Assembly: GCA_964594215.1 (NCBI GenBank)
Contig: CAZQLN010000003.1
Location: forward strand, 25,447 to 89,446
Direction of reading: 5' to 3'
DNA length: 64,000 bases
Source of the DNA: an uncultured Bdellovibrionales bacterium
GTDB taxonomy: Bacteria; Patescibacteriota; Minisyncoccia; Moranbacterales; UBA1568
Shown: in pieces, positions 1-64,000 of the stretch
How positions within the stretch are numbered: position 1 is the first letter of the stretch
Layout: each line of letters starts with the position of its first letter
Translations under genes and position numbers: made by a program
Notes under the pieces: generated by a model
The model's input: the letters and a program-made list of their open reading frames with translations, nothing else
What the model was told of the DNA's origin: nothing
Databases searched by the model: none

Positions 1-812
1 CAGCTAAGCGACCAAATGGCTACACTTTGTATCGTGGTGATATCCGTGACGCCAAACTTCTTGATAAAATTTTCAAGAAAGAAAAGATTGATAAAGTAGT
101 GCATCTGGCTGCTATGGCAGGAGTACGTTATTCTCTGACCAACCCAAGCCTTTATGTTGATGTCAATATAGTAGCCACTACTAAACTTCTTGACCGGGCT
201 GTCGCCTATAAAATCAAGAACTTTGTCTATGCCTCATCTTCTTCAGTGTATGGCAACAACACCAAGGTACCCTTTTCTGAAACTGATCCAGTCGACACAC
301 CTATCTCACCGTATGCAGCGACTAAGAAGGCGGATGAACTTATCGCTCATGTGTATAGTCATATCTATAAGCTTCCGACTACGGGTCTGCGCTTCTTTAC
401 TGTCTATGGACCATGGGGCAGACCGGATATGGGAGTTTTCAAATTTATCGAGAATATAATCCGTGGGAAAACTATTGAAGTCTACAACCATGGCAACATG
501 CGTCGTAACTTCACATACATTGATGATATCGTAGCTGGTGTTTTGACTACACTAGATGCTGACCTATCTTACGCCATAATGAATATCGGAGGAGATAGAG
601 ATGAAGCTCTCCTCGACTACATTGCTCTTGTAGAGAAACACACTGGCAAAAAATCCAAACAAAAACTAATGCCGATGCAGCCAGGTGATGTACCGAGTAC
701 AGTAGCTGATATCCGCCAATTACGTAAGTTGGGATGGAAACCTACTACGCGGATAGAAAAGGGTATTAAAAATTTTGTTGATTGGTACAAAGAATATTTC
801 AAGGTGCAATAA
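1..812 (+). CDS. NAD-dependent epimerase/dehydratase (nucleotide-sugar 4-epimerase-like), 5'-truncated at window edge
   Basis: Reading frame is open from the window start (…NGYTLYRGDIRD…). Extended-SDR motifs are present: YASSSSVYG and the catalytic YAATK (YxxxK). Confidence 0.8.
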   Translation, partial: AKRPNGYTLYRGDIRDAKLLDKIFKKEKIDKVVHLAAMAGVRYSLTNPSLYVDVNIVATTKLLDRAVAYKIKNFVYASSSSVYGNNTKVPFSETDPVDTPISPYAATKKADELIAHVYSHIYKLPTTGLRFFTVYGPWGRPDMGVFKFIENIIRGKTIEVYNHGNMRRNFTYIDDIVAGVLTTLDADLSYAIMNIGGDRDEALLDYIALVEKHTGKKSKQKLMPMQPGDVPSTVADIRQLRKLGWKPTTRIEKGIKNFVDWYKEYFKVQ

Positions 813-813
813 T

Positions 814-1536
814 ATGGATCTACTCACACTTAATAATTTAACCAAAACCTACGAAAATGAAGGTGTAGAAACCCGAGCTCTGGTAGGGGCTACGTTTCGT
901 GTGAAGCAGGGAGAATTCGTTGCTATTATGGGCCCATCGGGATCGGGTAAATCTACCTTGATGCAGATCTTGGGTCTTCTTGATCGTTCAACGGGGGGTA
1001 CCTATGAACTTTCTGGTATCAATGTGGAGAAACTTCCTGATGACGAGCTTGCTATCCTTCGTAACGAAAGAATCGGATTTGTTTTCCAGGCCTTTAATCT
1101 TCTGCCACGGACGACAGTAGCTGAAAACGTTGAGTTGCCACTCCTATATAGTAATAAGTCCACAGGGAACGATAAGGAAAAAGTAGACAGAGCGCTTCTT
1201 TCGGTAAGTATGGAGCATCGTCGAGATTACCTTTCAAACCAGCTTTCCGGTGGGGAGAAACAGCGTGTAGCGATTGCAAGAGCCTTAGTTAATGATCCAG
1301 ACATTATTTTTGCTGATGAACCAACTGGAAATTTAGATTCCAAAGCCGGTCTTCAGGTGATGCGCATACTCCAGATGGCACATCTGGAGGGTAAAACTAT
1401 CATTCTTGTCACACATGAGACTGCTACGGCTGAACATGCCGAACGTATTTTGCGTATGCATGATGGAGAAATAGTGGCTGACGAACAGGTATTGCAAAGA
1501 CGCAATGCTCTCGATGCTACTGACCTCATCAAATAA
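814..1536 (+). CDS. ABC transporter ATP-binding protein (MacB/LolD/FtsE-like)
   Basis: Walker [10 protein letters not shown], signature [15 protein letters not shown], Walker [16 protein letters not shown] at 814 directly follows the stop of the upstream gene; the track ORF at 775 is an in-frame upstream extension. Confidence 0.9.
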
Positions 1537-1537
1537 T

Positions 1538-2779
1538 ATGAAAATCACTGGTCCGCTTCGCATAGCCTATAATTCACTTCTCTCAGCTAAGCTGCGTTTT
1601 TTCTTGACAGTTCTCGGGATCATTATTGGGGTGGCAGCAGTGATCATGGTGATGGGTATTGGAGCGAGTGCTCAAGAGTTAGTTTTATCCCAAGTCAAAA
1701 AAGTGGGTTCTGATCTTATCGGCATCCTTCCGGGAGCTTCCGAGGAAGATGGTCCACCAGCCTCGGCTTTTGGTGTTGTCACCACCACTTTTGTAAACAG
1801 TGATCTTGAAAAAATACGTGAACGATCTAATGCCCCTCATCTCGTAGCGGTATCAGGGTATGTTTCAGGGAGTGCTACTCTTGAGACTAAACGAGATAAT
1901 CGAGAGGTGAGTTATCAAGGAGTCTCTCCAGATATGATAGCGGTAGAGAGCATTGATGTGCAGGCGGGAAGATTTTTCTTAGATGATGAAGAGAAAGATC
2001 TTTCTCGAGTCATTGTGTTGGGTGCCAATCGAGCCAAAGAATTTTTCCCCAATGGAGATGCCGTAGGACAAACAGTGAAACTCAAAGACACTCCTTTTCA
2101 GGTGATTGGAGTGCTTGAAGAGCGTGGCTCGACCGCTTTTTCAAGTCCAGATGATTATGTCTATGTACCTCTGGTGACGGCTCAGAAGCTACTCTTAGGC
2201 ATTAATTATCTTAACTTCGCTCGGGCTAAGGTGGATGATGTGGCTAATATAGAACGTAGCCGGGCAGATGTGACAGCTCTCCTTCGTCGAGAGCATGATC
2301 TTGATGATGACGAAGAGTCTGACTTTTCAGTCAGGAGTACAGCCGCTGCTCTTGGAGCACTTACGTCTATTACAGATATCTTGAAGTATTTCCTGATTGC
2401 TATCGCTTCGCTATCTCTATTGGTCGGTGGTATAGGGATTATGAACTCAATGCTTATCTCAGTATCGCAGCGTGTTCGAGAAATCGGTCTTCGCAAAGCG
2501 GTAGGGGCTAGACCCAAACACATTATCGCCCAGTTTCTTATCGAATCTATTTTTATCACCCTGTGTGGTGGAATCATCGGCATTATTTTTGGAGTGGGGC
2601 TGACTTTTGTGGCAAGTCTCATTATCATTCGACTTGGTTATGAATGGCAGTTTTTCGTACCAGTAATCTCACTTGTTCTTGGTTTCGGGGTATCACTGTG
2701 TATTGGTCTCATCTTTGGTATCTATCCAGCGCTCAAAGCATCTAAGGTGAGTGCTATGGAAGCTCTTCGTTATGAGTAA
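1538..2779 (+). CDS. ABC transporter permease, FtsX/MacB family (N-terminal TM, large extracytoplasmic domain, C-terminal 3-TM FtsX domain)
   Basis: Topology and the conserved C-terminal FtsX-type segment (…MNSMLISVSQRVREIGLRKAVGA…). ATG at 1538 follows the ATPase stop. Confidence 0.85.
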   Translation: MKITGPLRIAYNSLLSAKLRFFLTVLGIIIGVAAVIMVMGIGASAQELVLSQVKKVGSDLIGILPGASEEDGPPASAFGVVTTTFVNSDLEKIRERSNAPHLVAVSGYVSGSATLETKRDNREVSYQGVSPDMIAVESIDVQAGRFFLDDEEKDLSRVIVLGANRAKEFFPNGDAVGQTVKLKDTPFQVIGVLEERGSTAFSSPDDYVYVPLVTAQKLLLGINYLNFARAKVDDVANIERSRADVTALLRREHDLDDDEESDFSVRSTAAALGALTSITDILKYFLIAIASLSLLVGGIGIMNSMLISVSQRVREIGLRKAVGARPKHIIAQFLIESIFITLCGGIIGIIFGVGLTFVASLIIIRLGYEWQFFVPVISLVLGFGVSLCIGLIFGIYPALKASKVSAMEALRYE

Positions 2780-2782
2780 TTT

Positions 2783-4036
2783 ATGAAAAAAACTTTGCAA
2801 TCATTGCGTTTCGCCTTCCGTACAGTAGGCTCACACAAGCCTCGTACAGCCCTTGCCCTTCTCGGAGTGATGATCGGCGTGTTTTCGGTAGTGGTAGTAA
2901 TGGCTCTGGGGAACGGTGTCAAAAATTTTGTTCTAGGCCAAGTAGAAAGTTTTGGAACAGACTTGATTCAAGTAGAAGTTAAGGTACCGAATACAGGCAC
3001 TTTCTCTAATGATAATGCTTCATCAAGGACCCAAGGTACCCAGATAACTACACTCCTTCTTGATGACAAAGATGAGATTAAGAAATTACCGAATATTCTT
3101 GCGGCTTATGGAGGAACCATTGGTCAGGAACGAGCCACGAGTGGTTCTATTGGCAAACGTATCTTATTGTTTGGAGCGAGTAGTGAGGTGGCTTTAGTAG
3201 ATCAAAAAGCAACCTTAGCTGAAGGAAGATTTTATACTGAGGAAGAAGATGCAAGTCAGGCTCGAGTGGTAGTTTTGGGTCACAGTGTTAAAGAAACATT
3301 TTTTGGAGCAGGGAGCGCTATTGGTGAGAGTATTACCATGAAAGGTGAGAAGTACCGAGTAGTAGGGGTACTTGAGAGTCGTGGGTCGGCTGGCTTTTTC
3401 GATCTTGATAGTTTAGCCTATGTGCCGGCCGAAACTCTCCAGAAGAAAATTTTGGGTGTGGATTATGTGCAGATGATTTCGGTACGAATGAAGGATGCTT
3501 CCAAAGAAGAGGAAGCAGTAGCTGATATAGTAGCTTTGCTTCGTAAACGACATGATATTACTCATCCAGACAAAGATGATTTTTCAGTCACCTCTACCAA
3601 ACAAGCTCAGGAAACCCTCGGAGATGTATTGGGCTCACTGACTATTCTGTTACTGGCATTGACCTCTATCGCATTGGTAGTGGGGGGCGTGGGTATCATG
3701 AATGTCATGTATGTTTCAGTTGCTGAGAGAACCAGTGAAATTGGTCTCCGGAAGGCTTTGGGAGCTACCTCACAAGATATTCTGACTCAATTTCTTTTTG
3801 AAGCTCTTATTATTACTTTACTTGGAGGTGTTATTGGTATCATTCTCGGAATAGGGGCCTCTCTAGGTTTGTCAGCTATTTTTCAGGCTCTTGGTTTTGC
3901 TTTTAAGCTTCAATTCACTTGGACCGCCCTCTTCCTTGGTGCCCTTTTTTCACTTATTGTGGGTGTTATTTTTGGTTTAGCTCCGGCCTATCGTGCGGCT
4001 AAACTTTCACCTATGGAGGCTTTACGGAAGGATTAA
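2783..4036 (+). CDS. ABC transporter permease, FtsX/MacB family (second paralog)
   Basis: Same architecture as the previous gene; …MNVMYVSVAERTSEIGLRKALGA… FtsX motif; 3-nt intergenic gap. Confidence 0.85.
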   Translation: MKKTLQSLRFAFRTVGSHKPRTALALLGVMIGVFSVVVVMALGNGVKNFVLGQVESFGTDLIQVEVKVPNTGTFSNDNASSRTQGTQITTLLLDDKDEIKKLPNILAAYGGTIGQERATSGSIGKRILLFGASSEVALVDQKATLAEGRFYTEEEDASQARVVVLGHSVKETFFGAGSAIGESITMKGEKYRVVGVLESRGSAGFFDLDSLAYVPAETLQKKILGVDYVQMISVRMKDASKEEEAVADIVALLRKRHDITHPDKDDFSVTSTKQAQETLGDVLGSLTILLLALTSIALVVGGVGIMNVMYVSVAERTSEIGLRKALGATSQDILTQFLFEALIITLLGGVIGIILGIGASLGLSAIFQALGFAFKLQFTWTALFLGALFSLIVGVIFGLAPAYRAAKLSPMEALRKD

Positions 4037-4086
4037 GATGTGGTACGGTAGCCTCTGGTAATCTTCACAATATAGAGTAGAGAGGC

Positions 4087-4392
4087 ATGAACATGCAACT
4101 ATCAGTTCAAGGAAATCCTCTCATAGAGGAACTTGATTTGCCGATGGGAATCGAATGGCGCTTGCAAGCTGAGTACGGTATAACCCATGTGCGACAATTA
4201 CGGGCTTTTCCAAGGCTACGCCTTAGCCATCACGGCTTTCAGATATCTGAAATTGCTATTTTGGAAGATATGCTCCACAAGAAGGGTCTATATATGATCA
4301 ATCTGACTGGCGCAGAAAAAGTGGCTCTGGCAAGATACACTCAAGAAAGAAAGGGGAACGATGTCACAATTTTCCACACTACGGAAACCTGA
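4087..4392 (+). CDS. small protein with RNA polymerase alpha-subunit C-terminal-domain-like (helix-hairpin-helix) fold, copy 1
   Basis: Segment …LDLPMGIEWRLQAEYGITHVRQLRAFPRLRLSHHGFQISEIAILEDMLHKKGL… follows the alpha-CTD pattern (L.L…N.L…GI.t…L…l…G…ei…L…G). Confidence 0.5.
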   Translation: MNMQLSVQGNPLIEELDLPMGIEWRLQAEYGITHVRQLRAFPRLRLSHHGFQISEIAILEDMLHKKGLYMINLTGAEKVALARYTQERKGNDVTIFHTTET

Positions 4393-4594
4393 CCGGCTTC
4401 AGCCTGGCGAGGAAAATATTGGCCTCATTCAAGGTTTTCCATCAGGAGATGTCTTGAAATTGAAAAAAGCTGGTGTATTCACGATAAACCAGTTGAAGAC
4501 CAAAACAGGGAAGGAAATCAAAAGCATTGGACTAGAAGTCAGAAAACTCGAAGTTTTTCTGGCTCGTAGAGGCTATAATATTACTTTCGCGTGA
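4361..4594 (+). CDS. small alpha-CTD-like HhH protein, copy 2 (start uncertain; overlaps copy 1 by 32 nt in another frame)
   Basis: …GDVLKLKKAGVFTINQLKTKTGKEIKSIGLEVRKLEVFLARRGYNI… is the closest match of the three to the RpoA CTD consensus. Confidence 0.5.
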   Translation: MSQFSTLRKPDRLQPGEENIGLIQGFPSGDVLKLKKAGVFTINQLKTKTGKEIKSIGLEVRKLEVFLARRGYNITFA

Positions 4595-4613
4595 AACTGT
4601 AGGAGAAAAATAG

Positions 4614-4838
4614 ATGTCACAAAACGATGAGCGGCAACTTACGAGTCGGGATGCTATCTATAAGCTGGGGCAGTTGCCTCAGGAGGAATGTAATACGCTG
4701 AGGAATCTCGGCCTGTCGCATATTGCAGATCTAGACCATATCAGTGTCGAGGATTTGGAAGGAGCGGGTGTGAGTCCGATAATCATCGGGATGCTCAATG
4801 AGCGTCTTGAGCATCACGGTTTCAATCCAGTTTTGTAA
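4614..4838 (+). CDS. small alpha-CTD-like HhH protein, copy 3
   Basis: …CNTLRNLGLSHIADLDHISVEDLEGAGVSPIIIGMLNERLEHHGF… shares the HHGF tail motif with copy 1. Confidence 0.5.
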   Translation: MSQNDERQLTSRDAIYKLGQLPQEECNTLRNLGLSHIADLDHISVEDLEGAGVSPIIIGMLNERLEHHGFNPVL

Positions 4839-4851
4839 GAGGGAATAGGGT

Positions 4852-4890
4852 CTCGGTGTGCAGCGCACGCCGGGAGCCTTTTTTTATACA
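4852..4890 (+). terminator. putative intrinsic terminator after the alpha-CTD-like gene triplet
   Basis: Imperfect GC-rich hairpin cggtgtgc-agc-gcacgccg followed by a T7 run. Confidence 0.45.
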
Positions 4891-4916
4891 CGAGAGAATG
4901 CTATCCTAACAGAGTT

Positions 4917-5432
4917 ATGAAGTTGCCTGTTTGGAAACCCCTCTATATTTTTTTGAAGATTCTTGGCCTACCAGTAGAATGGGAGGTTTCTGTTGGGAGT
5001 GCGATTTTCCGTGAGACGACCAAGGGTCGCTTATATCTTTTGCTTCAGTATCCGAGCGGCCACTATGATTTTGCCAAGGGGCATGTAGAAGAGGGGGAAA
5101 CCGAAGAAGAAACCTTGCGTCGTGAGACCGAAGAAGAAACCGGCATTAATGATCTTAGAGTCTTCCCCAAACGAGTTAGTATTCGCTATTACTATGTAGC
5201 CAAGGGTAATGAACGCATTCGTAGAATAGAGGAGGGTCGTGGCATTTCTATTTTTAAACAAGTCCATTTTTACCCAGCGGAGACTAAAATCAGCCAAGTT
5301 AAGCTCTCGCATGAGCATATTGGCTATCTTTGGCTTCCTTATGAAGAGGCAGTAGAGCGAGTGACCTTCGAAAACGCCCGCAGAGTCATTCGTATGACTG
5401 AGGAGGAGTTTTCATCTATCAAGAAGGCTTGA
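4917..5432 (+). CDS. NUDIX hydrolase
   Basis: Nudix box GHVEEGETEEETLRRETEEETGI (G-x5-E-x7-REuxEExGu). Confidence 0.8.
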   Translation: MKLPVWKPLYIFLKILGLPVEWEVSVGSAIFRETTKGRLYLLLQYPSGHYDFAKGHVEEGETEEETLRRETEEETGINDLRVFPKRVSIRYYYVAKGNERIRRIEEGRGISIFKQVHFYPAETKISQVKLSHEHIGYLWLPYEEAVERVTFENARRVIRMTEEEFSSIKKA

Positions 5433-5486
5433 TCTTTTTCTTTTTCTCTGGCATACTAGTATTTCAATTTTACAGAGCCAGAATCG

Positions 5487-7139
5487 ATGCTTACCATCAA
5501 AAATATTCAAAAAAATGTCGGCGGGCAGAGGGTCTTAAATAAGGCCTCTTTTTCATTGGGTGAGGGTCAGCGAGCTGCTCTGATTGGCCTTAATGGCGTA
5601 GGTAAATCGACCTTACTGAAAATTATTGCTGGTATTGAAGAGCCGAATATTGGCAAAGTGATGAAGCCAAACCGAGTGCTTATGGGGTACCTTCCACAGG
5701 AGGCAGTCGCTGATAAGGATATGACATTAGCACTGTATCTACGAGAAATGGCTGGTCTTGGAGCTATTGAGACTGAACTCAAAACCCTTGAAGTTAAACT
5801 TGCGCTACCAGAAGTTCAGGAAAAGTATGATACTCTCATGGCCGAGTTTGAACGTCTTGGCGGTTATGAATTTGATCGACGGATTCAGAAAGTAGTGACA
5901 GGTCTCCGTATCAAGCACCTGGCTCCCGATCGCTCAATTCTGACTCTTTCTGGTGGAGAGCGTCGTAAGATTGCTCTAGCTGGAGTGTTGCTTCGAGGAG
6001 TAGACCTTCTTCTTCTTGATGAACCGACAAATAACCTCGACCTACCAGCTCTTACTTTCTTAGAGAATTGGTTGAAGAATAGCAAAACCACTTGTCTTAT
6101 TGCCTCTCATGATCGCCGTTTCCTTGATAGTGTTGTTACCAAAGTCATTGAGATTGATTGGTATCGTCGTGATACAGAAATCTTTGCGGGTAATTGGAGT
6201 CAGTTTATGGAAACCAAAGAACATGCCAGACGTCGTCTCAAAGAGCAGTACCGTCTTCAAGAAGAAGAACGAGCACGACTTACTTCATCGAAAGATGAAA
6301 AGATTGATTGGGTCACTCGAGTATGGGATAAGAAGAAGCGAGATAATGATAAGCAAGCCGATCATTTCAAAAAAGAACGAGCTGCCAAAAAATTCTCAGC
6401 CTCAGCCAGAGCTCTCGAAGGTCGTGAAAAGCGTTTGAATAAACTTGATAAACCAGTAGAAAAAGAGCCGCTGGAACTTGAGTTTGTAGAACCTCAAGAA
6501 ATCGAAGGTTCATACGATATTGTTTTCAGTTCCTTGGTTGCCGGTTATGGCACTGACTTTTCTGTTGGACCTATTGATTGGGAAATAACTTACGGCCAAA
6601 AAGTAGCCTTGCTTGGTGACAATGGTGTTGGCAAAACAACTCTTCTTAAAACTTTGGCTTCCGAATTGAAACCTTTATCTGGACAACTTATAGTTGGCGC
6701 AGAAGTACGTATGGGTTATCTTATTCAAGAACATGACCTCTTGCTTCAGAATGAGAATATGACTCTCGATGCTTACCTCAAGAAACGTCTATCATTTGAG
6801 CTTCATGAGAGCATCGGTACTCTGGTAGGTATTTATCAGCTTTCCCCGTTGTTCCTTGGTCATAAAATGAAGCATCTTTCACCAGGTGAACGTGTCCGCG
6901 TCCTTCTGTTGATCCTTGTGGAACAAAAAGCGAACTGTTTAATTCTCGATGAACCGACAAACCATCTGGATCTGGAATCTATCGAGGCTTTCGAGGAAGC
7001 GCTTAATGCTTTTCCGGGTACAGTTATTCTTGTTACTCATGATCGGATGTTTCTTGAGAGGATTCATTTAGATCAAAAAATGAAACTAGAGAATGGCCAG
7101 CTAGTCCCAGTTCTCGATACAGCTTTACCCAAAGAATAG
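5487..7139 (+). CDS. ABC-F family ATPase (two tandem ABC domains, no TM domain; EttA/Uup-like translation factor)
   Basis: Two Walker A (GLNGVGKST, GDNGVGKTT), two signatures (LSGGERRKIALAGVL, LSPGERVRVLLLIL) and two Walker B (LLLLDEPTNNLD, CLILDEPTNHLD). A charged linker lies between the domains. Confidence 0.85.
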   Translation: MLTIKNIQKNVGGQRVLNKASFSLGEGQRAALIGLNGVGKSTLLKIIAGIEEPNIGKVMKPNRVLMGYLPQEAVADKDMTLALYLREMAGLGAIETELKTLEVKLALPEVQEKYDTLMAEFERLGGYEFDRRIQKVVTGLRIKHLAPDRSILTLSGGERRKIALAGVLLRGVDLLLLDEPTNNLDLPALTFLENWLKNSKTTCLIASHDRRFLDSVVTKVIEIDWYRRDTEIFAGNWSQFMETKEHARRRLKEQYRLQEEERARLTSSKDEKIDWVTRVWDKKKRDNDKQADHFKKERAAKKFSASARALEGREKRLNKLDKPVEKEPLELEFVEPQEIEGSYDIVFSSLVAGYGTDFSVGPIDWEITYGQKVALLGDNGVGKTTLLKTLASELKPLSGQLIVGAEVRMGYLIQEHDLLLQNENMTLDAYLKKRLSFELHESIGTLVGIYQLSPLFLGHKMKHLSPGERVRVLLLILVEQKANCLILDEPTNHLDLESIEAFEEALNAFPGTVILVTHDRMFLERIHLDQKMKLENGQLVPVLDTALPKE

Positions 7140-7140
7140 T

Positions 7141-7848
7141 ATGTTTGTAAAAGGGATCCTTATTGTATCAATTGCTCTTCTCATGGCTTTTTTGTATTCC
7201 CTTTATTCACTGCAGAGAAAAATAGCTTTTTCGCAGAAGTTAGCTGCCACTACCACAGCCTACGAGAATCAGAGCGGCGATCTGACGACTTCAGTTCTGG
7301 TTCTTGGTGATAGTACAGCGGTAGGGGTGGGAGCTAGTAATAAAGAAACATCAATACCAGGACTCTTTGCCAAGGAAGTAAGAGCTACTTATTTGGAAAA
7401 TCGGGGAGTCTCGGGTGCGAAGGTAGCCGATTTGGCAGGACAACTTGATGGTAAAAATCTTCCAGAGTATGACTATATTCTGATTCAAATCGGTGGTAAT
7501 GATGTAGTGGCCAGACATGACCCACAAAGAGTGGCCCAAGAACTTCTTAGTGTCCTTCAAAAATTACCACCTCATCAAAAACTGATTGTCCAGATGTGTG
7601 GTAATGTTGGTAGGGCGCCATTGTTGCCTTGGTATGTGCATTTCTACTATACGCAAAAAAGCCTTGCTTTTCATAAGGCTTTTGAGAGCACTGTGACCAA
7701 CTTCGGTGGATTATACGTCAATCTCTATGTTCCTAAAACAGAAGATCCTTTTGTAGCACAACCAGAAATCTACTTCAGTGCTGATGGTTTTCATCCATCG
7801 AGCGCTGGCTATGCGTCATGGTTTGAAATACTGAAAAAGAGCCTCTAG
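7141..7848 (+). CDS. SGNH/GDSL-family hydrolase with N-terminal membrane anchor
   Basis: Block I VLVLGDSTAVG, block III IQIGGNDV, block V DGFHPS; N-terminal TM helix. Confidence 0.7.
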   Translation: MFVKGILIVSIALLMAFLYSLYSLQRKIAFSQKLAATTTAYENQSGDLTTSVLVLGDSTAVGVGASNKETSIPGLFAKEVRATYLENRGVSGAKVADLAGQLDGKNLPEYDYILIQIGGNDVVARHDPQRVAQELLSVLQKLPPHQKLIVQMCGNVGRAPLLPWYVHFYYTQKSLAFHKAFESTVTNFGGLYVNLYVPKTEDPFVAQPEIYFSADGFHPSSAGYASWFEILKKSL

Positions 7849-7891
7849 CCTTCAAATAGTCTCAATATGCGTGGGGTAGTATACTAAATAT

Positions 7892-10800
7892 ATGAAATAT
7901 ACCCTCAATTTTAAAGAACTTGGGAAGAATGATGCTCTGGTAGCGGGAGGTAAGGGAGCATCTCTTGGAGAGATGATTCGGGCTGGTATTCCTGTGCCAG
8001 ATGGGTTTGTGATTTTAGCTGATACATTTGATCTCTTTCTCAAGGAGACGGACTTGTTACAGGAAATTGAGGCTATCTTAGACGGTGTTAATCATGAAGC
8101 TATTCATACAGTAGAAGCTGCCTCTGAGAGTATTCAAGGGCTGATACTTTCACGGCCCATACCAGAAGTGATACAGAAAGAGATTCAAGAAAAATTTGCG
8201 GATCTTGGAAGTCAATATGTTGCGGTTCGTAGTAGCGCTACAGCAGAAGATGGTATCGAGCACGCCTGGGCTGGCCAACTGGATAGTTATCTTAATACCA
8301 CAGAAAGAGACTTAATAGAAAAGGTACGTAAGTGTTGGGCTTCGCTTTTTACGCCGCGAGCTATATTTTACCGTTTTGAAAAAGGGCTTCATAGTACCAA
8401 AATCTCTGTGGCCGTAGTAGTGCAGAGTATGGTCAATAGCGAAAAGTCAGGCATTGCTTTTTCAGTTCATCCAGTCACAGAGGATTATAATCAACTGATT
8501 ATTGAAGCTGGTTTTGGTTTGGGTGAGGCGATTGTATCTGGCGCAGTGACACCCGATAGTTATGTGGTAGAAAAATCACCATGGAAGATTCTTGATATAA
8601 ATATCAGTCATCAAGGAAGGGCTCTTTATCGTATTGATGGTGGCGGGAATGAGTGGCGAGACTTGGGAGAATCCTTTGGGAGTAATAAAGTATTAAATGA
8701 GGCACAAATCCAAGAGCTTTCAGATATTATTGTGCAGATTGAAAAACACTACGGTTTTCCATGTGATATTGAATGGGCTTTTGAAGACGGAAAATTCTTT
8801 ATAGTACAAAGCCGTCCAATTACTACTCTTAGTACAAAAGGAAACATAAACTTACAGAAGATAGAAAAAATCTTTTCTCGTGATTTTACGATGATCGCTC
8901 TAGAAATGGACTATCGTATGGAATACCAACGGGCTCGTCCTTGGGCTAAAGGAGAGAATCCGTATTCTCCGTACTTAGTTTTCTGGCGGAATGATGGGAC
9001 AAATAAAATTTACTTCAATTCAAAGGGAGTGGAGTGGATTCAGAGGGAGTTAGAGAAAAGAGTTCGAGAGAATAAGGATTTCCTGAAACTGGTAGAAGAA
9101 AATGTCAGGAAGGGAATTTCCTATATTAGGCCTGTTTATGAGGCGGAGAAAGCTATTGATCGAGAAAGCTTGATTCGATTTGTGGAGGAATTTATGGCGG
9201 CTTACTTCTGGATAGAGGCAATGTGGTGGATTAAGGGGATGGCTGACGAAAATCTTAAGGATATTGATTGTGCAAATATCGTGAGACTTCGAGAAGAAAC
9301 AGAGACACTTTCCGCCGCTACCGATAGAGTTATCCGTAAATCATTAGAAAAACTTTATCCGAAACTTGGTTTACTTTCAGCCATGATTTCTTTTGATGAG
9401 CTTAAAGGCGGAAATATTCCATCTGAAGAAGTACTAAGAACCAGAGATCAAGGCTTTGTTCTTATCAACAACGAAATTATCATTGATAAAAACTTTGATG
9501 ATGTTCTTAAAGAAAATGGATTGGAGTTAGTCGAGGAATCATTTCAGATGTTAGGTGAAGAATTAGAAGGACAGTCAGCTAGTAAGGGAAGGTACACTGG
9601 AAGAGTAGTGAGAGTAATGGGACATAACGACTTTGAAAAAGTTCAGGAAGGAGATGTATTAGTTTCACCAATGACTATGGTGGACTTTCTTCCTGTTATG
9701 AAAATAGCAGGAGCTTTTGTGACTGATGAAGGCGGAGCCCTCTGTCACGCTGCTATTGTGGCGCGTGAACTTGATAAGCCTTGTATTATAGGTACCAAGG
9801 TAGCTACGCAAGTATTTAAAGATGGAGACCTTATAGAGGTGGATGCTGATAATGGTGTGGTGAGGATTTTGGAAAAAGCGGAGGAATTAGAGATAGGTAA
9901 CTATCAAAAACTTTTCCAGTGGCCAGGAGAGTTTTCACATTTTCTCTCGTCTTACTTTATGGCCATATACAACAAGCACAAGGCCATCTCTTTGCATGAT
10001 GGAAACATGTGGCAGAGTTTCTTGCCGTATACATCAAAGGAAAAAACGCTTAAGTTAGGATTAGCACTGTATTCTTCTAAACAAGAGTATGAGGAATTGA
10101 GAAAAGGTCTGACAGAAGGCTTTGTAGAGCTTACTGCCCACTTCAATCAGGTACTGAAAAAAGATACCCTTACAAAAGAAGAAGTGGGGGCCTTCTTTGA
10201 TCAGGCATTAGAACACTACAACTATTACTCTCAAACAGAATTTTTCTTTACCGATCTTGCGTACTCTGAAATGAATAACGTTTCACAAATTCAAAAGAAC
10301 TTTGAAACTTTTGATGAATTGAAATTACAGGGCAGAGAATACTTGAATAAAATTGCATTAGCTCCAGGTTGTTACCTTGATAGGCTCATTGAGAAAATTG
10401 CACAGCAACTGAGTTATGACATTAGTGCCCTTAAGTGTCACTCTATTAATGAGATTCTGGAGTTGTTTGATGGAAAGAGTGTGAAGTCGGACGAACTGGT
10501 AAACAGAAATCAATACTTCATGCATGGGAGAGGATCTCATGCGGAGGTGCTTACCGGGGATACAGCCTTGAGAAAAATCCGTGACTTTTTTGCAGAAGTG
10601 GCTAAAACAAATGAAGTGAAGGGGCAAATTGCTAACAAAGGCTACTATCAGGGGCGTGCAAGGGTTTTTCGATTTTCTCTTTCAGAAATTAATTTGATGG
10701 ATGAAGAGATTGAGAAAATGGAGAAAGGGGAAATACTCATAGCGGATACTACAGCACCAGAAATTATTCTTGCTTGCAAGAAGGCTGGCGCGATTGTCAC

Positions 10801-10951
10801 CAATCAAGGAGGGATGATGTCTCACGCGGCTATTGTCGCCCGTGAACTAGGTATTCCCTGTATAGTAGGGACAGGGCATATAACAGAAATAGTGAAGACG
10901 GGAGATTTGTTAGAAGTAGATGCTGATAATGGGGTAGTAAGAATTTTATAA
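7892..10951 (+). CDS. PEP-utilizing-enzyme family protein, rifampin-phosphotransferase/PEP-synthase-like: N-terminal PPDK_N ATP-grasp domain plus two tandem (helical domain + phosphohistidine swivel domain) modules; no PEP-utilizers_C TIM barrel
   Basis: PPDK_N-like N-terminus (…VAVRSSATAEDG…, …CDIEWAFEDGKFFIVQSRPIT…). Two swivel motifs GGALCHAAIVARELDKPCIIGT and GGMMSHAAIVARELGIPCIVGT, each preceded by roughly 270 aa of helical region. Confidence 0.75.
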   Translation: MKYTLNFKELGKNDALVAGGKGASLGEMIRAGIPVPDGFVILADTFDLFLKETDLLQEIEAILDGVNHEAIHTVEAASESIQGLILSRPIPEVIQKEIQEKFADLGSQYVAVRSSATAEDGIEHAWAGQLDSYLNTTERDLIEKVRKCWASLFTPRAIFYRFEKGLHSTKISVAVVVQSMVNSEKSGIAFSVHPVTEDYNQLIIEAGFGLGEAIVSGAVTPDSYVVEKSPWKILDINISHQGRALYRIDGGGNEWRDLGESFGSNKVLNEAQIQELSDIIVQIEKHYGFPCDIEWAFEDGKFFIVQSRPITTLSTKGNINLQKIEKIFSRDFTMIALEMDYRMEYQRARPWAKGENPYSPYLVFWRNDGTNKIYFNSKGVEWIQRELEKRVRENKDFLKLVEENVRKGISYIRPVYEAEKAIDRESLIRFVEEFMAAYFWIEAMWWIKGMADENLKDIDCANIVRLREETETLSAATDRVIRKSLEKLYPKLGLLSAMISFDELKGGNIPSEEVLRTRDQGFVLINNEIIIDKNFDDVLKENGLELVEESFQMLGEELEGQSASKGRYTGRVVRVMGHNDFEKVQEGDVLVSPMTMVDFLPVMKIAGAFVTDEGGALCHAAIVARELDKPCIIGTKVATQVFKDGDLIEVDADNGVVRILEKAEELEIGNYQKLFQWPGEFSHFLSSYFMAIYNKHKAISLHDGNMWQSFLPYTSKEKTLKLGLALYSSKQEYEELRKGLTEGFVELTAHFNQVLKKDTLTKEEVGAFFDQALEHYNYYSQTEFFFTDLAYSEMNNVSQIQKNFETFDELKLQGREYLNKIALAPGCYLDRLIEKIAQQLSYDISALKCHSINEILELFDGKSVKSDELVNRNQYFMHGRGSHAEVLTGDTALRKIRDFFAEVAKTNEVKGQIANKGYYQGRARVFRFSLSEINLMDEEIEKMEKGEILIADTTAPEIILACKKAGAIVTNQGGMMSHAAIVARELGIPCIVGTGHITEIVKTGDLLEVDADNGVVRIL

Positions 10952-10957
10952 AATACT

Positions 10958-12058
10958 ATGAGTAAGCGACCAGAAGATTACAAAAAGTTTTTTACAGCAG
11001 AATGTGAGATTACTTGTTTGCATTGTGATTTTCTCATGCGTCAGAGCCCACTCGCTGCTGCAGACTTGCTGGCTTTCAATAAGGGCTTAGAGTTTCATGT
11101 TTTCTTGCGCAAGGATAAAGAATACCGTTGTGCTGAAGAAGGGATCGAGCTTTTCTTTGATCAAGAACGGTATGAGATTTTTCTGAGAGATTTCCAGGCC
11201 TATGCAGATGAGGCTCTGAGTGTTTTTGTACCAAAGTGGAGCAAAATTCCGACAACTCTTTCCAAAGAAGAATTTATTGAAGCAGCAAATTTTCTCGGCA
11301 AATTGTGGTATTTCTATGGTTTTACAGAGTTTCCTTTTATTGATAAAGCCTATGAAAAAGCCAAAGCAGAGAGTAATGCAGAAGTCCAGAAACGACTAGA
11401 AGATTTTGGGCAGTTTAAATTCACAGGCCGTGAAGTATTGAATGCTTTTTGGTTTGAGGGTGGTCCGATACCGAACATCCTCCTCGGTGTTTCCCAGATG
11501 TTTCTTAAAGATGATGATGCCAAGTTTCTCTTTCTTGCTGAGCTTACAGCGTTGTTTGATGGATGGCGCCCAACTGAGGAATTAGTGAAAGAGCGGAGAG
11601 AATACTATGGTATGAATGTCACGGACGGCGTAGCGGAAGTATTGGGCTTTACACAAGCCAAAGAACTATACGTACAATTTACCCGAGTACCAGATGATTT
11701 GGTAATAAAAGGCGTGACTGCCAATAAAGGAAAGGTCACCGGAAGGGTAATTATCGCCCCTATGCTCAATGACCATGGAGCCATTGCTCTGCTTGATGCT
11801 AAAATGAAGCAAGGAGATATCTTGGTAGCAGAAAGTACAAGTCCAGATTTGATGTCCTTGTGTCGTAAGGCATCGGCCATAGTAGCTGATCAAGGGGGAC
11901 TGCTCTCTCATGCTGCAATTGTGTCTCGGGAACTTGGTGTACCTTGTGTGATCCAGGCGGAGGTTGCTACTCGGAGATTGAAAGAAGGGGACCTGGTAGA
12001 GGTGGATGCGGATAAAGGTTTCGTTACTATTTTAGAAAGGATAGAAGAAGGCATATAA
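10958..12058 (+). CDS. standalone (helical domain + PEP-utilizing-enzyme swivel phosphohistidine domain) protein; third module paralogous to those in the upstream gene
   Basis: C-terminal GGLLSHAAIVSRELGVPCVIQ. N-terminal region shares blocks with the upstream modules (WYFYGFTEFPFIDKAY vs YNYYSQTEFFFTDLAY; FKFTGREVLNAF vs LKLQGREYLNKI). Confidence 0.7.
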   Translation: MSKRPEDYKKFFTAECEITCLHCDFLMRQSPLAAADLLAFNKGLEFHVFLRKDKEYRCAEEGIELFFDQERYEIFLRDFQAYADEALSVFVPKWSKIPTTLSKEEFIEAANFLGKLWYFYGFTEFPFIDKAYEKAKAESNAEVQKRLEDFGQFKFTGREVLNAFWFEGGPIPNILLGVSQMFLKDDDAKFLFLAELTALFDGWRPTEELVKERREYYGMNVTDGVAEVLGFTQAKELYVQFTRVPDDLVIKGVTANKGKVTGRVIIAPMLNDHGAIALLDAKMKQGDILVAESTSPDLMSLCRKASAIVADQGGLLSHAAIVSRELGVPCVIQAEVATRRLKEGDLVEVDADKGFVTILERIEEGI

Positions 12059-12077
12059 AAATGGTATAAAAAAGTTT

Positions 12078-12109
12078 AGCCCGGGACACATGGTTGTGAG
12101 TCCCGGGCT
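12078..12109. terminator. perfect 10-bp GC-rich hairpin between convergent genes (candidate bidirectional terminator)
   Basis: agcccgggac-(12 nt)-gtcccgggct; preceded by an A-rich stretch but no strong T run, so function is unproven. Confidence 0.4.
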
Positions 12110-12146
12110 TGAGGTTGACGCGAATGGATCTAGAAAGAGAGGTGTA

Positions 12147-12590
12147 TTACTTCCTCCACTTATCCAGTATTTCGATGATACTCGACAGTGACTGCTCGAT
12201 GTGGTTGGCGCAGTCATGGTAGGCTTGTTCGCCTTGCTGCCAGGGATTGGGCACGCCACCACCGAGAATGATGATGGGCGTGTGACCCTCTCGCATTGCA
12301 GTGAGAGCGTTCGCTTCTTCTTCGCCGACCGTTAGGATGAGTTGGTACTCACTGAGATCAAGTGTCCCGACGAAACGGGACACGTGGCCGTCGGCATTAA
12401 TGCCACGATCACGAAGCTCCTTTTGGGAAAATTCTGCCATGGGCTGTCCTGCAGCAGATTCTCTGAGGCCAGCGCTTTCCACCGTGACATTGGCAAAGCC
12501 GATTATTTCTCCCAGCTCATGACGAAGCATACGCTCCATCATCGGTGATCGACAGGTGTTGCCGAGACAAACGCAAAGAACTTTGTGCAC
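12147..12590 (-). CDS. low-molecular-weight protein-tyrosine phosphatase / arsenate-reductase family
   Basis: N-terminal P-loop VLCVCLGNTCRSPMME (C-x5-R); size 147 aa. Confidence 0.8.
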   Translation of the reverse strand: MHKVLCVCLGNTCRSPMMERMLRHELGEIIGFANVTVESAGLRESAAGQPMAEFSQKELRDRGINADGHVSRFVGTLDLSEYQLILTVGEEEANALTAMREGHTPIIILGGGVPNPWQQGEQAYHDCANHIEQSLSSIIEILDKWRK

Positions 12591-12703
12591 TTATTCCTCC
12601 TCTTGTGATAAGAAAAAATTGTTAGAAATCTGATCATAAACCATAATCCCAACCTGAGATTATACACCTAAACCAGATAAAAGTCAATAATAGAGCCATT
12701 TAT

Positions 12704-12732
12704 TTGCTCTAAATAGGGATATTCTGTATACT
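12704..12732 (+). promoter_or_regulatory. putative sigma70-type promoter for secD (TTGCTC-N17-TATACT)
   Basis: -10 ends 9 nt before the ATG at 12742 and no SD is visible, suggesting a leaderless or near-leaderless mRNA. Confidence 0.3.
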
Positions 12733-12741
12733 TTTGTCTAT

Positions 12742-14418
12742 ATGAGACGTGAACACAAAATCCGCTGGCAATTCGCGGCCGTGCTCCTTTTGGGGCTCGT
12801 GTCCGGGCTTATTGCATATCCAAAAGCCATTTCTTTTTTCCCAGCTGGCTACAATTGGCTCAATCAATTACAAGTAAACCGGGGACTTGATCTTGAGGGA
12901 GGTATTCACTTGGAATATGCTGCTGATACTTCGAATATAGCTAAGGATAAAGAAAAAGATGCTCTTCAAGCAGCTGAGGCAGTCATCGAGCGACGCGTCA
13001 ATGCTTTTGGTGTGGGTGAACCATTGGTTCAGCTCTCGAAAGCAGGGAGTGAAAATCGTATCATTGTAGAGCTGCCTGGTATTAAAAATATTGAAGAAGC
13101 CAAGGCGCTGATCAAAGAAACCCCATTTCTTGAATTTCGTGAGCCAGCGAGTGATGAGTTCAAGGCGCAGTTAGCCCAAGATAATGAAAAAGCTCGTGCT
13201 CAAGCGGAAACTATTTTGAATCGTGCTAAGAGCGGTGAAGATTTTTCGAAATTGGCTACCGAGTTCAGTCAGGATCCTGGTTCCAAAAATCAGGGCGGAG
13301 AATTGGATTTCGTGAAAAAAGGTGCTTTTGTTCCAGAATTTGATGAAACCATTTTCCGGGCAGATTTTCCAAAGGGTAAGATCAATGACTCTCTTATCGA
13401 AACTGACTATGGTTACCATATTATCAAGAAACTAGATGAACGAGGTGAGGGAGATGATCGAGAGGTCAAGGCGGCCCACATTCTTTTTCTCAAGAAATCT
13501 ATTGAAACCGACCCACTCTTAGCGTATCAACCAACCGGACTTTCTGGTAAAAACCTCAAAGACGCTTCGGTAACCTATCAGTCGCAAGGATTGGGGTCGC
13601 CACAGATTCAGTTACAGTTTGACGATGAAGGAACAAAATTGTTTGCAGATATTACGAAGCGTAATGTAGGTAAGCCGGTTGCTATTTTTCTTGATAATGA
13701 ACTCCTTCAGGCACCGGTTATTCAAGTAGAAATTCCAAATGGTCAGGCAGTGATCACGGGAGATTACACTATCACTGAAGCCAATGCTCAGGTAAAACGC
13801 CTCAACGAAGGAGCGTTGCCTGTACCGATCAATTTGGTTGGTCAGCAAAGTGTCGATGCCTCTTTGGGTGAAGTCGCATTGAGTCAGAGTCTTAAAGCTG
13901 GCTTTATCGGTCTGGTGGCGGTTGCTCTTTTCATGTTGCTCTTCTATCGTTTCCTCGGTCTTATTGCTGTTTTGGCACTTATCCTCTACACAGCGATGCT
14001 TTTCTCACTTTTCAAACTTTCTGTGCTCACACCATTTCCGATCACGGTGACTCTCTCTGGTATCGCTGGGTTTATTCTCTCAATTGGTATTGCGGTGGAT
14101 GCTAATGTGCTTATTTTCGAACGTACTCGCGAAGAACTCTCATACGGTAAGGGGGCTATCAAATCGATTAAGGAGGGTTTCCGTCGAGCCTGGCCAAGTA
14201 TTCGTGATGGTCATGTCTCGACTCTTCTCACCACCTTTATTCTCGTAGGTTTGGGAACGGGCTTCGTCAAAGGTTTCGCAATTATTCTCGCCTTAGGTGT
14301 GTTGCTCTCTCTCTTTACAGCGGTAGTTTTGGTGCGTACGACTACCACTTTCTTCATTGGAGAGTGGATGGAAAAACATCCATGGCTACTTGTTACTCCT
14401 AAGAAACCTATCGAATAG
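12742..14418 (+). CDS. secD: protein translocase subunit SecD carrying an inserted parvulin-like PPIase segment
   Basis: SecD hallmarks (LDLEGG, IIVELPGIKNIEEAKALIKETPFLEFRE, P1-head, six C-terminal TMs with DANVLIFER). Insert at about aa 135-250: GEDFSKLATEFSQDPGSKNQGGELDFVKKGAFVPEFDETIF…DYGYHIIKK…AAHILF. Confidence 0.85.
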   Translation: MRREHKIRWQFAAVLLLGLVSGLIAYPKAISFFPAGYNWLNQLQVNRGLDLEGGIHLEYAADTSNIAKDKEKDALQAAEAVIERRVNAFGVGEPLVQLSKAGSENRIIVELPGIKNIEEAKALIKETPFLEFREPASDEFKAQLAQDNEKARAQAETILNRAKSGEDFSKLATEFSQDPGSKNQGGELDFVKKGAFVPEFDETIFRADFPKGKINDSLIETDYGYHIIKKLDERGEGDDREVKAAHILFLKKSIETDPLLAYQPTGLSGKNLKDASVTYQSQGLGSPQIQLQFDDEGTKLFADITKRNVGKPVAIFLDNELLQAPVIQVEIPNGQAVITGDYTITEANAQVKRLNEGALPVPINLVGQQSVDASLGEVALSQSLKAGFIGLVAVALFMLLFYRFLGLIAVLALILYTAMLFSLFKLSVLTPFPITVTLSGIAGFILSIGIAVDANVLIFERTREELSYGKGAIKSIKEGFRRAWPSIRDGHVSTLLTTFILVGLGTGFVKGFAIILALGVLLSLFTAVVLVRTTTTFFIGEWMEKHPWLLVTPKKPIE

Positions 14419-14419
14419 T

Positions 14420-15325
14420 ATGGTCAAAATTATCCAGCAAAGAAAATATGCCTACGCTTTCTCGATCATCACCACGGTGTTGAGTATTGTGTTTATCATG
14501 ATATGGGGGCTTAATCTCGGTATTGATTTCAAGGGAGGAACCCTTATGGAGGTACGCTTCACTACAGAACAGGTGCCCGAAGCCACCGCCGTCCAAGAAA
14601 CACTGACACCACTCGAGCTTAAGAGCCTGACAGTCCAGCCTACCGAGAACAAGGGTATGATTCTTCGTTACCTTGCTTCAGATGATGCTGCTAATAGCAA
14701 GGTGCTGACGGCACTGCAAACTTTTGATCCAAGTGTCACTCAAGTGCGTACAGACTTTGTGGGAGGATCAGTATCCAGCCAGATCACCAAAAATGCACTG
14801 ACTGGTACGGTCATGTCTATTATCGCCATTGCCCTCTTTATTGCCTACGCTTTCCGTGGGGTCAGTGGTAAGGTGAAGTCATTTGAATATGGTATTGGGG
14901 CGGTCATTGCCTTAGCTCACGACATCATCATCACGATTGGAGTTTTTGCTTTCCTAGGTCATTTCTATGATGTCGAGGTTGGCGTGCCGTTTATCGCTGC
15001 TCTTCTCACCATCTTGGGTTACTCGGTCAACGACACTATTGTGGTCTATGATCGTGTCCGCGAAAACCTCACCCGTTCCTCACTCAAAGAAGATTTTGAA
15101 ACTATTGTCAATCGTTCGCTCAATGAAACCCTAGGTCGTTCGATCAATACTTCGCTTACAGTCATCATTACTCTTATAGCCATTGTCTTATTTGGTGGTG
15201 ACAGCATCCGCTACTTTGGTGTCGCTCTCCTTACGGGTGTTGCTTTCGGTACATACTCATCTATCTATGTATCTTCGGCTTTGCTCGTAACGCGCTATAA
15301 TATGAAGAAGAAGTTTCAGAATTAG
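14420..15325 (+). CDS. secF: protein translocase subunit SecF
   Basis: Follows secD with a 1-nt gap (ATG at 14420; the track ORF at 14357 is an upstream extension overlapping secD). Six TMs; DTIVVYDRVREN motif. Confidence 0.85.
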   Translation: MVKIIQQRKYAYAFSIITTVLSIVFIMIWGLNLGIDFKGGTLMEVRFTTEQVPEATAVQETLTPLELKSLTVQPTENKGMILRYLASDDAANSKVLTALQTFDPSVTQVRTDFVGGSVSSQITKNALTGTVMSIIAIALFIAYAFRGVSGKVKSFEYGIGAVIALAHDIIITIGVFAFLGHFYDVEVGVPFIAALLTILGYSVNDTIVVYDRVRENLTRSSLKEDFETIVNRSLNETLGRSINTSLTVIITLIAIVLFGGDSIRYFGVALLTGVAFGTYSSIYVSSALLVTRYNMKKKFQN

Positions 15326-15337
15326 ATATACAGATGT

Positions 15338-15628
15338 ATGTGGAATCCTTTTGGTAAAAATGAAGAAGATGACGCAGAGCTTGCTAAGATGGCGGAGCTT
15401 GCCGGTGGTAAGGATATTAAGGATATGGGCATGATGCAGAAGTTTGCTCTCAAGCGTCTTGCTAAGATGAGTCCAGCTGAGCGCGAGAAAATGGTGAAGA
15501 AGGCGATGACTCCAAAGAATATCGAGAAACACAAAGGAGAGATTCTTCAGTCACTGGAAGCTATGCGTAAGGCGAAGCAGATATCAGATGACCAATACAG
15601 ACTCGCTAAGAAGCGTTTTGGTTTATAA
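15338..15628 (+). CDS. hypothetical small Lys-rich protein
   Basis: 96-aa ORF tightly packed between secF and tyrS; no recognisable motif. Confidence 0.4.
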   Translation: MWNPFGKNEEDDAELAKMAELAGGKDIKDMGMMQKFALKRLAKMSPAEREKMVKKAMTPKNIEKHKGEILQSLEAMRKAKQISDDQYRLAKKRFGL

Positions 15629-15632
15629 AAAT

Positions 15633-16829
15633 ATGATAAACACGGATCCGCAAAAAATAGACGAACTTCTCACTCGTGGTGTAGCTGAGGTGATTGATCA
15701 TGAACACCTGCGAGAGCGCCTGCTTTCTGGTGACAAACTGCGTATCAAGCTAGGGATTGATCCAACGAGTCCAGATCTGCATATTGGTCGCGCGGTACTT
15801 CTCTTGAAACTTCGTGATTTTCAGGAATTAGGACATCAAATAGTCCTTATTCTAGGGACTTTTACAGGAATTATCGGAGATACTTCTGATAAAGAGGCGG
15901 AGCGTCCGATGATTGATGAGGAAGTGCTCAAAGCCAATATGAAAACCTACGCTAAGCAGGCCGGTCTGATTCTCGATATGGATAAGGTAGAACTCCGAGA
16001 AAATGGTGATTGGCTTTCCAAGTTAGGCTATGCAGAAATTGGCCGTCAGGCAGATGTCTTTTCATTGGCTCAAACTATGGCACGAGAAAATATTGCCAAA
16101 CGTCATGATGCTGGTAAGAGAATTTCTCTTCGTGAGTTGCTCTATCCACTCATGCAGGGCTATGACAGCGTCGCTATAGAAGCGGACGTAGAGCTGGGTG
16201 GAACAGACCAACGCTTCAACCTGCTGGCAGGACGTCATATTCAACCTTTGTATAATCAGGAGCCGCAAGACATTCTGATGGCTAATCTGATTCTTGGCAC
16301 AGATGGTCGTAAGATGAGTTCTAGTTGGGGGAATACCATCAATCTTACTGATTCTCCAAATGATATGTTTGGTAAAGTGATGAGCGTGCCAGATGAATTG
16401 ATTGTGGAATACCTCATTCACTGTACTCGTGTGCCTCTGGAGCAGGTGAGGGCTTGGGAAGAGAAGCTTTCTTCCGGAGAGAATCCTCGTGATGCTAAGG
16501 TGTTTTTAGCACAGTCTCTTGTGGCTCTGTATCACGGAGAAGACGAGGCTAAGAAATCAGTAGAATATTTTGTGAATACTTTCTCTAAAGGTCTAATACC
16601 AGAGGAGGTTCGTGAAGTAGCCATGAATGTCCCGGAATCCCTCTCGTTTCTTATTGCAAGAATCTCTTTAGTACCAATGAGTCATTCAGAGGCTAAGCGT
16701 CTTATTGAACAAGGTGGAATCAGCATTGATGGTGAGAAACTTCTGGATCCTTCATTAAATGTTGACCAACAGTTTGATGGTAAGATTTTTAAGATTGGTA
16801 AGAAAGACTTTGCAAAAATAGTTTTTTAA
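15633..16829 (+). CDS. tyrS: tyrosine--tRNA ligase
   Basis: HIGH motif (DLHIGR), KMSKS-like KMSSSWG, C-terminal S4-like domain. ATG at 15633 follows the upstream stop. Confidence 0.9.
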   Translation: MINTDPQKIDELLTRGVAEVIDHEHLRERLLSGDKLRIKLGIDPTSPDLHIGRAVLLLKLRDFQELGHQIVLILGTFTGIIGDTSDKEAERPMIDEEVLKANMKTYAKQAGLILDMDKVELRENGDWLSKLGYAEIGRQADVFSLAQTMARENIAKRHDAGKRISLRELLYPLMQGYDSVAIEADVELGGTDQRFNLLAGRHIQPLYNQEPQDILMANLILGTDGRKMSSSWGNTINLTDSPNDMFGKVMSVPDELIVEYLIHCTRVPLEQVRAWEEKLSSGENPRDAKVFLAQSLVALYHGEDEAKKSVEYFVNTFSKGLIPEEVREVAMNVPESLSFLIARISLVPMSHSEAKRLIEQGGISIDGEKLLDPSLNVDQQFDGKIFKIGKKDFAKIVF

Positions 16830-16857
16830 TCTGAGTGATTTCAAGTAGAATAGATAT

Positions 16858-17922
16858 ATGAATGTATCGCTCATCGCGACAATAGAAAAGAACGCTTTGG
16901 AGGCCATTGGTCTCACTAAGGATCTAGAGACCCTTGCTCGTTTCGAGACTCAGTTTCTAGGACGTAAAAGTGAGCTTTCTAGTCTTCTCAAAGAACTCAA
17001 AAACCTCTCGCCTGAGGAAAAAAGAACCATCGGACCGAAGCTCCAAGCCCTGCGTGAGAAACTCCAAACTCTTCATAGTGAAAAGCAAGCAGAAATTGAA
17101 AATAATACTCGTGACTGGGAGGCGGAGCGTTTGGATGTGACTGCGCCAGGCATACCTCATCGTATCGGGCATCTTCATCCTATTACTACTCTTGAGCACG
17201 AGGTACTGGGTATTTTCGAACACCTTGGTTTTACCGTGGCCGAAGGACCAGAAGCGGAAACAGAATGGTACAACTTCGATGCTCTCAACTTTCCTAAAGA
17301 TCATCCAGCACGTGATATGCAGGATACGTTTTGGATTGTCGGAGGTGGCACCAAGATCAAAAAGGGGAAAGTGCTCGAGAGAGAGCGTCTACTCATGCGT
17401 ACACATACTTCACCGAACCAAGTGCGTTTTATGGAAAAAAATAAACCACCATTTCGAGTGATTGTCCCGGGGCGTGTTTTTAGAAACGAAGCTACTGACG
17501 CTTCTCATGAGCATACTTTCCATCAGTTCGAGTGTCTTATGCTCGATGAGACTGGCAAGGTGAGTGTAGCTACTTTCAAACACGTTGCAGAGACTTTCTT
17601 CGAGAACTTTTTTGGTAAAAAAGTGACCGTACGACTCCGCCCAAGTTATTTTCCATTTACGGAACCTTCATTTGAATTTGATATCAGCTGCGTTCTCTGT
17701 GATAGTGCTGGTTGTTCTACTTGTAAACAAACAGGCTGGTTGGAGATTGGAGGAGCGGGGATGGTCCATCAGAATGTCCTTACTGCCGCAGGCTATCCGA
17801 AGGGAAAGTATCAGGGATTTGCCTGGGGATTTGGATTAACCAGACTCGCCATGATGAAATACAAAATCACGGATATCCGACAATTCATGGGAGGGGACCT
17901 TCGTTTTATTCGACAGTTTTAG
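16858..17922 (+). CDS. pheS: phenylalanine--tRNA ligase alpha subunit
   Basis: Class II motifs (…FRVIVPGRVFRNE…, …GFAWGFGLTRLAM…); gene order pheS-pheT. Confidence 0.9.
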   Translation: MNVSLIATIEKNALEAIGLTKDLETLARFETQFLGRKSELSSLLKELKNLSPEEKRTIGPKLQALREKLQTLHSEKQAEIENNTRDWEAERLDVTAPGIPHRIGHLHPITTLEHEVLGIFEHLGFTVAEGPEAETEWYNFDALNFPKDHPARDMQDTFWIVGGGTKIKKGKVLERERLLMRTHTSPNQVRFMEKNKPPFRVIVPGRVFRNEATDASHEHTFHQFECLMLDETGKVSVATFKHVAETFFENFFGKKVTVRLRPSYFPFTEPSFEFDISCVLCDSAGCSTCKQTGWLEIGGAGMVHQNVLTAAGYPKGKYQGFAWGFGLTRLAMMKYKITDIRQFMGGDLRFIRQF

Positions 17923-17931
17923 ACAAGCGAC

Positions 17932-20307
17932 ATGAAATATTCATATAACTGGCTCAAAGAACTTTCCGGTACACGCAAATCACCAGAACAACTGGCGAAA
18001 CTTTTGATGATGCGAGCCTTTGAAGTCGAAGAGGTGGTTAAGTACCCCCATGGTCTTGATGGTGTAGTTATCGGTAAGGTAGAAACTCTCAAAAAGCATC
18101 CAAACGCTGATAGATTGAGAGTAGCTAAAGTGCGCGTAGCTAAAGAACAAATCCAGCAAATTGTCTGTGGAGCACGAAATATAGAGGTTGGCCAAATGGT
18201 AGCGGTCATATTGCCAGGGAGTACTCTTCCTGATGGCACCTTGATTCAAGCAACTAAACTGCGTGATGTGATGTCACGAGGCATGATCTGTTCACCAAAA
18301 GAACTCGGTCTAGGAGAAAGTCACGAGGGGATTTTGGTGTTACCTGACAATGCCCCACTCGGCGCTTATTTTGCCAAACATTATGGGCTTGATGACAGCA
18401 TTCTTGATATTAAGATTTTGCCAGATCGTGGCGGAGACGCTCTTTCCCATGAGGGTATGGCTCGAGAAATCGCCGCTCTTGATGGTTATGCGCCACGCTT
18501 TACCGAAAAGGAACGAAAGAAACTTAAAATTCCAGCCTATAACCGTGCACCCAAAGTAATTATCCAAGACAAAAAAGCAAGTGGTCGTTATAGCGGGCTA
18601 CTTATCAAAGGGGTTGCTACGAGTGAATCACCATTGTGGCTTCAGACAAAACTGATTGTTCTTGGTATGAAACCCAAGAATGTCGTTGTCGATATCACTA
18701 ACTATTTGATGCTTCTTTCGGGTCAACCAGTTCACGCTTTTGATGCTGATAAAATCGAAGGTGGTATTGTAGTGCGTCGGGCTAAGAAAAATGAAAAACT
18801 GAAAATTCTTACCGGAGAGACTATTAAACTCCAGGCGACCGATATTGTTATTGCCGATAGTAAAAAAGTTCTAGCACTCGCTGGGGTAATGGGAGGAATG
18901 AATTCAGCGGTGACCGAGAAGACAACGAATATTTTTGTTGAAGTAGCGGTATTTGAAAGTACCAGTATCAGAAAAACCAAACAGCTTCATAACCTACCGA
19001 CAGATGCCAGTTATCGTTTCGAACGAGGCGTTTCCCTGGAGCTTGCGAGCGAGGTATTGCCACTTGGAGCAGCTCTTTATACAGATCTTGCAGGGGGTAA
19101 GTTGTTTGGTATGCGAGATGTGCGTTTACTCGAGCATAAGACTCACAAGATACTTCTCTCTGAACAATTAGTGCATGATGTGTTGGGTGTGCGGGTGCCC
19201 CTATTTGAAATTGTGAGGCTCTTAGCCTTACTCGGACTCAAGGTCAAAAAGAAGGCTGACAAGGCAGTCCTTGAGGTAGCTATTCCAGAAAGACGACCCG
19301 ACCTGCATGATGCTTGGAATTTGATCGAGGAAATAGGTCGTATGCGAGGTTATGACAAGATTCAAGCGGAAGCACCGCTCTTACCGCTCACTTTTCGTCA
19401 GACAGAAAATAGTCGAGCACGTGAGTATGTAGCTAAGCGTCACGCGACACTCCTTGGTTTTGATGAGGTGATGACTTATTCCTTTTATAGTGAAAAAGAT
19501 ATTCAGACCAGTAAATTCGATAAGAACACCCATGCCTATCTTGAAAGCCCACTCTCACCAGAATATACCTATCTTCGTCAGTCGCTTTTACCACTTCTTC
19601 TTCGTAAAGCCAAAGAGAATCTTCGTCATTTTGATCACTTCGCCTTGTTTGAAATAGGAAACATTTTCCTCCTCCCTCCCAAAAAAACCTTGATCGAGTG
19701 GTCAGAAATTGCTTTTGTCGAAGTGGTTAAGCCTAAAGCTGTTGAGCCAGCCCTGTTTACTCTAAAAGAGAAAGTAGTGAGTTTCCTCGCATCGCTTGAT
19801 ATTGGTGATATAGAGGTAGTGCCAATAGATGAGGATGAGGATATCAATTTTCTCCATCCTACCAGAAGAGCTGACATCACGCTTTCGGGCGTGGTAGTAG
19901 GAACGCTTGGTGAAATTCATCCAGCAATCGCCAAGAATTTTTCTCTCCCAGAGGGGAGGGTAGCGGTAGCAAGTTTACGTTTCGATGAATTGGAGCACGC
20001 TAGACGTAAAGCCACGACTTTTGAGCCATTGCAGAAATTTCCCTTTGCTACTCGTGATATTACCTTGTGGTTTCCATCCAAAGTAACTGCACTTGAGGCT
20101 CGCGAAGTGATCAAAGAAGGTGGAGGAGAGCTGCTTCGCGAGAGTGAACTTTTCGCTATTTATGAAAAAGAAGGGGAGAAGAGTTATTCCTTCCATCTGG
20201 CTTTTGGAGCGAGTGATCGTACCCTCACCGCCCTAGAGATGGACGTTTCTTTTGATACCATCGTGACTCTAGCCAAAGAACGCTATGAAGGCTATATCCG
20301 TTACTAA
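17932..20307 (+). CDS. pheT: phenylalanine--tRNA ligase beta subunit
   Basis: N-terminal tRNA-binding OB domain (…VGKVETLKKHPNADRLRVAKV…), B3/B4 and B5 regions, 791 aa; immediately downstream of pheS. Confidence 0.9.
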   Translation: MKYSYNWLKELSGTRKSPEQLAKLLMMRAFEVEEVVKYPHGLDGVVIGKVETLKKHPNADRLRVAKVRVAKEQIQQIVCGARNIEVGQMVAVILPGSTLPDGTLIQATKLRDVMSRGMICSPKELGLGESHEGILVLPDNAPLGAYFAKHYGLDDSILDIKILPDRGGDALSHEGMAREIAALDGYAPRFTEKERKKLKIPAYNRAPKVIIQDKKASGRYSGLLIKGVATSESPLWLQTKLIVLGMKPKNVVVDITNYLMLLSGQPVHAFDADKIEGGIVVRRAKKNEKLKILTGETIKLQATDIVIADSKKVLALAGVMGGMNSAVTEKTTNIFVEVAVFESTSIRKTKQLHNLPTDASYRFERGVSLELASEVLPLGAALYTDLAGGKLFGMRDVRLLEHKTHKILLSEQLVHDVLGVRVPLFEIVRLLALLGLKVKKKADKAVLEVAIPERRPDLHDAWNLIEEIGRMRGYDKIQAEAPLLPLTFRQTENSRAREYVAKRHATLLGFDEVMTYSFYSEKDIQTSKFDKNTHAYLESPLSPEYTYLRQSLLPLLLRKAKENLRHFDHFALFEIGNIFLLPPKKTLIEWSEIAFVEVVKPKAVEPALFTLKEKVVSFLASLDIGDIEVVPIDEDEDINFLHPTRRADITLSGVVVGTLGEIHPAIAKNFSLPEGRVAVASLRFDELEHARRKATTFEPLQKFPFATRDITLWFPSKVTALEAREVIKEGGGELLRESELFAIYEKEGEKSYSFHLAFGASDRTLTALEMDVSFDTIVTLAKERYEGYIRY

Positions 20308-20315
20308 GTGTTTCC

Positions 20316-21422
20316 ATGAAGATAGCATTGGTGCATGACTATTTGGTGCAGTACGGGGGAGCAGAAAGAGTGTTGGAAGCCTTTCAGGAGCTCTATCCAT
20401 ATGCTCCTATCTATACCCTGATTCATGATCAGGATTCTATGCATGGTCACTTCGCCAAAAGCCGTATCCACACGTCTTTTCTCCAGCGCTTTCCTTTCTC
20501 CAAAAAACGCCACCGTTTGTTTCCGCCACTGATGCCTCTAGCTATCGAGGGTTTTGATTTGTCAGCCTATGATGTAGTACTCTCAGATTCATCGAGTTTT
20601 GCTAAGGGTGTAATCACTGGTCCAGAGACACTGCATGTCTGTTATATGCACACCCCGATGCGTTATGCGTGGGATGATTGCCAGAAGTACACAGAGGATT
20701 TTGGTCTACCTGGTTTAATCAAAAAGCTCGTGCCGTTGTTCATGAGTCCGATTCGCCTGTGGGACCGAGCCAGCGCTGAACGAGTAGATCATATTATTTC
20801 TAACTCACGCTTCGTAGCTAATCGTATTCGTAAGTATTATCGTAAAGATTCCACAGTCATTCATCCGCCAGTCAATGTCTCACAATTCTATCTCTCTCAA
20901 GAGCCCTCCAAAGACTATTTCTTGATGGTTGGCCGCCTCATTGCCTACAAGCGTCATGACATTGCTATCGAAGCTTTCAATGAACTCAAACTGCCACTCA
21001 AAATCATTGGTCGAGGACCAGAACTTGACCGCCTCAAGAAACTGGCTGGACCGACAATTGAGTTTTTGGGTCGCGTACCCGAAGAAGAACTCCCTCGTTA
21101 CTATGCTGAATGTCGAGGTTTTGTTTTCCCACAAGAAGAAGATTTCGGTATTGTAGCCATTGAGGCTATGGCTTCGGGTAAACCCCTGATCGCCTATCGA
21201 GGTGGTGATATTGTAGAACATATGGAGGAGGGAAAGATGGGTGAATATTTTGATGAACAGACCAAAGAATCCCTTATTGGAGCTCTAAAACGCTTCAAGG
21301 AAAGCGAATATGACCCAAACTACATCCGTGATAAAGCCTTTCCTTTTGACAAAGAGCGATTCAAGGCTACAATAAAGGACTACCTCGAGAAAGTGGTGAC
21401 CGAACATCAAATGAAAAGCTAA
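20316..21422 (+). CDS. glycosyltransferase family 4
   Basis: GT4 N-terminal domain (KIALVHDYLVQYGGAERV) and C-terminal E-x7-E region (EDFGIVAIEAMASGKPLIA). Confidence 0.8.
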   Translation: MKIALVHDYLVQYGGAERVLEAFQELYPYAPIYTLIHDQDSMHGHFAKSRIHTSFLQRFPFSKKRHRLFPPLMPLAIEGFDLSAYDVVLSDSSSFAKGVITGPETLHVCYMHTPMRYAWDDCQKYTEDFGLPGLIKKLVPLFMSPIRLWDRASAERVDHIISNSRFVANRIRKYYRKDSTVIHPPVNVSQFYLSQEPSKDYFLMVGRLIAYKRHDIAIEAFNELKLPLKIIGRGPELDRLKKLAGPTIEFLGRVPEEELPRYYAECRGFVFPQEEDFGIVAIEAMASGKPLIAYRGGDIVEHMEEGKMGEYFDEQTKESLIGALKRFKESEYDPNYIRDKAFPFDKERFKATIKDYLEKVVTEHQMKS

Positions 21423-21426
21423 CTTT

Positions 21427-22047
21427 ATGGAACTCCGAGACATACTCAAACTCTTCTATCAACAGCGTAACCTCTATCTAGCGGTTATTGGTTTTTGTCT
21501 CTTGCTGGGTTTTTTGTTTACCCTTTATGAACCAGAACGCTATCAGGCAAATCTTTTGATTACTATTGGACGGACTGAGAGTGCCCCAACCGTAGAGTAC
21601 AGTTACGATAGTTTCTATCGTCTTCAGGCGGATGAGCGTTTTGCTGATACTTTGGTACGACTTTTGAGCACACCACGGGTCACTGAAGATATTTTTGCAG
21701 ACGCTCAAATAGCACCAAGTCCTGAGGCTGGTTATTTTACGGCGAGACGCTTATCATCGCAGGTAGTAGAGGTGACTTTTGAGAGTAAAGATCCCAAGAC
21801 TCTACCGATAATTGGAGCGAGTCTGGACAAGGTGCTTACTGCCTATACTGACAACCTCAACACTCAAGAGGTCAAAAAAGAAAACTGGTTCCGTGTTATC
21901 ACTGCTGATCCAGTAATTAGTGATGCTCGAGCAGGGAAGACGCTGGTATTTGTACTCGCACTCTTCGCTGGCCTTTTCTTGGGTTTCTGGTTGGTTTTAA
22001 TACGTCATTACTTATACGGATCACAACTACATGCGCATCGGGATTGA
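21427..22047 (+). CDS. short Wzz/polysaccharide co-polymerase-like membrane protein (N- and C-terminal TM, no long coiled coil)
   Basis: Architecture and the post-TM1 block LYEPERYQANLLITIGRTES resemble Wzz N-terminal domains. Paralog of 53090..53725. Confidence 0.5.
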   Translation: MELRDILKLFYQQRNLYLAVIGFCLLLGFLFTLYEPERYQANLLITIGRTESAPTVEYSYDSFYRLQADERFADTLVRLLSTPRVTEDIFADAQIAPSPEAGYFTARRLSSQVVEVTFESKDPKTLPIIGASLDKVLTAYTDNLNTQEVKKENWFRVITADPVISDARAGKTLVFVLALFAGLFLGFWLVLIRHYLYGSQLHAHRD

Positions 22048-23179
22048 TATTCGGTGTCTGGCGGAGGGACGGCGCACAGGAGTAGAAGAATATACATTAG
22101 GATTACTGAAAGAGCTCCTGCATACTGGTGGAGATCATCAGTATGTTTTGTTTTTTAATTCGTGGAAGCCAGCCCCACGTTTTCTTCAAGCACTGGCTCA
22201 TCACGGGAATGTGACCCTCAAGGCCTATCGTTTTCCCAATAAACTACTCAATTTTTGTCTGTGGTACCTCCGTTTCCCCACTCTAGATTGGCTGATGGGC
22301 GGAGTGGATGTAGTCTTTCTTCCTAACCAAAATTTTGTAGGGGTGAGTCGACAAGTGCCTCTGGTGGTCACCGCACATGATCTCTCTTTTGAGCTATTTG
22401 CGGAGACGTTTTCGTGGAAGCAGCGATTTTGGCACTATTTTGTGAATTTCCGAGGCCTCACTAGACGCGCCACTAAGGTGCTCGCGGTTTCTCATTCTAC
22501 CAAGAGAGATATCGTGGATACTTATGGCACTGGGGAACATAAGATTAAGGTGATTCCAAGCGGGTATGATACTCGCTGTCAGGTGATTGATCGTAATAAC
22601 GAAAGCCTCATTGCAGTGCAGAAACGTTACCAGTTACCTTTCAAATACATTCTTTCTTTCGCTACCTTTGAACCGCGTAAGAATCTCATTTCAGTTATCG
22701 AAGCCTACGAAGAGTTTATCAAACAGAACCCTACCTCTCCCTACCATCTGGTATTAGCTGGGAGTCCTGGTTGGGAGAAGAGAGCTCTTTATCAGCGTAT
22801 CCGTAACTCAGCGGTGGGGGAGAAGATCCATCTTATTGGTTTTGTGAGTGAGGAAGATAAACCTGGCGTCTATAACTTAGCAAGTGTTTTCGTTTATCCT
22901 TCAGTCTACGAAGGTTTTGGCTTCCCACCTCTTGAAGCTATGGCTTGTGGTGTGCCCGTGATTGTCTCACACAGTTCATCCTTACCAGAACTCGTAGCTG
23001 ACGCTGGTATCCTGATTGATCCGTACCGACCGCAGGAAATTTTCGATGCTTTTGAGGCTTTGCTCAAAGATACGGAGCTTGCTTCGCTACTACGGGCTCG
23101 AGGCCTAGAGAGAGCAACTCAGTTTTCTTGGGCGCGTACAGCCAGAGAAACTCTCGAACTATTTGAGAGCTTAGTTTAA
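22031..23179 (+). CDS. glycosyltransferase family 4
   Basis: EGFGFPPLEAMACGVPVIVS and GT4 fold; 17-nt overlap with the upstream gene. Confidence 0.8.
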   Translation: MRIGIDIRCLAEGRRTGVEEYTLGLLKELLHTGGDHQYVLFFNSWKPAPRFLQALAHHGNVTLKAYRFPNKLLNFCLWYLRFPTLDWLMGGVDVVFLPNQNFVGVSRQVPLVVTAHDLSFELFAETFSWKQRFWHYFVNFRGLTRRATKVLAVSHSTKRDIVDTYGTGEHKIKVIPSGYDTRCQVIDRNNESLIAVQKRYQLPFKYILSFATFEPRKNLISVIEAYEEFIKQNPTSPYHLVLAGSPGWEKRALYQRIRNSAVGEKIHLIGFVSEEDKPGVYNLASVFVYPSVYEGFGFPPLEAMACGVPVIVSHSSSLPELVADAGILIDPYRPQEIFDAFEALLKDTELASLLRARGLERATQFSWARTARETLELFESLV

Positions 23180-23259
23180 GCTTTTGTGGATAACTCATCT
23201 ACAGAAAGGCTAAAAAGGAGTATAATGAAAGGGCGTAATAATTGTTTAAATAAAGCAAT

Positions 23260-24624
23260 ATGCCAAATACAAAAAGTAAGTCAGTTAATTTTTTTACCGC
23301 TCTATTGATAACCCTTTTCTCATTTTCTGGGTTCGCTTTTGCCTATACGGTAAGTACAGGTACCCCTTTTATGGCCATGATCTCACAGGCTCATAATGGT
23401 GAAGATGACAATGAAGATAGTAATGATAGTGGGGACGACAACGAGGATGATAACGAAGACGATAATGAGGATGAGAATGATGATCAGGATAAGGTAGAAA
23501 AAGAAGCTGAAAAGAAAGCTAAAGAAGAAGCTAAGCACAAGGCTGAGTTCCAGCGTGAGCAACTCAAGAAAAAGTCAGAATGGTTACGCAAACAGGTAGA
23601 GAGTCGTCGTGAAGCTGAAAACAAAATCGATGATGACGAAGATGAGAATGAAAATGAGGACGAGCAAGAACATGAGCAAGATGACAAAAAAGCAGATCTC
23701 CTCAAAGATATCAACGAAGACATTATTGATGCCGAAGAACGCATAGCGCGAGCTCAGGCTGAAGGTATTGATGTAACCAAGGCGATGGCTACTTTAGCTG
23801 TTGCCAAGGAGAAGGCTAGTGCCGCTGAGCAAGCTCTTGCTGACACTTCGTATGAGGCATTGCGGAGTATCGCCCGTGAAGTCAAAAAACTAGCTCATTT
23901 CGCTAGTCACAAGGATGTCAAAAGCTCCCGCGATATGGAGAAGGATGTGAGTAAGATAGCCAAACGTATTGCTCAAACCAAAGGCAAGATCAGTCTGTAT
24001 GAGAGTCTGGGAGGCGATGCTGGAGCACTGAGTGCCTCATTGGCTACATTGGAGTCAGAATTCAATGCTCTCAAAGAAAATCTAGCCAAGGGTGGTCAAG
24101 ACCAGATTAATGCCCTTGGAGCTCTCGATCCTCTCGAGCGCAAGGTTAAGCGTCTTAAGAGTAGTGTCGAGGCAGCTATTTATGCCCTCGGTGGCACTGA
24201 TGAGCGCTATGATGATGATTATGAAAATGAAGTAGAAGATATCTACGAAGGACTCAATGATGTTGCGGAAATTGAAGGGGATGACTTAGGTGAACAGATT
24301 CGCTCTATTGCTACTGCTCAGAAGAGCTCGGTAGATAAGGTTAGTGGTCCAGTAGAGGCTATCGATAAGCGTAGTCAGGTACTGCAGTTCCTCCTTGGTA
24401 CGAAGAAGAGTGAAATTGAGAAATTGGAAACGGAAATTACTGCTAACAAGGCTCGTATCGAAGTTTTGACTCAGGCAGCTGATAAAATAGATGATCCAGA
24501 AGTCCGTGCTATTCTCTTGGCTCAGGTGACTGATCTAGAGATGGAGACAACTAAGCTCGAGACCTTTGTCTCTGGCCAAAAAGACCGTCTCAGCGCCTTT
24601 GGCTGGTTCTTCAACCTTTTCTAG
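23260..24624 (+). CDS. signal-anchored, highly acidic D/E/N-repeat coiled-coil protein (hypothetical)
   Basis: N-terminal hydrophobic segment, then DDNEDDNEDDNEDENDDQD-type repeats and long heptad-like charged helices. Confidence 0.55.
   Translation: MPNTKSKSVNFFTALLITLFSFSGFAFAYTVSTGTPFMAMISQAHNGEDDNEDSNDSGDDNEDDNEDDNEDENDDQDKVEKEAEKKAKEEAKHKAEFQREQLKKKSEWLRKQVESRREAENKIDDDEDENENEDEQEHEQDDKKADLLKDINEDIIDAEERIARAQAEGIDVTKAMATLAVAKEKASAAEQALADTSYEALRSIAREVKKLAHFASHKDVKSSRDMEKDVSKIAKRIAQTKGKISLYESLGGDAGALSASLATLESEFNALKENLAKGGQDQINALGALDPLERKVKRLKSSVEAAIYALGGTDERYDDDYENEVEDIYEGLNDVAEIEGDDLGEQIRSIATAQKSSVDKVSGPVEAIDKRSQVLQFLLGTKKSEIEKLETEITANKARIEVLTQAADKIDDPEVRAILLAQVTDLEMETTKLETFVSGQKDRLSAFGWFFNLF
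23400..23480 (+). repeat. low-complexity GAT/GAA/AAT codon repeats encoding the poly-D/E/N tract
   Basis: Direct reading of gatgacaatgaagat…gataatgaggatgagaatgatgat. Confidence 0.6.
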
Positions 24625-24783
24625 GAGAGAAAGAGGCTAAATTAGTTTACCTCTCCTCGTTCGGAAACAAAAAATAATTTTTGTTTCGCTCACTTCAGAC
24701 GGTAATAAGACCAAAAAAAGGGCTCCTAGAGAGCTCTTTTTGGGTATATGGTATAGTTTCATAATAAGAGATATCCAAAAGGC

Positions 24784-25359
24784 ATGGAAATAGAATACGA
24801 AGCTACTTTTCCTAATGTTGATAAAGACGTTGTCCGCAAGAAGCTCCAAGAAGTTGGAGCGAGTCTTTTGCGTCCTGAATATACTCAGCGACGAAGGGTC
24901 TACCACTTACCAGTAGGTCATGAAATTAACGGTGGTTGGATGAGAGTGAGAGATGAGGGAGATAAGATCATGATTACCCTCAAGATTGTTGATGGTGAGA
25001 AAATAGAAAATCAAAAAGAGATCAATCTGGGAGTTAATGACTTTGAGACAGCTTGCGAGTTGGTAAAAAATCTAGGTTGTCGAGAAAAAGCCTACCAGGT
25101 AACGAAACGTGAACTTTGGCAGCTCAATGGTGTAGAAGTAACCATTGATGAGTGGCCGTTTCTTGAACCGTTTGTTGAAGTTGAGGGCAAATCAGAAGCT
25201 GACGTAAAAGCTGTTGCGGAGAAATTGGGATTTAACTATTCGGAAGCATTATTTTGTGCTGTAGGCACACTATATGCCAAGAAATATAGTGTTAGCGAAG
25301 ATGTCATAAATAACGAAACTCCCGTTCTTGATTTTGAGGGTGAAAATCCATTTCTGTAA
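24784..25359 (+). CDS. CYTH-domain protein (class IV adenylyl cyclase / triphosphate-tunnel metalloenzyme family)
   Basis: N-terminal EIEYE (ExExK-like) motif and about 190 aa, typical of CYTH. Confidence 0.6.
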   Translation: MEIEYEATFPNVDKDVVRKKLQEVGASLLRPEYTQRRRVYHLPVGHEINGGWMRVRDEGDKIMITLKIVDGEKIENQKEINLGVNDFETACELVKNLGCREKAYQVTKRELWQLNGVEVTIDEWPFLEPFVEVEGKSEADVKAVAEKLGFNYSEALFCAVGTLYAKKYSVSEDVINNETPVLDFEGENPFL

Positions 25360-25365
25360 GAGTTT

Positions 25366-26250
25366 ATGAATATTGCTGGTAAAGAGTATAAGCATGTTAA
25401 AGATCGTTCATATGGTCTCGGTTCTATCTATACTGATGGAGGGAGTTTTCTGCGTATTGGCGAGGAGAAATTGATCAAAGAAGAGCTAGCTTTTCATAAG
25501 AAGATCCAAAGATATGGTTTTCCAGTTGCAGATATATTAGCAGAAGGGGAAAATCAGCCGGGTCAGTATTACTATATTGAGACATCATTTGGCGATCAGC
25601 TTCTCGCAGATGTTTTTGCTGAAGAATATAAAGAACAAGGGTATGTTTCTGAAGAAAATTTCAACAAAATGTTGGCTGTAGTGTCGGACTTTGCAAGGGC
25701 ACAATATCAAACAGCCAGTACCGAGAGCAGTTTTGATGAGTTTTACCGAGGCATTAAGTGTGGCGACTTGTTAAAAGAAAAACCAGAGTTAGCTGAAAAG
25801 GCGGATGAGGTTTTTGAAAAGATAGAAGAGCGACTCAGGGTTTTTCCGAGAGTCCTTACTCATGGTGACCTGAATCCACATAATGTGTTTCCAAAAGGGG
25901 TTATCGATTTCGCAAATTCATACGAAGCGCCTTTTGGCTTTGATATTGTGAGCAATCTTTTCACCACATATTTTTTTCCTGAATCACCAACCTTTGAGTT
26001 TCAGAGAAGGTCTCAGTTCTCAGAAGAACAAAGACAGAGATATATGAGTTATTTCGACAAACTTTTTAAAGAATGGAATCTTCCCAAGTTGAGTGAGTAT
26101 CTTTCCGAATTTATCATAGCTCGTGGCGTTTGGGCTTGTGTGTGGATGGCAGAGTGGCCAAAAATTCAGACTTGGCGATATGGTAAGATTGAGAAAATGA
26201 TGGATGCATATCTTCGTGATGAGGATGTGACAAAAATCTTAATAGAGTAA
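25366..26250 (+). CDS. phosphotransferase-family small-molecule kinase (APH/choline-kinase/ThiK-like)
   Basis: Catalytic loop VLTHGDLNPHNVF (HGDxxxxN) and downstream D…FD. Confidence 0.65.
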   Translation: MNIAGKEYKHVKDRSYGLGSIYTDGGSFLRIGEEKLIKEELAFHKKIQRYGFPVADILAEGENQPGQYYYIETSFGDQLLADVFAEEYKEQGYVSEENFNKMLAVVSDFARAQYQTASTESSFDEFYRGIKCGDLLKEKPELAEKADEVFEKIEERLRVFPRVLTHGDLNPHNVFPKGVIDFANSYEAPFGFDIVSNLFTTYFFPESPTFEFQRRSQFSEEQRQRYMSYFDKLFKEWNLPKLSEYLSEFIIARGVWACVWMAEWPKIQTWRYGKIEKMMDAYLRDEDVTKILIE

Positions 26251-26265
26251 AGGATATAGTTTTCT

Positions 26266-26796
26266 ATGGAAATCAAGAAATGGCCAGTAGTGAGTAGGGA
26301 ATCTATTTTCAAAAAATATGGGAGAGAAGTAGAACGAGTTGATTTTGAGTTACCCGATGGCAGTGTGGCTGATTTTTATCTTAAAAAAGAGGAAGATACC
26401 GTTTGCATACTGGCTCTTACTAAGAATAATGAGGTCATCCTGGCTAAACAGTTTCGTCCTGGGCCATACGAAGTACTCCTTGAGCTTCCTGGTGGGGGTA
26501 TCGAAGAGGGGGAATCGCCAGAAGTCGCGGGAGCAAGAGAGCTACTAGAAGAGACTGGTTACGCCGGCAAGGCAGAGTTTGTCGTCCAGGCCTTGGATTG
26601 TGGCTACTCTACCAGAAGGAGAAACTGCGTTGCGATTACTGATTGTGAGAAAGTAGCTGAGATTCAGAATACAGCCACAGAAAAGACAGAGGTAGTCCTT
26701 ATGTCACTGTCAGAGTTCCGTGAGCACCTTCGCTCTGGCCAGCTAACAGATATTGAGATAGGTTATCTGGGACTTGATTATCTCGGACTCTTGTAA
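26266..26796 (+). CDS. NUDIX hydrolase
   Basis: Nudix box GGGIEEGESPEVAGARELLEETGY. Confidence 0.8.
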   Translation: MEIKKWPVVSRESIFKKYGREVERVDFELPDGSVADFYLKKEEDTVCILALTKNNEVILAKQFRPGPYEVLLELPGGGIEEGESPEVAGARELLEETGYAGKAEFVVQALDCGYSTRRRNCVAITDCEKVAEIQNTATEKTEVVLMSLSEFREHLRSGQLTDIEIGYLGLDYLGLL

Positions 26797-26798
26797 GT

Positions 26799-27563
26799 AT
26801 GAACAAGTCTATTGAAGTAAAAGAGCTAGACAAGGAGCTTGTGGTGCGTTTTAGTGATAAGACGATAGTGCTACCCCAAGAAGTTCGGGAGAAGATTGAT
26901 GTCTATTGGCAGAGTCTCCTTGATAGTGGGAAGAACTACCGCAGGGGAGAGGTGTTTACCGTTACTAGGGTTACGGAAACGGATGCAACTATAGAAGTGT
27001 TGGTAGAGAAGAGCGACTACGCACACTACCTGTACTGCCAGAATGTCGATACGCTTGGTGAGTATGGCGTGAGAATTATCCACACAGCTTGCCTCGTCAT
27101 TACGAGCGATAATAAAACAGTATTGGGTGAAATGGGATCTCAGACAGCTCGTGCTGGTATGTACCAGCTTTGCGGTGGAGGTATTGAGCTTAGGTATCTA
27201 TATGGTGAGGTTTTTGATTTAGATAAGAATATTAAAGAAGAATTACAAGAAGAACTTGGTATTGATGTGCAGGATAGTACGCGAGTCAAATCTTTTACCG
27301 AAAAATATCTGAAGTCCGGTGGTCCAACAGGTAAAATGACAGTCATTTACGAGTTGTTACTCAATGAGTCTCTGGAAGAATTTTTAGAACACTATGCAGA
27401 TTTTGAGGAAAAGCTTATAGAGAAAGGAGAAAACCCTGAGTTTGGAAGACTTGTAACGTTGCCACTTGATAATAAGGAATTCATAAAGAAATTCTTTGAG
27501 CAAAATGAGAAAAAGTGTGACGAGTACTTGAAGCCTTTATTTGAAGCTCTAAATTTACTCTGA
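26799..27563 (+). CDS. hypothetical protein with degenerate Nudix-like box
   Basis: GGGIELRYLYGEVFDLDKNIKEELQEELGI resembles a degraded Nudix motif; 2-nt gap to the upstream gene. Confidence 0.45.
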   Translation: MNKSIEVKELDKELVVRFSDKTIVLPQEVREKIDVYWQSLLDSGKNYRRGEVFTVTRVTETDATIEVLVEKSDYAHYLYCQNVDTLGEYGVRIIHTACLVITSDNKTVLGEMGSQTARAGMYQLCGGGIELRYLYGEVFDLDKNIKEELQEELGIDVQDSTRVKSFTEKYLKSGGPTGKMTVIYELLLNESLEEFLEHYADFEEKLIEKGENPEFGRLVTLPLDNKEFIKKFFEQNEKKCDEYLKPLFEALNLL

Positions 27564-27623
27564 TTTATATTTAAGATGAGAATTAAAGTTAGCACTACAA
27601 ATTAGTGAGAGTATGAGGTAACT

Positions 27624-27652
27624 TTGACAGAGATTGAGATGTGTGTTATATA
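27624..27652 (+). promoter_or_regulatory. near-consensus sigma70 promoter TTGACA-N17-TATATA in a 338-nt ORF-track-free region
   Basis: Exact -35 hexamer and 17-nt spacer read directly; would drive the 46-codon ORF / putative sRNA. Confidence 0.45.
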
Positions 27653-27680
27653 TTAATAATCTAAATTTTGGTGTAAAGAT

Positions 27681-27821
27681 ATGAATTTACAGGTCCAGCA
27701 AATGAATACAATTAAGTCACCGATCACAAACAATGATCGTGGTTTTGCCTATCTTGAAGGCAAGGCAATTGTATTAAGCTGGAGTTATCAAAATATCTTA
27801 CCAAAAACCTCTTAAAGCGTA
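27681..27821 (+). CDS. possible 46-aa small protein (MNLQVQQMNTIKSPITNNDRGFAYLEGKAIVLSWSYQNILPKTS) or non-coding RNA body
   Basis: Only ORF between promoter and terminator; weak SD; below the ORF-track length cutoff. Confidence 0.25.
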
Positions 27822-27842
27822 GTAACTCTCTCCATTTAGATG

Positions 27843-27875
27843 GCCCCAGCTCAATATAAAAGCTGGGGCTTTTTT
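27843..27875 (+). terminator. intrinsic terminator
   Basis: Perfect 9-bp stem gccccagct/agctggggc, 9-nt loop, then TTTTTT. Confidence 0.7.
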
Positions 27876-27901
27876 GAGTAAAAGTTCGTTAACAATCAAA
27901 A

Positions 27902-29089
27902 ATGGAGATTGATATGGAAAAGCTTCAGTCAAATATCTGGAAGCTGTCGATGATTCGAGTTTTCAGGAGCTTCATGTTGATCATGTCAGTGATCACTCTC
28001 TTTTATCGAGAGAATGGTTTGACAGTACACGATATATTTTTGCTTCAAGCAATTTTTTCCCTCTTTGTTCTGTCGCTCGATATACCCACGGGGTATTTTG
28101 CTGACATATTTACTCGCAGAGCCTCCATTGTGATTGGAGGCATCATCTCAACTCTTGGTTGGGTGGTATACGCTCTGTCACTTGGTTTCTGGGGATTTCT
28201 CTTAGCTGAGATTATCTTGGGTATTGGCATGAGCTTCATATCAAGTGCTGATTCGGCGATGCTCCATGATACCCTCCAGGCCATGACTCGAGAAGAGGAG
28301 TACGGAAAGCAAGAGTCAAAAAATCAGGGACTAGGACTTTATTCTGAGGCAATTTCTTCTGTGATAGGGGGTTCACTGGCAGTAATTAGCTTGAGACTAC
28401 CGCTGATAGTTGATATTTTCACCACAGCTCTTATTATTCCACTCGCTCTTTCTTTGACTGAGCCAGTGAGGATAAGAATCTCTCAGCAGAAGTCACATCT
28501 CAAAGAGATGCTTGAGGTGGTACGCTATGCCCTTTTTGGACATAAAGAGGTCGGATTACTCATTTTATATTATGGATTAGTGAGTGCCTCTACCCTTACC
28601 ATGGTCTGGTTTAGTCAGCCGTACATGTTGGCTTCTGGTTTGCCTATTATGTATTTCGGAATTGTCTGGTCTGGACTTCTCCTCACAACAGGTTTTCTCA
28701 CGGGTAAAGCTGAACGTATTGAAAAGTTCTTCGGAAGAAAGAATGCACTGATTACTTTATGGCTGCTCCCTGTCTTAGGGTATACCTTAACTGGGATCTT
28801 TATGCCAGTTTGGAGCTTTAGCTTTCTACTCTGCTTCTATGTGACAAGGGGAGTGATTAATCCAGTACTTCTGGATTATACTAATAGACTGATAGCATCA
28901 GATATACGAGCCACAGTTCTTTCGGTGAAGAGTGTGCCAGGAAGATTGATCTTTATGATTCTTGGACCAGGTGTGAGTTATATCAGTGATAGTGTTTCAC
29001 TACAAGTGGCCCTTCTAGTCACTGGCGGAGTATTTTTTCTTGGTGGGGGGATAGTTATCCTTTTGATGTATCGAGCAAGAGTACTTTAA
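27902..29089 (+). CDS. MFS-type transporter (12 predicted TMs)
   Basis: Hydrophobicity pattern and MFS-like loop motifs; 395 aa. Confidence 0.65.
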   Translation: MEIDMEKLQSNIWKLSMIRVFRSFMLIMSVITLFYRENGLTVHDIFLLQAIFSLFVLSLDIPTGYFADIFTRRASIVIGGIISTLGWVVYALSLGFWGFLLAEIILGIGMSFISSADSAMLHDTLQAMTREEEYGKQESKNQGLGLYSEAISSVIGGSLAVISLRLPLIVDIFTTALIIPLALSLTEPVRIRISQQKSHLKEMLEVVRYALFGHKEVGLLILYYGLVSASTLTMVWFSQPYMLASGLPIMYFGIVWSGLLLTTGFLTGKAERIEKFFGRKNALITLWLLPVLGYTLTGIFMPVWSFSFLLCFYVTRGVINPVLLDYTNRLIASDIRATVLSVKSVPGRLIFMILGPGVSYISDSVSLQVALLVTGGVFFLGGGIVILLMYRARVL

Positions 29090-29091
29090 GT

Positions 29092-29137
29092 AAAGCGGTG
29101 GGTATTGTTAATACCTCACCGCTTTTTCTTTTTTTGG
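29092..29137 (+). terminator. intrinsic terminator
   Basis: aaagcggtgggtat…atacctcaccgcttt stem with one bulge, followed by tttttctttttttgg. Confidence 0.7.
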
Positions 29138-29248
29138 AGAATAAGCTCATAGCGGAACCCTTGACTTTTAGGAGTTTTGGGTGTATAATAGTACGTTGCA
29201 GTGGTAATTTTGCTTCTGCACAACAGTTCTTACACAAGGAGATAAACC

Positions 29249-29797
29249 GTGTTTCATTCGCTGCGTACATTCGCCGCGAAGATCGCGGCGAATATTATAT
29301 CTCATCGAGTACGGATAGGTACGATAGCTGTAGGTATTGCTACGAACAAGACCATTAATTGGACTTTCGAATTCGTACTCTATCCACTAGTTATTGCACG
29401 TCTTGGCCTGATAATAGGCGGCAGTGTGATGACAATTCTCTCTTTTGTACTATCATATCTTATGCTTTTGGGGTACACCTGGTCAAAGCGTGATTGGCTA
29501 GGGATTGAAACTCTAAAGAATTTAAGAGAGCATTCTGGTGCAAATCGGTGGCAAAAATATATGGCCCAGGTAATGCGAAGAGGAAATTGGCTAGCGTTCA
29601 TTTTTCTCTCAGTGTTTTCTGAACCTGTTGTTACAACGCTGTATATGCGTCGTGGCGCCCACGAGTACAATAAGTTAGATAGAAGTGACTGGCAGATTTT
29701 TGTTGCCTCAACTTTGATTAGCAACTTCTTTTGGACACTCGGAGTAGGCTTCTTGATATGGCTCTTTCGAATGTTTATTGGATCAACTGGCGCATGA
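29249..29797 (+). CDS. hypothetical integral membrane protein (GTG start)
   Basis: AAGGAG (29236-29241) 7 nt upstream of GTG 29249; about 4 TM segments. Confidence 0.5.
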   Translation: MFHSLRTFAAKIAANIISHRVRIGTIAVGIATNKTINWTFEFVLYPLVIARLGLIIGGSVMTILSFVLSYLMLLGYTWSKRDWLGIETLKNLREHSGANRWQKYMAQVMRRGNWLAFIFLSVFSEPVVTTLYMRRGAHEYNKLDRSDWQIFVASTLISNFFWTLGVGFLIWLFRMFIGSTGA

Positions 29798-29829
29798 TTT
29801 AACTAAGGGTTAATCATGCGTCTTTTTTC

Positions 29830-29858
29830 TTGCCCTTTTTGCTTAAATTCTATACAAT
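29830..29858 (+). promoter_or_regulatory. putative promoter TTGCCC-N17-TACAAT upstream of the Cys-rich/HK gene block
   Basis: Hexamers and spacing read directly; 24 nt upstream of the ATG at 29882. Confidence 0.35.
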
Positions 29859-29881
29859 TTAATTAAGAAACAAAAACTTCT

Positions 29882-30295
29882 ATGAGGAATGGACGAACTT
29901 GGGTGTATCTTTTGGGGTTTTTAATTTTGCTTTCCTCGGCAATCCTTTTCTATAGGATCTTTATCCTAAAGGACTATATCATTACTGCTCAGAGCCAGTG
30001 TAACCCTAACCTAGAAACCTGTTTTGTTATTGATTGTACTGAAGGTGATTTAGAGTGTGAAGGACCTACTTACTATAGGAATATTAAAGTGAGAGCAGTT
30101 GACACAACTTGTGGTTTAGAAGATCCGAGGTGTTTGTATGATTTTGCTTGTAGTGAAGAGTCAGGAAATTGCGAAATTGAGTACTGTGATGATTCGAATG
30201 TTCTTGAAGAAGAACGTTGTAGCGGTGAGGAGGATAAAGAAGTTCAGGAACTAGAAGACACCGGTGCTACAGAAGAGATTGAAACAGTATTATGA
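29882..30295 (+). CDS. membrane-anchored, Cys-rich (11 Cys) acidic extracytoplasmic protein, paralog A
   Basis: N-terminal TM; CNPNLETCFVIDCTEGDLECEGPTYY…CEIEYCDD; similar to 32766..33362. Confidence 0.6.
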   Translation: MRNGRTWVYLLGFLILLSSAILFYRIFILKDYIITAQSQCNPNLETCFVIDCTEGDLECEGPTYYRNIKVRAVDTTCGLEDPRCLYDFACSEESGNCEIEYCDDSNVLEEERCSGEEDKEVQELEDTGATEEIETVL

Positions 30296-31068
30296 ATGAA
30301 TTAGTAAATCACGATAAAAATGGCGTTTATAGCAAGTTTTTTGATGCTATAACAGAAGTAAAGGCTCGCTGGGAAAATGATGATTTAAGAAAGGCTGTCG
30401 AAGAAAGGTTGGGAGGTGATATACCAGAAGTTTTTCAACAAGGTCCAAAGGCAACTATTGTAAGGTATATTGCTAGTCCTAATGTAGAGTCCTATTACTT
30501 TCATGATTTAGCAGAGTTAAGTGGCTTGGATCCTTTATATCTTGAGTTTACACAAGATAAGTTTGTAGCTAAAAATCCCTCAAAGTATCATTTGTGTAAA
30601 CTATCCTCAGTAAGTGAGGAAAATAGTGGTGAAAAGTCCGTAAAGGTTGTAGATTTTAATAAGTATGAGGGTAAGCTCCTGAGTGAGATTGAGACATTGA
30701 ATGGAAAAAGGTTAGTTCAATTCCACCATGATCTTTTCACTAAATCTAGTGCCGGAATACAGAAGCCTTTTATATACGATTTCTCAGAATGGTTTCTAAA
30801 GCATAGGAATAAGAATGGTTTCTACTATTTCGACTATCTTGCACTTTTTGTTTGTCATGGCGTCCTTTTTGAAAATTTCTTAGGAGACAAAGAAGAGTCT
30901 AATTTCACAGATGAAATAGTTAAGCCTGCTTTTGAGGAAATAGAGAGAGTTTTCGGTGTTAAACCTCTTATTTTTCCTTTACAGCCTATCAAAGTTGAGG
31001 AACATAAAAATTGGTATGGGTATAAGGACGCTTTACTCGAAGAAATTAGAGAAGAAATAACAAAATAG
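30292..31068 (+). CDS. hypothetical cytoplasmic protein
   Basis: 258-aa ORF overlapping the upstream stop by 4 nt; no motif recognised. Confidence 0.5.
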   Translation: MNELVNHDKNGVYSKFFDAITEVKARWENDDLRKAVEERLGGDIPEVFQQGPKATIVRYIASPNVESYYFHDLAELSGLDPLYLEFTQDKFVAKNPSKYHLCKLSSVSEENSGEKSVKVVDFNKYEGKLLSEIETLNGKRLVQFHHDLFTKSSAGIQKPFIYDFSEWFLKHRNKNGFYYFDYLALFVCHGVLFENFLGDKEESNFTDEIVKPAFEEIERVFGVKPLIFPLQPIKVEEHKNWYGYKDALLEEIREEITK

Positions 31069-31070
31069 AT

Positions 31071-32762
31071 ATGGATAGTTTAATTGTAGGAAATTTAGAG
31101 TATTGCGGAGAGATTGTTCAAGATACTGTGGATTTGCTTTATTATTCACACTTTTCTACCATTATTCTCTCACTTTTTATTTCATCTTTTGTTTTTTTTA
31201 AAAATAGAAGTTCTGTTGCTGCTAAGCTTCTTTTTGTAATGTGTTTAACTTTTGCGTTGTGGACTTCTGTTGATCTTACGGTATGGCTCACGTATGATTT
31301 CTCGGCTCTTTCAGTTTTTTTATGGGCCTTTTTTGGAATTTTCTATCTTCTTATATTTGTTTTCGCATATATTTTTTTTGCTGTTTTTTCTCAAGAAAAG
31401 GACGACATTTCTCTCGGAGAAAAAACATTTCTTTCATTTTTAATTGCCCCCGTAATTCTCTTGATGCCATTTCAGTACAACGTGGTTGGATACGATGCCG
31501 TTGATTGCATTGTTACGGAGGGCACTTTCTATTCAAGTTACTACTATTTAGCAAGTCTCCTTATAATCTTTGCTGTCTTTTTAAAGGGCATACTTGTTTA
31601 TAAAAAAACTGAACAAAAGGAGAAAAAACAACAAATATTGTACTTATTAGCAGGCCTTATTCCTTTCCTTTCGTTATTCTTTTCTCTTGGATTTCTGGTC
31701 TCATATCTTGTGAATAACGGAGTAATTGGAGAATTTGGTTTTGAACAGTATGGACTTTTTGGAATGCCTATCTTTGTAGCTATTATTGGTTATATAGTTG
31801 TTCGTTTTAAAGCTTTTGATGTTAAGTTAATCGGAGCACAGGCGCTGATATTCATTCTGGTTGCTCTTATTGGGTCTCAGTTTTTTTATGCAAAATCTCA
31901 GACTGACTATACCTTAGATGCACTTACTTTGATTGCTGTACTTATTGTAGGATACTTTCTAATTCGTTCAGTCAAAAAAGAAATTGAAAGGAAAGAACAA
32001 TTAGAGAAGTTGTCATATAGCTTAGAAAAGGCTAATGATCGGCTCGAGGAGCTCGACAAGCAGAAGTCGGAGTTTATCTCGATTGCTTCACACCAGCTTC
32101 GTACACCGCTGACCGCTATTCGAGGGTATATCTCGCTGGCACTCGAGGGAGCTTATGGTAAGGTCAAGGGGACTCCGATAGAAGATATAATGAATAAGAT
32201 GTACACCATCGATCTGCGACTCTCACAGTTGGTGGAGGATCTGCTCAATGTTTCTAAGATCGAAGCTGGTAAAGTGCAATACAAATGGGAGAGTGTCACT
32301 CTCGATCCTATTGTGAGTGAACTCTATGATATGTTTGCTGTTTTGGCTGAGAAGAAAGGGCTCAAACTTCACATGATCAAACCAGAGACTCAGCTTCCAG
32401 TAATGAAGCTTGATATCAATAAAATCAAAGAGATTCTCTCTAACCTGATCGATAATGCTATCAAATACACAGAGAAGGGCAGCGTGACTATCCGAGTAGA
32501 GCAAGATGCTACAGTAGCTCGAGTAGTGATCGAGGACACTGGTATCGGTATTTCCAAAGAGGATGCTTTGCGTTTATTCGGGAAGTTTATCCGTACGGAG
32601 ACTACTCAGAAGATGGATGCTGGTGGTAGCGGGCTCGGCTTGTTTGTGGGCAAGACTTTTGTTGAGGGTCATGGCGGAAGAGTCTATGCTACGAGTGAGG
32701 GTGTAGGTAAGGGTTCGAGCTTCATCGTAGAGTTGCCTCTGATTAATCCAAATGCTTCTTAG
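31071..32762 (+). CDS. sensor histidine kinase with about 8-TM membrane-embedded sensor domain (HisKA + HATPase_c)
   Basis: H-box SHQLRTPLTAIRGY; N, G1 (DTGIGI), G2 (GGSGLGL) boxes; N-terminal 300 aa polytopic. Confidence 0.8.
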   Translation: MDSLIVGNLEYCGEIVQDTVDLLYYSHFSTIILSLFISSFVFFKNRSSVAAKLLFVMCLTFALWTSVDLTVWLTYDFSALSVFLWAFFGIFYLLIFVFAYIFFAVFSQEKDDISLGEKTFLSFLIAPVILLMPFQYNVVGYDAVDCIVTEGTFYSSYYYLASLLIIFAVFLKGILVYKKTEQKEKKQQILYLLAGLIPFLSLFFSLGFLVSYLVNNGVIGEFGFEQYGLFGMPIFVAIIGYIVVRFKAFDVKLIGAQALIFILVALIGSQFFYAKSQTDYTLDALTLIAVLIVGYFLIRSVKKEIERKEQLEKLSYSLEKANDRLEELDKQKSEFISIASHQLRTPLTAIRGYISLALEGAYGKVKGTPIEDIMNKMYTIDLRLSQLVEDLLNVSKIEAGKVQYKWESVTLDPIVSELYDMFAVLAEKKGLKLHMIKPETQLPVMKLDINKIKEILSNLIDNAIKYTEKGSVTIRVEQDATVARVVIEDTGIGISKEDALRLFGKFIRTETTQKMDAGGSGLGLFVGKTFVEGHGGRVYATSEGVGKGSSFIVELPLINPNAS

Positions 32763-32765
32763 CCT

Positions 32766-33362
32766 ATGAATGTCAAAGATACATTTCTGGTAGTTCTATG
32801 GATCATCATTTTTGGCGTTTCTACAGCTGTATCTTTCAAGGTGTATTTCTTAGACAAGGATTATGATTTTGTGACTCTAGTTCCTTGTGATCCTATGACA
32901 GAAGTGTGTTTTGTGGCAACGTGTGATCCAGAGAGTGACACATACTTAGAAGATATCTGTTTGACTGCAGAAGAAGGGCAGACAGAGAGGTATTTCAACT
33001 ATATTAGAAAGAAAATGAAGAATGTAGACCAGTGTGATTCTCGTGATGAAGAATGTGCGCCTCTTGTTTGTGAGGAAAATGAAGAGGGGTGCGAGATAAT
33101 TACCTGTAACGAAGAAACGTTAGCAGAGTATGCAGATGAGGGCACTGAGTGTAGTGAGATAATTATCCCAGAAGAAGAGACTGTAGAAGAAGAATCAACT
33201 GAAGCAGCCCCCGAAGAAGAGGTTCCTTCAGCTTCTCCAGAAACAGAAGTAGCTCCAGCGCCTGTGGTTGAAGAGACTATACCTCAGACAGCTCCAGAAC
33301 CAGCTCCGGCCCCTACGGAAGCTCCTCTAGATTCAGAGCCAACCCATAACCTGCCTATTTAA
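32766..33362 (+). CDS. membrane-anchored Cys-rich acidic extracytoplasmic protein, paralog B, with Pro/Glu-rich tail
   Basis: CDPMTEVCFVATCDPESDTYLEDIC…CEIITCNEE; tail PEEETVEEE…PAPAPTEAP. Confidence 0.6.
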   Translation: MNVKDTFLVVLWIIIFGVSTAVSFKVYFLDKDYDFVTLVPCDPMTEVCFVATCDPESDTYLEDICLTAEEGQTERYFNYIRKKMKNVDQCDSRDEECAPLVCEENEEGCEIITCNEETLAEYADEGTECSEIIIPEEETVEEESTEAAPEEEVPSASPETEVAPAPVVEETIPQTAPEPAPAPTEAPLDSEPTHNLPI

Positions 33363-33371
33363 AGTACGTCT

Positions 33372-35072
33372 ATGTTTAATCCACTTGCCTGTGAATGGGT
33401 ACCAACGACACTGATAGGGCTTTCTGCCAATGTATCGGACAATGTCATCTACTATTCTCACTATGGGCCGCTTCTTTTGGCCGTAGCTATGTTTTTGTTT
33501 ATCTTTTTTACTGACAGAGCTCTTTATCTTAACAAGGTATTGATGACCATGATTGGTTTTGTGTGTCTGTGGGTAATGACAGATATGTATCTCTGGGTAG
33601 CAGCCACTGGTCATGAAACAATGTTCTTCTGGGCAATTCTAGTTTTCTTTGAAACCTCAATCTATGTTTCAGCTCTGTATTTTACGTATGTTTTCATTCA
33701 GCAGAAAGCACCACACTTTTTCTTCAAACTGCTAGGAGTTTTATTTTATTTAGCACCAGCTATTCTTTTGCCAACTAAGTATACTCTTGATTTTTATGAC
33801 TTACGGAATTGTGATCGTGATGTCGTAGAGGGTCCAGTGATCTTTTATCTCTATATTCCATATGGAGCTATCATGGCCCTTATTGCTTGTATCGCACTCT
33901 ATGGTGCCTGGAAGCAACGTGAGCGAGCTCGAGAGATTCTCACGGTTAGTTTCGGAGCTCTGATGTTCCTCTCTACCTTCTTCTGGGGCTTGGTGGCTGG
34001 ATCTTTCACTGAGGATTGGCTTTTGAGTCAGGCAGGATTGTTCGGTCTGCCGGTGTTTATTGGTTTCTTAGCTTATGCCACTACTCGTTATGAGACCCTT
34101 AGAGTTAAGCTGGTTTCTGTGCAGTTCTTCGTGGCTTCAGTCATGCTCCTTATTGGAGCACAGTTGTTCTTCGTGGAGGAGACACTAGGTATCATCTTGA
34201 TCATTTGTACTCTTATTCTTACTACTTTGTTTAGTATGATCATGACAAGGGCTATCAAGACAGAGTTGAAACGTAAAGAAGATCTTCAAGAATTAACCGT
34301 ATCTCTCACCACTGCTAACAAGCAACTCAAAGAGCTCGATAATGCTAAGACGGAGTTCCTCTCGATTGCTTCTCACCAGCTCCGTACGCCGCTAACCGCT
34401 ATCAAGGGCTATATTTCATTGATTCTCGAAGGCTCCTATGGTGAGGTGAGTGCGAGTGTGCAAGATGTTTTGAATAAGCTCTATCTGGTGAATAGTCGCA
34501 TGGTTAATCTGGCAGAGGATCTCTTGAACGTGACCCGTATCGATGCTGGTCGAGTCCAGTACAATTATCACAAGGCTGTACTTGAAAAAGTGCTACAGGA
34601 AGCGGTAGAGGTATTTCGTCTCACCGCTCAAGAAAAGGGTCTGGTTTTGACCCTCGACCTACCAGAAACTCCGCTACCAGAAATGATGATTGATGCTCGT
34701 AAGATCCAGGAAGTATGTTCAAATTTGATTGATAACTCGATCAAATATACCAAACAGGGCAGCGTGGCGGTCAAGTTGGAAGCCTTACAAGATCGAGCGG
34801 TTATTAGTGTCAAGGATACGGGTATTGGTATTCTTCCGGAAAACAAAGATAAACTTTTCGCCAAATTCGTACGCAGTAAAGAGACAAATATTCTTGATGT
34901 TTCTGGTACGGGCCTGGGTCTGTATGTGGGCAAGAACTTCGTGGAGGCTCATGGAGGACGGATTTATGCTGAATCAGAGGGTAGGGATATGGGATCTAAG
35001 TTCATTATCGAACTTCCATATATCAATCCTATGCTCAATGCCATCTCTCCAAACTGGATGATCGAGAATTAG
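33372..35072 (+). CDS. sensor histidine kinase, paralog of 31071..32762 (multi-TM sensor + HisKA + HATPase_c)
   Basis: H-box SHQLRTPLTAIKGY, DTGIGI, GTGLGL; same N-terminal topology (YYSHY… region). Confidence 0.8.
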   Translation: MFNPLACEWVPTTLIGLSANVSDNVIYYSHYGPLLLAVAMFLFIFFTDRALYLNKVLMTMIGFVCLWVMTDMYLWVAATGHETMFFWAILVFFETSIYVSALYFTYVFIQQKAPHFFFKLLGVLFYLAPAILLPTKYTLDFYDLRNCDRDVVEGPVIFYLYIPYGAIMALIACIALYGAWKQRERAREILTVSFGALMFLSTFFWGLVAGSFTEDWLLSQAGLFGLPVFIGFLAYATTRYETLRVKLVSVQFFVASVMLLIGAQLFFVEETLGIILIICTLILTTLFSMIMTRAIKTELKRKEDLQELTVSLTTANKQLKELDNAKTEFLSIASHQLRTPLTAIKGYISLILEGSYGEVSASVQDVLNKLYLVNSRMVNLAEDLLNVTRIDAGRVQYNYHKAVLEKVLQEAVEVFRLTAQEKGLVLTLDLPETPLPEMMIDARKIQEVCSNLIDNSIKYTKQGSVAVKLEALQDRAVISVKDTGIGILPENKDKLFAKFVRSKETNILDVSGTGLGLYVGKNFVEAHGGRIYAESEGRDMGSKFIIELPYINPMLNAISPNWMIEN

Positions 35073-35080
35073 AGGGTAAT

Positions 35081-35109
35081 TTGTAAAAACCCTTCTATTG
35101 AGGTATATT
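35081..35109 (+). promoter_or_regulatory. putative promoter TTGTAA-N17-TATATT upstream of the response-regulator gene
   Basis: Direct reading; 22 nt before the ATG at 35132. Confidence 0.3.
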
Positions 35110-35131
35110 TAAGGTACTAATTTGATATTTT

Positions 35132-35971
35132 ATGGCTCGAGTCCTTCTTGTAGAAGATGATCCGTTCATCGGTGAAATCTATATCAAAAAATTTGAAGCA
35201 TCTGGTTTTGACGTGCTCAATGTGGTAACCGGTAAGGCTGTATTGAAGGCGGTAGCTGAAAACGGACCTTTTGATATCGTCCTCTTGGATTTAGTCATAC
35301 CTGAAATGAGTGGTATGGAGGTGCTCCAAGAGCTTCGTACCAAACCTGATTATCCGAAGGACCTTAAGATAGTGGTTTTCAGTAATCTATCCAGTCAGGA
35401 GGATAGAGATCAGTGTATAGCCCTTGGTGCCAACGGCTTCATCTCCAAGACAGAATTTTCACCTTCAGAGGTTATCGAAGAGGTGAATCGTTTTCTTCGT
35501 CAGTGGAGTGAGCAGGGAAAAAATGAGGTTCGTATGAATCCAGCCCCAGCTACTCCTACCACAGAAACTGCTGCGCCAGCTCCTGCTACTACCGCTAAGA
35601 AGATTCTTCTTATTGAAGATCAAGAAGATTTCGTAGAGATGTTTGGTAAGCGTCTTCAGGATGAAGGTTATGCAGTGACTATCGCTCGTGATGGCAAGGC
35701 TGGTCTAGATGAAGCAACTGCCAATGACTATGATATGATCATCTCAGATATCTTAATGCCGAGTATGAATGGTCATGAGATGGTAGTGAAGCTTCGTGAG
35801 ACTGAAGCTGGTAGAAATATTCCGATCTTTCTTTTTTCTGCTTCTGTGGAAGTCGAAAATCTTCATGAGTTGACTGAGGCAGGGATAGTCAATCGAGTCT
35901 TCGAGAAGACTCAACTGACCCCAAGTGAACTCGCTTACGCAGTCAATGATTTTTTTGCCGGCAAGAAGTAA
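35132..35971 (+). CDS. response regulator with two tandem receiver (REC) domains and no output domain
   Basis: REC1 VLLVEDDP…DIVLLDLVIPEMSG; Pro/Ala/Thr linker; REC2 ILLIEDQED…DMIISDILMPSMNG. Confidence 0.8.
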   Translation: MARVLLVEDDPFIGEIYIKKFEASGFDVLNVVTGKAVLKAVAENGPFDIVLLDLVIPEMSGMEVLQELRTKPDYPKDLKIVVFSNLSSQEDRDQCIALGANGFISKTEFSPSEVIEEVNRFLRQWSEQGKNEVRMNPAPATPTTETAAPAPATTAKKILLIEDQEDFVEMFGKRLQDEGYAVTIARDGKAGLDEATANDYDMIISDILMPSMNGHEMVVKLRETEAGRNIPIFLFSASVEVENLHELTEAGIVNRVFEKTQLTPSELAYAVNDFFAGKK

Positions 35972-35978
35972 TATTATT

Positions 35979-37298
35979 ATGGAACGAGTGTTGATACAAG
36001 ACGCTCCACAGCATGTTGGAGAAGTCGTGAAAATGAGCGGTTGGATAGATGTCAGAAGGGATCATGGAAAGATGATCTTTTTTGTCTTGCGTGATCGTAC
36101 AGGTCGTATCCAGAGTATCGTACTCCCTGATGCTCCAGAGGTAATAGAGGTGGCTTCTCATGTCAAAATCCAGTCTGCTGTTCAGGTAGAGGGGCTGGTC
36201 AAGGAGCGACCTAACAAAAAAGCCACTCCTGGTAGTTTAGATACTTATGAACTAGAACTAAAAAGTCTCACCGTGCTTGGTAGTCCAGTAGAAGATTTGC
36301 CAATTGATGTCTCCCAAGTGGAGATGGGGCTTCAACTAGATACTCTTTTGAATAATCGTACTATCGCTCTTCGTAATGATAAGATTCGAGGCATATTCAC
36401 TATGTACTCTGAGCTCCTTGCTTCTTACGAACAGGCTATGAGAGGGGCTGGCTTTACCGAAATTAAGACCCCGAAGATTCTTGAGGCAGCGACTGAGGGT
36501 GGAGCGAACTTTTTCAAGATTTCCTATTTTGATCGTGAAGCGTATCTCGCTCAGAGCCCGCAGTTCTACAAGCAAGCGGGTATGAGTGTTTTTGAGAGAG
36601 TCTTCGAAATCGGAACGGTGTTTCGGGCCGAACCTCATTTCACTACTCGCCATGTCAATGAGTACACCGGATTTGATGCCGAGATGGGTTTCATTGAAGG
36701 AGTGGAAGATGTCATGGATGCCCTTGAGGAAGCGATGTATGCCATGTTTGAACATATTGCTAAGCATTGTAGCGCAGAACTGGCTCTGCATGATGCCGAA
36801 GCGCCTGCCCGTGTCGCCGTGCCTCGGATACGTCTCACTGAAGCCCTCGAGATTCTCAAGAAAGAATTTGATAAAGAAGTAGAGGATCAAGATATTGATA
36901 GTGAAGGGGAGAGGATGATTTGTCAGTATGTGAAAGAAAAATACGGAAGTGATATGGTATTTCTCACTCATTATCCGACTCACCTCAGACCTTTTTATAG
37001 TATGCCGAGTACTGATGATCCAAAGTATACAGAAACTTTCGATCTTCTTTTTCGTGGAGTAGAAATTGCCTCAGGTGGTCAGCGTATTCATCTACCAGAA
37101 ATGCTCGAAGAAAGTATCAAAGCCAAAGGCCTAAACCCTGATGATTTCAAAGATTACGTCGATATTTTCCGTTTTGGTACCCCACCACACGGTGGTTGGG
37201 GACTTGGTTCAGAGCGCATCATTCAGAGACTTCTTAATCTTGGAAGTATCAAAGAGGCAGTACTCTATCCGCGTGATGTGAAAAGACTCGCCCCATAA
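35979..37298 (+). CDS. aspS: aspartate--tRNA ligase, short archaeal/eukaryal type (possibly non-discriminating)
   Basis: N-terminal OB fold (GWIDVRRDHGKMIFFVLRDRTG); class II motif 2 (FRAEPHFTTRHVNEYTGFDAE) and motif 3 (GGWGLGSERIIQ). ATG 35979 follows the upstream stop. Confidence 0.85.
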   Translation: MERVLIQDAPQHVGEVVKMSGWIDVRRDHGKMIFFVLRDRTGRIQSIVLPDAPEVIEVASHVKIQSAVQVEGLVKERPNKKATPGSLDTYELELKSLTVLGSPVEDLPIDVSQVEMGLQLDTLLNNRTIALRNDKIRGIFTMYSELLASYEQAMRGAGFTEIKTPKILEAATEGGANFFKISYFDREAYLAQSPQFYKQAGMSVFERVFEIGTVFRAEPHFTTRHVNEYTGFDAEMGFIEGVEDVMDALEEAMYAMFEHIAKHCSAELALHDAEAPARVAVPRIRLTEALEILKKEFDKEVEDQDIDSEGERMICQYVKEKYGSDMVFLTHYPTHLRPFYSMPSTDDPKYTETFDLLFRGVEIASGGQRIHLPEMLEESIKAKGLNPDDFKDYVDIFRFGTPPHGGWGLGSERIIQRLLNLGSIKEAVLYPRDVKRLAP

Positions 37299-37306
37299 GT
37301 GGTCAC

Positions 37307-37335
37307 TTGATAAAAGAAAGAAAAAATGGGATAAT
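37307..37335 (+). promoter_or_regulatory. putative promoter TTGATA-N17-GATAAT upstream of the ABC exporter
   Basis: Direct reading. Confidence 0.3.
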
Positions 37336-37357
37336 ATGATTTATCTCATTTATTTTT

Positions 37358-39187
37358 ATGGAAACAGAGAAAAAAGAAGAAAAAATTGGTTTTCGTGACG
37401 TCAAGAGGATTCTTGGCTGGTATTGGAAATTGACCAAGAAACACAGCAAGTGGTTCTGGCTTCTTTTGTTTTCCTATGGCACAGGCAGTTTGGTTGCTGA
37501 TGTTCTGTCAGTAGTGGTGTATAAGAAAATCATTGATGCTCTGACGGCTGGAAGTTTCGAGCAACCACTTCTCTGGCAGTACTTTTACTTATTGGTTTTA
37601 ATGAGTGTTTTTTATTTTACCCTTTTTCGTTTCGGTGAACTTTGTCTTCGTAAATACCACGTGGCCGCTTTGAAGGATTTGTCGAACTTCACATTTACTG
37701 AACTAGAAAAGCATTCGTATAATTTCTTCGCTAACCACTTTACAGGGTCTCTTACTTCTCAGTCGAGACGATTTGTAGATGGATTTGTGAATATTTCTGA
37801 AGGAATAGTTTTTGTCTATTGGATGAATCTTATTAGTGTCATAGGAATTCTTGTTGTTATAACGGTTTTTTCATGGCCTTTGGCTCTTTTTCTTTGCTTA
37901 TTTACACTCTTGATTGTTATTGCAGTCATACCGTTACTCAAAAAACGCATGAAGTATGATGCTGAAGAAGCAGAGGCTACTTCCAAGCTCACTGGGTATT
38001 TTTCTGATGTGATTACGAATGTTCTGAATGTTAAGATGTTTGCCTCGAGTACCTATGAGAAACGCAAGTTTCGTGAGATCACTGAGCTACAGGCCGAAGT
38101 AGAAGACAAGTCTTTCAAGGCCTGGAATCTGTTAGCTGCTATTCAGAATGGACTTATCGTATTGATGCGTATCATTCTCTTGGGAATAAGCCTTTATCTT
38201 TGGAGTCAGGGCAAGATAACTGCCGGTACGATTGTGCTGGCCTACTCTTACTCGCAGAGTATCTTCATGATCGCCTGGTCTTTTGTACGATCAACATCCG
38301 GTATGCTCAAGTCAGTAGCGAATGCTAAAGAGATGGTAGATATTTTTGAGCTTGAGACAGAAATTAAAGACCAAAAAAATCCTCAAGAATTGGTGGTTAC
38401 AGAAAGCAAAGTAACATTTATGAATGTAGAGTTTTCTTATCCCGAGGGAGAAAAAGTTTTTCAAGGGTTAAGTTTTACAGTTGCCCCAGGTGAACATGTA
38501 GGATTGGTTGGGCCGAGTGGTGGAGGTAAAAGTACCGTAACCAAACTCCTCTTACGTTTTGTTGAACCTACTTCCGGTACAATCAGTATCGATGGACAGG
38601 ATATTACCAAAGTACGTCAGGATGATCTTCGTACAGCGATTGCATACGTGCCTCAGGATCCAGCGCTTTTTCATCGATCTCTCCAAGAGAATATTTCTTA
38701 CGCTAAGCCAGAGGCAACTGACGCAGAAATTATCGAGGCAGCCAAAAAATCGCATGCCCATGAGTTTATAGGCAAACTCAAAGAAGGATACGATACACTA
38801 GTAGGTGAGCGTGGCGTCAAACTCTCAGGTGGCCAACGTCAGCGTATCGCTATTACACGAGCTATTCTCAAAAACGCTCCAATACTTGTCATGGATGAAG
38901 CTACGAGTGCGCTCGATACCATTAGCGAAGTAGCTATCCGAGAAGCCATCTCTGAACTTATCGAAAACAAAACAGCGATCATCATTGCTCATCGATTGAG
39001 TACGGTAGAAAAGATGGATCGGATTATTGTCCTTGGCAAAGACGGTACTATCCAAGAAGAGGGGAGTCATAGCGACCTTATCAATCGAGGAGGATTGTAT
39101 AGTACACTCTGGAATCATCAGACAGGCGGTTTTTTGCCTGAGGATGAGGATATTGAAGAAGAAACAGAGGAAAGTATCGGAGCCTAG
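37358..39187 (+). CDS. ABC transporter, fused permease/ATPase (type I exporter, MsbA-like)
   Basis: 6-TM N-terminal half; Walker A GPSGGGKST, signature LSGGQRQRIAITRAI, Walker B ILVMDEATSALD. Confidence 0.85.
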   Translation: METEKKEEKIGFRDVKRILGWYWKLTKKHSKWFWLLLFSYGTGSLVADVLSVVVYKKIIDALTAGSFEQPLLWQYFYLLVLMSVFYFTLFRFGELCLRKYHVAALKDLSNFTFTELEKHSYNFFANHFTGSLTSQSRRFVDGFVNISEGIVFVYWMNLISVIGILVVITVFSWPLALFLCLFTLLIVIAVIPLLKKRMKYDAEEAEATSKLTGYFSDVITNVLNVKMFASSTYEKRKFREITELQAEVEDKSFKAWNLLAAIQNGLIVLMRIILLGISLYLWSQGKITAGTIVLAYSYSQSIFMIAWSFVRSTSGMLKSVANAKEMVDIFELETEIKDQKNPQELVVTESKVTFMNVEFSYPEGEKVFQGLSFTVAPGEHVGLVGPSGGGKSTVTKLLLRFVEPTSGTISIDGQDITKVRQDDLRTAIAYVPQDPALFHRSLQENISYAKPEATDAEIIEAAKKSHAHEFIGKLKEGYDTLVGERGVKLSGGQRQRIAITRAILKNAPILVMDEATSALDTISEVAIREAISELIENKTAIIIAHRLSTVEKMDRIIVLGKDGTIQEEGSHSDLINRGGLYSTLWNHQTGGFLPEDEDIEEETEESIGA

Positions 39188-39247
39188 ATAAAATGTCCAA
39201 AATACGCTACAATGGGGTATCTTAGCGAGATATCCTTTTTATTTACT

Positions 39248-40345
39248 ATGTCATCTATTGAACGAGCCATCCATTTTTTTCAAAAAAGCTTAATAGAGCG
39301 ATTTTTCAGCAATCTTTCGCAGGATATTGGTATTGATCTAGGAACAGCTAATACCTTGGTATATGTCAAAGGTAAGGGTATTGTCATCAATGAACCATCG
39401 GTAGTAGCCGTCAATCAGCGAACCGGACAAATCCTAGCTATCGGTAAGGAGGCTAAAAAAATGGTTGGTAAAACTCCGAGCCATATCGTCGCTACGAGAC
39501 CTCTTGTAGATGGAGTTATCAGTGACTTTGAGATTACTCAGCAGATGCTCCGGTATTTTATTAACAAGGTGCAGCAAGAAAGCTTATCTTTTATTCGTCG
39601 ACCACGAGTACTCATCGGTATTCCTTCGGGTGTGACAGAGGTGGAAAAACGCGCTGTGATCGAAGCGGCTTTGGCCGCTGGCGCTCGCCAAGCCTTTCTT
39701 ATCGATGAACCAATGGCTGCAGCTATCGGTGCCCGTCTTCCAGTTATTGATGCCACCGGGAATATGGTGGTCGATATCGGAGGGGGTACGACTGAGATTG
39801 CTGTCATTTCTCTTGGAGGAGTAGTTCTCTCGAGGAGTCTCCGTATTGCGGGTGATGAAATGAATGAAGACATCGTACGCTACTGTCGTGATGAGTTTAA
39901 TATTCTTATCGGTGAACGCACAGCCGAAGAGATCAAGATTGCCATAGGTAGTGCCTATCCACAGAAAGAAAAACTGACGTACGCTATTCGTGGACGTGAC
40001 TTGGTCTCAGGTCTTCCGAAGGAAATTGTAGCGACTGATGAGCATGTGCGAGAAGGACTTTCTCGTTCCATTCGTATCATCGTCAATAGTATCAAGACTA
40101 TCATCGAAGAAACTCCACCAGAATTAATTTCAGATATTATGCATCGAGGTATTATTCTTGCAGGTGGAGGAAGTCTCATTCGAGGACTAGACCGTTTGAT
40201 CGCTAACCAAACCGGTATTCCAGTGCGACTCATGGAAGATCCACTGACAGCGGTAGTGCGGGGTACGGGTATCGTACTTGATGATATGGAGCACCTCAAA
40301 GAAGTTCTTATCGAAGAAGAGGCTGGCCGACCACTTGGGTCTTAA
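39248..40345 (+). CDS. mreB: rod-shape-determining protein MreB (start ambiguous: ATG 39248, or track start 39212)
   Basis: DIGIDLGTANTLVYVKGKGIVINEPSVVA…, GGGTTEIAVISLGG, actin-like ATPase motifs. Confidence 0.9.
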   Translation: MSSIERAIHFFQKSLIERFFSNLSQDIGIDLGTANTLVYVKGKGIVINEPSVVAVNQRTGQILAIGKEAKKMVGKTPSHIVATRPLVDGVISDFEITQQMLRYFINKVQQESLSFIRRPRVLIGIPSGVTEVEKRAVIEAALAAGARQAFLIDEPMAAAIGARLPVIDATGNMVVDIGGGTTEIAVISLGGVVLSRSLRIAGDEMNEDIVRYCRDEFNILIGERTAEEIKIAIGSAYPQKEKLTYAIRGRDLVSGLPKEIVATDEHVREGLSRSIRIIVNSIKTIIEETPPELISDIMHRGIILAGGGSLIRGLDRLIANQTGIPVRLMEDPLTAVVRGTGIVLDDMEHLKEVLIEEEAGRPLGS

Positions 40346-40356
40346 ATACTATCCTT

Positions 40357-41175
40357 ATGGGAGAGCGAAGAAATTTTCTCCAATCAAAATTTTTCTGGGC
40401 ATTGTTTGTTAGTGCTTGTCTAGGAGTGACTATTTGGTGGCAACCATTTTTCATTACACGTCCAATCAAAATTATAGGTACCAGTGTGCTTTGGCCAGTA
40501 CAGAGCTTTTTTGCGCCGGTGGCTTTTGAGCTTCAGGATATGAAAGTGTTTTTCCAAAGTATTGGTGAATACAAACGCGCTAACGAAAACCTTCAAAAAG
40601 AGAAGCTGGTTTTGGAAACCGAAAACGCTCGCTTGCGTGACATGGCCGCAGAGAACAAGGACCTACGGAAACAACTCGAACTCCTCCCGCGAGGAACGTA
40701 TGATCTCAAGAGCGCTACGGTCATTGGGAGAGATGTTTCCGGTCTTGGTAATTGGATTCATATTAATCAGGGGAGTGACTCGGGTATCAAACCGGGGATG
40801 GCGGTTATTGTCGAGGCAGGGGTTTTGGTAGGACGAGTCGATGAAGTATTTCCTCTTACTTCTCGAGTAGAACTTCTCTCTAGGGCGGAGAGTATCGTCA
40901 ATGCTGTCACCCTTGATACCAACGCTGAGGGGGTAGTCAAGGGAGAGCATGGGCTTGGTATAGTCTATGATATGGTGCTTCAATCTGATCAGCTCAAAAA
41001 CGGAGACACGGTAGTCACTTCTGGTTTGGGTCAGGTTATCCCGAAAGGACTACTCATAGGAACCCTCCAAGACGTACGCCTGACCGATGATAAGTTATTC
41101 CAACGAGCTACCATCCAATCGCCAGTACGTTTTGATCGTCTTCGTAATGTATTTGTCATTAGAGGAGAAAAATAA
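40357..41175 (+). CDS. mreC: rod-shape-determining protein MreC
   Basis: N-terminal TM, coiled coil (ENARLRDMAAENKDLRKQLELL), C-terminal beta domain; follows mreB. Confidence 0.8.
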   Translation: MGERRNFLQSKFFWALFVSACLGVTIWWQPFFITRPIKIIGTSVLWPVQSFFAPVAFELQDMKVFFQSIGEYKRANENLQKEKLVLETENARLRDMAAENKDLRKQLELLPRGTYDLKSATVIGRDVSGLGNWIHINQGSDSGIKPGMAVIVEAGVLVGRVDEVFPLTSRVELLSRAESIVNAVTLDTNAEGVVKGEHGLGIVYDMVLQSDQLKNGDTVVTSGLGQVIPKGLLIGTLQDVRLTDDKLFQRATIQSPVRFDRLRNVFVIRGEK

Positions 41176-41690
41176 TGAAAGTAGCACTCTATCATAGTCT
41201 GTTATTCATTTTCCTACTTGCCGTGCAAATTTCTTTTTTGGATGTGTTGTTTCCTGATTTCCTAGTTCCTCTGATCATTCTCTCAGCGGTAGTTGTCTGG
41301 ACAGTGGGTCTCGGTTTTCGACAGGCTCTTTGGTATCTATTACCACTGCTTATCCTGTATGAAGTACTGGTAGTTGGAGGAATCCACTTGCTCAGTATTT
41401 ATGGAGTACTCTTGGCCTATGGGACGAGCTTTCTTTCTCGCCGAATGCTTATCGAAAACAGTATCCTCGCTTCTCTTTTTTATGCTCTCGGCATTATCAG
41501 TTCAGCTTGTTTGTATCAATGGATAACTCAGGAAGGCTTTCATAAGGCGTGGTCACTACCTTCTTTTACAAGTATTCTTTTTCAAATCTTGGTTGCCATT
41601 CCAGTGTTTCTTTTGACCAGGAAAATCCTTTTTGCCTTTCAGGCTCGTATGGATACACTGCGTTCTGATAGAGCTTTGATGATTCGTTAG
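41175..41690 (+). CDS. mreD: rod-shape-determining protein MreD (polytopic membrane protein)
   Basis: 171-aa, 5-TM protein in the conserved mreBCD position; start overlaps the mreC stop. Confidence 0.6.
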   Translation: MKVALYHSLLFIFLLAVQISFLDVLFPDFLVPLIILSAVVVWTVGLGFRQALWYLLPLLILYEVLVVGGIHLLSIYGVLLAYGTSFLSRRMLIENSILASLFYALGIISSACLYQWITQEGFHKAWSLPSFTSILFQILVAIPVFLLTRKILFAFQARMDTLRSDRALMIR

Positions 41691-41694
41691 TCTT

Positions 41695-43590
41695 ATGAAA
41701 CTATTTCGTCAAAAATATAGAGTAGGAAGAGATACGGAACATGAAATAGATGATGCCGTATTGACTGTGACTCAGCCAGATACTGCCAAACTTGAACAAC
41801 CTCTTGAGCGTGCCTCACTCTCATTTTTTTGGATTGTCGCTTGCTTAGCTCTCGTTCTTCTCGTATCCAAAGTCTTTGCTCTGACTGTGGTAGAGGGCGA
41901 GAAGTATCAACTTGCTTCCACTCAGAATAGTTTGCGAGCCCTCGTTATCCCAGCTCCAAGAGGTACCATTTTCGATCGTTTTGGGAAACCTCTTGTCTAC
42001 AATGTGCCAAGTATTGATCTGGTAGCGGTAGCGGCTGATCTACCAACAGAAGAAAACGAGCGAACCGCTCTCAAAGAACGCCTACAGAAAGAGTTTGGTA
42101 TTGAACGATCATTTCTCGACCAAACCTTTGATTTACTACCACCTCAATCCAACCAAGGAGCTCCAATCAAAGAACAGCTCACCCAAGAGGAAACCCTTCG
42201 CTTTTTAGGTAAACGTGATCAATATGCTGGTATCAGTTTGTATAAAACGACGCATCGCGACTATGTCGATAGCGCTATCTTTGCTCACCTGATGGGCTAT
42301 GAAGGTAAAATCAAGCCCGAGGAATTGGAAGAACATCCAGATTATCTTCTCACAGATTCCATCGGTAAGCAGGGGATCGAGAAAAGTTACGAAGCAGTAC
42401 TTCGTGGTAAGCATGGTTATCAGCAAGCAGAAGTAGATGCTCTCGGTCATGTGAAGCGAGAACTGGGTGTCATTAACCCAATAGCTGGAAATGACTTAGT
42501 ACTTAATATTGATGCGGATCTTCAGAAAAAAATTTATGACAGTCTTGAAGCAACACTTGTCAAAGCAGGCGCCAACAAGGCAGCAGCTATCGCTATCGAT
42601 CCACGTAATGGCGCTGTGCGAGCAGTAGTTAGTCTACCAAGTTTTGACAATAATCTTTTTGCTACCGGTATTGGTCAGGAGGATTATCAGAAACTCTCAA
42701 ACGATGAATCAAAACCATTATTCAATCGAGCTCTGAGTGGCGAGTATCCACCAGGTTCGACTATCAAACCAGTTCTAGCGTCTGCCGCTTTGAGTGAAGG
42801 CGTTGTTACTCCTGAGCAAGAAATAGAGAGTCGAGGTGGTATCCAGGTGGGAAATTTTTTCTTTGGTGACTGGAAAGCTCATGGTTTCACGGATATCAGA
42901 CGCGCCATCGCAGTTTCTAGCGATGTGTATTTCTATACGGTTGGCGGAGGCTATGGCGGTGTCGGCGGACTCGGTATTGAACGGATGAAAAAATATGAGA
43001 ATCTTTTTGGGTATGGAGAAATTACTGGTATCGATTTTCCGAGCGAGGGCAATGGTTTTATTCCGAGTCCTGAATGGAAGAAAAACAAGATAGGGGAGCG
43101 CTGGTATATCGGAGATGATTATAACTCTTCTATTGGTCAGGGTTATATCACCGCTACGCCACTACAAATCCTCAATTCGATTGCTACCATTGCTAATGGA
43201 GGGACGCTCTATGCGCCTCGTATTGGAAGTTCGATCAAGTCAGCTGATGATAAGATTACTTCAATTGAGAGTCAGATTATTCGCAAGGATTTTATTCGTC
43301 CCGATATCTTACAAATAGTGCGTGAAGGTATGCGAGAAACCGTGACTGAGGGCACTGCTCAGAGCCTCAAAGATTTGCCGGTAGAAGTGGCTGGTAAGAC
43401 GGGTACTGCCCAGTTTGGAGCGGATCACAAGACCCACGGCTGGTTTGTCTCATTTGCACCGTATAATAACCCCGAATTGGCCCTTATAGTCCTCGTAGAG
43501 GGCCAAGGAACCGAGGAGACCTATAATGCTGTTCCTGTGACCAAAGAGGTCTATCAGTGGTATTTTGAGCGTGATAAAGAGAATAGGTAA
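41695..43590 (+). CDS. mrdA: penicillin-binding protein 2 (class B transpeptidase)
   Basis: N-terminal TM and dimerisation domain; SxxK (STIKP), SxN-like (SSD), KTG (KTGTA) motifs. Confidence 0.85.
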   Translation: MKLFRQKYRVGRDTEHEIDDAVLTVTQPDTAKLEQPLERASLSFFWIVACLALVLLVSKVFALTVVEGEKYQLASTQNSLRALVIPAPRGTIFDRFGKPLVYNVPSIDLVAVAADLPTEENERTALKERLQKEFGIERSFLDQTFDLLPPQSNQGAPIKEQLTQEETLRFLGKRDQYAGISLYKTTHRDYVDSAIFAHLMGYEGKIKPEELEEHPDYLLTDSIGKQGIEKSYEAVLRGKHGYQQAEVDALGHVKRELGVINPIAGNDLVLNIDADLQKKIYDSLEATLVKAGANKAAAIAIDPRNGAVRAVVSLPSFDNNLFATGIGQEDYQKLSNDESKPLFNRALSGEYPPGSTIKPVLASAALSEGVVTPEQEIESRGGIQVGNFFFGDWKAHGFTDIRRAIAVSSDVYFYTVGGGYGGVGGLGIERMKKYENLFGYGEITGIDFPSEGNGFIPSPEWKKNKIGERWYIGDDYNSSIGQGYITATPLQILNSIATIANGGTLYAPRIGSSIKSADDKITSIESQIIRKDFIRPDILQIVREGMRETVTEGTAQSLKDLPVEVAGKTGTAQFGADHKTHGWFVSFAPYNNPELALIVLVEGQGTEETYNAVPVTKEVYQWYFERDKENR

Positions 43591-43735
43591 GGGAGGCTTC
43601 AAGCCTTAAAATAGAGACTTTAGAGCCTCTTGACAGAGTGAGTCCAAAAGTATACTATTCAGTACAAACTTGAGACATCTTCACTCTTTTTAGAGCGGAG
43701 TTTTCTTTTTTAGTCTAATTGCCAAGTATAAAAAA

Positions 43736-44191
43736 ATGAGCAAGATATTTACTGCCGAAGGTTTGAAAAAACTTCAAGAAGAACTGGAGGATCGTAAGGT
43801 GCGTATGCGCCAAGAAATAGCACAGTCTATCAAGGAAGCCAAGGAACAGGGCGATCTTTCTGAAAATGCTGAATACACTGAGGCAAAGCGTAGTCAAAAT
43901 GAAAATGAAAGCCGTATCGCAGAGATTGAGGCATTGCTGAAAGATTCTGTAGTGGCCGCTAAACACCGCAAGAGTAGTCATGTCGAGATCGGCTCTACTG
44001 TGGTTGTGAAGTTTCATGGTAAAGAAATGACCTTTGAAATCGTTGGTTCGAATGAAGTAGACCCAAGCAAGGGTCGTATATCTCACGAATCACCACTTGG
44101 TGGAGAGTTCATGGGCAAACAGAAGGGTGATAAGGTAGAGATCCAAGCCCCAGCAGGCAAGGTCAAATACGAAATTGTTTCTGTAGCGTAA
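43736..44191 (+). CDS. greA: transcription elongation factor GreA
   Basis: N-terminal coiled coil with acidic tip (…EAKEQGDLSENAEYTEAK…), C-terminal FKBP-like domain; 151 aa. Confidence 0.85.
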   Translation: MSKIFTAEGLKKLQEELEDRKVRMRQEIAQSIKEAKEQGDLSENAEYTEAKRSQNENESRIAEIEALLKDSVVAAKHRKSSHVEIGSTVVVKFHGKEMTFEIVGSNEVDPSKGRISHESPLGGEFMGKQKGDKVEIQAPAGKVKYEIVSVA

Positions 44192-44212
44192 GCCCTCTAC
44201 ATTCTAGGAAAA

Positions 44213-44247
44213 AGACCGGACTCACTCAGGAGCCGGTCTTTGCTTTT
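44213..44247 (+). terminator. intrinsic terminator after greA
   Basis: gaccgg(a)ctc-actcag-gagccggtc hairpin followed by a U-rich tract (tttgcttttctc). Confidence 0.5.
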
Positions 44248-44267
44248 CTCTTGAAAATGCCTATAAT
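44240..44267 (+). promoter_or_regulatory. putative promoter TTGCTT-N16-TATAAT for lysS (short or leaderless 5' UTR)
   Basis: -10 TATAAT at 44262-44267; ATG at 44281. Confidence 0.3.
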
Positions 44268-44280
44268 AAGCATATTGCTT

Positions 44281-45747
44281 ATGGCTGAAGATTTACGAGA
44301 AGATATTATTGCGACCAAAAACCAGAAATTAGAAACCCTTTCTAAGGCTTTTTCGGTTGTTTATCCTGAGAAAAATCATCGCACCCATACCAACCAGCAA
44401 GCCCTTGATGGTTTCGATGAATTTACGAAGAATGGGGAAGTACTTATCTTAGTTGGACGCGTGCGCTCATTGCGTATTATCGGCAAGATCGGCTTTGCCC
44501 ATATTGAAGATGGAGATGCTAAGATTCAAGTTTTTCTTAATTTACAGGTTTTGGGTGATGAAAAGTTCAAACTTTTTGTTGATACTATTGAAACAGGGGA
44601 TTTTATAGAAGTAACAGGGAAGCTCTTTCTGACTAAAAAAGAAGAAAAAACTCTCGAAGTAGCCGATTGGACTATTCTGGGTAAGTCTATGCGGCCTATC
44701 CCGACGGAATTCTACGGATTGAAAGATGAAGAAGAGTTATTGCGTCGCCGCTATCTTGATTTGTTGGCTAACCCAGAAACACGAGAACTGTTTCGTAAGA
44801 AAAATATTTTTTGGCAAACAGTACGGAATACACTGGTAGATGAGGGTTTCTTAGAGGTACAGACGCCTGTTCTTGAGCATGTGCCCGGTGGCGCTGATGC
44901 TGAGCCTTTTATTACTCATCACAATGCTTTGGATCAAGATTTTTACTTACGTATTTCTCTTGAACTTCATCTAAAAAGATTGTTAGTCGGTGGGTATGAA
45001 AAGGTATTCGAGATCGGACGTCTGTTTCGTAATGAAGGTATCGACAGAGAGCATCTCCAAGAATACGATGATGTTGAATTTTATTGGGCTTATGGAGATC
45101 TAGATAAAGGAATAGCGCTCACCGAAAAGATGATTAAGGCCATCGTATTCAACGTGACTGGTGGTTATGAAACTATTTTTGAGGGTGAAACTATTGATTG
45201 GGGTCAAGATTATCCTCGGATAGACTATTTTGTGGAATTTGAAAAAGAAACTGGTATTAATCTTTCAGATGAGGTTTCTGTCAAAGACTTGAAAGCAAAA
45301 GCTGATGAGCTTGGTATTAAGTACGAAGATTCTTATGGCAAGGGAAGGATGATTGACACTATTTACAAGAGGACTGTCCGTCAACGATTGATCCAGCCTT
45401 GTATCCTTGTAGGACACCCTATTGAAGTATCGCCACTCTCCAAGACGGATCCAGCAAATCCGAAAAAGGTTTTGCGAGCACAGTTAGTGGCCGTCAAAAG
45501 TGAATTGACGAATTCTTTCGCAGAGCTCAATGATCCAATGGAACAACGGCGTCGTTTTGAGGAGCAGATGAAGCTACGAGAAGATGGTGATAATGAAGCT
45601 CAAATGATTGATGAGGATTTCTTACAAGCACTCGAGTACGGTATGCCACCAGCCTTTGGTTTTGGTATGAGCGAAAGACTTTTCGCCATTCTGATGGATC
45701 GCTCTATTCGAGAAACGGTTATTTTCCCACCGATGAAGAGTAGATAA
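44281..45747 (+). CDS. lysS: lysine--tRNA ligase (class II)
   Basis: OB anticodon-binding domain, class II motifs (…FRNEGIDREHLQEYDDVEFYWAY…, …GFGMSERLFAILMD…). ATG 44281 preferred over the track start 44251 (TTG). Confidence 0.85.
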   Translation: MAEDLREDIIATKNQKLETLSKAFSVVYPEKNHRTHTNQQALDGFDEFTKNGEVLILVGRVRSLRIIGKIGFAHIEDGDAKIQVFLNLQVLGDEKFKLFVDTIETGDFIEVTGKLFLTKKEEKTLEVADWTILGKSMRPIPTEFYGLKDEEELLRRRYLDLLANPETRELFRKKNIFWQTVRNTLVDEGFLEVQTPVLEHVPGGADAEPFITHHNALDQDFYLRISLELHLKRLLVGGYEKVFEIGRLFRNEGIDREHLQEYDDVEFYWAYGDLDKGIALTEKMIKAIVFNVTGGYETIFEGETIDWGQDYPRIDYFVEFEKETGINLSDEVSVKDLKAKADELGIKYEDSYGKGRMIDTIYKRTVRQRLIQPCILVGHPIEVSPLSKTDPANPKKVLRAQLVAVKSELTNSFAELNDPMEQRRRFEEQMKLREDGDNEAQMIDEDFLQALEYGMPPAFGFGMSERLFAILMDRSIRETVIFPPMKSR

Positions 45748-45771
45748 GATAATTTTGTAAACCACAAACTT

Positions 45772-46293
45772 ATGACTCAAAAAGAATACCAGATGGAGGA
45801 GCAAATCAAGCGATGGAATATCGTAGCCATTGGGATTTTTGTCATTCTTACGCTGCTAGCAATACGTTGTCTTGATGTTCGTGATATACAATTGCAATAC
45901 CTTTCACTAGGTGACTTCATGATACTCGCCCTGGCTATCATGCGGGTTATTCGTCTCATAGCTTATGATAATATCACCCTTTTTCTTCGCGAAGCCTTTC
46001 TTGATGTCAAAACGGTTCGTTATGCAGAAGAAGGGGAAGAATTTATCGAGCGAGTCCCTTCTGAAAATTCTCTCAAGCGTACCATATCAAAACTACTCAA
46101 CTGTCCATGGTGTCTAGGCGTCTGGGTGGCCTTGTTTGTTCTTTATTTTGCCCTTGTGTACCCAAGTCTTTGGATTATCTTTGTCTTACTCGCTCTCTCA
46201 GGAGTGGCAAGTCTGATCCAGATAGCAGCCAATCTTATGGGCTGGAATGCGGAGTACCGTAAGATAGCGACTGAAAAAACCATTAGTATGTAG
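45772..46293 (+). CDS. hypothetical membrane protein with CPWCxGxW motif (DUF1360-like, low confidence)
   Basis: NCPWCLGVWVALFVLYF… within TM helices. Confidence 0.5.
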   Translation: MTQKEYQMEEQIKRWNIVAIGIFVILTLLAIRCLDVRDIQLQYLSLGDFMILALAIMRVIRLIAYDNITLFLREAFLDVKTVRYAEEGEEFIERVPSENSLKRTISKLLNCPWCLGVWVALFVLYFALVYPSLWIIFVLLALSGVASLIQIAANLMGWNAEYRKIATEKTISM

Positions 46294-46299
46294 TAAGAT

Positions 46300-47466
46300 A
46301 TGCCAAGTTTTGAACGACCAAGGCTGACTGAAGTCATACCTATAAATGAAGAGGGTATCAGTAAATTAAGAGATACCTTTGAAAACTATTTTTCTCAAAT
46401 AAACAGTGAGACCGGAGTAAGCGTATTTTTGGAGGCTGTAAAAGAAGTTAACTCAATTGAGATAAGTGCTAAGAATCAAGAGTACGTTAAAGGATGGCTT
46501 GCTCAAATCCTTGAGAAGTCTTACTATTTAGCATTTATAGCTGGTATATCTACAGAAGTCTTTTCTAAGGAACTTCAAACAGGTTTAACTTTAGTGCCAA
46601 TAATTCCTGACTATCTGAATGAAAGTCACGAAAGAGAGCTCAAAAGAGAGCCTGCTTTTATGGAGAGTATAGAGGGCACCCTAGAAAGATTTTCATATAT
46701 TGAAAAGTTGCCACAGATATTTAGAAAAAAAGTGCAAGCTATAATAATAGGAGGATCAATGAGTTACGGACCATTTTTTAATATTCGAAAGAATTTAGAC
46801 AAAACAGGAAGTTCAGATATTGATGCTATCTTTGTGATGAAAGAAGATTTTTTGGATGACGATAACTGGGAATTATTTAACACTTCTTCTCAATTCTTTG
46901 AAGAAGATAAAATCGAATTTCAAAAAAGAAAAAAAGATTTTAAAACACTCTACGTGCAAAATCAGGCAGATGTATTTAGTCAACGCTTCAATGTTCCGGG
47001 ACGTGATTTTAATATGAGCGTACATTTCTTTACTCTTGAGAATCTTGAGAAGATGTGCAATTCTGAACTCAAGGATGATTTAAAGTTGAATCTTGATAGG
47101 GTTAAAATTTTAAGAGATTTTAAGGCTAGAAAATTTGAACACAAAGATTGCAATCAGTTAAACTTTTTTGGAGAAATATTTTCATACCCCATTCCAGAAC
47201 AGAAGCCAGTTGATGGTGGGTACATTGCAAATTTACCCAGTTACATGATTAGGGGAGGTCATCTGTATCCAGGAATCTATCAGAATATAATATCACCAGA
47301 ATTTTCAGTCTTTTGTGATAATGGAGGAGAGGTGGGAGATTTGGTAAAGGTCTTTCAACAAAATATTCAAAATAGACTTGATGATGAAAATAATGTAAAA
47401 GAGGGAGCTGGTTCTATAAAGGAATCTCACTTCAGAAACCATTTTTTTGCTTTAGGAAGATACTAA
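46300..47466 (+). CDS. pol-beta-superfamily nucleotidyltransferase-fold protein of unknown specificity
   Basis: IIGGSMSYGPFFNIRKNLDKTGSSDIDAIFV matches hG[GS]-x(n)-DhDh; third acidic cluster FLDDDNWE; about 140-aa N-terminal extension. Confidence 0.5.
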   Translation: MPSFERPRLTEVIPINEEGISKLRDTFENYFSQINSETGVSVFLEAVKEVNSIEISAKNQEYVKGWLAQILEKSYYLAFIAGISTEVFSKELQTGLTLVPIIPDYLNESHERELKREPAFMESIEGTLERFSYIEKLPQIFRKKVQAIIIGGSMSYGPFFNIRKNLDKTGSSDIDAIFVMKEDFLDDDNWELFNTSSQFFEEDKIEFQKRKKDFKTLYVQNQADVFSQRFNVPGRDFNMSVHFFTLENLEKMCNSELKDDLKLNLDRVKILRDFKARKFEHKDCNQLNFFGEIFSYPIPEQKPVDGGYIANLPSYMIRGGHLYPGIYQNIISPEFSVFCDNGGEVGDLVKVFQQNIQNRLDDENNVKEGAGSIKESHFRNHFFALGRY

Positions 47467-47469
47467 AAA

Positions 47470-48027
47470 TTACATCTTTTCAAATACATGGACTGCTTGA
47501 GCCATGCTGCGGACATCGTGGAGAGCGTTGTGTACGTGTCCGTACATCTCTAGTCCAGCTGCCTGATAGAGTGTTCCGCTAGAGTAGGCATCAGCATCAA
47601 TTTTCCATCCAGAAAGTAGGGGCTTGACTTTAATAAAGGGTAAATCTTCAAAAGGATAGGCGATCCCAAAGTAAGAACAGTTCTGTTGTAATACTCCCCA
47701 ATCAGCATTGAATGTCCAGATGGGATAGTTTTTGACAAAGTCTACAAGACTTTTTAGCGCTGTTGGAAAATCAATCGCATTAGTAGTTAGTTGAGAATCA
47801 GTAATATTTGTAAGTTCAACGAAAAAAGGTGGAAGTTTTTTTTCAAAAGCTGGCCATGTCAACACGTCAAAACTAGTCACTTCTTTTCCAGTATGATTAT
47901 CGAACAAAATAGCAGAAATTTGGACTATTTGACGCTTTTCATTTTCATCGGGACGACCCTTTTCGGGAGTCATTTCGGGATAGCAGTATTCTAGGTCTAA
48001 GTACACTCGATAGTCATTTTCTTTCAT
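47470..48027 (-). CDS. DEDDh-family 3'-5' exonuclease (DnaQ/oligoribonuclease/KapD-like)
   Basis: Exo I VYLDLEY (DxE), Exo II FNADWG, Exo III HNALHDVRSMA (H-x4-D); 185 aa. Confidence 0.65.
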   Translation of the reverse strand: MKENDYRVYLDLEYCYPEMTPEKGRPDENEKRQIVQISAILFDNHTGKEVTSFDVLTWPAFEKKLPPFFVELTNITDSQLTTNAIDFPTALKSLVDFVKNYPIWTFNADWGVLQQNCSYFGIAYPFEDLPFIKVKPLLSGWKIDADAYSSGTLYQAAGLEMYGHVHNALHDVRSMAQAVHVFEKM

Positions 48028-48096
48028 AGAATGAGTTTATTGTTTTTATAGAGCCTTTTTGCTATTATTAAACAGCAATTCTATTCTATCAAATCC

Positions 48097-49413
48097 ATGC
48101 TCGATATTCAATTCATCCGCGATAATCAGGAATTCTTAAGAGAGGTCGCGCTCGCTAAAGGTCTTAGTTTGGATATGGATAAGCTGCTCGCTCTTGATGA
48201 GGAGCGTCGTACTTTGCAACAGGAAGTCGAAGAACTACAGTCACTTAAGAATGATATCAATACCCTCATCAAGGAAGCTAAGACTGATGGTGAGCGCACA
48301 GAAATCATTGCCAAGGGCAAAGAAATTAAAGAAAAGCTTGATGCCCGTGAACCGCTTTACCTAGCTTGTAAGAGTCAGTTTGATTCGTTGATGGTCACTG
48401 TACCAAACATCGTCTCGCCAGATACTCCAGTTGGAAAAAGTGACGAAGAGAATGTGGAGATTATGAACAGTGGTTCAGTGCCAGAGTTCACCTTTGCCCC
48501 ACGTAATCACATAGAGCTTGGAGAGCTGTTGGATATTCTCGATCTTGAGCAGGGAGCCAAAGTATCTGGTTACCGGGGCTATTATCTCAAAAACGAGGGT
48601 GTTCTCTTAGCTATGGGGATAGTTTCTTATGCTTTGGCCAAACTGATTCAAAATGGCTATACCCCGATGTTGCCACCAACCCTCGTGAAGGGTCGAGCCT
48701 TGTTTGGGACTGGTTACTTCAAAGGAGCGGAATACGATCCAAGTGTAGATGAAATCTATCAAGTGGCTACTGATGATGGCGAAGAGGCAACTACTAAAGA
48801 GCCGAAGTTTTTGGTTGGTACAGCTGAACCCTCACTTCTTGCCTATTATGCAGATAAGACCTTAGCGGAAGAAGAACTACCGATTCGAGTAGCTGGAATG
48901 AGTCAGTGCTACAGGAGTGAAATTGGTTCATATGGCAAAGATACCAAGGGTCTTTATCGGGTGCACGAGTTTCAAAAGGTAGAGCAAGTTGTTATCACAC
49001 GGGCCAATCTGGAAGAGGCTAATGCTCTTCAGGATGAGATGATCCGTCTCTCAGAGGAGATGCATGCGGAACTTGGCTTACCGTACCGTAAACTTCAGAT
49101 CTGCACCGGAGATATGAGTGCTGGTAAGTACAGAGCATTTGACCTAGAGGCGTGGATGCCGGGCTTAGCGCGTTATGGAGAAACTGGATCAGCGAGTAAC
49201 TTTCTTGATTGGCAGTCCCGTAGACTCCATGTGAAATACAGAGAGACCGCCACTGGTGAGCGCAAGCATGTCTATATGCTCAATAACACTGCTTTACCGG
49301 TACCGCGTATCTTGATCGCCATTCTTGAGAACTATCAACAAGAAGACGGTAGCGTGGTGATACCTGAGATTTTGCGTCCATATATAGGAAAAGACGTGAT
49401 AGCAGTCAAGTAA
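48097..49413 (+). CDS. serS: serine--tRNA ligase
   Basis: N-terminal long coiled-coil arm, class II core (…GYRGYYLKNEG…, …RVHEFQKVEQV…, …GETGSASNF…). Confidence 0.9.
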   Translation: MLDIQFIRDNQEFLREVALAKGLSLDMDKLLALDEERRTLQQEVEELQSLKNDINTLIKEAKTDGERTEIIAKGKEIKEKLDAREPLYLACKSQFDSLMVTVPNIVSPDTPVGKSDEENVEIMNSGSVPEFTFAPRNHIELGELLDILDLEQGAKVSGYRGYYLKNEGVLLAMGIVSYALAKLIQNGYTPMLPPTLVKGRALFGTGYFKGAEYDPSVDEIYQVATDDGEEATTKEPKFLVGTAEPSLLAYYADKTLAEEELPIRVAGMSQCYRSEIGSYGKDTKGLYRVHEFQKVEQVVITRANLEEANALQDEMIRLSEEMHAELGLPYRKLQICTGDMSAGKYRAFDLEAWMPGLARYGETGSASNFLDWQSRRLHVKYRETATGERKHVYMLNNTALPVPRILIAILENYQQEDGSVVIPEILRPYIGKDVIAVK

Positions 49414-49419
49414 ATATGG

Positions 49420-49448
49420 TTGACTAGTAGAGGGATATTGCGTACAAT
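49420..49448 (+). promoter_or_regulatory. sigma70-type promoter TTGACT-N17-TACAAT for tRNA-Lys
   Basis: -10 ends 21 nt before the tRNA 5' end. Confidence 0.5.
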
Positions 49449-49469
49449 ATCTTCTGTTACCTTCATTTT

Positions 49470-49542
49470 GGGTGTGTAGCTCAGTTGGTAGAGCAGTGGC
49501 CTTTTAAGCCAACGGTCGCAGGTTCGAGCCCTGCCACACCCA
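49470..49542 (+). tRNA. tRNA-Lys (anticodon UUU); 3' CCA not encoded
   Basis: Manual fold: perfect 7-bp acceptor GGGTGTG/CACACCC, D-arm GCTC-AGTTGGTA-GAGC, anticodon loop CTTTTAA, 5-nt variable loop, T-arm GCAGG-TTCGAGC-CCTGC, discriminator A. Confidence 0.85.
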
Positions 49543-49571
49543 CAAATTAATTCAATTACATATTTTTTATT

Positions 49572-50021
49572 ATGTATATTTGGAGAATAGAAGACTTGAA
49601 AAGGGATCTTAAACAAGGGTCTCTCTCAGAGAAAGAATCTTTGAAATATCTACTGATTTTTCTCTTTTTTACTTCCCTAGAAGCTATTCCTATGGAGGGG
49701 AGTAATAAGTGGGACTTATACAGCGCGATTGCTTTTGGAGTCATCACTATTTTAGGAACTTGGTATTTATATATTTGTAATGGAGGAGAACAAGGAAAGG
49801 ATTTTGTGCAACGCTATCTGTCTCTCGGGTTGGTTGTAGCCATTCGTTGGACAGGGTTTGTGTTCCTACCCCTTTTTATTATTTATTTGGTAGTTTTTGG
49901 AGGTGTAGAGATGCGGTCGGGTGAAACAACCTTTCCTTATATGTTATTTGGGACATTTGCTGTACTGACATATTATGTATTACTTGCAAAGCATTTCAAG
50001 GATGTTGGAAAAAGAGACTAA
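49572..50021 (+). CDS. hypothetical small membrane protein (3-4 TM)
   Basis: Hydrophobic segments; 149 aa. Confidence 0.45.
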   Translation: MYIWRIEDLKRDLKQGSLSEKESLKYLLIFLFFTSLEAIPMEGSNKWDLYSAIAFGVITILGTWYLYICNGGEQGKDFVQRYLSLGLVVAIRWTGFVFLPLFIIYLVVFGGVEMRSGETTFPYMLFGTFAVLTYYVLLAKHFKDVGKRD

Positions 50022-50047
50022 ACATTTTTTCCCCCATCATCATTAAA

Positions 50048-50071
50048 AGCTCTCTCGCGGGAGCTTTTTTT
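50048..50071 (+). terminator. putative intrinsic terminator
   Basis: Short stem agctc/gagct with 8-nt loop followed by T7. Confidence 0.45.
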
Positions 50072-50105
50072 ATTCTCCACAAAAGGGTATAATAAGGGAA
50101 AAGTT

Positions 50106-51179
50106 ATGATACAAAGATCACTTCTCTTTTTTGGGATTCTTTTTCTCCTTACAGGCTGTAGCATCAGTTTACCAGTAGGTAACTCTAGTAGTGCAGCTAC
50201 TGGGAGTGTTTACAAATCTACCAATGGTGGAGAAACTTTTGAGCCCAAGATCAAAATCGACGACAAAACATCTATTTCTTCGGCGGATGTTCTTTCGGTA
50301 GCTATCCATCCAACGAATAGTCAAATTGTCTATCTTGGCACCGAGAGTACCGGTCTTTTCCGTACAACCAATGGAGGTGATAGTTGGGAAAAAATTGTCT
50401 TTCCGCCTACCAAGATCTACGGCCTTTCTGTTGATAATACCAATGGAGATCGTATTTTCGCGACGGGTATCTATGAGAAGACGGGTAAAATCTATCGTTC
50501 TTTTGATGCTGGAGCTAATTGGAAAGAGATTTACACTGAACCCGGGTCAAATACGGTTATTACCTCGCTTACACTTGATACCACTAATCCAAATATTGTT
50601 TATGCGGGTACGAGTGCCGGAGTAGTTATCCGAAGTACTGATGGTGGAGAAACTTGGAAAAACGTCGTAGTTGCCAAGGGGCCAGTAACAGAGATGGCTG
50701 TAACGGATAGAACCATTCTTCTAACTATTTTTGCTTTGGGCACGGAGGTCTCTTTTGATCAGGGAGCTACATTTGAGGATAATACCAAATCAGGTATCAC
50801 AACCCGGGTTGCTAACACGACTGACCAAACAAACCTAGTCTTACCAGAGAGTCTCTATACGGTTGCTAAAGATCCTAGGCAGCCTGGCGTGTTCATTGCT
50901 GGTGCTGCAAATGGCCTTTTCCGCACAGCTGACTATGGGAAGAATTGGACAGAACTAGATATTATCGAGAGCTCCAAGAAATTCCCTATTCGAGCAGTGG
51001 CTATTAATCCCGCTAATTCTAATGAGGTAGTGTATGCTTCTGGCGGGGTTCTTTATAAGTCTATTGATGGAGGAGTGAAGTGGTCAACAGCCGAACTCAA
51101 GATCGGTCGAGGTGTCAGCCATCTCTTTTACGACCCGGTTACACCGAGTACCCTTTTCTTCACGCTCCGTAAGTTTTAG
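50106..51179 (+). CDS. lipoprotein with BNR/Asp-box repeats (beta-propeller, Ycf48/sialidase-like fold)
   Basis: Lipobox LLTGC; at least 7 repeats of S/T-x-D/N-G-G-x-T/S-W (STNGGETF, TTNGGDSW, SFDAGANW, STDGGETW, SIDGGVKW…). Confidence 0.7.
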   Translation: MIQRSLLFFGILFLLTGCSISLPVGNSSSAATGSVYKSTNGGETFEPKIKIDDKTSISSADVLSVAIHPTNSQIVYLGTESTGLFRTTNGGDSWEKIVFPPTKIYGLSVDNTNGDRIFATGIYEKTGKIYRSFDAGANWKEIYTEPGSNTVITSLTLDTTNPNIVYAGTSAGVVIRSTDGGETWKNVVVAKGPVTEMAVTDRTILLTIFALGTEVSFDQGATFEDNTKSGITTRVANTTDQTNLVLPESLYTVAKDPRQPGVFIAGAANGLFRTADYGKNWTELDIIESSKKFPIRAVAINPANSNEVVYASGGVLYKSIDGGVKWSTAELKIGRGVSHLFYDPVTPSTLFFTLRKF

Positions 51180-51219
51180 CGTATACTAAGGGTATTATCA
51201 GTATTTATCAGCCGTTGCT

Positions 51220-51777
51220 ATGATCAAAGAATTGTTAGAAAGCCACGACCAAGCCTGGAATAGCGCATTGGATCATTTTAGTCTGGAAGCCTCAAAAATC
51301 CGTACTGGAAGAGCGAATCCAAGTCTCGTAGAGAATATTAGCGTGGATTATTATGGTACTCGTACACCACTGAGTCAGGTGGCTAGTATTAGTGTGCCAG
51401 AAGCTCGTCAGTTGTTGATTCAGCCTTGGGATAAGGGGACACTTCCTCTTATTGAGGCTGCTATTCGTGAATCAGATCTGGGTCTCAATCCAGGTAATGA
51501 TGGGACTGGTATCCGCATTATCCTTCCAGCGTTGACTGAAGATCGTCGCAAGGAATTAGTCAAAGTTCTTAATGCCAAAGCTGAAGATGCTCGTATCGCT
51601 ATTCGGGCTACTCGTGAAGATATCTGGAAAGCGATTCAAGATGGTGAAAAGCGTGGAGAAATTACCGAAGATGATAAGTTTAGCGCCAAAGATGAACTCC
51701 AAAAAGTGGTTGATGATTATAATCAGAAACTTGAGGTACTCCGTAAAAAGAAAGAAGAGGAGATTTTGACAGTCTAA
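51220..51777 (+). CDS. frr: ribosome recycling factor
   Basis: 185 aa; …SLVENISVDYYGTRTPLSQVASISV…, …IRIILPALTEDRRKELVK…. Confidence 0.9.
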   Translation: MIKELLESHDQAWNSALDHFSLEASKIRTGRANPSLVENISVDYYGTRTPLSQVASISVPEARQLLIQPWDKGTLPLIEAAIRESDLGLNPGNDGTGIRIILPALTEDRRKELVKVLNAKAEDARIAIRATREDIWKAIQDGEKRGEITEDDKFSAKDELQKVVDDYNQKLEVLRKKKEEEILTV

Positions 51778-51798
51778 TCTGTAGCGATAGCTAGACCT

Positions 51799-52953
51799 AT
51801 GTTGAGTATTTTGATTTTTATTGCCGTTCTTGGCCTTTTGGTGTTCATCCATGAATTGGGCCATTTTTTGACGGCTAAATTCTATGGTATCCACTCTGAA
51901 GAATTTGGGTTTGGTTTTCCACCACGCTTGGCAGGGGTATACAAAGATGAGACTACTGGCAAATACCGTCTGGTGTGGGGAAACAAGGAAGTGCCAACCA
52001 AGAACACCGTCTATTCGCTCAACTGGATTCCCCTTGGAGGTTTTGTCAAAATTAAAGGTGAGGATGGTATTACTGTTACTGAGGAAAAAGATAGCTTTGC
52101 TGAGAAAAGTGCTTGGATCAGAATTCAGGTGACCGTAGCGGGGGTAGTCATGAACCTGATTTTGGCTTGGGTCCTTATCTCGATTGTCTTCATGATGGGT
52201 CTACCACAACCTATTGAAGAAAGTGAACGCGCTCAATACCCAGACGCTCGGATCCAGATTCTCTCTGTGGCTCCCAATAGTCCAGCTGCGAGTATCGGTC
52301 TTCAACCGGGAGATATCATCAACTCCTTAGATGGACAGAGAGTGACTACTCTTGAGGAAGTGGGTACGCATATTCGGGCACAAAAAGGTAAAGATGTAGC
52401 GATAGAGATTAATCGTTTTGGTAAAGAAATGACTGTCCATGGTACGCCTCGTGTTGAGACGGTAGCTAATGAGGGGGCACTCGGTATTTCATATTCTTTC
52501 ACTGCTACTGTAACCTATTCATTTTTCTCAGCTATCGGTCATGCCTTTGTTACTACCTATACTGTGACAGCCGCTATTTTTGAAGCCTTTGGAAAAATGA
52601 TTAGCGGACTTCTTGGGGGACATGGTGCTGCTGGTGCTGACATTACTGGACCAGTGGGTATAGTATATCTGACTAAGCAGATGAGTGATCTTGGCTTAGC
52701 CTATCTCTTGCAGTTTGCGGCCCTTCTTTCTATCAATCTTGCTATTATCAATATTCTTCCAATTCCAGCTCTTGATGGAGGGAGAATTCTTTTTATCTTG
52801 ATTGAAAAGATGAAGGGGCGACCACTCAATCAGCGTATGGAGGGGATTATCCATCAGACAGGCTTTATGCTACTCCTTCTCCTCATGCTTTTTGTCACTA
52901 TCAAAGATTTCATCACTTTTGATATCTTTGGCAAATTCTTTGGTTTATTCTAG
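51799..52953 (+). CDS. rseP: RseP-type site-2 protease (M50 zinc metalloprotease with PDZ domain)
   Basis: HELGHFLTAKFYG (HExxH), central PDZ (…LQPGDIINSLDGQRV…), C-terminal …LNQRMEGI… region. Confidence 0.85.
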   Translation: MLSILIFIAVLGLLVFIHELGHFLTAKFYGIHSEEFGFGFPPRLAGVYKDETTGKYRLVWGNKEVPTKNTVYSLNWIPLGGFVKIKGEDGITVTEEKDSFAEKSAWIRIQVTVAGVVMNLILAWVLISIVFMMGLPQPIEESERAQYPDARIQILSVAPNSPAASIGLQPGDIINSLDGQRVTTLEEVGTHIRAQKGKDVAIEINRFGKEMTVHGTPRVETVANEGALGISYSFTATVTYSFFSAIGHAFVTTYTVTAAIFEAFGKMISGLLGGHGAAGADITGPVGIVYLTKQMSDLGLAYLLQFAALLSINLAIINILPIPALDGGRILFILIEKMKGRPLNQRMEGIIHQTGFMLLLLLMLFVTIKDFITFDIFGKFFGLF

Positions 52954-52982
52954 AAGAGTGTAACCCCTAAAAGCTTTAAAAA

Positions 52983-53003
52983 CCCCTTTAAAGAGGGGTT
53001 TTT
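52983..53003 (+). terminator. putative intrinsic terminator after rseP
   Basis: cccctt-taaa-gagggg hairpin followed by TTTTT. Confidence 0.5.
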
Positions 53004-53022
53004 GTATACTCAGCACGGACTA

Positions 53023-53051
53023 TTGACATTTTGGCTAAAATTTGTTATTAT
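53023..53051 (+). promoter_or_regulatory. sigma70-type promoter TTGACA-N17-TATTAT
   Basis: Exact -35; AGGAGG at 53078-53083 precedes ATG 53090. Confidence 0.5.
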
Positions 53052-53089
53052 CTACTGTTATATTTGTAATTTGTATAAGGAGGAAACTT

Positions 53090-53725
53090 ATGAATTATTT
53101 TGATCTGAAGCGTTTATTCAAGGCAAAGTTTTGGACCATGTTCCTGTTTGGACTCTTGGTCGGCACGATAGCTTTTTTTGTGACCATTCTGACGTTGCCG
53201 TATTATCGAGCATCATCTGATTTTTTGGTAGTCCAGACAAGTCAAAACAATCAGGACTTCTATACTCAATTCAAATCTTCTGAGTATCTCGGAAAAGTTT
53301 TGGGCGAAGCTGTCTATTCCGAAAGTTTTATCAACGCGGTCATTGGTACCGGTAAGATCAGTGGTGAAAGTTTACCATTCGATAAGAAGACTCGTTTGGA
53401 TAAATGGAAAGACATGGTGGTGGTCAAGAAGAATCTTGAACTTGGAGTGATCCAAATTTCCGTCGCTGGTAATGATCAGCGCGAAGTAGGGAAAATCATG
53501 GAAGGTATCTCGGATGTTTTGATCAACCAGAATACCCTTTTCCGTGGCGGTAACCCAGATAGTGTTCAGATTCGAGTTCTCTCAGGACCCATTCTTGAGA
53601 AAACTCCTACGATGCTAACTCTTATCAAGATTTTAGGCACAAGCTTTGTAGTTGGTTTCCTCCTCTCACTCCTTTATTTTTTCGGAAAGTCAGAAAAGAG
53701 TACCATGAGACTTTTCGAAGATTAA
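53090..53725 (+). CDS. short Wzz/polysaccharide co-polymerase-like membrane protein (paralog of 21427..22047)
   Basis: N- and C-terminal TMs; post-TM1 block LPYYRASSDFLVVQTSQNN. Start reassigned from track 53042 to the RBS-supported ATG 53090. Confidence 0.55.
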   Translation: MNYFDLKRLFKAKFWTMFLFGLLVGTIAFFVTILTLPYYRASSDFLVVQTSQNNQDFYTQFKSSEYLGKVLGEAVYSESFINAVIGTGKISGESLPFDKKTRLDKWKDMVVVKKNLELGVIQISVAGNDQREVGKIMEGISDVLINQNTLFRGGNPDSVQIRVLSGPILEKTPTMLTLIKILGTSFVVGFLLSLLYFFGKSEKSTMRLFED

Positions 53726-53858
53726 GTTCTACTTTCTTGTCTTCCTCCTGAATATTTCTGGGGGAAGCAAGAGGGCTGGAATCCAGTTCTCGTAAGGAAA
53801 TGTACCTATCCAACTGAATATATCAACAATCAAACTTTAGTCTAAAGGAGACTGAATC

Positions 53859-54725
53859 ATGAAGTATACCTTCTCAACCGCTCTTGTGGCGGTGTCGCTC
53901 GCTTTTGCTTCCCAGGCCTCGGCCAAGGAAGTGAAGCCGGCAGAGATGGAGGTTCGCGGCCTTCACGCCGTCGAAGCTCCCTGGCAACCAGAGAGTCTGT
54001 CGCTTGACACGCGTCAAGTGCAGGCACTCCAGGTAATTACTATCCCACTTTCGGAGGCAACAAAGAAAGAATGGGCAAAAGTTAACCGTGATAAACGTGG
54101 TATTCGAATGATCGTCGATGGAGAAGATGGCAAGCCTCGGCTTGTTGGACGACCCGTCATCAAGGCGACGTTTCGCGTATTGCTTATGAAGGATGGTGAC
54201 ATTCTTCCTATGAGCGAAGCCGAAATGATTACCACTGGCGGTGAGGCCATCAATATCCTCTTGCCGCCTGACGTTGATTTCCGTGGAACGACAGCCTTTG
54301 TGTTGGCGGATCGCGGACGTCATGCACTTACTCTTGCGGGTGAGATTATCGATCTCGACAAGGGAAAGAAACGACTTATTACGTCCAAGTTGCCCGATCA
54401 AGTTGCCACTTCGGTGGTGGAAGACACGGCTTTGAGTGTACGGGGTGAGCCTTCTGGGTTGTACCTCGATATGCTGGAAGCCACATTTAGCGAACACGCT
54501 GTTCTCAACAACAGTCTTCGCTATTCCGGTCTTCCCGGCACTTTTCTTTCCAAGGATATGACCCGTTACCCTTCGGTGGCGGCTCTCTATACGAGGGAAG
54601 ACACAGTCGGCGATCGCTTGATTACCTGCGGCAATGGAACACTGGATCCGTCCATGTTCACTGGTATTGGAGCCCTTGTTAAAGTGGGCTCCAACCTCAT
54701 CGTCGCACTCAAGAAACGTTGCTAG
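53859..54725 (+). CDS. secreted hypothetical protein, GC-rich (about 52-55%)
   Basis: Signal peptide MKYTFSTALVAVSLAFASQASA; GGAG 8 nt upstream; composition unlike its flanks. Confidence 0.6.
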   Translation: MKYTFSTALVAVSLAFASQASAKEVKPAEMEVRGLHAVEAPWQPESLSLDTRQVQALQVITIPLSEATKKEWAKVNRDKRGIRMIVDGEDGKPRLVGRPVIKATFRVLLMKDGDILPMSEAEMITTGGEAINILLPPDVDFRGTTAFVLADRGRHALTLAGEIIDLDKGKKRLITSKLPDQVATSVVEDTALSVRGEPSGLYLDMLEATFSEHAVLNNSLRYSGLPGTFLSKDMTRYPSVAALYTREDTVGDRLITCGNGTLDPSMFTGIGALVKVGSNLIVALKKRC

Positions 54726-54828
54726 GAGAAATTCGATGACCTGGCAGCACGGCAACCCTATCGATCAATTCTGGTCGAGACGGTTGCTCTGTGCGCCGTC
54801 TCGACTTCCATCAAGGAGTGTAAGTATC

Positions 54829-56187
54829 ATGAAACGTTTTCTCCTGACCCTTGGGGTCGCCCTCTCGGTGTCGATGACTGGATTCATTTCCAGTTCGGCA
54901 TCGGCGGCGACCACTCGAAATGCCGAAGGGTATGTCGAGTGGAGCCGGGTGGGCGCCGCTACCATGAACTTGTTTCAGGGTGGTGGTCCACGCCTTGATC
55001 TGGCACGCGTTTATGCGATGCGCCAGATGGGTGTGAGCGAACCTGAAATTGCTCAAGTCCTCCTGGACTTTCATGCAAAAAACTTCGAGGAAGGCGTTAT
55101 CCGCAAGGGTGACAAGTTCAAGACGATGTCTTTTGCTAACAAGAAAGAGGTCAAGGTGATGCATAACGTCATCTTGACTGCAGACGGCGAATACAGGGTT
55201 TGGCGGATGCGCACCAAAAGCGGACTGACTATCACGTTCGTTGAGAAGTGTGCCAATGTCGGCATCGAGGAAACTCCGCCGGCACCGCCTGCCAAAGAAA
55301 ACCCTCCGCCGGTAGAGGAAACTCCGCCGGCACCTCCGCCTCCCTTTGTTCCGCCGACGACGGTCGAAGAAGGCCAGCGTCTCTGCAATAAGCTTCGGGT
55401 CAACGGTGTTCTCGGTTTCGAATGGGAACCGCTCATCCATGGCTCGGACTCGCGTAGCTTGTATGCTGCTGCGGGTATCTATTGCATGCGTCTGACCAAG
55501 TACGGTCAAATCGGTTTCGGTCTCGGTGGCCAAGCTGCCTTCTACGGTGGCAAGGTCAAACATGTTGGTCGTTTCCAGGGCCATCTCTATGGCGCAGGAC
55601 CGGCAGTCATGATCGTGAACGACAAAGGTCTCGACTACGAAGGCAAGTTGATGATCATGGACTACACATCAAGCTACCGCCAAGGTGGCTACCGTTCCCA
55701 TGAGCATCGCACGGTGATTGGGATGAGCCTGGCTCATAACGACTACCGTGGCCGGATTGACGGCACTGGCAAGCCAGAAACGCAGTACTTCGCCTTGTGC
55801 GGAGTGCCGATTGGTGGTCATACCACGGAAACGTGGAATGGTCAGAAAATCGGCAACGGCTCGAAGCTCGGGCTTGTCTGCAACGCTGGCCTTCGGAAGT
55901 ATCTGACGGAGGGCAAGAAGTGGAATCCGTATATTCAAGGCGGACTCCTGGGTGAAGCTCGCAAGGGTGGAGCCGACTTCTTGTCTGGCAGTCTGCGTCT
56001 TGGTGCTTCGAATAAGCATCGGACGATCGGTTGTGGAGCGGGTATCGACGTGAACCTGCTTAAGGGCGGTATCCATCCTGGCCTCGGCTGTTGGGTGGAT
56101 GTTGCTGGCATGGTACGCCACAAGCGTACGGCCTCACGGGCGGCAGCTATTGCAGCTGACCAGCTTCCGGCAACCAAGAACGAATAA
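54829..56187 (+). CDS. secreted hypothetical protein with proline-rich linker (EETPPAPPAKENPPPVEETPPAPPPPFVPP), GC-rich
   Basis: AAGGAG then ATG 54829; signal peptide MKRFLLTLGVALSVSMTGFISSSASA. The track ORF from 54634 is an upstream extension. Confidence 0.6.
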   Translation: MKRFLLTLGVALSVSMTGFISSSASAATTRNAEGYVEWSRVGAATMNLFQGGGPRLDLARVYAMRQMGVSEPEIAQVLLDFHAKNFEEGVIRKGDKFKTMSFANKKEVKVMHNVILTADGEYRVWRMRTKSGLTITFVEKCANVGIEETPPAPPAKENPPPVEETPPAPPPPFVPPTTVEEGQRLCNKLRVNGVLGFEWEPLIHGSDSRSLYAAAGIYCMRLTKYGQIGFGLGGQAAFYGGKVKHVGRFQGHLYGAGPAVMIVNDKGLDYEGKLMIMDYTSSYRQGGYRSHEHRTVIGMSLAHNDYRGRIDGTGKPETQYFALCGVPIGGHTTETWNGQKIGNGSKLGLVCNAGLRKYLTEGKKWNPYIQGGLLGEARKGGADFLSGSLRLGASNKHRTIGCGAGIDVNLLKGGIHPGLGCWVDVAGMVRHKRTASRAAAIAADQLPATKNE

Positions 56188-56416
56188 CCGGGACTAACGT
56201 CCCAAAGTGATGAACCTCACACTGTTGGCAAATAGCTCCGCAAGGACTATAACGAAAAACGGTTAGCATAGGGACAAGACCCTATGTCAAGGTATAGCGG
56301 ACGCTATACTGGAGCAGACTTTCAGGCAACTGAGAGCGAAGCGACCCGGCCACGAGGTAAAAGGATTGTTGGTGTGTACAGCCAATGAAACTTCATTGCG
56401 ATAAACATTTTCCTCA

Positions 56417-56449
56417 AGGTCAGCCTCTGCTCACGCATGCTGACCTTTT
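56417..56449 (+). terminator. putative intrinsic terminator
   Basis: 8-bp stem aggtcagc/gctgacct (14-nt loop) then TTTT. Confidence 0.45.
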
Positions 56450-56452
56450 CAT

Positions 56453-56481
56453 TTGACTTTTTATCATTTTAGGTGTATAAT
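56453..56481 (+). promoter_or_regulatory. sigma70-type promoter TTGACT-N17-TATAAT
   Basis: Direct reading; 33 nt before ATG 56515. Confidence 0.5.
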
Positions 56482-56514
56482 ATATTTTAGTTTAAAATGA
56501 TTTTTTAGGATTCT

Positions 56515-57267
56515 ATGCCACAAATAAAGCGGATAATATACTTCACAGCCATTTTGGTCTTGGCTGTGGTCGCTTATACTAAGACTTTTGGTGACCTTAT
56601 AGCAAAACCTTTTGAACAGGAGGTTTGTTGGCAGTTACCAGTTTTTGGAGAACAAGGAGTACCTCATGGTGCTCTTTGGAAACAGGAAACCGTGAGAGAA
56701 GAACATGCACCCGAGGGATATCATGCAGCTGTAGCTTGGATGAATGTGGTAACTACGTGGCCATGTACAGAGGTCTCTGGACCAGCATTAGCAGAAGTAC
56801 GGGCAATACGAATTATAGAAAAAAAAGCTGATGAAGAAAGAGTGGTTTTAAATCAGGTTTTTGATACAGAGAAACGGACTGGTTTTAGTGGGGCTCTTTT
56901 TCAGCGACAACCTTTTTGGTTTGGTCCAGGTGAGGGAAAACTCAGTGGCGGGGTAGCTAGTTTCACTAAGAATGGTCTCGTTATTAATGCGCGGCAAATT
57001 CCTCACAATATCTACCATGGTTGGTCTGATCCACGTATTCATATTGATAATGATGCGCAGTACATTGTAGAGGCGGAAGTTCGGGTAACAGGCACGGCAC
57101 GTTTACAATTAGGCATGGACTATTGGCGGGATCTTGAGAGTGATTACAGTGGCTATGACCCTAATTGTCAGACAAGTAATAACTGCGAAGCCTGGATAGG
57201 GGATTGGCAAGGTGATACAAATGGTCAATTTATCACTCTACGTTCACCGAAGCAATTTCTTCAGTAA
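56515..57267 (+). CDS. membrane-anchored hypothetical extracytoplasmic protein (low-GC)
   Basis: N-terminal TM IIYFTAILVLAVVAY; 250 aa; no motif recognised. Confidence 0.55.
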   Translation: MPQIKRIIYFTAILVLAVVAYTKTFGDLIAKPFEQEVCWQLPVFGEQGVPHGALWKQETVREEHAPEGYHAAVAWMNVVTTWPCTEVSGPALAEVRAIRIIEKKADEERVVLNQVFDTEKRTGFSGALFQRQPFWFGPGEGKLSGGVASFTKNGLVINARQIPHNIYHGWSDPRIHIDNDAQYIVEAEVRVTGTARLQLGMDYWRDLESDYSGYDPNCQTSNNCEAWIGDWQGDTNGQFITLRSPKQFLQ

Positions 57268-57274
57268 CTGATAA

Positions 57275-57300
57275 ATAGCCCGAAATAGGGCTATTTTTGT
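57275..57300 (+). terminator. intrinsic terminator
   Basis: 7-bp stem atagccc/gggctat, 6-nt loop, then TTTTTGTTTTTG. Confidence 0.7.
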
Positions 57301-57325
57301 TTTTGATAAAGGCATTATTGGACTA

Positions 57326-57354
57326 TTGACAAAAATGCCTTAGGGGTGTATAAT
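57326..57354 (+). promoter_or_regulatory. consensus sigma70 promoter TTGACA-N17-TATAAT
   Basis: Exact consensus in both hexamers; about 120-nt leader to ATG 57479. Confidence 0.55.
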
Positions 57355-57478
57355 GGCTCTTCAAGGTGCTATTCGAGTATCTTGGAGGGTTCCACCTGGG
57401 ACTCAGCAAACCTGGGTTTCCAGGAGTATGATAAGGTTGTTCGACACCTTTCTCCAAAGTCGAACATGGAGAAATACC

Positions 57479-57901
57479 ATGAAGAAGATGTACCTTTCAA
57501 TTGTTGCTATCGCGGCCTCGCTTGCCATAACGCCTGCATTCGCTGAACCGACGACGGTCAGCGTCGATTCACCTCTCGGTGTTTCGGCCGTTTCTGATGC
57601 ATCGGTCATCGCCATGCCGGCTATTCCCGGTGGCAATGTCGACTATGCCAGGAACCCTGATTTTTTCGCAAACGCCTCGCTGTGCGTTTCGAATCCTGAC
57701 GGTAACTGGGCGATTAGGCGCGATGGGACGCTCGACACCTTCAATCCTGAACGTCGGGCAGCGTGCGCACCGATCGTCAATGGTCAGGCTGCCGTATCTG
57801 GCAACTTCGTCCGTGGCGCCACGCCGTTCATTATGCGCGACGGCCGCATTCTGGCCTGGGCTGGTCGTGATCGGCTCAAGGGGTTGCCGCCTATCCGGTA
57901 A
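57479..57901 (+). CDS. small secreted hypothetical protein, GC-rich (about 58%)
   Basis: GGAG then ATG 57479; signal peptide MKKMYLSIVAIAASLAITPAFA. The track ORF from 57353 begins inside the -10 hexamer. Confidence 0.55.
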   Translation: MKKMYLSIVAIAASLAITPAFAEPTTVSVDSPLGVSAVSDASVIAMPAIPGGNVDYARNPDFFANASLCVSNPDGNWAIRRDGTLDTFNPERRAACAPIVNGQAAVSGNFVRGATPFIMRDGRILAWAGRDRLKGLPPIR

Positions 57902-57924
57902 ATCCGGACAATCGGCACACGAGT

Positions 57925-57980
57925 CTCGGGAGGAAATGTTTGTACTTGTACACGCATTTCCTCCTGGGCTTTTTCTTTTT
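57925..57980 (+). terminator. intrinsic terminator (9-bp stem ggaggaaat/atttcctcc, then tgggcTTTTTcTTTTT)
   Basis: Direct reading. A second weaker hairpin (agactctc…gagggtct + T6, 57981-58016) overlaps the stop of the convergent gene. Confidence 0.5.
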
Positions 57981-57997
57981 AGACTCTCTTTACTTAC

Positions 57998-59371
57998 TTA
58001 GAGGGTCTTTTTTGTGCCTTGTTTTTGGGTGAGCGCCAGAAGAGCTCCAAAGAGGACAAAGTAAATCCATTCCACAGGAGTGTTTTTGAAAATATTGTCT
58101 GTAAAACCGGCTATAAAAAGACAACCAGTGAAGAGAAGCATAATAAGGCTAAGATCCTGGATGAGTGGTTCAGAAGTGGTTTTTTTGATACGAAGAAGTA
58201 GATAGCTGAGCCAACCATAAAAGAACAGTAGCACGCCGAGACCGAGGATTCCGCCCTCAATAAAGAATTTAACGAAGTCATTGTGAGCGTCATTGGAGCC
58301 GGCAACGGAGTCTCTCACGGTGCTTGCGAAGAGAGGAAAAGTGTTAATACCAGAACCGAGGAGGACACGATCGTCTTGGAATGTTTTGGTAATAACATCA
58401 CTCCACAGTGTCTTGCGCCAGACAATGGAACTGTCAGGGTCAGGCGAGAAACTTTCGGCTACACGGTCTTGGAAAGCGGGTGATATGAAGAGGAGAAAAA
58501 GTGGAAGAATAATGAGAGGAATAAGGAGGACTCGGTATCTGAAGAAGGCTAGACCAAGAACAAAGAGAAAGGTGATGAGCCAGGCTACACGGGCAAAGGT
58601 GAGAAAGAGAAGGAGTAGAAGTAGGAAGAGTATCCCGTAGAGAGGAAGAGAGAATAAGCTTTTGTTTTTTGGTGCAACGCTTCTTTGGTAGATGAGCCAG
58701 ACAATAAGAAGGGCAAATAGATAGAGGGAAAGGGTATTCGGATGAGCAAAAGTACCAAAAATACGAGGGATAGAGACATCAGCGTCACTGAAACCAATAT
58801 GGTTGAAGTATTGGTAAAGGGCGACAAGGCCAGGGATGACAGCTGATAATAAAAGAGCAAGGAGAAGTTTTTTAAAATCTTTCGGGGTACGGACAAAGAG
58901 AAATCCCAAAAGCCCAATAACGTAGAGATCGAAGATGCGAATGATTTCTGTGAGACTGGTAGTCCAGGAAAGAGAATAAGCAAGAGTTACTGTACCCCAA
59001 AGAATAAGGAGAAGAAATGGACCAGTGAGAAGAAGGTGCTTCTGTCTTTCTCGGTAGAGGTAGATAAGGTAGAGACCGAGAAGCCCTATAGCTAAACCAA
59101 GAATCTGTGAGAGTGAGAGATTATAATCACGGACCGTGATAGTGACATACTGGGAGGAGTAGTCGAGTGACATACGGGCAATGATAAGAAGGCTGAGGAA
59201 AGTGAGGGGTCGCTCACGAAAAAGAATGAAAAAACCAATTCCACCAAAAATGACTATAGGGATAGCTAAATTGAAATCAAGGGCAATACCAAAAGTAAGC
59301 CCGATGAAAATAAGGAGAGTAATAATAATTGCGCTTCTGGGAATAGTGAAGGGTTCTTTTATTTGTGCCAT
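57998..59371 (-). CDS. O-antigen ligase/polymerase family (Wzy_C-like) polytopic membrane protein
   Basis: About 12 TMs with large loop; …FGTFAHPNTLSLYL… motif region; glycan-locus context. Confidence 0.65.
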   Translation of the reverse strand: MAQIKEPFTIPRSAIIITLLIFIGLTFGIALDFNLAIPIVIFGGIGFFILFRERPLTFLSLLIIARMSLDYSSQYVTITVRDYNLSLSQILGLAIGLLGLYLIYLYRERQKHLLLTGPFLLLILWGTVTLAYSLSWTTSLTEIIRIFDLYVIGLLGFLFVRTPKDFKKLLLALLLSAVIPGLVALYQYFNHIGFSDADVSIPRIFGTFAHPNTLSLYLFALLIVWLIYQRSVAPKNKSLFSLPLYGILFLLLLLLFLTFARVAWLITFLFVLGLAFFRYRVLLIPLIILPLFLLFISPAFQDRVAESFSPDPDSSIVWRKTLWSDVITKTFQDDRVLLGSGINTFPLFASTVRDSVAGSNDAHNDFVKFFIEGGILGLGVLLFFYGWLSYLLLRIKKTTSEPLIQDLSLIMLLFTGCLFIAGFTDNIFKNTPVEWIYFVLFGALLALTQKQGTKKTL

Positions 59372-59997
59372 GTCAGTGTGTAAGTCATAGTAAAACCACA
59401 GAAACGATGAGCGGTAAGAGTGGCATTAGGAAGTTTGGTGAGGTTAGCAAGAGAAAGAAGATCAGCCTTACTTAAAAGAGACATATAGCCATCAGCGGCC
59501 CAAGATTTACCAATCAGTTTCAAGAATTTATCAAAAAGAGATTGAGGGAGAATTAAGTGAAGGAAAGGGATACGAGTGTGGACTTCTATAGGAAAGTGAC
59601 GATTGGGGGTAGTGAGATAGCCGCGACGACTAACACGAGCCAATTCTCGAAGAAAAGCGAGCTGAGCGTCCCAATTACCCACATGTTCTATAACGGCGTT
59701 GCTGTAAGCGATATCAAACTGATTGTCCTCAAAAGGAAGGTTGGTGCCGTCAGCTTGTATACAAGTAATGGTTGGATAGAGGGTCTGAAGAGCGGCCGGG
59801 TCATCAAGACTGACGACAGTAATCTGTTTTGGATAGGGATAGTGTTTTTCGAGATAGTTATCGGTATCTGAATACTCTCGGGCATTAGCACCCACATCAA
59901 GAATCGTCTCAGTGGGCGTTGGTGAGAGTTGTGAAAGAAAAAAAGTATATTTCTTAGCACGACTTTTGGCTGAGATACGGTAGGCAAAACTTTTCAT
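59359..59997 (-). CDS. class I SAM-dependent methyltransferase
   Basis: Motif I ILDVGANAREY; motif post-I/II …IAYSNAVIEHV…. Confidence 0.7.
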   Translation of the reverse strand: MKSFAYRISAKSRAKKYTFFLSQLSPTPTETILDVGANAREYSDTDNYLEKHYPYPKQITVVSLDDPAALQTLYPTITCIQADGTNLPFEDNQFDIAYSNAVIEHVGNWDAQLAFLRELARVSRRGYLTTPNRHFPIEVHTRIPFLHLILPQSLFDKFLKLIGKSWAADGYMSLLSKADLLSLANLTKLPNATLTAHRFCGFTMTYTLTWHK

Positions 59998-60031
59998 GAC
60001 AAGAAGAAATTTACTCTCTTTATAATACCCT

Positions 60032-60047
60032 CTATACTAGAGTATAG
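60032..60047. promoter_or_regulatory. 16-bp perfect palindrome CTATACTAGAGTATAG in a divergent promoter region (candidate operator)
   Basis: Sits just downstream of a TATAAT hexamer (60021-60026); between the methyltransferase (-) and GT4 (+) genes. Confidence 0.3.
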
Positions 60048-60069
60048 CATCAAGTAAGAAGACTACTCA

Positions 60070-61278
60070 ATGAAAATTCTCCTCATCAACAAATACCACT
60101 TTCTTAGGGGTGGTGCGGAAAGAGCCTATCTAGATATGGGCGAGATTTTGACTCAGGCCGGACATGAAGTGGCATATTTTGCTATGCAGGATTCTCAGAA
60201 TCTTCCAACCCCCTGGTCACGTTTTTTTGTGACAGCTGTTGATTATCATCGAGAACAGAGTCTGTGGCAGAAACTCCGCGTCGCCCTACGAATTGTTTGG
60301 AACCATGAAGCTAACAAAAAACTAGATGCTTTGATCCAAGAATTTGAACCAGATGTAGTGCATCTTCATAATATCTACCATCAACTCTCGCCAAGTATCT
60401 TGCACGTGCTTAAGAGATACCGTATACCCACGGTGATGACCCTTCATGATTACAAGATTGTTTCTCCAAGCTACACGTTATTTGCTAATGATGCCATTTG
60501 GAAGCACACTTCGGGGTTTAGAGCTATTCGAGATAAGGTGGTAGATCACTCATTTTCGAAGAGCGCTGTTTGCGCTTTTGAGGGGTGGTTTCATAAGCTA
60601 CTAGGAAGTTATCGGGGCGTTGATCGCTTGATCTCGCCGAGTCATTTCCTGAAAAATCTTTGTCAGGAACTTGGTGTGAAGCAAGAGATCGCTGTCATTC
60701 CAAATCCACTTCTTCATATTCCTCAAAATCAGTTCTCTCAGGTACCGAATAGACTTCTTTATGTGGGGAGGCTTTCAGCAGAAAAAGGGGTGGCTTTTTT
60801 ATTACAAACCTTAGCAGAGTATGCCCCAAATAAATATCTTCGTATCATTGGGGCTGGGCCAGAAGTAAACTTCCTAAAGGAAAAGGTACAAGAACTTAAG
60901 CTTGGTGATCGAGTAGAGTTTTGTGGAGCGCTTCATGGAGAAGATCTTGATCGAGAAGTTTTGAGTGCTGAAGCTTTGATAGTACCCTCTCTCTGGTACG
61001 AAAATTTGCCATACGTCGTAACTGAAAATCAGGCTCGCGGAGTGGTAGTCATAGCGAGCGCAAGTGGTGGCGTCACTGAGCGTATCCATCATGGAGTCAA
61101 TGGTTATCTTTTCCCTATAGGGGATAAGAAGGCTCTCGGGAAAATACTCGAGCAACTTAATCCTCAGGATTCAGAATCTATCCGTATGCAGGCTAAGCTT
61201 GATACGAGAGACCTTTCTCCGGAGCTGTTTCTTGAACGGATAGAGGCTCTCTATAAAGAACTTCTTAAAGAAGACTAA
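60070..61278 (+). CDS. glycosyltransferase family 4
   Basis: KILLINKYHFLRGGAERAY N-terminus; C-terminal …ENLPYVVTENQARGVVVIAS… E-x7-E-like region. Confidence 0.8.
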   Translation: MKILLINKYHFLRGGAERAYLDMGEILTQAGHEVAYFAMQDSQNLPTPWSRFFVTAVDYHREQSLWQKLRVALRIVWNHEANKKLDALIQEFEPDVVHLHNIYHQLSPSILHVLKRYRIPTVMTLHDYKIVSPSYTLFANDAIWKHTSGFRAIRDKVVDHSFSKSAVCAFEGWFHKLLGSYRGVDRLISPSHFLKNLCQELGVKQEIAVIPNPLLHIPQNQFSQVPNRLLYVGRLSAEKGVAFLLQTLAEYAPNKYLRIIGAGPEVNFLKEKVQELKLGDRVEFCGALHGEDLDREVLSAEALIVPSLWYENLPYVVTENQARGVVVIASASGGVTERIHHGVNGYLFPIGDKKALGKILEQLNPQDSESIRMQAKLDTRDLSPELFLERIEALYKELLKED

Positions 61279-63349
61279 TGCGAGCATCAAGAGCGAGCGC
61301 CTTTTTACCCTTAGGAAAGACCAGAAAAGGATTAACATCAAGTGATTCTATCTCAGGATGATTGATGGCTAGATTGCTTAAATTGAGGATAGCTTCGTAG
61401 ATTGGCTCGAGGTCGATTGGAAGCTCACCACGAGTACCCTCAAGGAGAGCCTTACTTTTGAGCTCTCCAAGCATTTCGGTTACATCATTTCGTGTCAGTG
61501 GTGCGAAGCGTAAACTGGCATCTTGGAAGACCTCGACATAGATACCCCCTAAACCTACAACAACTACCTTGCCGAGACCTGGTTCGGTTTTGATGCCAAG
61601 GATGAGTTCTTTACCATGGGTACTGTCGATTTGTTCATTGATGGAAACCCCTTTAATTTCAGCATGAGGTACATTTTTGGTAATGGTTTCAATCAGGGTG
61701 TCGTAAGCGCTACCGATATTTTCTGGAGGGATATTCAAGAGCACGCCACCAGCATCTGATTTATGAATAATTTCTGGTGAAATAATTTTAAGAACTACTG
61801 GAGTACTAAAGAGACGGGCGTTTTCTTCGGCGTCAGCTCGTGAGGTAACCGTGACGGCTCGGGGAAAAGTAAAGCCGTAATTCATCAACACTGATTCAAC
61901 TTCGATAGCGAGGAGTTGAGTCTTTTTTTCTTTGACAGCCTTCTCGATAATCTGAGCTACGGTGGCGTTACTCTGATTAGGAAGAGTTATTTCTTCGGGA
62001 GTGTTTTTAGCCCAAACAGAAAGCGTATGAAGAGCACCTAAGGCATTTGCTCCGGCTTCGGCCATTTGATAGGTGGCAATAACGGGGTCAAGTAAGGCGC
62101 GAGCTTCTTTGAAGGAATCTTTACCAGCAAACACAGCCGCAAGAGGAAGGGTGGATTTTTCGCGGAAACGGACCAAAGCTTCAGCTGTAGTAGTAGCTTC
62201 GGTCATAGACTGTGGAGTAACAATAACGAGAATCATCTCGACGCCCTGGTCTGCTCCAATAAGTGCCAACGCTTCTTCATAGCGTTTTGTCGGAGCATCA
62301 CCAAGGACATCAACTGGATTGTGACTACTTGCGGCTGGTGGGAGTAGCTCTTGGAGTGCTTTGGTTGTTTCTGGACTGAGTTCTGCAAGCTTAAGACCCT
62401 TTTTGCTCACTGCATCACTTGCGAGAACCCCAAGACCGCCAGCATTGGTGAGGATAGCTACATGAGGGCCAGCTGGAAAAGAATTTTTGGAAGTAATAAG
62501 AAGATTATCAAGAAACTCTTGAAAGGTTTCCGCACGGAGGATATGAGCCTGTTTAAAAAGAGCAGAATAAGCCATATCACTTCCAGCGAGCGAACCTGTA
62601 TGAGAACTGGAAGCCTTACTTCCAGCCTCAGTAGCGCCACTCTTAAGAACAACGGCGGGTTTAGTGAGAGAACGACCAGCCTCTATGAAACTACGAGCAT
62701 CAGTAACATCCTCACTGTAAAAACCAATCACATGAGTGTTAGTTTCTGTATTGAAATAGGTAAGAAAATCTTTTTCTTGAAGAGCGGTTTTGTTACCAAT
62801 ACTTAGAAACTGTGAAAAAGAGAGGCTTTCATGAGTCATGTCGAGAAGTGCTGTTGAGAGTGCGCCGCTCTGTGAGAAAAAGCCAATGCTACCAGAATTG
62901 GGCATTTGCTTAGCAAAGGAGGCATTGAGTTTAATATGCGGATTGATATAGCCGAGACAGTTCGGCCCGAGGAGGGTGAGATCGTACTTCTTAACGAGGT
63001 CAAGAAGAGCTGTTTCGCGAGCCTTACCCTCTTCACCAGTCTCTTTGAAACCAGCGGAAATAATAACAATATTTTTGACACCCTTTTCACCACATTCCTC
63101 AACTATGGGGATAACTATGGCGGCAGGAACTACTACGATAGCAAGATCAACCACTTCGGGTACTTCTTTGATTGAAGCGAAGCAGGGCAGATCATAAAGA
63201 AGCGTGGCCTTAGGATTTACAGGATAGGCTCGGCCTTCATACCCGTAGGTGACAATATTTTTGACAACATCATTACCAACGGAGCCAACATTCGTAGAGG
63301 CACCAATAATGGCTATAGAGGCGGGTTGTAGAAGGTTTTGGAGAGGCAT
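61265..63349 (-). CDS. acetyl-CoA synthetase (ADP-forming), fused alpha/beta (NDP-forming acyl-CoA synthetase family)
   Basis: N-terminal CoA-binding IAIIGASTNVGSVGN…, succinyl-CoA-synthetase-like flavodoxin domain, C-terminal ATP-grasp; 694 aa. Confidence 0.8.
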   Translation of the reverse strand: MPLQNLLQPASIAIIGASTNVGSVGNDVVKNIVTYGYEGRAYPVNPKATLLYDLPCFASIKEVPEVVDLAIVVVPAAIVIPIVEECGEKGVKNIVIISAGFKETGEEGKARETALLDLVKKYDLTLLGPNCLGYINPHIKLNASFAKQMPNSGSIGFFSQSGALSTALLDMTHESLSFSQFLSIGNKTALQEKDFLTYFNTETNTHVIGFYSEDVTDARSFIEAGRSLTKPAVVLKSGATEAGSKASSSHTGSLAGSDMAYSALFKQAHILRAETFQEFLDNLLITSKNSFPAGPHVAILTNAGGLGVLASDAVSKKGLKLAELSPETTKALQELLPPAASSHNPVDVLGDAPTKRYEEALALIGADQGVEMILVIVTPQSMTEATTTAEALVRFREKSTLPLAAVFAGKDSFKEARALLDPVIATYQMAEAGANALGALHTLSVWAKNTPEEITLPNQSNATVAQIIEKAVKEKKTQLLAIEVESVLMNYGFTFPRAVTVTSRADAEENARLFSTPVVLKIISPEIIHKSDAGGVLLNIPPENIGSAYDTLIETITKNVPHAEIKGVSINEQIDSTHGKELILGIKTEPGLGKVVVVGLGGIYVEVFQDASLRFAPLTRNDVTEMLGELKSKALLEGTRGELPIDLEPIYEAILNLSNLAINHPEIESLDVNPFLVFPKGKKALALDARISLL

Positions 63350-63416
63350 AATGTATATTGGTTTTTAGCTATTTTTAGGGCTCTTTTATGACTTATTATA
63401 GCGGAAAAGAGCAGTA

Positions 63417-63445
63417 TTGACAAAATATCAGAAATTTGCTATGAT
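63417..63445 (+). promoter_or_regulatory. sigma70-type promoter TTGACA-N17-TATGAT
   Basis: Direct reading; upstream of ATG 63476. Confidence 0.45.
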
Positions 63446-63475
63446 GACAGGTCTAATAAGTTTTAAGACCAACCT

Positions 63476-64000
63476 ATGTCAAAGAGTAAATTTTGGCTTT
63501 CAAAAGAGGTTTTGATGGGTTTTGCCCTTATCATTTTGGTAGTGGCACCTATCTTCGCTTTTGGTAAGTCTGGCGTTGTTTACGTCAATGAAGATGCAAA
63601 GGGTAAAGAGGATGGTACCGCAGCTAACCCGTATAAAACCATTTCCAAGGCTTTGAAAAAAGCTAAGAAAGGTGATGAGGTGCGTGTACGTAATGGTACC
63701 TACACTGAAAATATCACTATCCCAAGTGGGGTAGAGGTAGTGAGTGTTAGTGGTAATCGCGAAAAAGTTATCATCAAAGCAGATAAGGATGATCAACCAG
63801 CCGTTACCATGAAAGATGGTACTCGTTTGACTCGGGTCACCGTCAAGGGTGGACGTCATGGTGTTCGTGTAGAAAGTGATGCTAAGGCAACTATCTACAA
63901 TGTAATCATCAAGGACAGTAAGCGAGATGGTATTCATGCTGATAAGGCTCGACTTGAAAAGAGTAAGCAGCTAGTCATCGACAAAGTACAAATCCATGAC
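63476..64000 (+). CDS. secreted right-handed parallel beta-helix-like protein, 3'-truncated at window edge
   Basis: Signal-anchor FALIILVVAPIFAF; beta-helix-like repeats (NGTYTENITIPSGVEVVSVSG, VTVKGGRHGVRVESDAKATIYNVIIKDSKRDGIHAD). Open to the window end, so absent from the ORF track. Confidence 0.55.
   Translation, partial: MSKSKFWLSKEVLMGFALIILVVAPIFAFGKSGVVYVNEDAKGKEDGTAANPYKTISKALKKAKKGDEVRVRNGTYTENITIPSGVEVVSVSGNREKVIIKADKDDQPAVTMKDGTRLTRVTVKGGRHGVRVESDAKATIYNVIIKDSKRDGIHADKARLEKSKQLVIDKVQIHD

Follow-up and report, generated by a model that had tools for sequence, protein, structure and literature searches.

A candidate envelope-sensing locus of CPR bacteria that joins cysteine-rich membrane proteins to paralogous 9-TM histidine kinases

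Background

The window, that is, the whole stretch of 64,000 nucleotides analysed here, carries a compact gene string encoding two paralogous cysteine-rich proteins (CysA and CysB), two paralogous histidine kinases (HK-A and HK-B) and a response regulator (RR) with two receiver domains, and the Cys-rich proteins are tentatively read as membrane-anchored accessory co-sensors for kinases that have no ectodomain. With the same reserve, the locus as a whole can be regarded as an envelope-sensing system of several components, observed to date in CPR bacteria only. The analysis directly supports the gene anatomy, the family memberships, the topologies derived from hydropathy, the conserved cysteines, the recurrent linkage and the co-diverged pair of paralogues; the co-sensor role is one that the Cys-rich proteins may play, the support to date coming only from gene neighbourhood.

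CPR bacteria (Patescibacteria) constitute a large and mostly uncultured share of bacterial diversity and have tiny genomes with very few signalling systems. Should the Cys-rich protein prove to be the external sensor of the kinase, the locus would offer a concrete and testable entry to how CPR cells perceive a surface or a host. Four uncharacterised families can also be defined from the locus (the 10-Cys ectodomain protein, the sensor domain with nine TM segments, the HUP-fold protein hyp258 and a 4-TM protein), and they are repeatedly found in one another's company near one of the few two-component systems kept by CPR bacteria. Even if the Cys-rich proteins turn out not to be co-sensors, the analysis clearly delimits a surface-protein family widespread in CPR bacteria, the fold of which is confidently modelled and unmatched in the PDB.

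Organisation of the operon

The seven genes form one tightly packed string at positions 29249-35971 of the + strand (Table 1). An earlier note on this DNA had described six of them, tightly packed on a single strand, and all its open reading frames were found where it had placed them. The successive junctions from CysA to RR measure -4, +2, +3, +9 and +59 nt, no convincing terminator was found inside the string, and the best promoter-like site of the region lies at 29161-29189 (score 11/12).

Table 1. Genes of the string, with positions in the window
Gene	Position	Strand	Length (aa)	Features
up182	29249..29797	+		small 4-TM membrane protein, 0 Cys, no Pfam match
CysA	29882..30295	+	137	TM anchor (~residues 10-28), 10-Cys ectodomain, acidic tail
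hyp258	30292..31068	+	258	cytoplasmic, Rossmann/HUP-like fold
HK-A	31071..32762	+	563	9-TM N-out sensor (residues 1-300), HisKA (H341), HATPase_c
CysB	32766..33362	+	198	TM anchor, 10-Cys ectodomain, ~70-aa P/E/T/A-rich acidic tail ending HNLPI
HK-B	33372..35072	+	566	HK-A paralogue, same 9-TM plan, H335
RR	35132..35971	+	279	two intact receiver domains with a P/A/T-rich linker between them, no output domain

The gene up182, which lies upstream of the point where the earlier note began, is counted into the conserved unit. Its product has about four TM segments by hydropathy and gave nothing significant in Pfam or NCBIfam; homologues of the up182/c188 cluster flank Cys-rich genes at many loci, and up182 homologues occur within 3 kb upstream of the HK in 12 of 47 loci. 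The hyp258 family is found mainly in CPR bacteria and supplies the commonest gene directly upstream of the HK, the usual immediate HK neighbour being hyp258 or a SET-domain gene rather than the Cys-rich gene. The arrangement had been described as two tandem modules, each of a Cys-rich protein and a kinase; the paralogous pairs are real, but the modules are unequal, the conserved register being 4TM-CysA-hyp258-HK-A followed by CysB-HK-B.

The histidine kinases and the response regulator

HK-A and HK-B align with 41% identity over 544 aa (E=3e-134; 27% in the sensor, 54% in the catalytic part), which confirms the paralogy proposed earlier, and the YYSH motif is common to both sensors. Both proteins match PF00512 HisKA (E=3.9e-14 for HK-A and 7.5e-14 for HK-B) and PF02518 HATPase_c (2e-24 and 2.9e-24), and the motifs SHQLRTP, NLIDN[AS]IKYT, DTGIGI and G[ST]GLGL correspond to the H, N, G1 and G2 boxes. 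As judged from their sequences, the two are HisKA-class sensor kinases on both of the features tested.

The sensor regions, for which Pfam holds no matching family, are almost entirely embedded in the membrane as had been suggested, with nine TM segments in an N-out/C-in orientation, according to hydropathy and the positive-inside rule, rather than the eight or so first estimated. The outer loops measure 12-21 residues with 0-1 Lys/Arg, the inner loops are Lys/Arg-rich and the outer N-tail has 25 residues; since only these short loops and the N-tail are exposed, the kinases have no ectodomain of their own. Each carries an outward-facing pair of cysteines, one in the N-tail and one in an outer loop (C12 and C146 in HK-A, C7 and C147 in HK-B); the N-tail Cys occurs in every HK checked, and the outer-loop C146 is invariant (87/87). 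HK-A is a typical member of a widespread family, its sensor being 33-47% identical to those of the HKs at most other loci, and the HK-B type is found only directly downstream of CysB-type genes (loci L001-L007, L198-L202 and L204-L206).

The regulator was confirmed to consist of two PF00072 stretches with no output domain. On the residues that they keep, both receivers are CheY-like, with the acidic pair (D9/D10 in REC1, E162/D163 in REC2), the phospho-acceptor Asp (D53, D206), the Ser (S84, S236) and the Lys (K106, K259). Downstream of HKs of this family one repeatedly finds a REC-REC protein of 265-279 aa and, after it, AspRS.

The cysteine-rich protein family

CysA and CysB are 29% identical (E=3e-8), a paralogy far beyond chance, and alignment and hydropathy agree with the earlier description of them as true paralogues that are membrane-anchored, acidic and share a conserved Cys core; of the 11 and 10 cysteines then reported, both proteins in fact carry 10. 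Neither has a Pfam match. They belong to a family of 432 clusters at E<=1e-3 that is without annotation (family HMM matches of 7.6e-33 for CysA and 3.6e-41 for CysB), and both conform to its plan of an N-terminal TM anchor, a [DN][YF] motif, a CDPxxExCF core and 10 conserved cysteines. The cysteines follow the spacing C-x6-C-x4-C...C-x6-C-x4-C-x6-C-x4-C, all 10 being at fixed positions in 121 of the 130 aligned members. An AF2 model of the Cys-rich protein is confident and found no fold match in the PDB. The nearest relative of CysA, P0009 (48% identity), likewise lies between an up182/c188-like gene and hyp258, and several copies of the family may occur in one genome (for example L010 and L021, or L035 and L077).

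Hydropathy predicts a single N-in/C-out TM segment with the ectodomain outside the cell, a topology complementary to that of the kinases, in that one partner has short outer loops and the other has one TM segment and a charged ectodomain. Conservation at TM and juxtamembrane positions (KK.K, S19, [YF][YW][RK], [DN][YF]) favours an anchor over a cleaved signal peptide, and no conserved cleavage site was found in the family. The net charge after the TM segment is -23 in CysA and -39 in CysB, the family median for the ectodomain being -19 and the extreme -57. The acidic tails vary greatly in length and are missing in the short members of 111-125 aa.

The earlier idea of a metal or redox co-sensor fares unevenly. 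Metal-cluster binding is unlikely, given the even number of cysteines, the lack of CxxC motifs in the family, a median of one His per protein and the joint loss of C3 and C4, and, in contrast to zinc-finger or iron-sulphur proteins with CxxC/CxxH ligands in a cytoplasmic domain, the Cys-bearing domain is predicted to lie outside the cell; co-sensing as such is compatible with the anatomy and with the co-diverged CysB/HK-B pair.

Gene neighbourhood and alternative roles

Had Cys-rich genes not been conserved beside kinases of this family elsewhere, the earlier note would have given up its proposal; many other CPR genomes do have them upstream, with the cysteines conserved. An HK lies within 4 kb downstream of the Cys-rich gene, on the same strand, in 23 of 47 species-representative loci (49%) and upstream in 1 of 40. 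Seen from the kinase, a Cys-rich gene occurs within 3 kb upstream in 17 of 47 HK-centred metagenome loci (36%) and within 1 kb downstream in none, a linkage about as frequent as that of the receiver-domain regulator (15/35). It is present in MAGs labelled Moranbacteria, Paceibacterota, Peribacteraceae and Falkowbacteria. Direct adjacency is a minority arrangement (7 of 80 HK-centred loci, with overlaps of -3 or -7 in four), one to three genes separating the two in most genomes.

The strongest alternative, which we consider rather unlikely, is that the Cys-rich proteins are general CPR envelope or surface proteins (a wall-spanning polyanion, an adhesin or a structural component) that share an old syntenic block with the kinases and have no part in signalling. 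The housekeeping gene AspRS lies within 5 kb downstream of the HK in 16 of 35 loci, as often as the Cys-rich gene is linked to it, so that inherited gene order alone could yield a linkage of this size and does explain much of it; a long block GT4-c480-...-HK-RR-AspRS-ABC-MreB-MreC is indeed syntenic. For about half of the Cys-rich genes no HK of this family lies in the vicinity; some clades follow dnaK-dnaJ or adjoin a prepilin peptidase gene (PilD), and the multiple copies per genome also suit a general surface protein. Nor did mirror-tree comparison reveal sensor-specific co-evolution, r being 0.31 between the Cys-rich protein and the sensor and 0.40 between it and the catalytic part. Against this alternative stand the polarity and common strand of the linkage, its persistence through several gene orders and many local rearrangements, the overlapping junctions where the genes adjoin and the recurrence of the order up182(4TM)-Cys-hyp258-HK in a Falkowbacteria genome. 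Further, the derived HK-B, the sensor of which has diverged far beyond its catalytic part, is always preceded by its own, equally divergent CysB type, and the HK-A/CysB/HK-B triad is kept in relatives in which CysB is merely 42% identical and the kinases 69-75%.

Two further proposals are specific about the signal. In a thiol-disulphide relay, a particular form of the co-sensor model that appears distinctly unlikely, the ectodomain would swap disulphides with the two outward cysteines of the kinase and so sense extracytoplasmic redox state. The 10 conserved cysteines of the accessory protein and the N-tail and invariant outer-loop cysteines of the kinase, both sets predicted to face outward, are in keeping with it, as is the precedent of HbpS-SenS-SenR, a secreted redox-sensing accessory protein acting with a membrane kinase (PMC4991794). 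However, an even and invariant set of cysteines is equally explained by structural disulphides, the approximately 64% of HKs with no Cys-rich gene within 3 kb retain the Cys pair nonetheless, and the recurrent neighbours included no thioredoxin- or Dsb-like gene.

A sensor of cations or polycations (Ca2+, Mg2+ or polyamines), with the polyanionic tail binding them and the kinase reading the occupancy, is improbable. The strong negative charge of the ectodomain would suit it, and polyamine-type genes (AdoMetDC, agmatinase-like, saccharopine-DH-like, EamA exporter and ATP-grasp) repeatedly lie in the interval from the Cys-rich gene to the HK; yet the operon of the window itself has no polyamine genes, the tails are inconstant in length and missing in the short members, and acidic P/E/T-rich tails are also typical of wall spacers.

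Proposed mechanism

As accessory co-sensor, the Cys-rich protein would supply the ectodomain that the 9-TM kinase lacks. A compact ectodomain, probably held by five disulphides, would sit beside the membrane with the long polyanionic tail extending outward, and the protein would dock on the kinase through its conserved TM and juxtamembrane segment, reporting a surface condition for which the redox state at the outer face, the cation or polycation load and contact are candidates. CysA would pair with the ancestral HK-A in a group that also includes the cytoplasmic hyp258 and the 4-TM protein, and CysB with the derived HK-B; both kinases would probably phosphorylate the one REC-REC regulator, which may work by protein contacts and not by DNA binding.

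An unlikely but wider form of the co-sensor proposal envisages a surface-sensing apparatus of the CPR bacteria's own, described nowhere else. Its parts would be a membrane-anchored, disulphide-rich polyanionic co-receptor of new fold, the 4-TM protein, the 9-TM kinase with its outward-facing Cys pair, and a HUP-fold protein paired with a SET-domain protein in the cytoplasm. Redox or polycation state outside the cytoplasm, or contact with a host, would be the condition monitored, and the output would pass through REC-REC without direct DNA binding, the wedged polyamine-type genes belonging to the same physiology.

Comparison with known systems

Agr and Com systems employ an HPK10-type kinase, a LytTR regulator, a short processed peptide and a dedicated processing/export protein. 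The present locus resembles AgrC/AgrD and ComD/ComC in having a multi-TM kinase, a small gene directly upstream and paralogous pairs, and the earlier note had likened it to such peptide-pheromone/receptor-kinase pairs, in which a Cys-rich precursor would be processed, released and sensed by the adjacent kinase. Although the tandem duplication of the pair and the faster evolution of CysB than of the kinases in the same relatives would fit, this logic is most improbable, as the kinases are HisKA/PhoR-WalK-like, the regulator consists of two receivers with no LytTR or other DNA-binding domain, the product is a folded 90-residue domain with invariant cysteines kept across CPR lineages and a conserved anchor in place of a conserved cleavage site, the Cys-rich gene mostly stands apart from the HK, and no Pfam or NCBIfam domain of an AgrB-like protein or a C39-peptidase ABC exporter was found in the operon genes.

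Stand-alone dual-receiver regulators work through contacts with other proteins or as sinks for phosphate; FrzZ of Myxococcus is one, lacking an output domain and serving a chemosensory pathway alongside a CheA-type kinase. RR resembles FrzZ in its two receivers and missing output domain and differs in its HisKA, not CheA-type, partners. Intramembrane-sensing histidine kinases in the strict sense are small proteins with two TM segments and a linker of under 25 aa; HK-A and HK-B, with nine predicted TM segments over ~300 residues, share with them the lack of an ectodomain alone.

In the LiaF-LiaS-LiaR, VraTSR and GraXSR systems of Firmicutes, an ectodomain-less kinase and a co-transcribed membrane or accessory protein make up a 'three-component' system (PMC3543457, PMC3128592, PMC8774646). 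The likeness lies in a kinase without a real ectodomain, the dependence on an accessory protein being proposed for the present locus. The kinases of these Firmicutes systems have 2-4 TM helices, and LiaS is of HisKA_3 type with NarL-type DNA-binding regulators. The present locus has instead a 9-TM HisKA kinase, an unannotated accessory family with predicted disulphides and a REC-REC regulator, and Pfam and NCBIfam revealed no sequence relationship of the operon proteins to those systems.

In the HbpS-SenS-SenR system of Streptomyces, an accessory protein outside the cytoplasm informs a kinase embedded in the membrane of redox stress (PMC4991794, PMC3754957). HbpS, an octamer that binds haem and iron, is secreted, whereas the Cys-rich proteins are TM-anchored and, because Pfam finds nothing in CysA or CysB, have no homology to it; SenR, unlike RR, binds DNA. 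In BceS-BceAB, a partner encoded nearby governs the conformation of the kinase through TM contacts (bioRxiv 10.1101/2020.02.28.969956). An ABC transporter plays that part there, whereas the partner proposed here is a protein with one TM segment, possibly joined by the 4-TM protein.

Organisation and setting of the locus

Nearly all the coding sequence of the 64-kb window (GC about 0.43) lies on one strand, and the junctions from CysA to the regulator RR measure -4, +2, +3, +9 and +59 nt in the ORF list. A consensus scan revealed no convincing internal terminator within this string of genes; its top promoter-like site (29161-29189, 11/12) lies 5' of up182, the gene for a 4-TM protein, although promoter and terminator site counts showed no difference from those of shuffled sequences. 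Homologs occur almost exclusively in metagenome-assembled genomes from Moranbacteria, Paceibacterota, Parcubacteria and other groups of the candidate phyla radiation (CPR), which places the window in a CPR bacterium. Pfam, NCBIfam and PADLOC gave no significant match at E up to 10 for CysA, CysB, hyp258 (the 258-residue protein encoded between CysA and HK-A), up182 or the sensor halves of the kinases, and the PDB yielded no usable match to profiles built from the alignments of the Cys-rich proteins, hyp258 and the HK sensor. A reading of the locus as a defence system was considered and rejected.

Coordinates of the locus genes and of other features in the window
Feature	Position	Strand	Size	Remarks
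up182	29249-29797	+	182 aa	ORF list
CysA	29882-30295	+	137 aa	ORF list
hyp258	30292-31068	+	258 aa	ORF list
HK-A	31071-32762	+	563 aa	ORF list
CysB	32766-33362	+	198 aa	ORF list
HK-B	33372-35072	+	566 aa	ORF list
RR (REC-REC regulator)	35132-35971	+	279 aa	ORF list
AspRS-type synthetase	35925-37298	+		next after RR; PF00152 + PF01336
Second class II synthetase	44251-45747	+		PF00152 + PF01336
PPDK_N protein	7892-10951	+	1019 aa	
SecD	12742-14418	+	558 aa	
Segment of higher GC	53859-56187	+		ORFs of 288 and 517 aa

Several other features of the window were recorded. The PPDK_N protein combines that ATP-binding domain with two PEP-utilising mobile domains, and no C-terminal catalytic domain was recognised in it. 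In SecD, a PPIC-type peptidyl-prolyl isomerase domain (PF13616/PF00639, residues 144-233) is fused between SecD_1st and the P1 head, at the outer face of the translocon. The two synthetases, both Asp/Asn/Lys-type class II enzymes, lie 7 kb apart, and the synteny of the first with the REC-REC regulator extends over many CPR genomes. The segment of higher GC (0.54 against a background of 0.43) carries two ORFs with no Pfam match, the first with a signal-peptide-like start, overlapped by long antisense ORFs; it could represent foreign DNA or an unusual surface protein.

The Cys-rich protein family

CysA and CysB are paralogs (29% identity, E=3e-8), in agreement with the duplication proposed in the earlier note, and each carries 10 Cys residues, which corrects the 11 and 10 counted there. 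A word-index homolog search with CysA returned one near-identical protein and nothing else, and the same type of search found six relatives of CysB at 75-100% identity. Exhaustive HMMER searching with a CysA+CysB profile retrieved 432 representative clusters at E<=1e-3 and 64 at E<=1e-10, the matches being mostly 110-230 residues long and aligned over their full length. Among possible domain fusions, the sole large match (P0128, 4841 aa) appears to be a surface Ig-repeat protein hit through low complexity. Literature searches on the family returned nothing.

The features of the family were derived from a 130-member alignment and its column statistics. Members have a basic N-terminus (M-D-K-K-S-K), a single hydrophobic helix carrying a conserved Ser, an aromatic-basic belt [YF][YW][RK] together with a [DN][YF] motif, the core C-D-P-x-x-E-x-C-F-x-x-x-C and an acidic tail of highly variable length; from the first Cys onward, the median net charge is -19. 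The Cys residues follow the spacing C-x6-C-x4-C-x(4-11)-C-x(17-24)-C-x6-C-x4-C-x6-C-x4-C-x(8-14)-C, with all ten positions kept in 121 of the 130 members, and losses inside the domain take the form of C3 and C4 missing jointly. This pattern, the charge, the presence of only about one His per protein, the absence of a CxxC motif from the family and the predicted location outside the cell point to an ectodomain probably held by five disulfides, and a metal-cluster protein was rejected on the Cys and His features and the predicted location. Residues in and just after the TM helix are conserved and no cleavage motif is, which favours a signal anchor over a cleaved signal peptide, so that, of the description of these proteins as secreted and membrane-anchored, the second part is the better supported.

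CysB-type proteins form a subfamily of their own with a long P/E/T/A-rich tail, an acidic linker of about 70 residues that ends in a conserved (H/N)NLPI (CysB 33340-33362; also P0008, P0010 and P0011). This terminal motif could be a sorting or docking signal.

The sensor kinases and the regulator

The kinases HK-A and HK-B are likewise paralogs (41% identity over 544 residues, E=3e-134). Their C-terminal halves consist of HisKA and HATPase_c domains with H, N, G1 and G2 boxes, and their N-terminal 300 residues remained unmatched in Pfam and NCBIfam, with E values up to 10 allowed. The multi-TM nature of the sensor is borne out, with nine helices predicted from hydropathy and Lys/Arg distribution in place of about eight. 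The predicted topology exposes the N-terminus on the outer side and keeps the kinase domain inside; outward-facing loops have 12-21 residues with 0-1 Lys/Arg, and the inner loop 172-191 contains six Lys/Arg.

A total of 87 non-identical kinases with this sensor were collected from the fetched loci. Conserved sensor positions (HK-A numbering) include YYSH, W64, W72, W85, G228-L-F-G231, K252 and Q257, and D68 was conserved in 30 of 34 kinases of a first, smaller alignment. Cys146, which lies in the TM4-TM5 outer loop, is invariant (87/87), and a Cys in the outer N-terminal tail is present in every one of these kinases with an intact N-terminus: it lies at most 30 residues upstream of YYSH in 80 of the 87, and among the seven without a clean YYSH motif it occurs in five, the other two being truncated at the N-terminus.

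RR consists of two receiver domains and no others, as had been described, and in both the acidic pair, the acceptor Asp (D53, D206), the Ser and the Lys are intact. HK-A and HK-B have nearly the same DHp helix after the phospho-acceptor His, SHQLRTPLTAI[R/K]GYISL[A/I]LEG, a weak hint that they signal to the same receiver or receivers. Regulators of the REC-REC type, 265-279 residues long, also occur near just one kinase of the 9-TM sensor family; thus, the presence of two receivers does not stem from the duplication of the kinase.

hyp258 and the SET-domain gene

Essentially all of the 120 homologs of hyp258 belong to CPR genomes and metagenomes. The protein has no TM segment by hydropathy, and its confident AF2 model (pLDDT 92) shows a Rossmann/HUP-type fold, with matches at the level of fold only. 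The one Pfam domain found among the homologs is a natural SET fusion (P0201, SET at residues 262-354), and a stand-alone SET-domain gene is frequent between hyp258 and the kinase (e.g. L121, L161, L175, L186). Together these suggest a functional hyp258-SET pair attached to the 9-TM kinase family, in which hyp258 is probably a cytoplasmic enzyme or nucleotide-binding partner of the kinase-adjacent SET protein.

Linkage of the Cys-rich gene and the kinase

Two sets of loci were assembled. The Cys-centred set comprised 109 species-representative loci retrieved with a degenerate DNA pattern for DY...A...CDP..E.CF, their genes being identified by ORF calling followed by HMM labelling, and the kinase-centred set 80 metagenome loci fetched with a sensor-domain alignment; a long gapped HK DNA pattern, which matches 14 of the fetched loci, found no match in metagenome contigs. 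In the former, 23 of the 47 loci with enough sequence have a same-strand family kinase no more than 4 kb downstream, and just 1/40 has one within 4 kb upstream, direct adjacency being rare (4/90). In the latter, 17 of the 47 eligible loci have a Cys-rich gene in the 3 kb upstream of the kinase, and no Cys-rich gene occurs in the 1 kb downstream of it; seven directly adjoin the kinase, four of them with an overlap (-3 or -7).

The immediate upstream neighbour of the kinase is most often hyp258 (21/80), followed by a SET-domain protein (16/80). Genes recurring between the Cys-rich gene and the kinase encode up182/c188-type small membrane proteins, an EamA transporter, a GARS-like ATP-grasp protein and AdoMet decarboxylase, with agmatinase-like, formyltransferase-like, GNAT-like and methyltransferase genes being rarer. 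A polyamine-type set (AdoMet decarboxylase, agmatinase-like, saccharopine-DH-like, EamA exporter and GARS-like ATP-grasp genes) recurs at this position in many CPR genomes, not including the window (L001, L006, L012, L013, L027, L052, L182, L195 and others). The commonest full orders are Cys-up182-hyp258-(SET)-HK and up182-Cys-hyp258-HK, the latter being that of the window.

Two look-ups beginning from hyp258 homologs served as an independent check and gave consistent results: a Candidatus Falkowbacteria genome carries up182-Cys-hyp258-HK and a 436-kb scaffold EamA-Cys-hyp258-HK. The Cys-rich gene of the scaffold (L209, 6596-6997) and the kinase gene of the Falkowbacteria GenBank assembly (L207, 5272-7122) are uncalled in the public annotations, so censuses based on annotation would undercount the module.

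A derived CysB-HK-B pair

HK-A is an ordinary member of its family, with a sensor 33-47% identical to those of the kinases of most other loci. HK-B shares 27% identity with HK-A in the sensor and 54% in the catalytic part, is no closer to other family members, and kinases of its type were found only immediately 3' of CysB-type genes. The nearest relative of CysA (48% identity) has an up182/c188-like gene on one side and hyp258 on the other, the same setting as CysA in the window, and relatives whose CysB ortholog is just 42-43% identical keep the order HK-A, CysB, HK-B (then RR) with gaps of a few nt. Gene order and sequence divergence thus resolve the locus into the canonical module, up182-CysA-hyp258-HK-A, and a derived pair, CysB-HK-B. 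The joint divergence of sensor and Cys-rich partner in this pair is the strongest single evidence for functional pairing, and is suggestive.

Possible functional association

The proposed functional link between the Cys-rich protein and the kinase rests on gene neighbourhood, and the synteny control shows that neighbourhood is only moderately informative here. Of 35 kinase-centred loci, 16 have AspRS and 15 a receiver-domain regulator gene within 5 kb downstream, and the GT4, c480, ABC exporter, MreB and MreC genes of the window are also syntenic with relatives. AspRS, a housekeeping enzyme with no plausible connection to the kinase, is linked to it as tightly as the Cys-rich gene is; therefore, inherited gene order in these lineages can give a linkage this large. 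The same counts allow another reading, in which the Cys-rich gene has a linkage about as frequent as that of the regulator presumed to be cognate. In a mirror-tree comparison of 43 Cys/kinase pairs (r = 0.31 for the sensor, 0.40 for the catalytic part; partial r = 0.23, permutation p = 0.003), the signal is one of shared phylogeny and not of sensor-specific co-evolution.

The best-supported model, favoured here tentatively, is that the Cys-rich protein serves as an accessory co-sensor of the 9-TM kinase. The kinase has no ectodomain of its own, and the Cys-rich protein would supply one, anchored by its conserved TM/juxtamembrane segment; through contact with the 9-TM bundle it may report a surface condition to the kinase, with output to the REC-REC protein acting via protein contacts. 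Its main rival, in which the Cys-rich proteins serve the envelope in general and share no more than synteny with the kinase, is somewhat doubtful; it draws on the equal linkage of AspRS, on Cys-rich clades located after dnaK-dnaJ or beside a prepilin peptidase, and on the several copies that a single genome may carry, and has the joint divergence of CysB and HK-B to account for. Two further proposals are more specific versions of the co-sensor model. A redox relay through the outward Cys residues of the kinase, a pair retained with or without a nearby Cys-rich gene, is unlikely, and the sensing of a cation or polycation by the polyanionic tail, whose length varies so widely, is quite unlikely. 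The Agr/Com-like pheromone and receptor logic raised in the earlier note is highly improbable: neither the class of the kinase nor the type of regulator fits it, the size and conservation of the product speak against it, and processing genes are absent.

The Cys-rich, sensor and partner families are real, widespread and unannotated, and the system joins a HisKA/REC core of the ordinary kind to four partner families that are uncharacterised and found mainly or only in the CPR. Accessory-protein, or "three-component", systems available for comparison are LiaFSR (PMC3543457), GraXSR (PMC3128592), BceS-BceAB (bioRxiv 10.1101/2020.02.28.969956) and HbpS-SenS-SenR (PMC4991794). None of their accessory parts is homologous to those of the window, whose sensor domain matches no curated family; the likeness lies in the logic of a kinase working with an accessory protein, which is proposed here from the genes.

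Follow-up and report, generated by a model that had tools for sequence, protein, structure and literature searches.

The island described here occupies positions 53859-57901 of the window, the whole 64,000-nt stretch of DNA that was analysed, and consists of four genes on the + strand, A (53859..54725), B (54829..56187), C (56515..57267) and D (57479..57901). It is bordered on the left by a gene for a Wzz-like chain-length-determinant protein (53090..53725, + strand; Pfam Wzz E 7.7e-5, just under the curated cut-off) and on the right by one for a Wzy_C/O-antigen-ligase-like membrane protein (57998..59371, - strand; Pfam Wzy_C E 2.7e-12), and the conserved right flank contains glycosyltransferase, methyltransferase and Wzy_C genes; the neighbourhood is one of surface-polysaccharide genes. 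Three of the four genes are GC-rich, with GC and GC3 of 0.525 and 0.536 in A, 0.559 and 0.607 in B and 0.582 and 0.610 in D, whereas C has values of 0.436 and 0.315 and the mean GC of the whole window is 0.432. According to this, the contrast between A, B and D and the low-GC C reported in the first-pass annotation was confirmed, and its view of the region as compositionally foreign is also supported. In fact, the other ORFs of the window (∼55) have GC3 values of 0.27-0.49, only a small phosphatase gene and a single short ORF falling outside this range, and the 1400-nt GC maximum reaches 0.559 within the island versus 0.471 elsewhere in the window. Both C- and G-ending codons are increased in the cassette, NCG codons are 3- to 4-fold more frequent, and the codon-usage count found no AGA, TTA or CTA codons.

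Gene A encodes a 288-aa secreted protein with a predicted signal peptide that belongs to a lineage-specific family: searches of Pfam, NCBIfam and PHROG gave no match, and 6 clusters were found among 5.8e9 proteins. It is homologous to the gene-1 proteins of distant loci (hhalign probability 99.4%, E 1.4e-21), and in distant relatives the homologue carries a lipoprotein-type signal, while the end of its gene frequently coincides with the beginning of the B-like one in an overlap; the structure model of A is poor (pLDDT 47.8). D, a secreted protein of 140 aa, has two cysteines that are conserved in the alignment, and 10 clusters were found for it, the sole named one coming from Moranbacteria. 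A C..W..CAPI..AW core, read by eye from the alignment, is common to D-, E- and F-like proteins and to others of ∼210 aa, and D appears to fall within a group of small cassette proteins that are secreted and divergent. The core content of the cassette is A, B and one to three of these small, disulfide-containing, D-like secreted proteins. Gene C encodes a 250-aa N-terminally anchored protein and is absent from locus L046. Its homologues were found at 23 metagenome loci, 22 of which have no cassette genes within the available DNA, the exception being L023, a near-identical copy of this island. The C family thus occurs widely in other places that lack A, B and D, and C would be a resident low-GC insert that separates two GC-rich modules in one subclade. 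The signal peptides predicted earlier for A, B and D and the membrane anchor of C were borne out by AxA motifs and an N-terminal anchor, both judged by eye. None of the four proteins has a fitting Pfam family (none at E <= 1 in the case of B), A, C and D also lack an informative fold, and family searches found no enzyme domains in any of the four.

The 452-aa B protein comprises a putative signal peptide (residues 1-26), an N-domain (residues ∼36-147, nt 54934-55269), a proline-rich linker (residues 148-178, nt 55270-55362), a beta-barrel for which the structure model predicts 12 strands (residues 188-424, nt 55390-56100) and a C-terminal helix (residues 425-443), all on the + strand, and a short, low-confidence helix (residues 179-185, pLDDT 40-57) precedes the barrel. 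The extended proline-rich linker noted earlier is present in this ORF, and the beta-barrel suggested for its C-terminal half is supported by an AlphaFold model built from six sequences. The layout of the family is a signal peptide, an optional LysM, the conserved N-domain, a proline-rich stalk and a 12-stranded outer-membrane-type barrel; LysM scored above the Pfam cut-off in 6 of 10 remote members and is missing from the B of this window. The N-domain, including a K-C-x-N-V motif, matches that of P0105, an OmpW-type protein (hhalign probability 98%, E 1.6e-13), and in P0105 and its OmpW/opacity-type cluster it also stands ahead of a beta-barrel, although the barrel of P0105 is of the OmpW type, unlike that of B. 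The P0105 gene lies outside this synteny, on a 67% GC contig, and a cluster member on a 5-Mb contig. That a GC-rich, large-genome organism has this domain in one of its barrel proteins would fit a module captured from such organisms.

Regarding expression, the Wzz-like gene is preceded by a sigma-70-like promoter (TTGACA-N17-TATTAT with an upstream TG, 53023..53051, + strand, 11/12 match), and the scan detected no consensus promoter between this gene and A, nor any belonging to A or B themselves, so that A and B are probably expressed from 53023-53051 as a Wzz-A-B transcript. The two promoters given by the first-pass annotation were confirmed: the TTGACT and TTGACA boxes were found ahead of C (TTGACT-N17-TATAAT, 56453..56481, + strand, 11/12 match, with TTGAC and GTATAAT invariant in five loci) and D (TTGACA-N17-TATAAT, 57326..57354, + strand, a perfect 12/12 consensus conserved in relatives). 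A and B have AAGGAG ribosome-binding sites. The more general proposal of the annotation, that the region encodes surface or secreted proteins driven by strong promoters of the host type, is supported. Intrinsic terminators in the low-GC spacers were likewise corroborated. The scan identified one after C (57273..57306, 57273-57296 in the scan, + strand) and misses loops longer than 8 nt, so the other two were read from the sequence by eye: a terminator-like hairpin after B (GGTCAGC...GCTGACC followed by TTTTCATTT; 56418..56455, + strand), and, where the D and Wzy_C genes converge, a hairpin with a T-run (GGAGGAAATG...CATTTCCTCC; 57924..57980, not assigned to a strand).

Furthermore, two structured RNAs, supported by conservation, folding and covariance models and without a match in an Rfam search, were found on the + strand. 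E1 (56222..56408) lies downstream of the B coding sequence, in the 3' untranslated region, and consists of a GNRA-capped hairpin followed by a short helix enclosing hairpins; a third hairpin, seen by eye, lies outside the covariance model. It is 93% identical to its counterpart in locus L005, compared with ∼80% for housekeeping genes, has a folding z-score of -4.1, and its covariance model recovers 8 loci, every time between B and C. Compensatory changes occur in 9 of the 18 modelled pairs, and 94% of cells pair versus 34-54% when the partners are slid. The hairpin at 56418..56455 would end an A-B-E1 transcript. E2, the ∼120-nt 5' leader of D (57356..57478), contains a 5'-terminal stem-loop, a CCUGG...CCAGG hairpin and, directly before the GGAG ribosome-binding site, a further hairpin, and is 85% identical to that of L005 although L005 has another D-like paralogue downstream of it. 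Its folding z-score is -3.8, and its covariance model is strong in 6 loci and weak ahead of D in L010 and L046; in an alignment fitted to the model, 92.9% of cells pair, versus 41-53% for slid partners, and both partners are altered in 22 pairs. With a consensus promoter and a leader that begins with a hairpin, D looks built for high expression.

A homologous A-B cassette with D-like genes is located between the same Wzz-like and Wzy_C genes in at least 15 species of the Moranbacteria, ultra-small CPR bacteria, whose RseP proteins are 49-92% identical to that of the window. This fixed position was seen in 15 GTDB species genomes and further metagenome contigs, the homology of B across the group being traced by tblastn and profile search, and none of the 13 loci spanning the whole interval has a cassette-free Wzz/Wzy_C junction. 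The full-length relatives of A, B and D that were seen all came either from this synteny or from records labelled as Moranbacteria, most family members from the profile search having no taxonomic label. On the left, the variable interval is bordered by the conserved Wzz-like gene (its protein is 99.5% identical to that of L005) and on the right by the conserved Wzy_C gene, and similarity to L005 is lost at ∼53790 and regained at ∼57971. We considered whether the island could be an integrative genomic island or another mobile element and rejected it, as no integrase, transposase, flanking direct repeats or att sites were detected at the interval, whose ORFs are all accounted for by A-D, the only tRNA (49470-49542) lies 4.3 kb upstream, and we found no viral or plasmid copy of the cassette. 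A diversity-generating retroelement target was rejected as well, since no DGR template and no direct repeat touching 53859-57901 were found and close alleles differ mainly synonymously.

The first-pass annotation had also raised the possibility of a chimeric assembly, in which Moranbacteria DNA would be joined to a fragment of a GC-rich organism. The sharp GC steps at 53726-53858 and 57902-57997 are compatible with this, as is the fact that the MAG of a related species breaks inside the cassette, two of its contigs ending (L007) and starting (L044) in B. However, five contigs assembled independently from five sequencing runs are 99.94-100% identical to and colinear with 52965-59135 and jointly span both junctions, and the gene order is the same in many species. 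A chimera is excluded, with a negligible probability, unless all these assemblies carry one and the same artefact, which is implausible given identical junctions in independent runs. Just as negligible is the chance that the GC-rich ORFs are not genes, or that the true gene is encoded on the other strand or the DNA is non-coding, for which one could invoke the lack of database families for A-D and the long antisense ORFs, one of 293 aa over 53874-54755 and one of 257 aa over 54811-55584. In the comparison of B with its 98% relative L023, 54 of the 65 differences (83%) are third-position changes in the codons of the + frame, 55 being synonymous and 10 nonsynonymous, and L005 has not retained the antisense ORF that overlies A, which agrees with the earlier dismissal of these ORFs as artefacts. 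Moreover, the proteins are conserved down to 25-30% identity with their signal peptides retained, and B is modelled as a confident barrel. The non-genic reading is thus refuted for B, and for A and D protein conservation argues against it.

The divergence of the cassette does not follow that of the genome. Between the window and L005 protein identity is 92% for RseP, 39% for B and 32% for A, whereas between L001 and L006 it is 80, 93 and 82%, respectively, and between L012 and L015 it is 84, 29 and 23%. Similarity breakpoints are sharp at the cassette borders, and in the L001-L006 pair A-B is 82-97% identical while C diverges at the flank rate. Judged by these identities, cassette trees conflict with housekeeping genes, the comparisons show that A-B alleles are replaced between lineages, and each allele is under purifying selection. 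The horizontal acquisition proposed earlier was therefore right in that lateral transfer is involved, but simple acquisition by this genome does not account for a cassette at the same locus in so many species; the transfer is between Moranbacteria lineages, through allele replacement. All these data favour, with a probability of roughly 0.62, the island being the local copy of a Moranbacteria-specific cell-envelope cassette that stays at one fixed site while its alleles are swapped between lineages. A recent acquisition from an unrelated high-GC, probably diderm, donor would fit the codon usage, which resembles that of a GC-rich genome, the Gram-negative look of the signal peptides and beta-barrel, and the homology of the B N-domain to that of P0105, but the shared locus in at least 15 species, the restricted occurrence of the full-length relatives seen and the lack of an integrase, att repeats or an adjacent tRNA make it highly improbable. 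An ancient origin of the parts of B in a diderm lineage is plausible; a recent event in this genome as their source is not. It is also unlikely, though less so, that GC richness is intrinsic and kept in place, either by codon or mRNA selection on highly expressed secreted proteins or by GC-biased gene conversion at a recombination hot spot, without a shared allele pool. The GC excess is present in nearly all lineages compared (∼15 genomes, of which only L010 is GC-rich), and is thus a property of the whole allele family and not of the window's copy alone; GC3 peaks (0.74-0.88) in small secreted genes with strong promoters and structured leaders, and the locus clearly recombines. However, there is no constant offset, as the GC3 of B (0.54-0.74 across loci) is unrelated to that of the flanks (0.36-0.73; r = -0.19) and falls below it in L010. 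C has an equally strong promoter with low GC3, the immediate flanks, expected in the same conversion tracts, are not GC-enriched (the Wzz-like gene is the lowest, 0.395), and the rise of G- and C-ending codons across all amino acids is unlike a tRNA-type preference. Finally, in a hand tally of the 55 synonymous differences from L023, ∼37 have G/C in the window and A/T in L023 and ∼14 the reverse, an asymmetry that points to decay and not to maintenance.

In the favoured scenario of allele swapping at a fixed site, replacement would occur by homologous recombination in the conserved flanks, and the D module would behave as A-B does. The alleles would form a shared pool with a GC3 of ∼0.6-0.7 and the codon usage of GC-rich genomes, decoupled from the recipient genome, and their exchange among lineages would outpace amelioration; selection on GC could also be a cause of the pool's composition. 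The cassette stands out here because this genome sits at the low-GC end of the group, and its copy would be partly ameliorated, with GC loss ongoing.

As for function, A-B and the D-like proteins may be a variable surface or host-contact module, building a structure in which B would be a membrane-embedded barrel tied to the peptidoglycan, and frequency-dependent selection from host recognition or phage could keep the variation. Patescibacteria have been described as monoderm (PMC11665869; bioRxiv 10.1101/2021.05.31.446380). A conceivable but rather doubtful proposal is that Moranbacteria, members of a phylum regarded as single-membraned, deploy a true outer-membrane-type barrel tether, B, with A as its partner lipoprotein. 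If so, they may possess an unrecognised outer-membrane-like layer; alternatively, the barrel of B could be inserted in the outer membrane of a diderm host and fastened to peptidoglycan by way of the proline-rich stalk and the LysM/N-domain, in which case interchangeable cassette alleles would set host range.

Several known systems resemble parts of the island. B would share a C-terminal 12-stranded barrel with type Va autotransporters (BrkA 3qq2, Hbp 3aeh, EspP, NalP, AIDA-I), but we discarded this class: there is no match to Pfam PF03797 and the family profile matches no PDB sequence, and the barrel stops at residue 424, after which a helix and tail of 28 aa (...LPATKNE) close the protein in place of a terminal aromatic. 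The N-domain of B, of ∼110 aa, is also not a beta-helix passenger, and some relatives of B carry an N-terminal LysM, unlike these autotransporters. The LysM-plus-barrel part of inverse autotransporters (intimin/invasin) is partly comparable to the LysM-bearing relatives, although not to the B of this window, and this class was also rejected, as B does not follow the LysM-barrel-C-terminal passenger order and has no C-terminal passenger. B may also be compared with the outer-membrane-to-peptidoglycan tethers OmpA and OmpM, the latter from diderm Terrabacteria (PMC10628300). In B the order is reversed relative to OmpA, the Pfam search found no OmpA_C, SLH or LysM domains in it, and its host phylum reportedly has no outer membrane. 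For the locus as a whole, the counterpart is found in the O-antigen (rfb) and capsule clusters of Enterobacteria, which are hypervariable loci for surface structures, with an atypical composition and a fixed place in the chromosome. The island likewise has a fixed site, conserved flanks, atypical composition and alleles at odds with the species tree, many of them deeply divergent and apparently exchanged between lineages by flank recombination, and Wzz- and Wzy-type genes adjoin it. It differs in that the anomaly is high GC here and low GC there, in that the products of the variable genes are secreted and membrane proteins and not sugar-synthesis enzymes, and in that the hosts are CPR bacteria and not Enterobacteria.

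The GC-rich island described in the first-pass annotation is real, although its interpretation needs revision. Between the Wzz-like gene (53090-53725) and the Wzy_C gene (57998-59371, minus strand), the plus-strand genes A (53859-54725), B (54829-56187) and D (57479-57901) have GC contents of 0.525, 0.559 and 0.582 and GC3 values of 0.536, 0.607 and 0.610, respectively, against a background GC of 0.33-0.47 in 1-kb bins of the window; the 54-56 kb bins reach 0.525-0.552. The low-GC gene C (56515-57267, plus strand; GC 0.436, GC3 0.315) does lie among them, as had been stated. The maximum GC over 1400 nt is 0.559 in this region versus 0.471 elsewhere in the window, and GC3 is 0.33-0.43 in the seven flanking genes and 0.27-0.49 in about 55 other ORFs of the window, apart from a single short ORF and a small gene for a phosphatase.

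Other parts of the window also deviate. A second GC-rich outlier (12147-12590; GC 0.534, GC3 0.568), on the minus strand although the genes around it run on the plus strand, codes for a low-molecular-weight phosphotyrosine phosphatase (Pfam LMWPc, E 6.6e-21); such enzymes are frequent partners of Wzz/Wzc-type systems. Two genes are AT-rich outliers, opposite to the island (30292-31068, GC 0.345, and 46300-47466, GC 0.336; GC3 0.27-0.29), and the latter has no Pfam match. Furthermore, a 153-nt segment occurs in three diverged copies (66-72% identical) about 1080 nt apart (9723-9875, 10800-10952 and 11886-12038), which span a PEP-utilising-like gene of 1019 aa and the one after it and suggest repeated or duplicated domains.

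A chimeric assembly, one of the two explanations initially offered, is ruled out by five contigs, independently assembled from five sequencing runs, that match the window at 99.94-100% identity and are colinear with it across 52965-59135, so that both compositional junctions are covered. Comparison of B with its counterpart in a 98% relative (L023) gave 65 differences, 54 of them at codon position 3 of the plus-strand frame, with 55 synonymous and 10 nonsynonymous. This bias identifies the plus strand as the coding one for B and demonstrates purifying selection; the long antisense ORFs are artefacts, as had been proposed, antisense coding over the island is rejected, and the same pattern excludes local hypermutation of B. 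In a manual tally, the window has G/C where L023 has A/T at about 37 of these sites, and about 14 sites show the opposite pattern, meaning that at least one of the two lineages is off compositional equilibrium; this asymmetry would be consistent with the decay of an imported GC-rich allele. In the MAG JAHBAT02 of a related organism, one contig (L007) ends and another (L044) starts inside B, a break within the cassette that is the behaviour expected if several alleles co-exist in the sampled population.

Translational selection could also raise GC3, but codon usage and the comparison of B with its flanks led us to reject it as the sole cause. Third-position C rises from 0.19 in the background to 0.31 in A, B and D of the window and third-position G from 0.20 to 0.28; NCG codons are enriched 3-4 fold, and AGA, TTA and CTA are not used at all. 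A shift of this kind marks a GC-rich genome and not a selective codon preference. In relatives, A, B and D have GC contents of 0.60-0.68 and their GC3 reaches 0.85, with the flanks at 0.40-0.47; this excess is larger than that of the window copy, and it is a property of the cassette family rather than of this copy. In fact, across 15 genomes the GC3 of B (0.54-0.74) is uncorrelated with that of the flanks (0.36-0.73; r = -0.19, slope -0.11), and in the GC-rich genome of L010 it falls beneath that of its own flanks.

The cassette occupies a fixed locus. Starting from the neighbouring Wzz-like gene, a survey recovered 15 species genomes, the informative labels among which are Candidatus Moranbacteria or Moraniibacteriota (Patescibacteria group). 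All loci spanning the interval share the order BNR lipoprotein, frr, rseP, Wzz-like gene, interval, Wzy_C (minus), methyltransferase (minus) and glycosyltransferase (plus). The interval measures 3.9-6.1 kb and always opens with a gene in the A position, which in L019 is a truncated ORF; after it come a B-like gene (470-630 aa) and 1-3 small secreted proteins. Homology across the group was seen for B by tblastn and profile search, and for A by aligning one profile with another (probability 99.4%, E 1.4e-21). The families are rare: 5.8 billion proteins yielded 5, 6 and 10 clusters for B, A and D, and a search of 1.84 billion with the B profile gave 135 representative clusters; their named members are all Moranbacteria, and no relatives of B were found in viral contigs or plasmids. 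Several TPA MAGs titled 'uncultured Bdellovibrionales bacterium' (L005, L008, L009, L011, L013-L015, L017 and L019) have the same Moranbacteria-type locus as the Moranbacteria-labelled records, and their Bdellovibrionales labels appear to be wrong. One of them, L005, shares about 80% DNA identity with the window. Its Wzz-like protein (10001-10633) is 99.5% identical to that of the window, compared with 92% for the frr and rseP products and only 82-91% for the Wzz-like DNA, which implies unusually strong purifying selection on this gene bordering the variable cassette.

The identities of A and B conflict with those of the neighbouring RseP. Between the window and L005, RseP is 92% identical but B 39% and A 32%; the corresponding values are 80, 93 and 82% for L001 and L006, 78, 71 and 69% for L013 and L017, and 84, 29 and 23% for L012 and L015. 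In DNA, the approximately 80% identity of the window and L005 flanks drops to background at about 53790 and recovers at about 57971, and the D position of L005 holds a different D-like paralogue. L006 and L001, on the other hand, are 70-78% identical in the flanks, 82-88% in A and 92-97% in B, but only 70-75% in C, indicating that the A-B module moved and C stayed. No repeats, integrase or retroelement template were found at the cassette borders, and an integrative element and a diversity-generating retroelement (DGR) were both rejected on these grounds; replacement of A-B would likely have proceeded by recombination in the conserved flanks. Lateral exchange of the cassette between lineages, at a conserved position and with a composition of its own, is thus an evolutionary account well supported by these comparisons. 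Of the horizontal acquisition suggested at first, lateral transfer stands, but a one-time gain by this genome does not, as relatives carry the cassette at the same locus and share the GC excess.

In the structure model of B (mean pLDDT 72.8; 80-92 in the barrel), the signal peptide is followed by an N-domain of alpha/beta type (residues 36-147) and a Pro-rich linker (148-178). Next come a short helix and twelve long strands in antiparallel arrangement (188-424), and then a C-terminal helix. In most strands a hydrophobic face alternates with a polar one in the manner of membrane barrels, so the C-terminal half is predicted to be barrel-like, as had been suggested. A Pfam LysM domain precedes the N-domain in six of ten remote family members. 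Homology (hhalign 98%, E 1.6e-13) also links the N-domain to the N-terminus of P0105 (L049, 4001-5179), a 392-aa protein with an OmpW-family barrel whose contig has 67% GC and which has a cluster member on a 5-Mb contig. The N-domain is therefore a module that is combined with more than one kind of barrel in bacteria whose genomes are large and GC-rich. It appears to be without a Pfam model, as this part of P0105 has no Pfam match. We predict that B represents a new family of beta-barrels with LysM/N-domain architecture, in a phylum believed to have no outer membrane. Scans of A-D against Pfam, NCBIfam and PHROGs returned nothing, and PDB sequence searches with their profiles gave chance-level matches only. 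The model of A (pLDDT 47.8) was too poor for a fold search. By eye, D and other small cassette proteins share a C..W..CAPI..AW core. The C family is widespread without the cassette, and a C-seeded metagenome scan returned mostly unrelated contexts, with few additional cassette copies, so C is not cassette-specific.

A scan confirmed both consensus promoters, and the terminator that follows C, at their stated positions; of the promoter or strong ribosome-binding site expected ahead of each secreted gene, A and B have the latter (AAGGAG) and lack a dedicated promoter. Two structured RNAs accompany these signals. E1 (56222-56408, plus strand), in the 3' untranslated region of B between its stop codon and a terminator, is a conserved multi-hairpin RNA with GNRA-capped hairpins (folding z -4.1), 93% identical to L005 versus about 80% for housekeeping genes and coding flanks. 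It recurs at eight loci, all from the subclade that carries C, and 9 of its 18 modelled pairs show compensatory changes; outside this subclade it was not found. E2 (57356-57478, plus strand), the approximately 120-nt leader of D, opens with a stem-loop where transcription is predicted to start and is kept in L005 upstream of the non-orthologous D-like paralogue; 92.9% of its cells are paired versus 41-53% in slid controls, in an alignment that was fitted to the model. As 5'-terminal hairpins stabilise mRNAs such as E. coli ompA, E2 probably supports high expression by analogy. Neither matches Rfam, which gave no hit in the region even at E <= 1. The CCUGG...CCAGG hairpin of the E2 model has weak partial matches upstream of A in three Wzz-A spacers (L046 2667-2701, L003 3983-4023 and L005 10643-10759), and that of the window (53726-53858) holds CTGGAATCCAG; this may be a regulatory hairpin shared by both cassette modules, or chance.

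What was a vague GC island thus becomes a defined feature that recurs within a CPR lineage: an envelope cassette that can be swapped, is uncoupled in composition from its host genome and is accompanied by two conserved structured RNAs absent from Rfam. It offers a clean natural system in which allele pools can be studied against amelioration. We infer that it encodes a variable surface or host-contact structure, and the hypervariability of A, B and D makes them candidate determinants of host or phage specificity. Patescibacteria have been described as monoderm (PMC11665869; bioRxiv 10.1101/2021.05.31.446380), with cell-wall data covering few CPR members (PMC8871954). The membrane hosting this predicted peptidoglycan-linked, outer-membrane-style barrel bears on CPR envelope architecture and on host contact by presumed epibionts.

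In its model, B resembles the translocator of an autotransporter or an outer-membrane protein tethered to peptidoglycan, but its sequence and C-terminus do not qualify it as an autotransporter, and it lacks the passenger of intimins. In its evolution the cassette behaves like O-antigen and capsule loci, with a single fixed position, deeply split allele classes, a composition that is atypical and probable recombination through the flanks; it differs from them in that its variable genes encode proteins and its anomaly is one of high GC.
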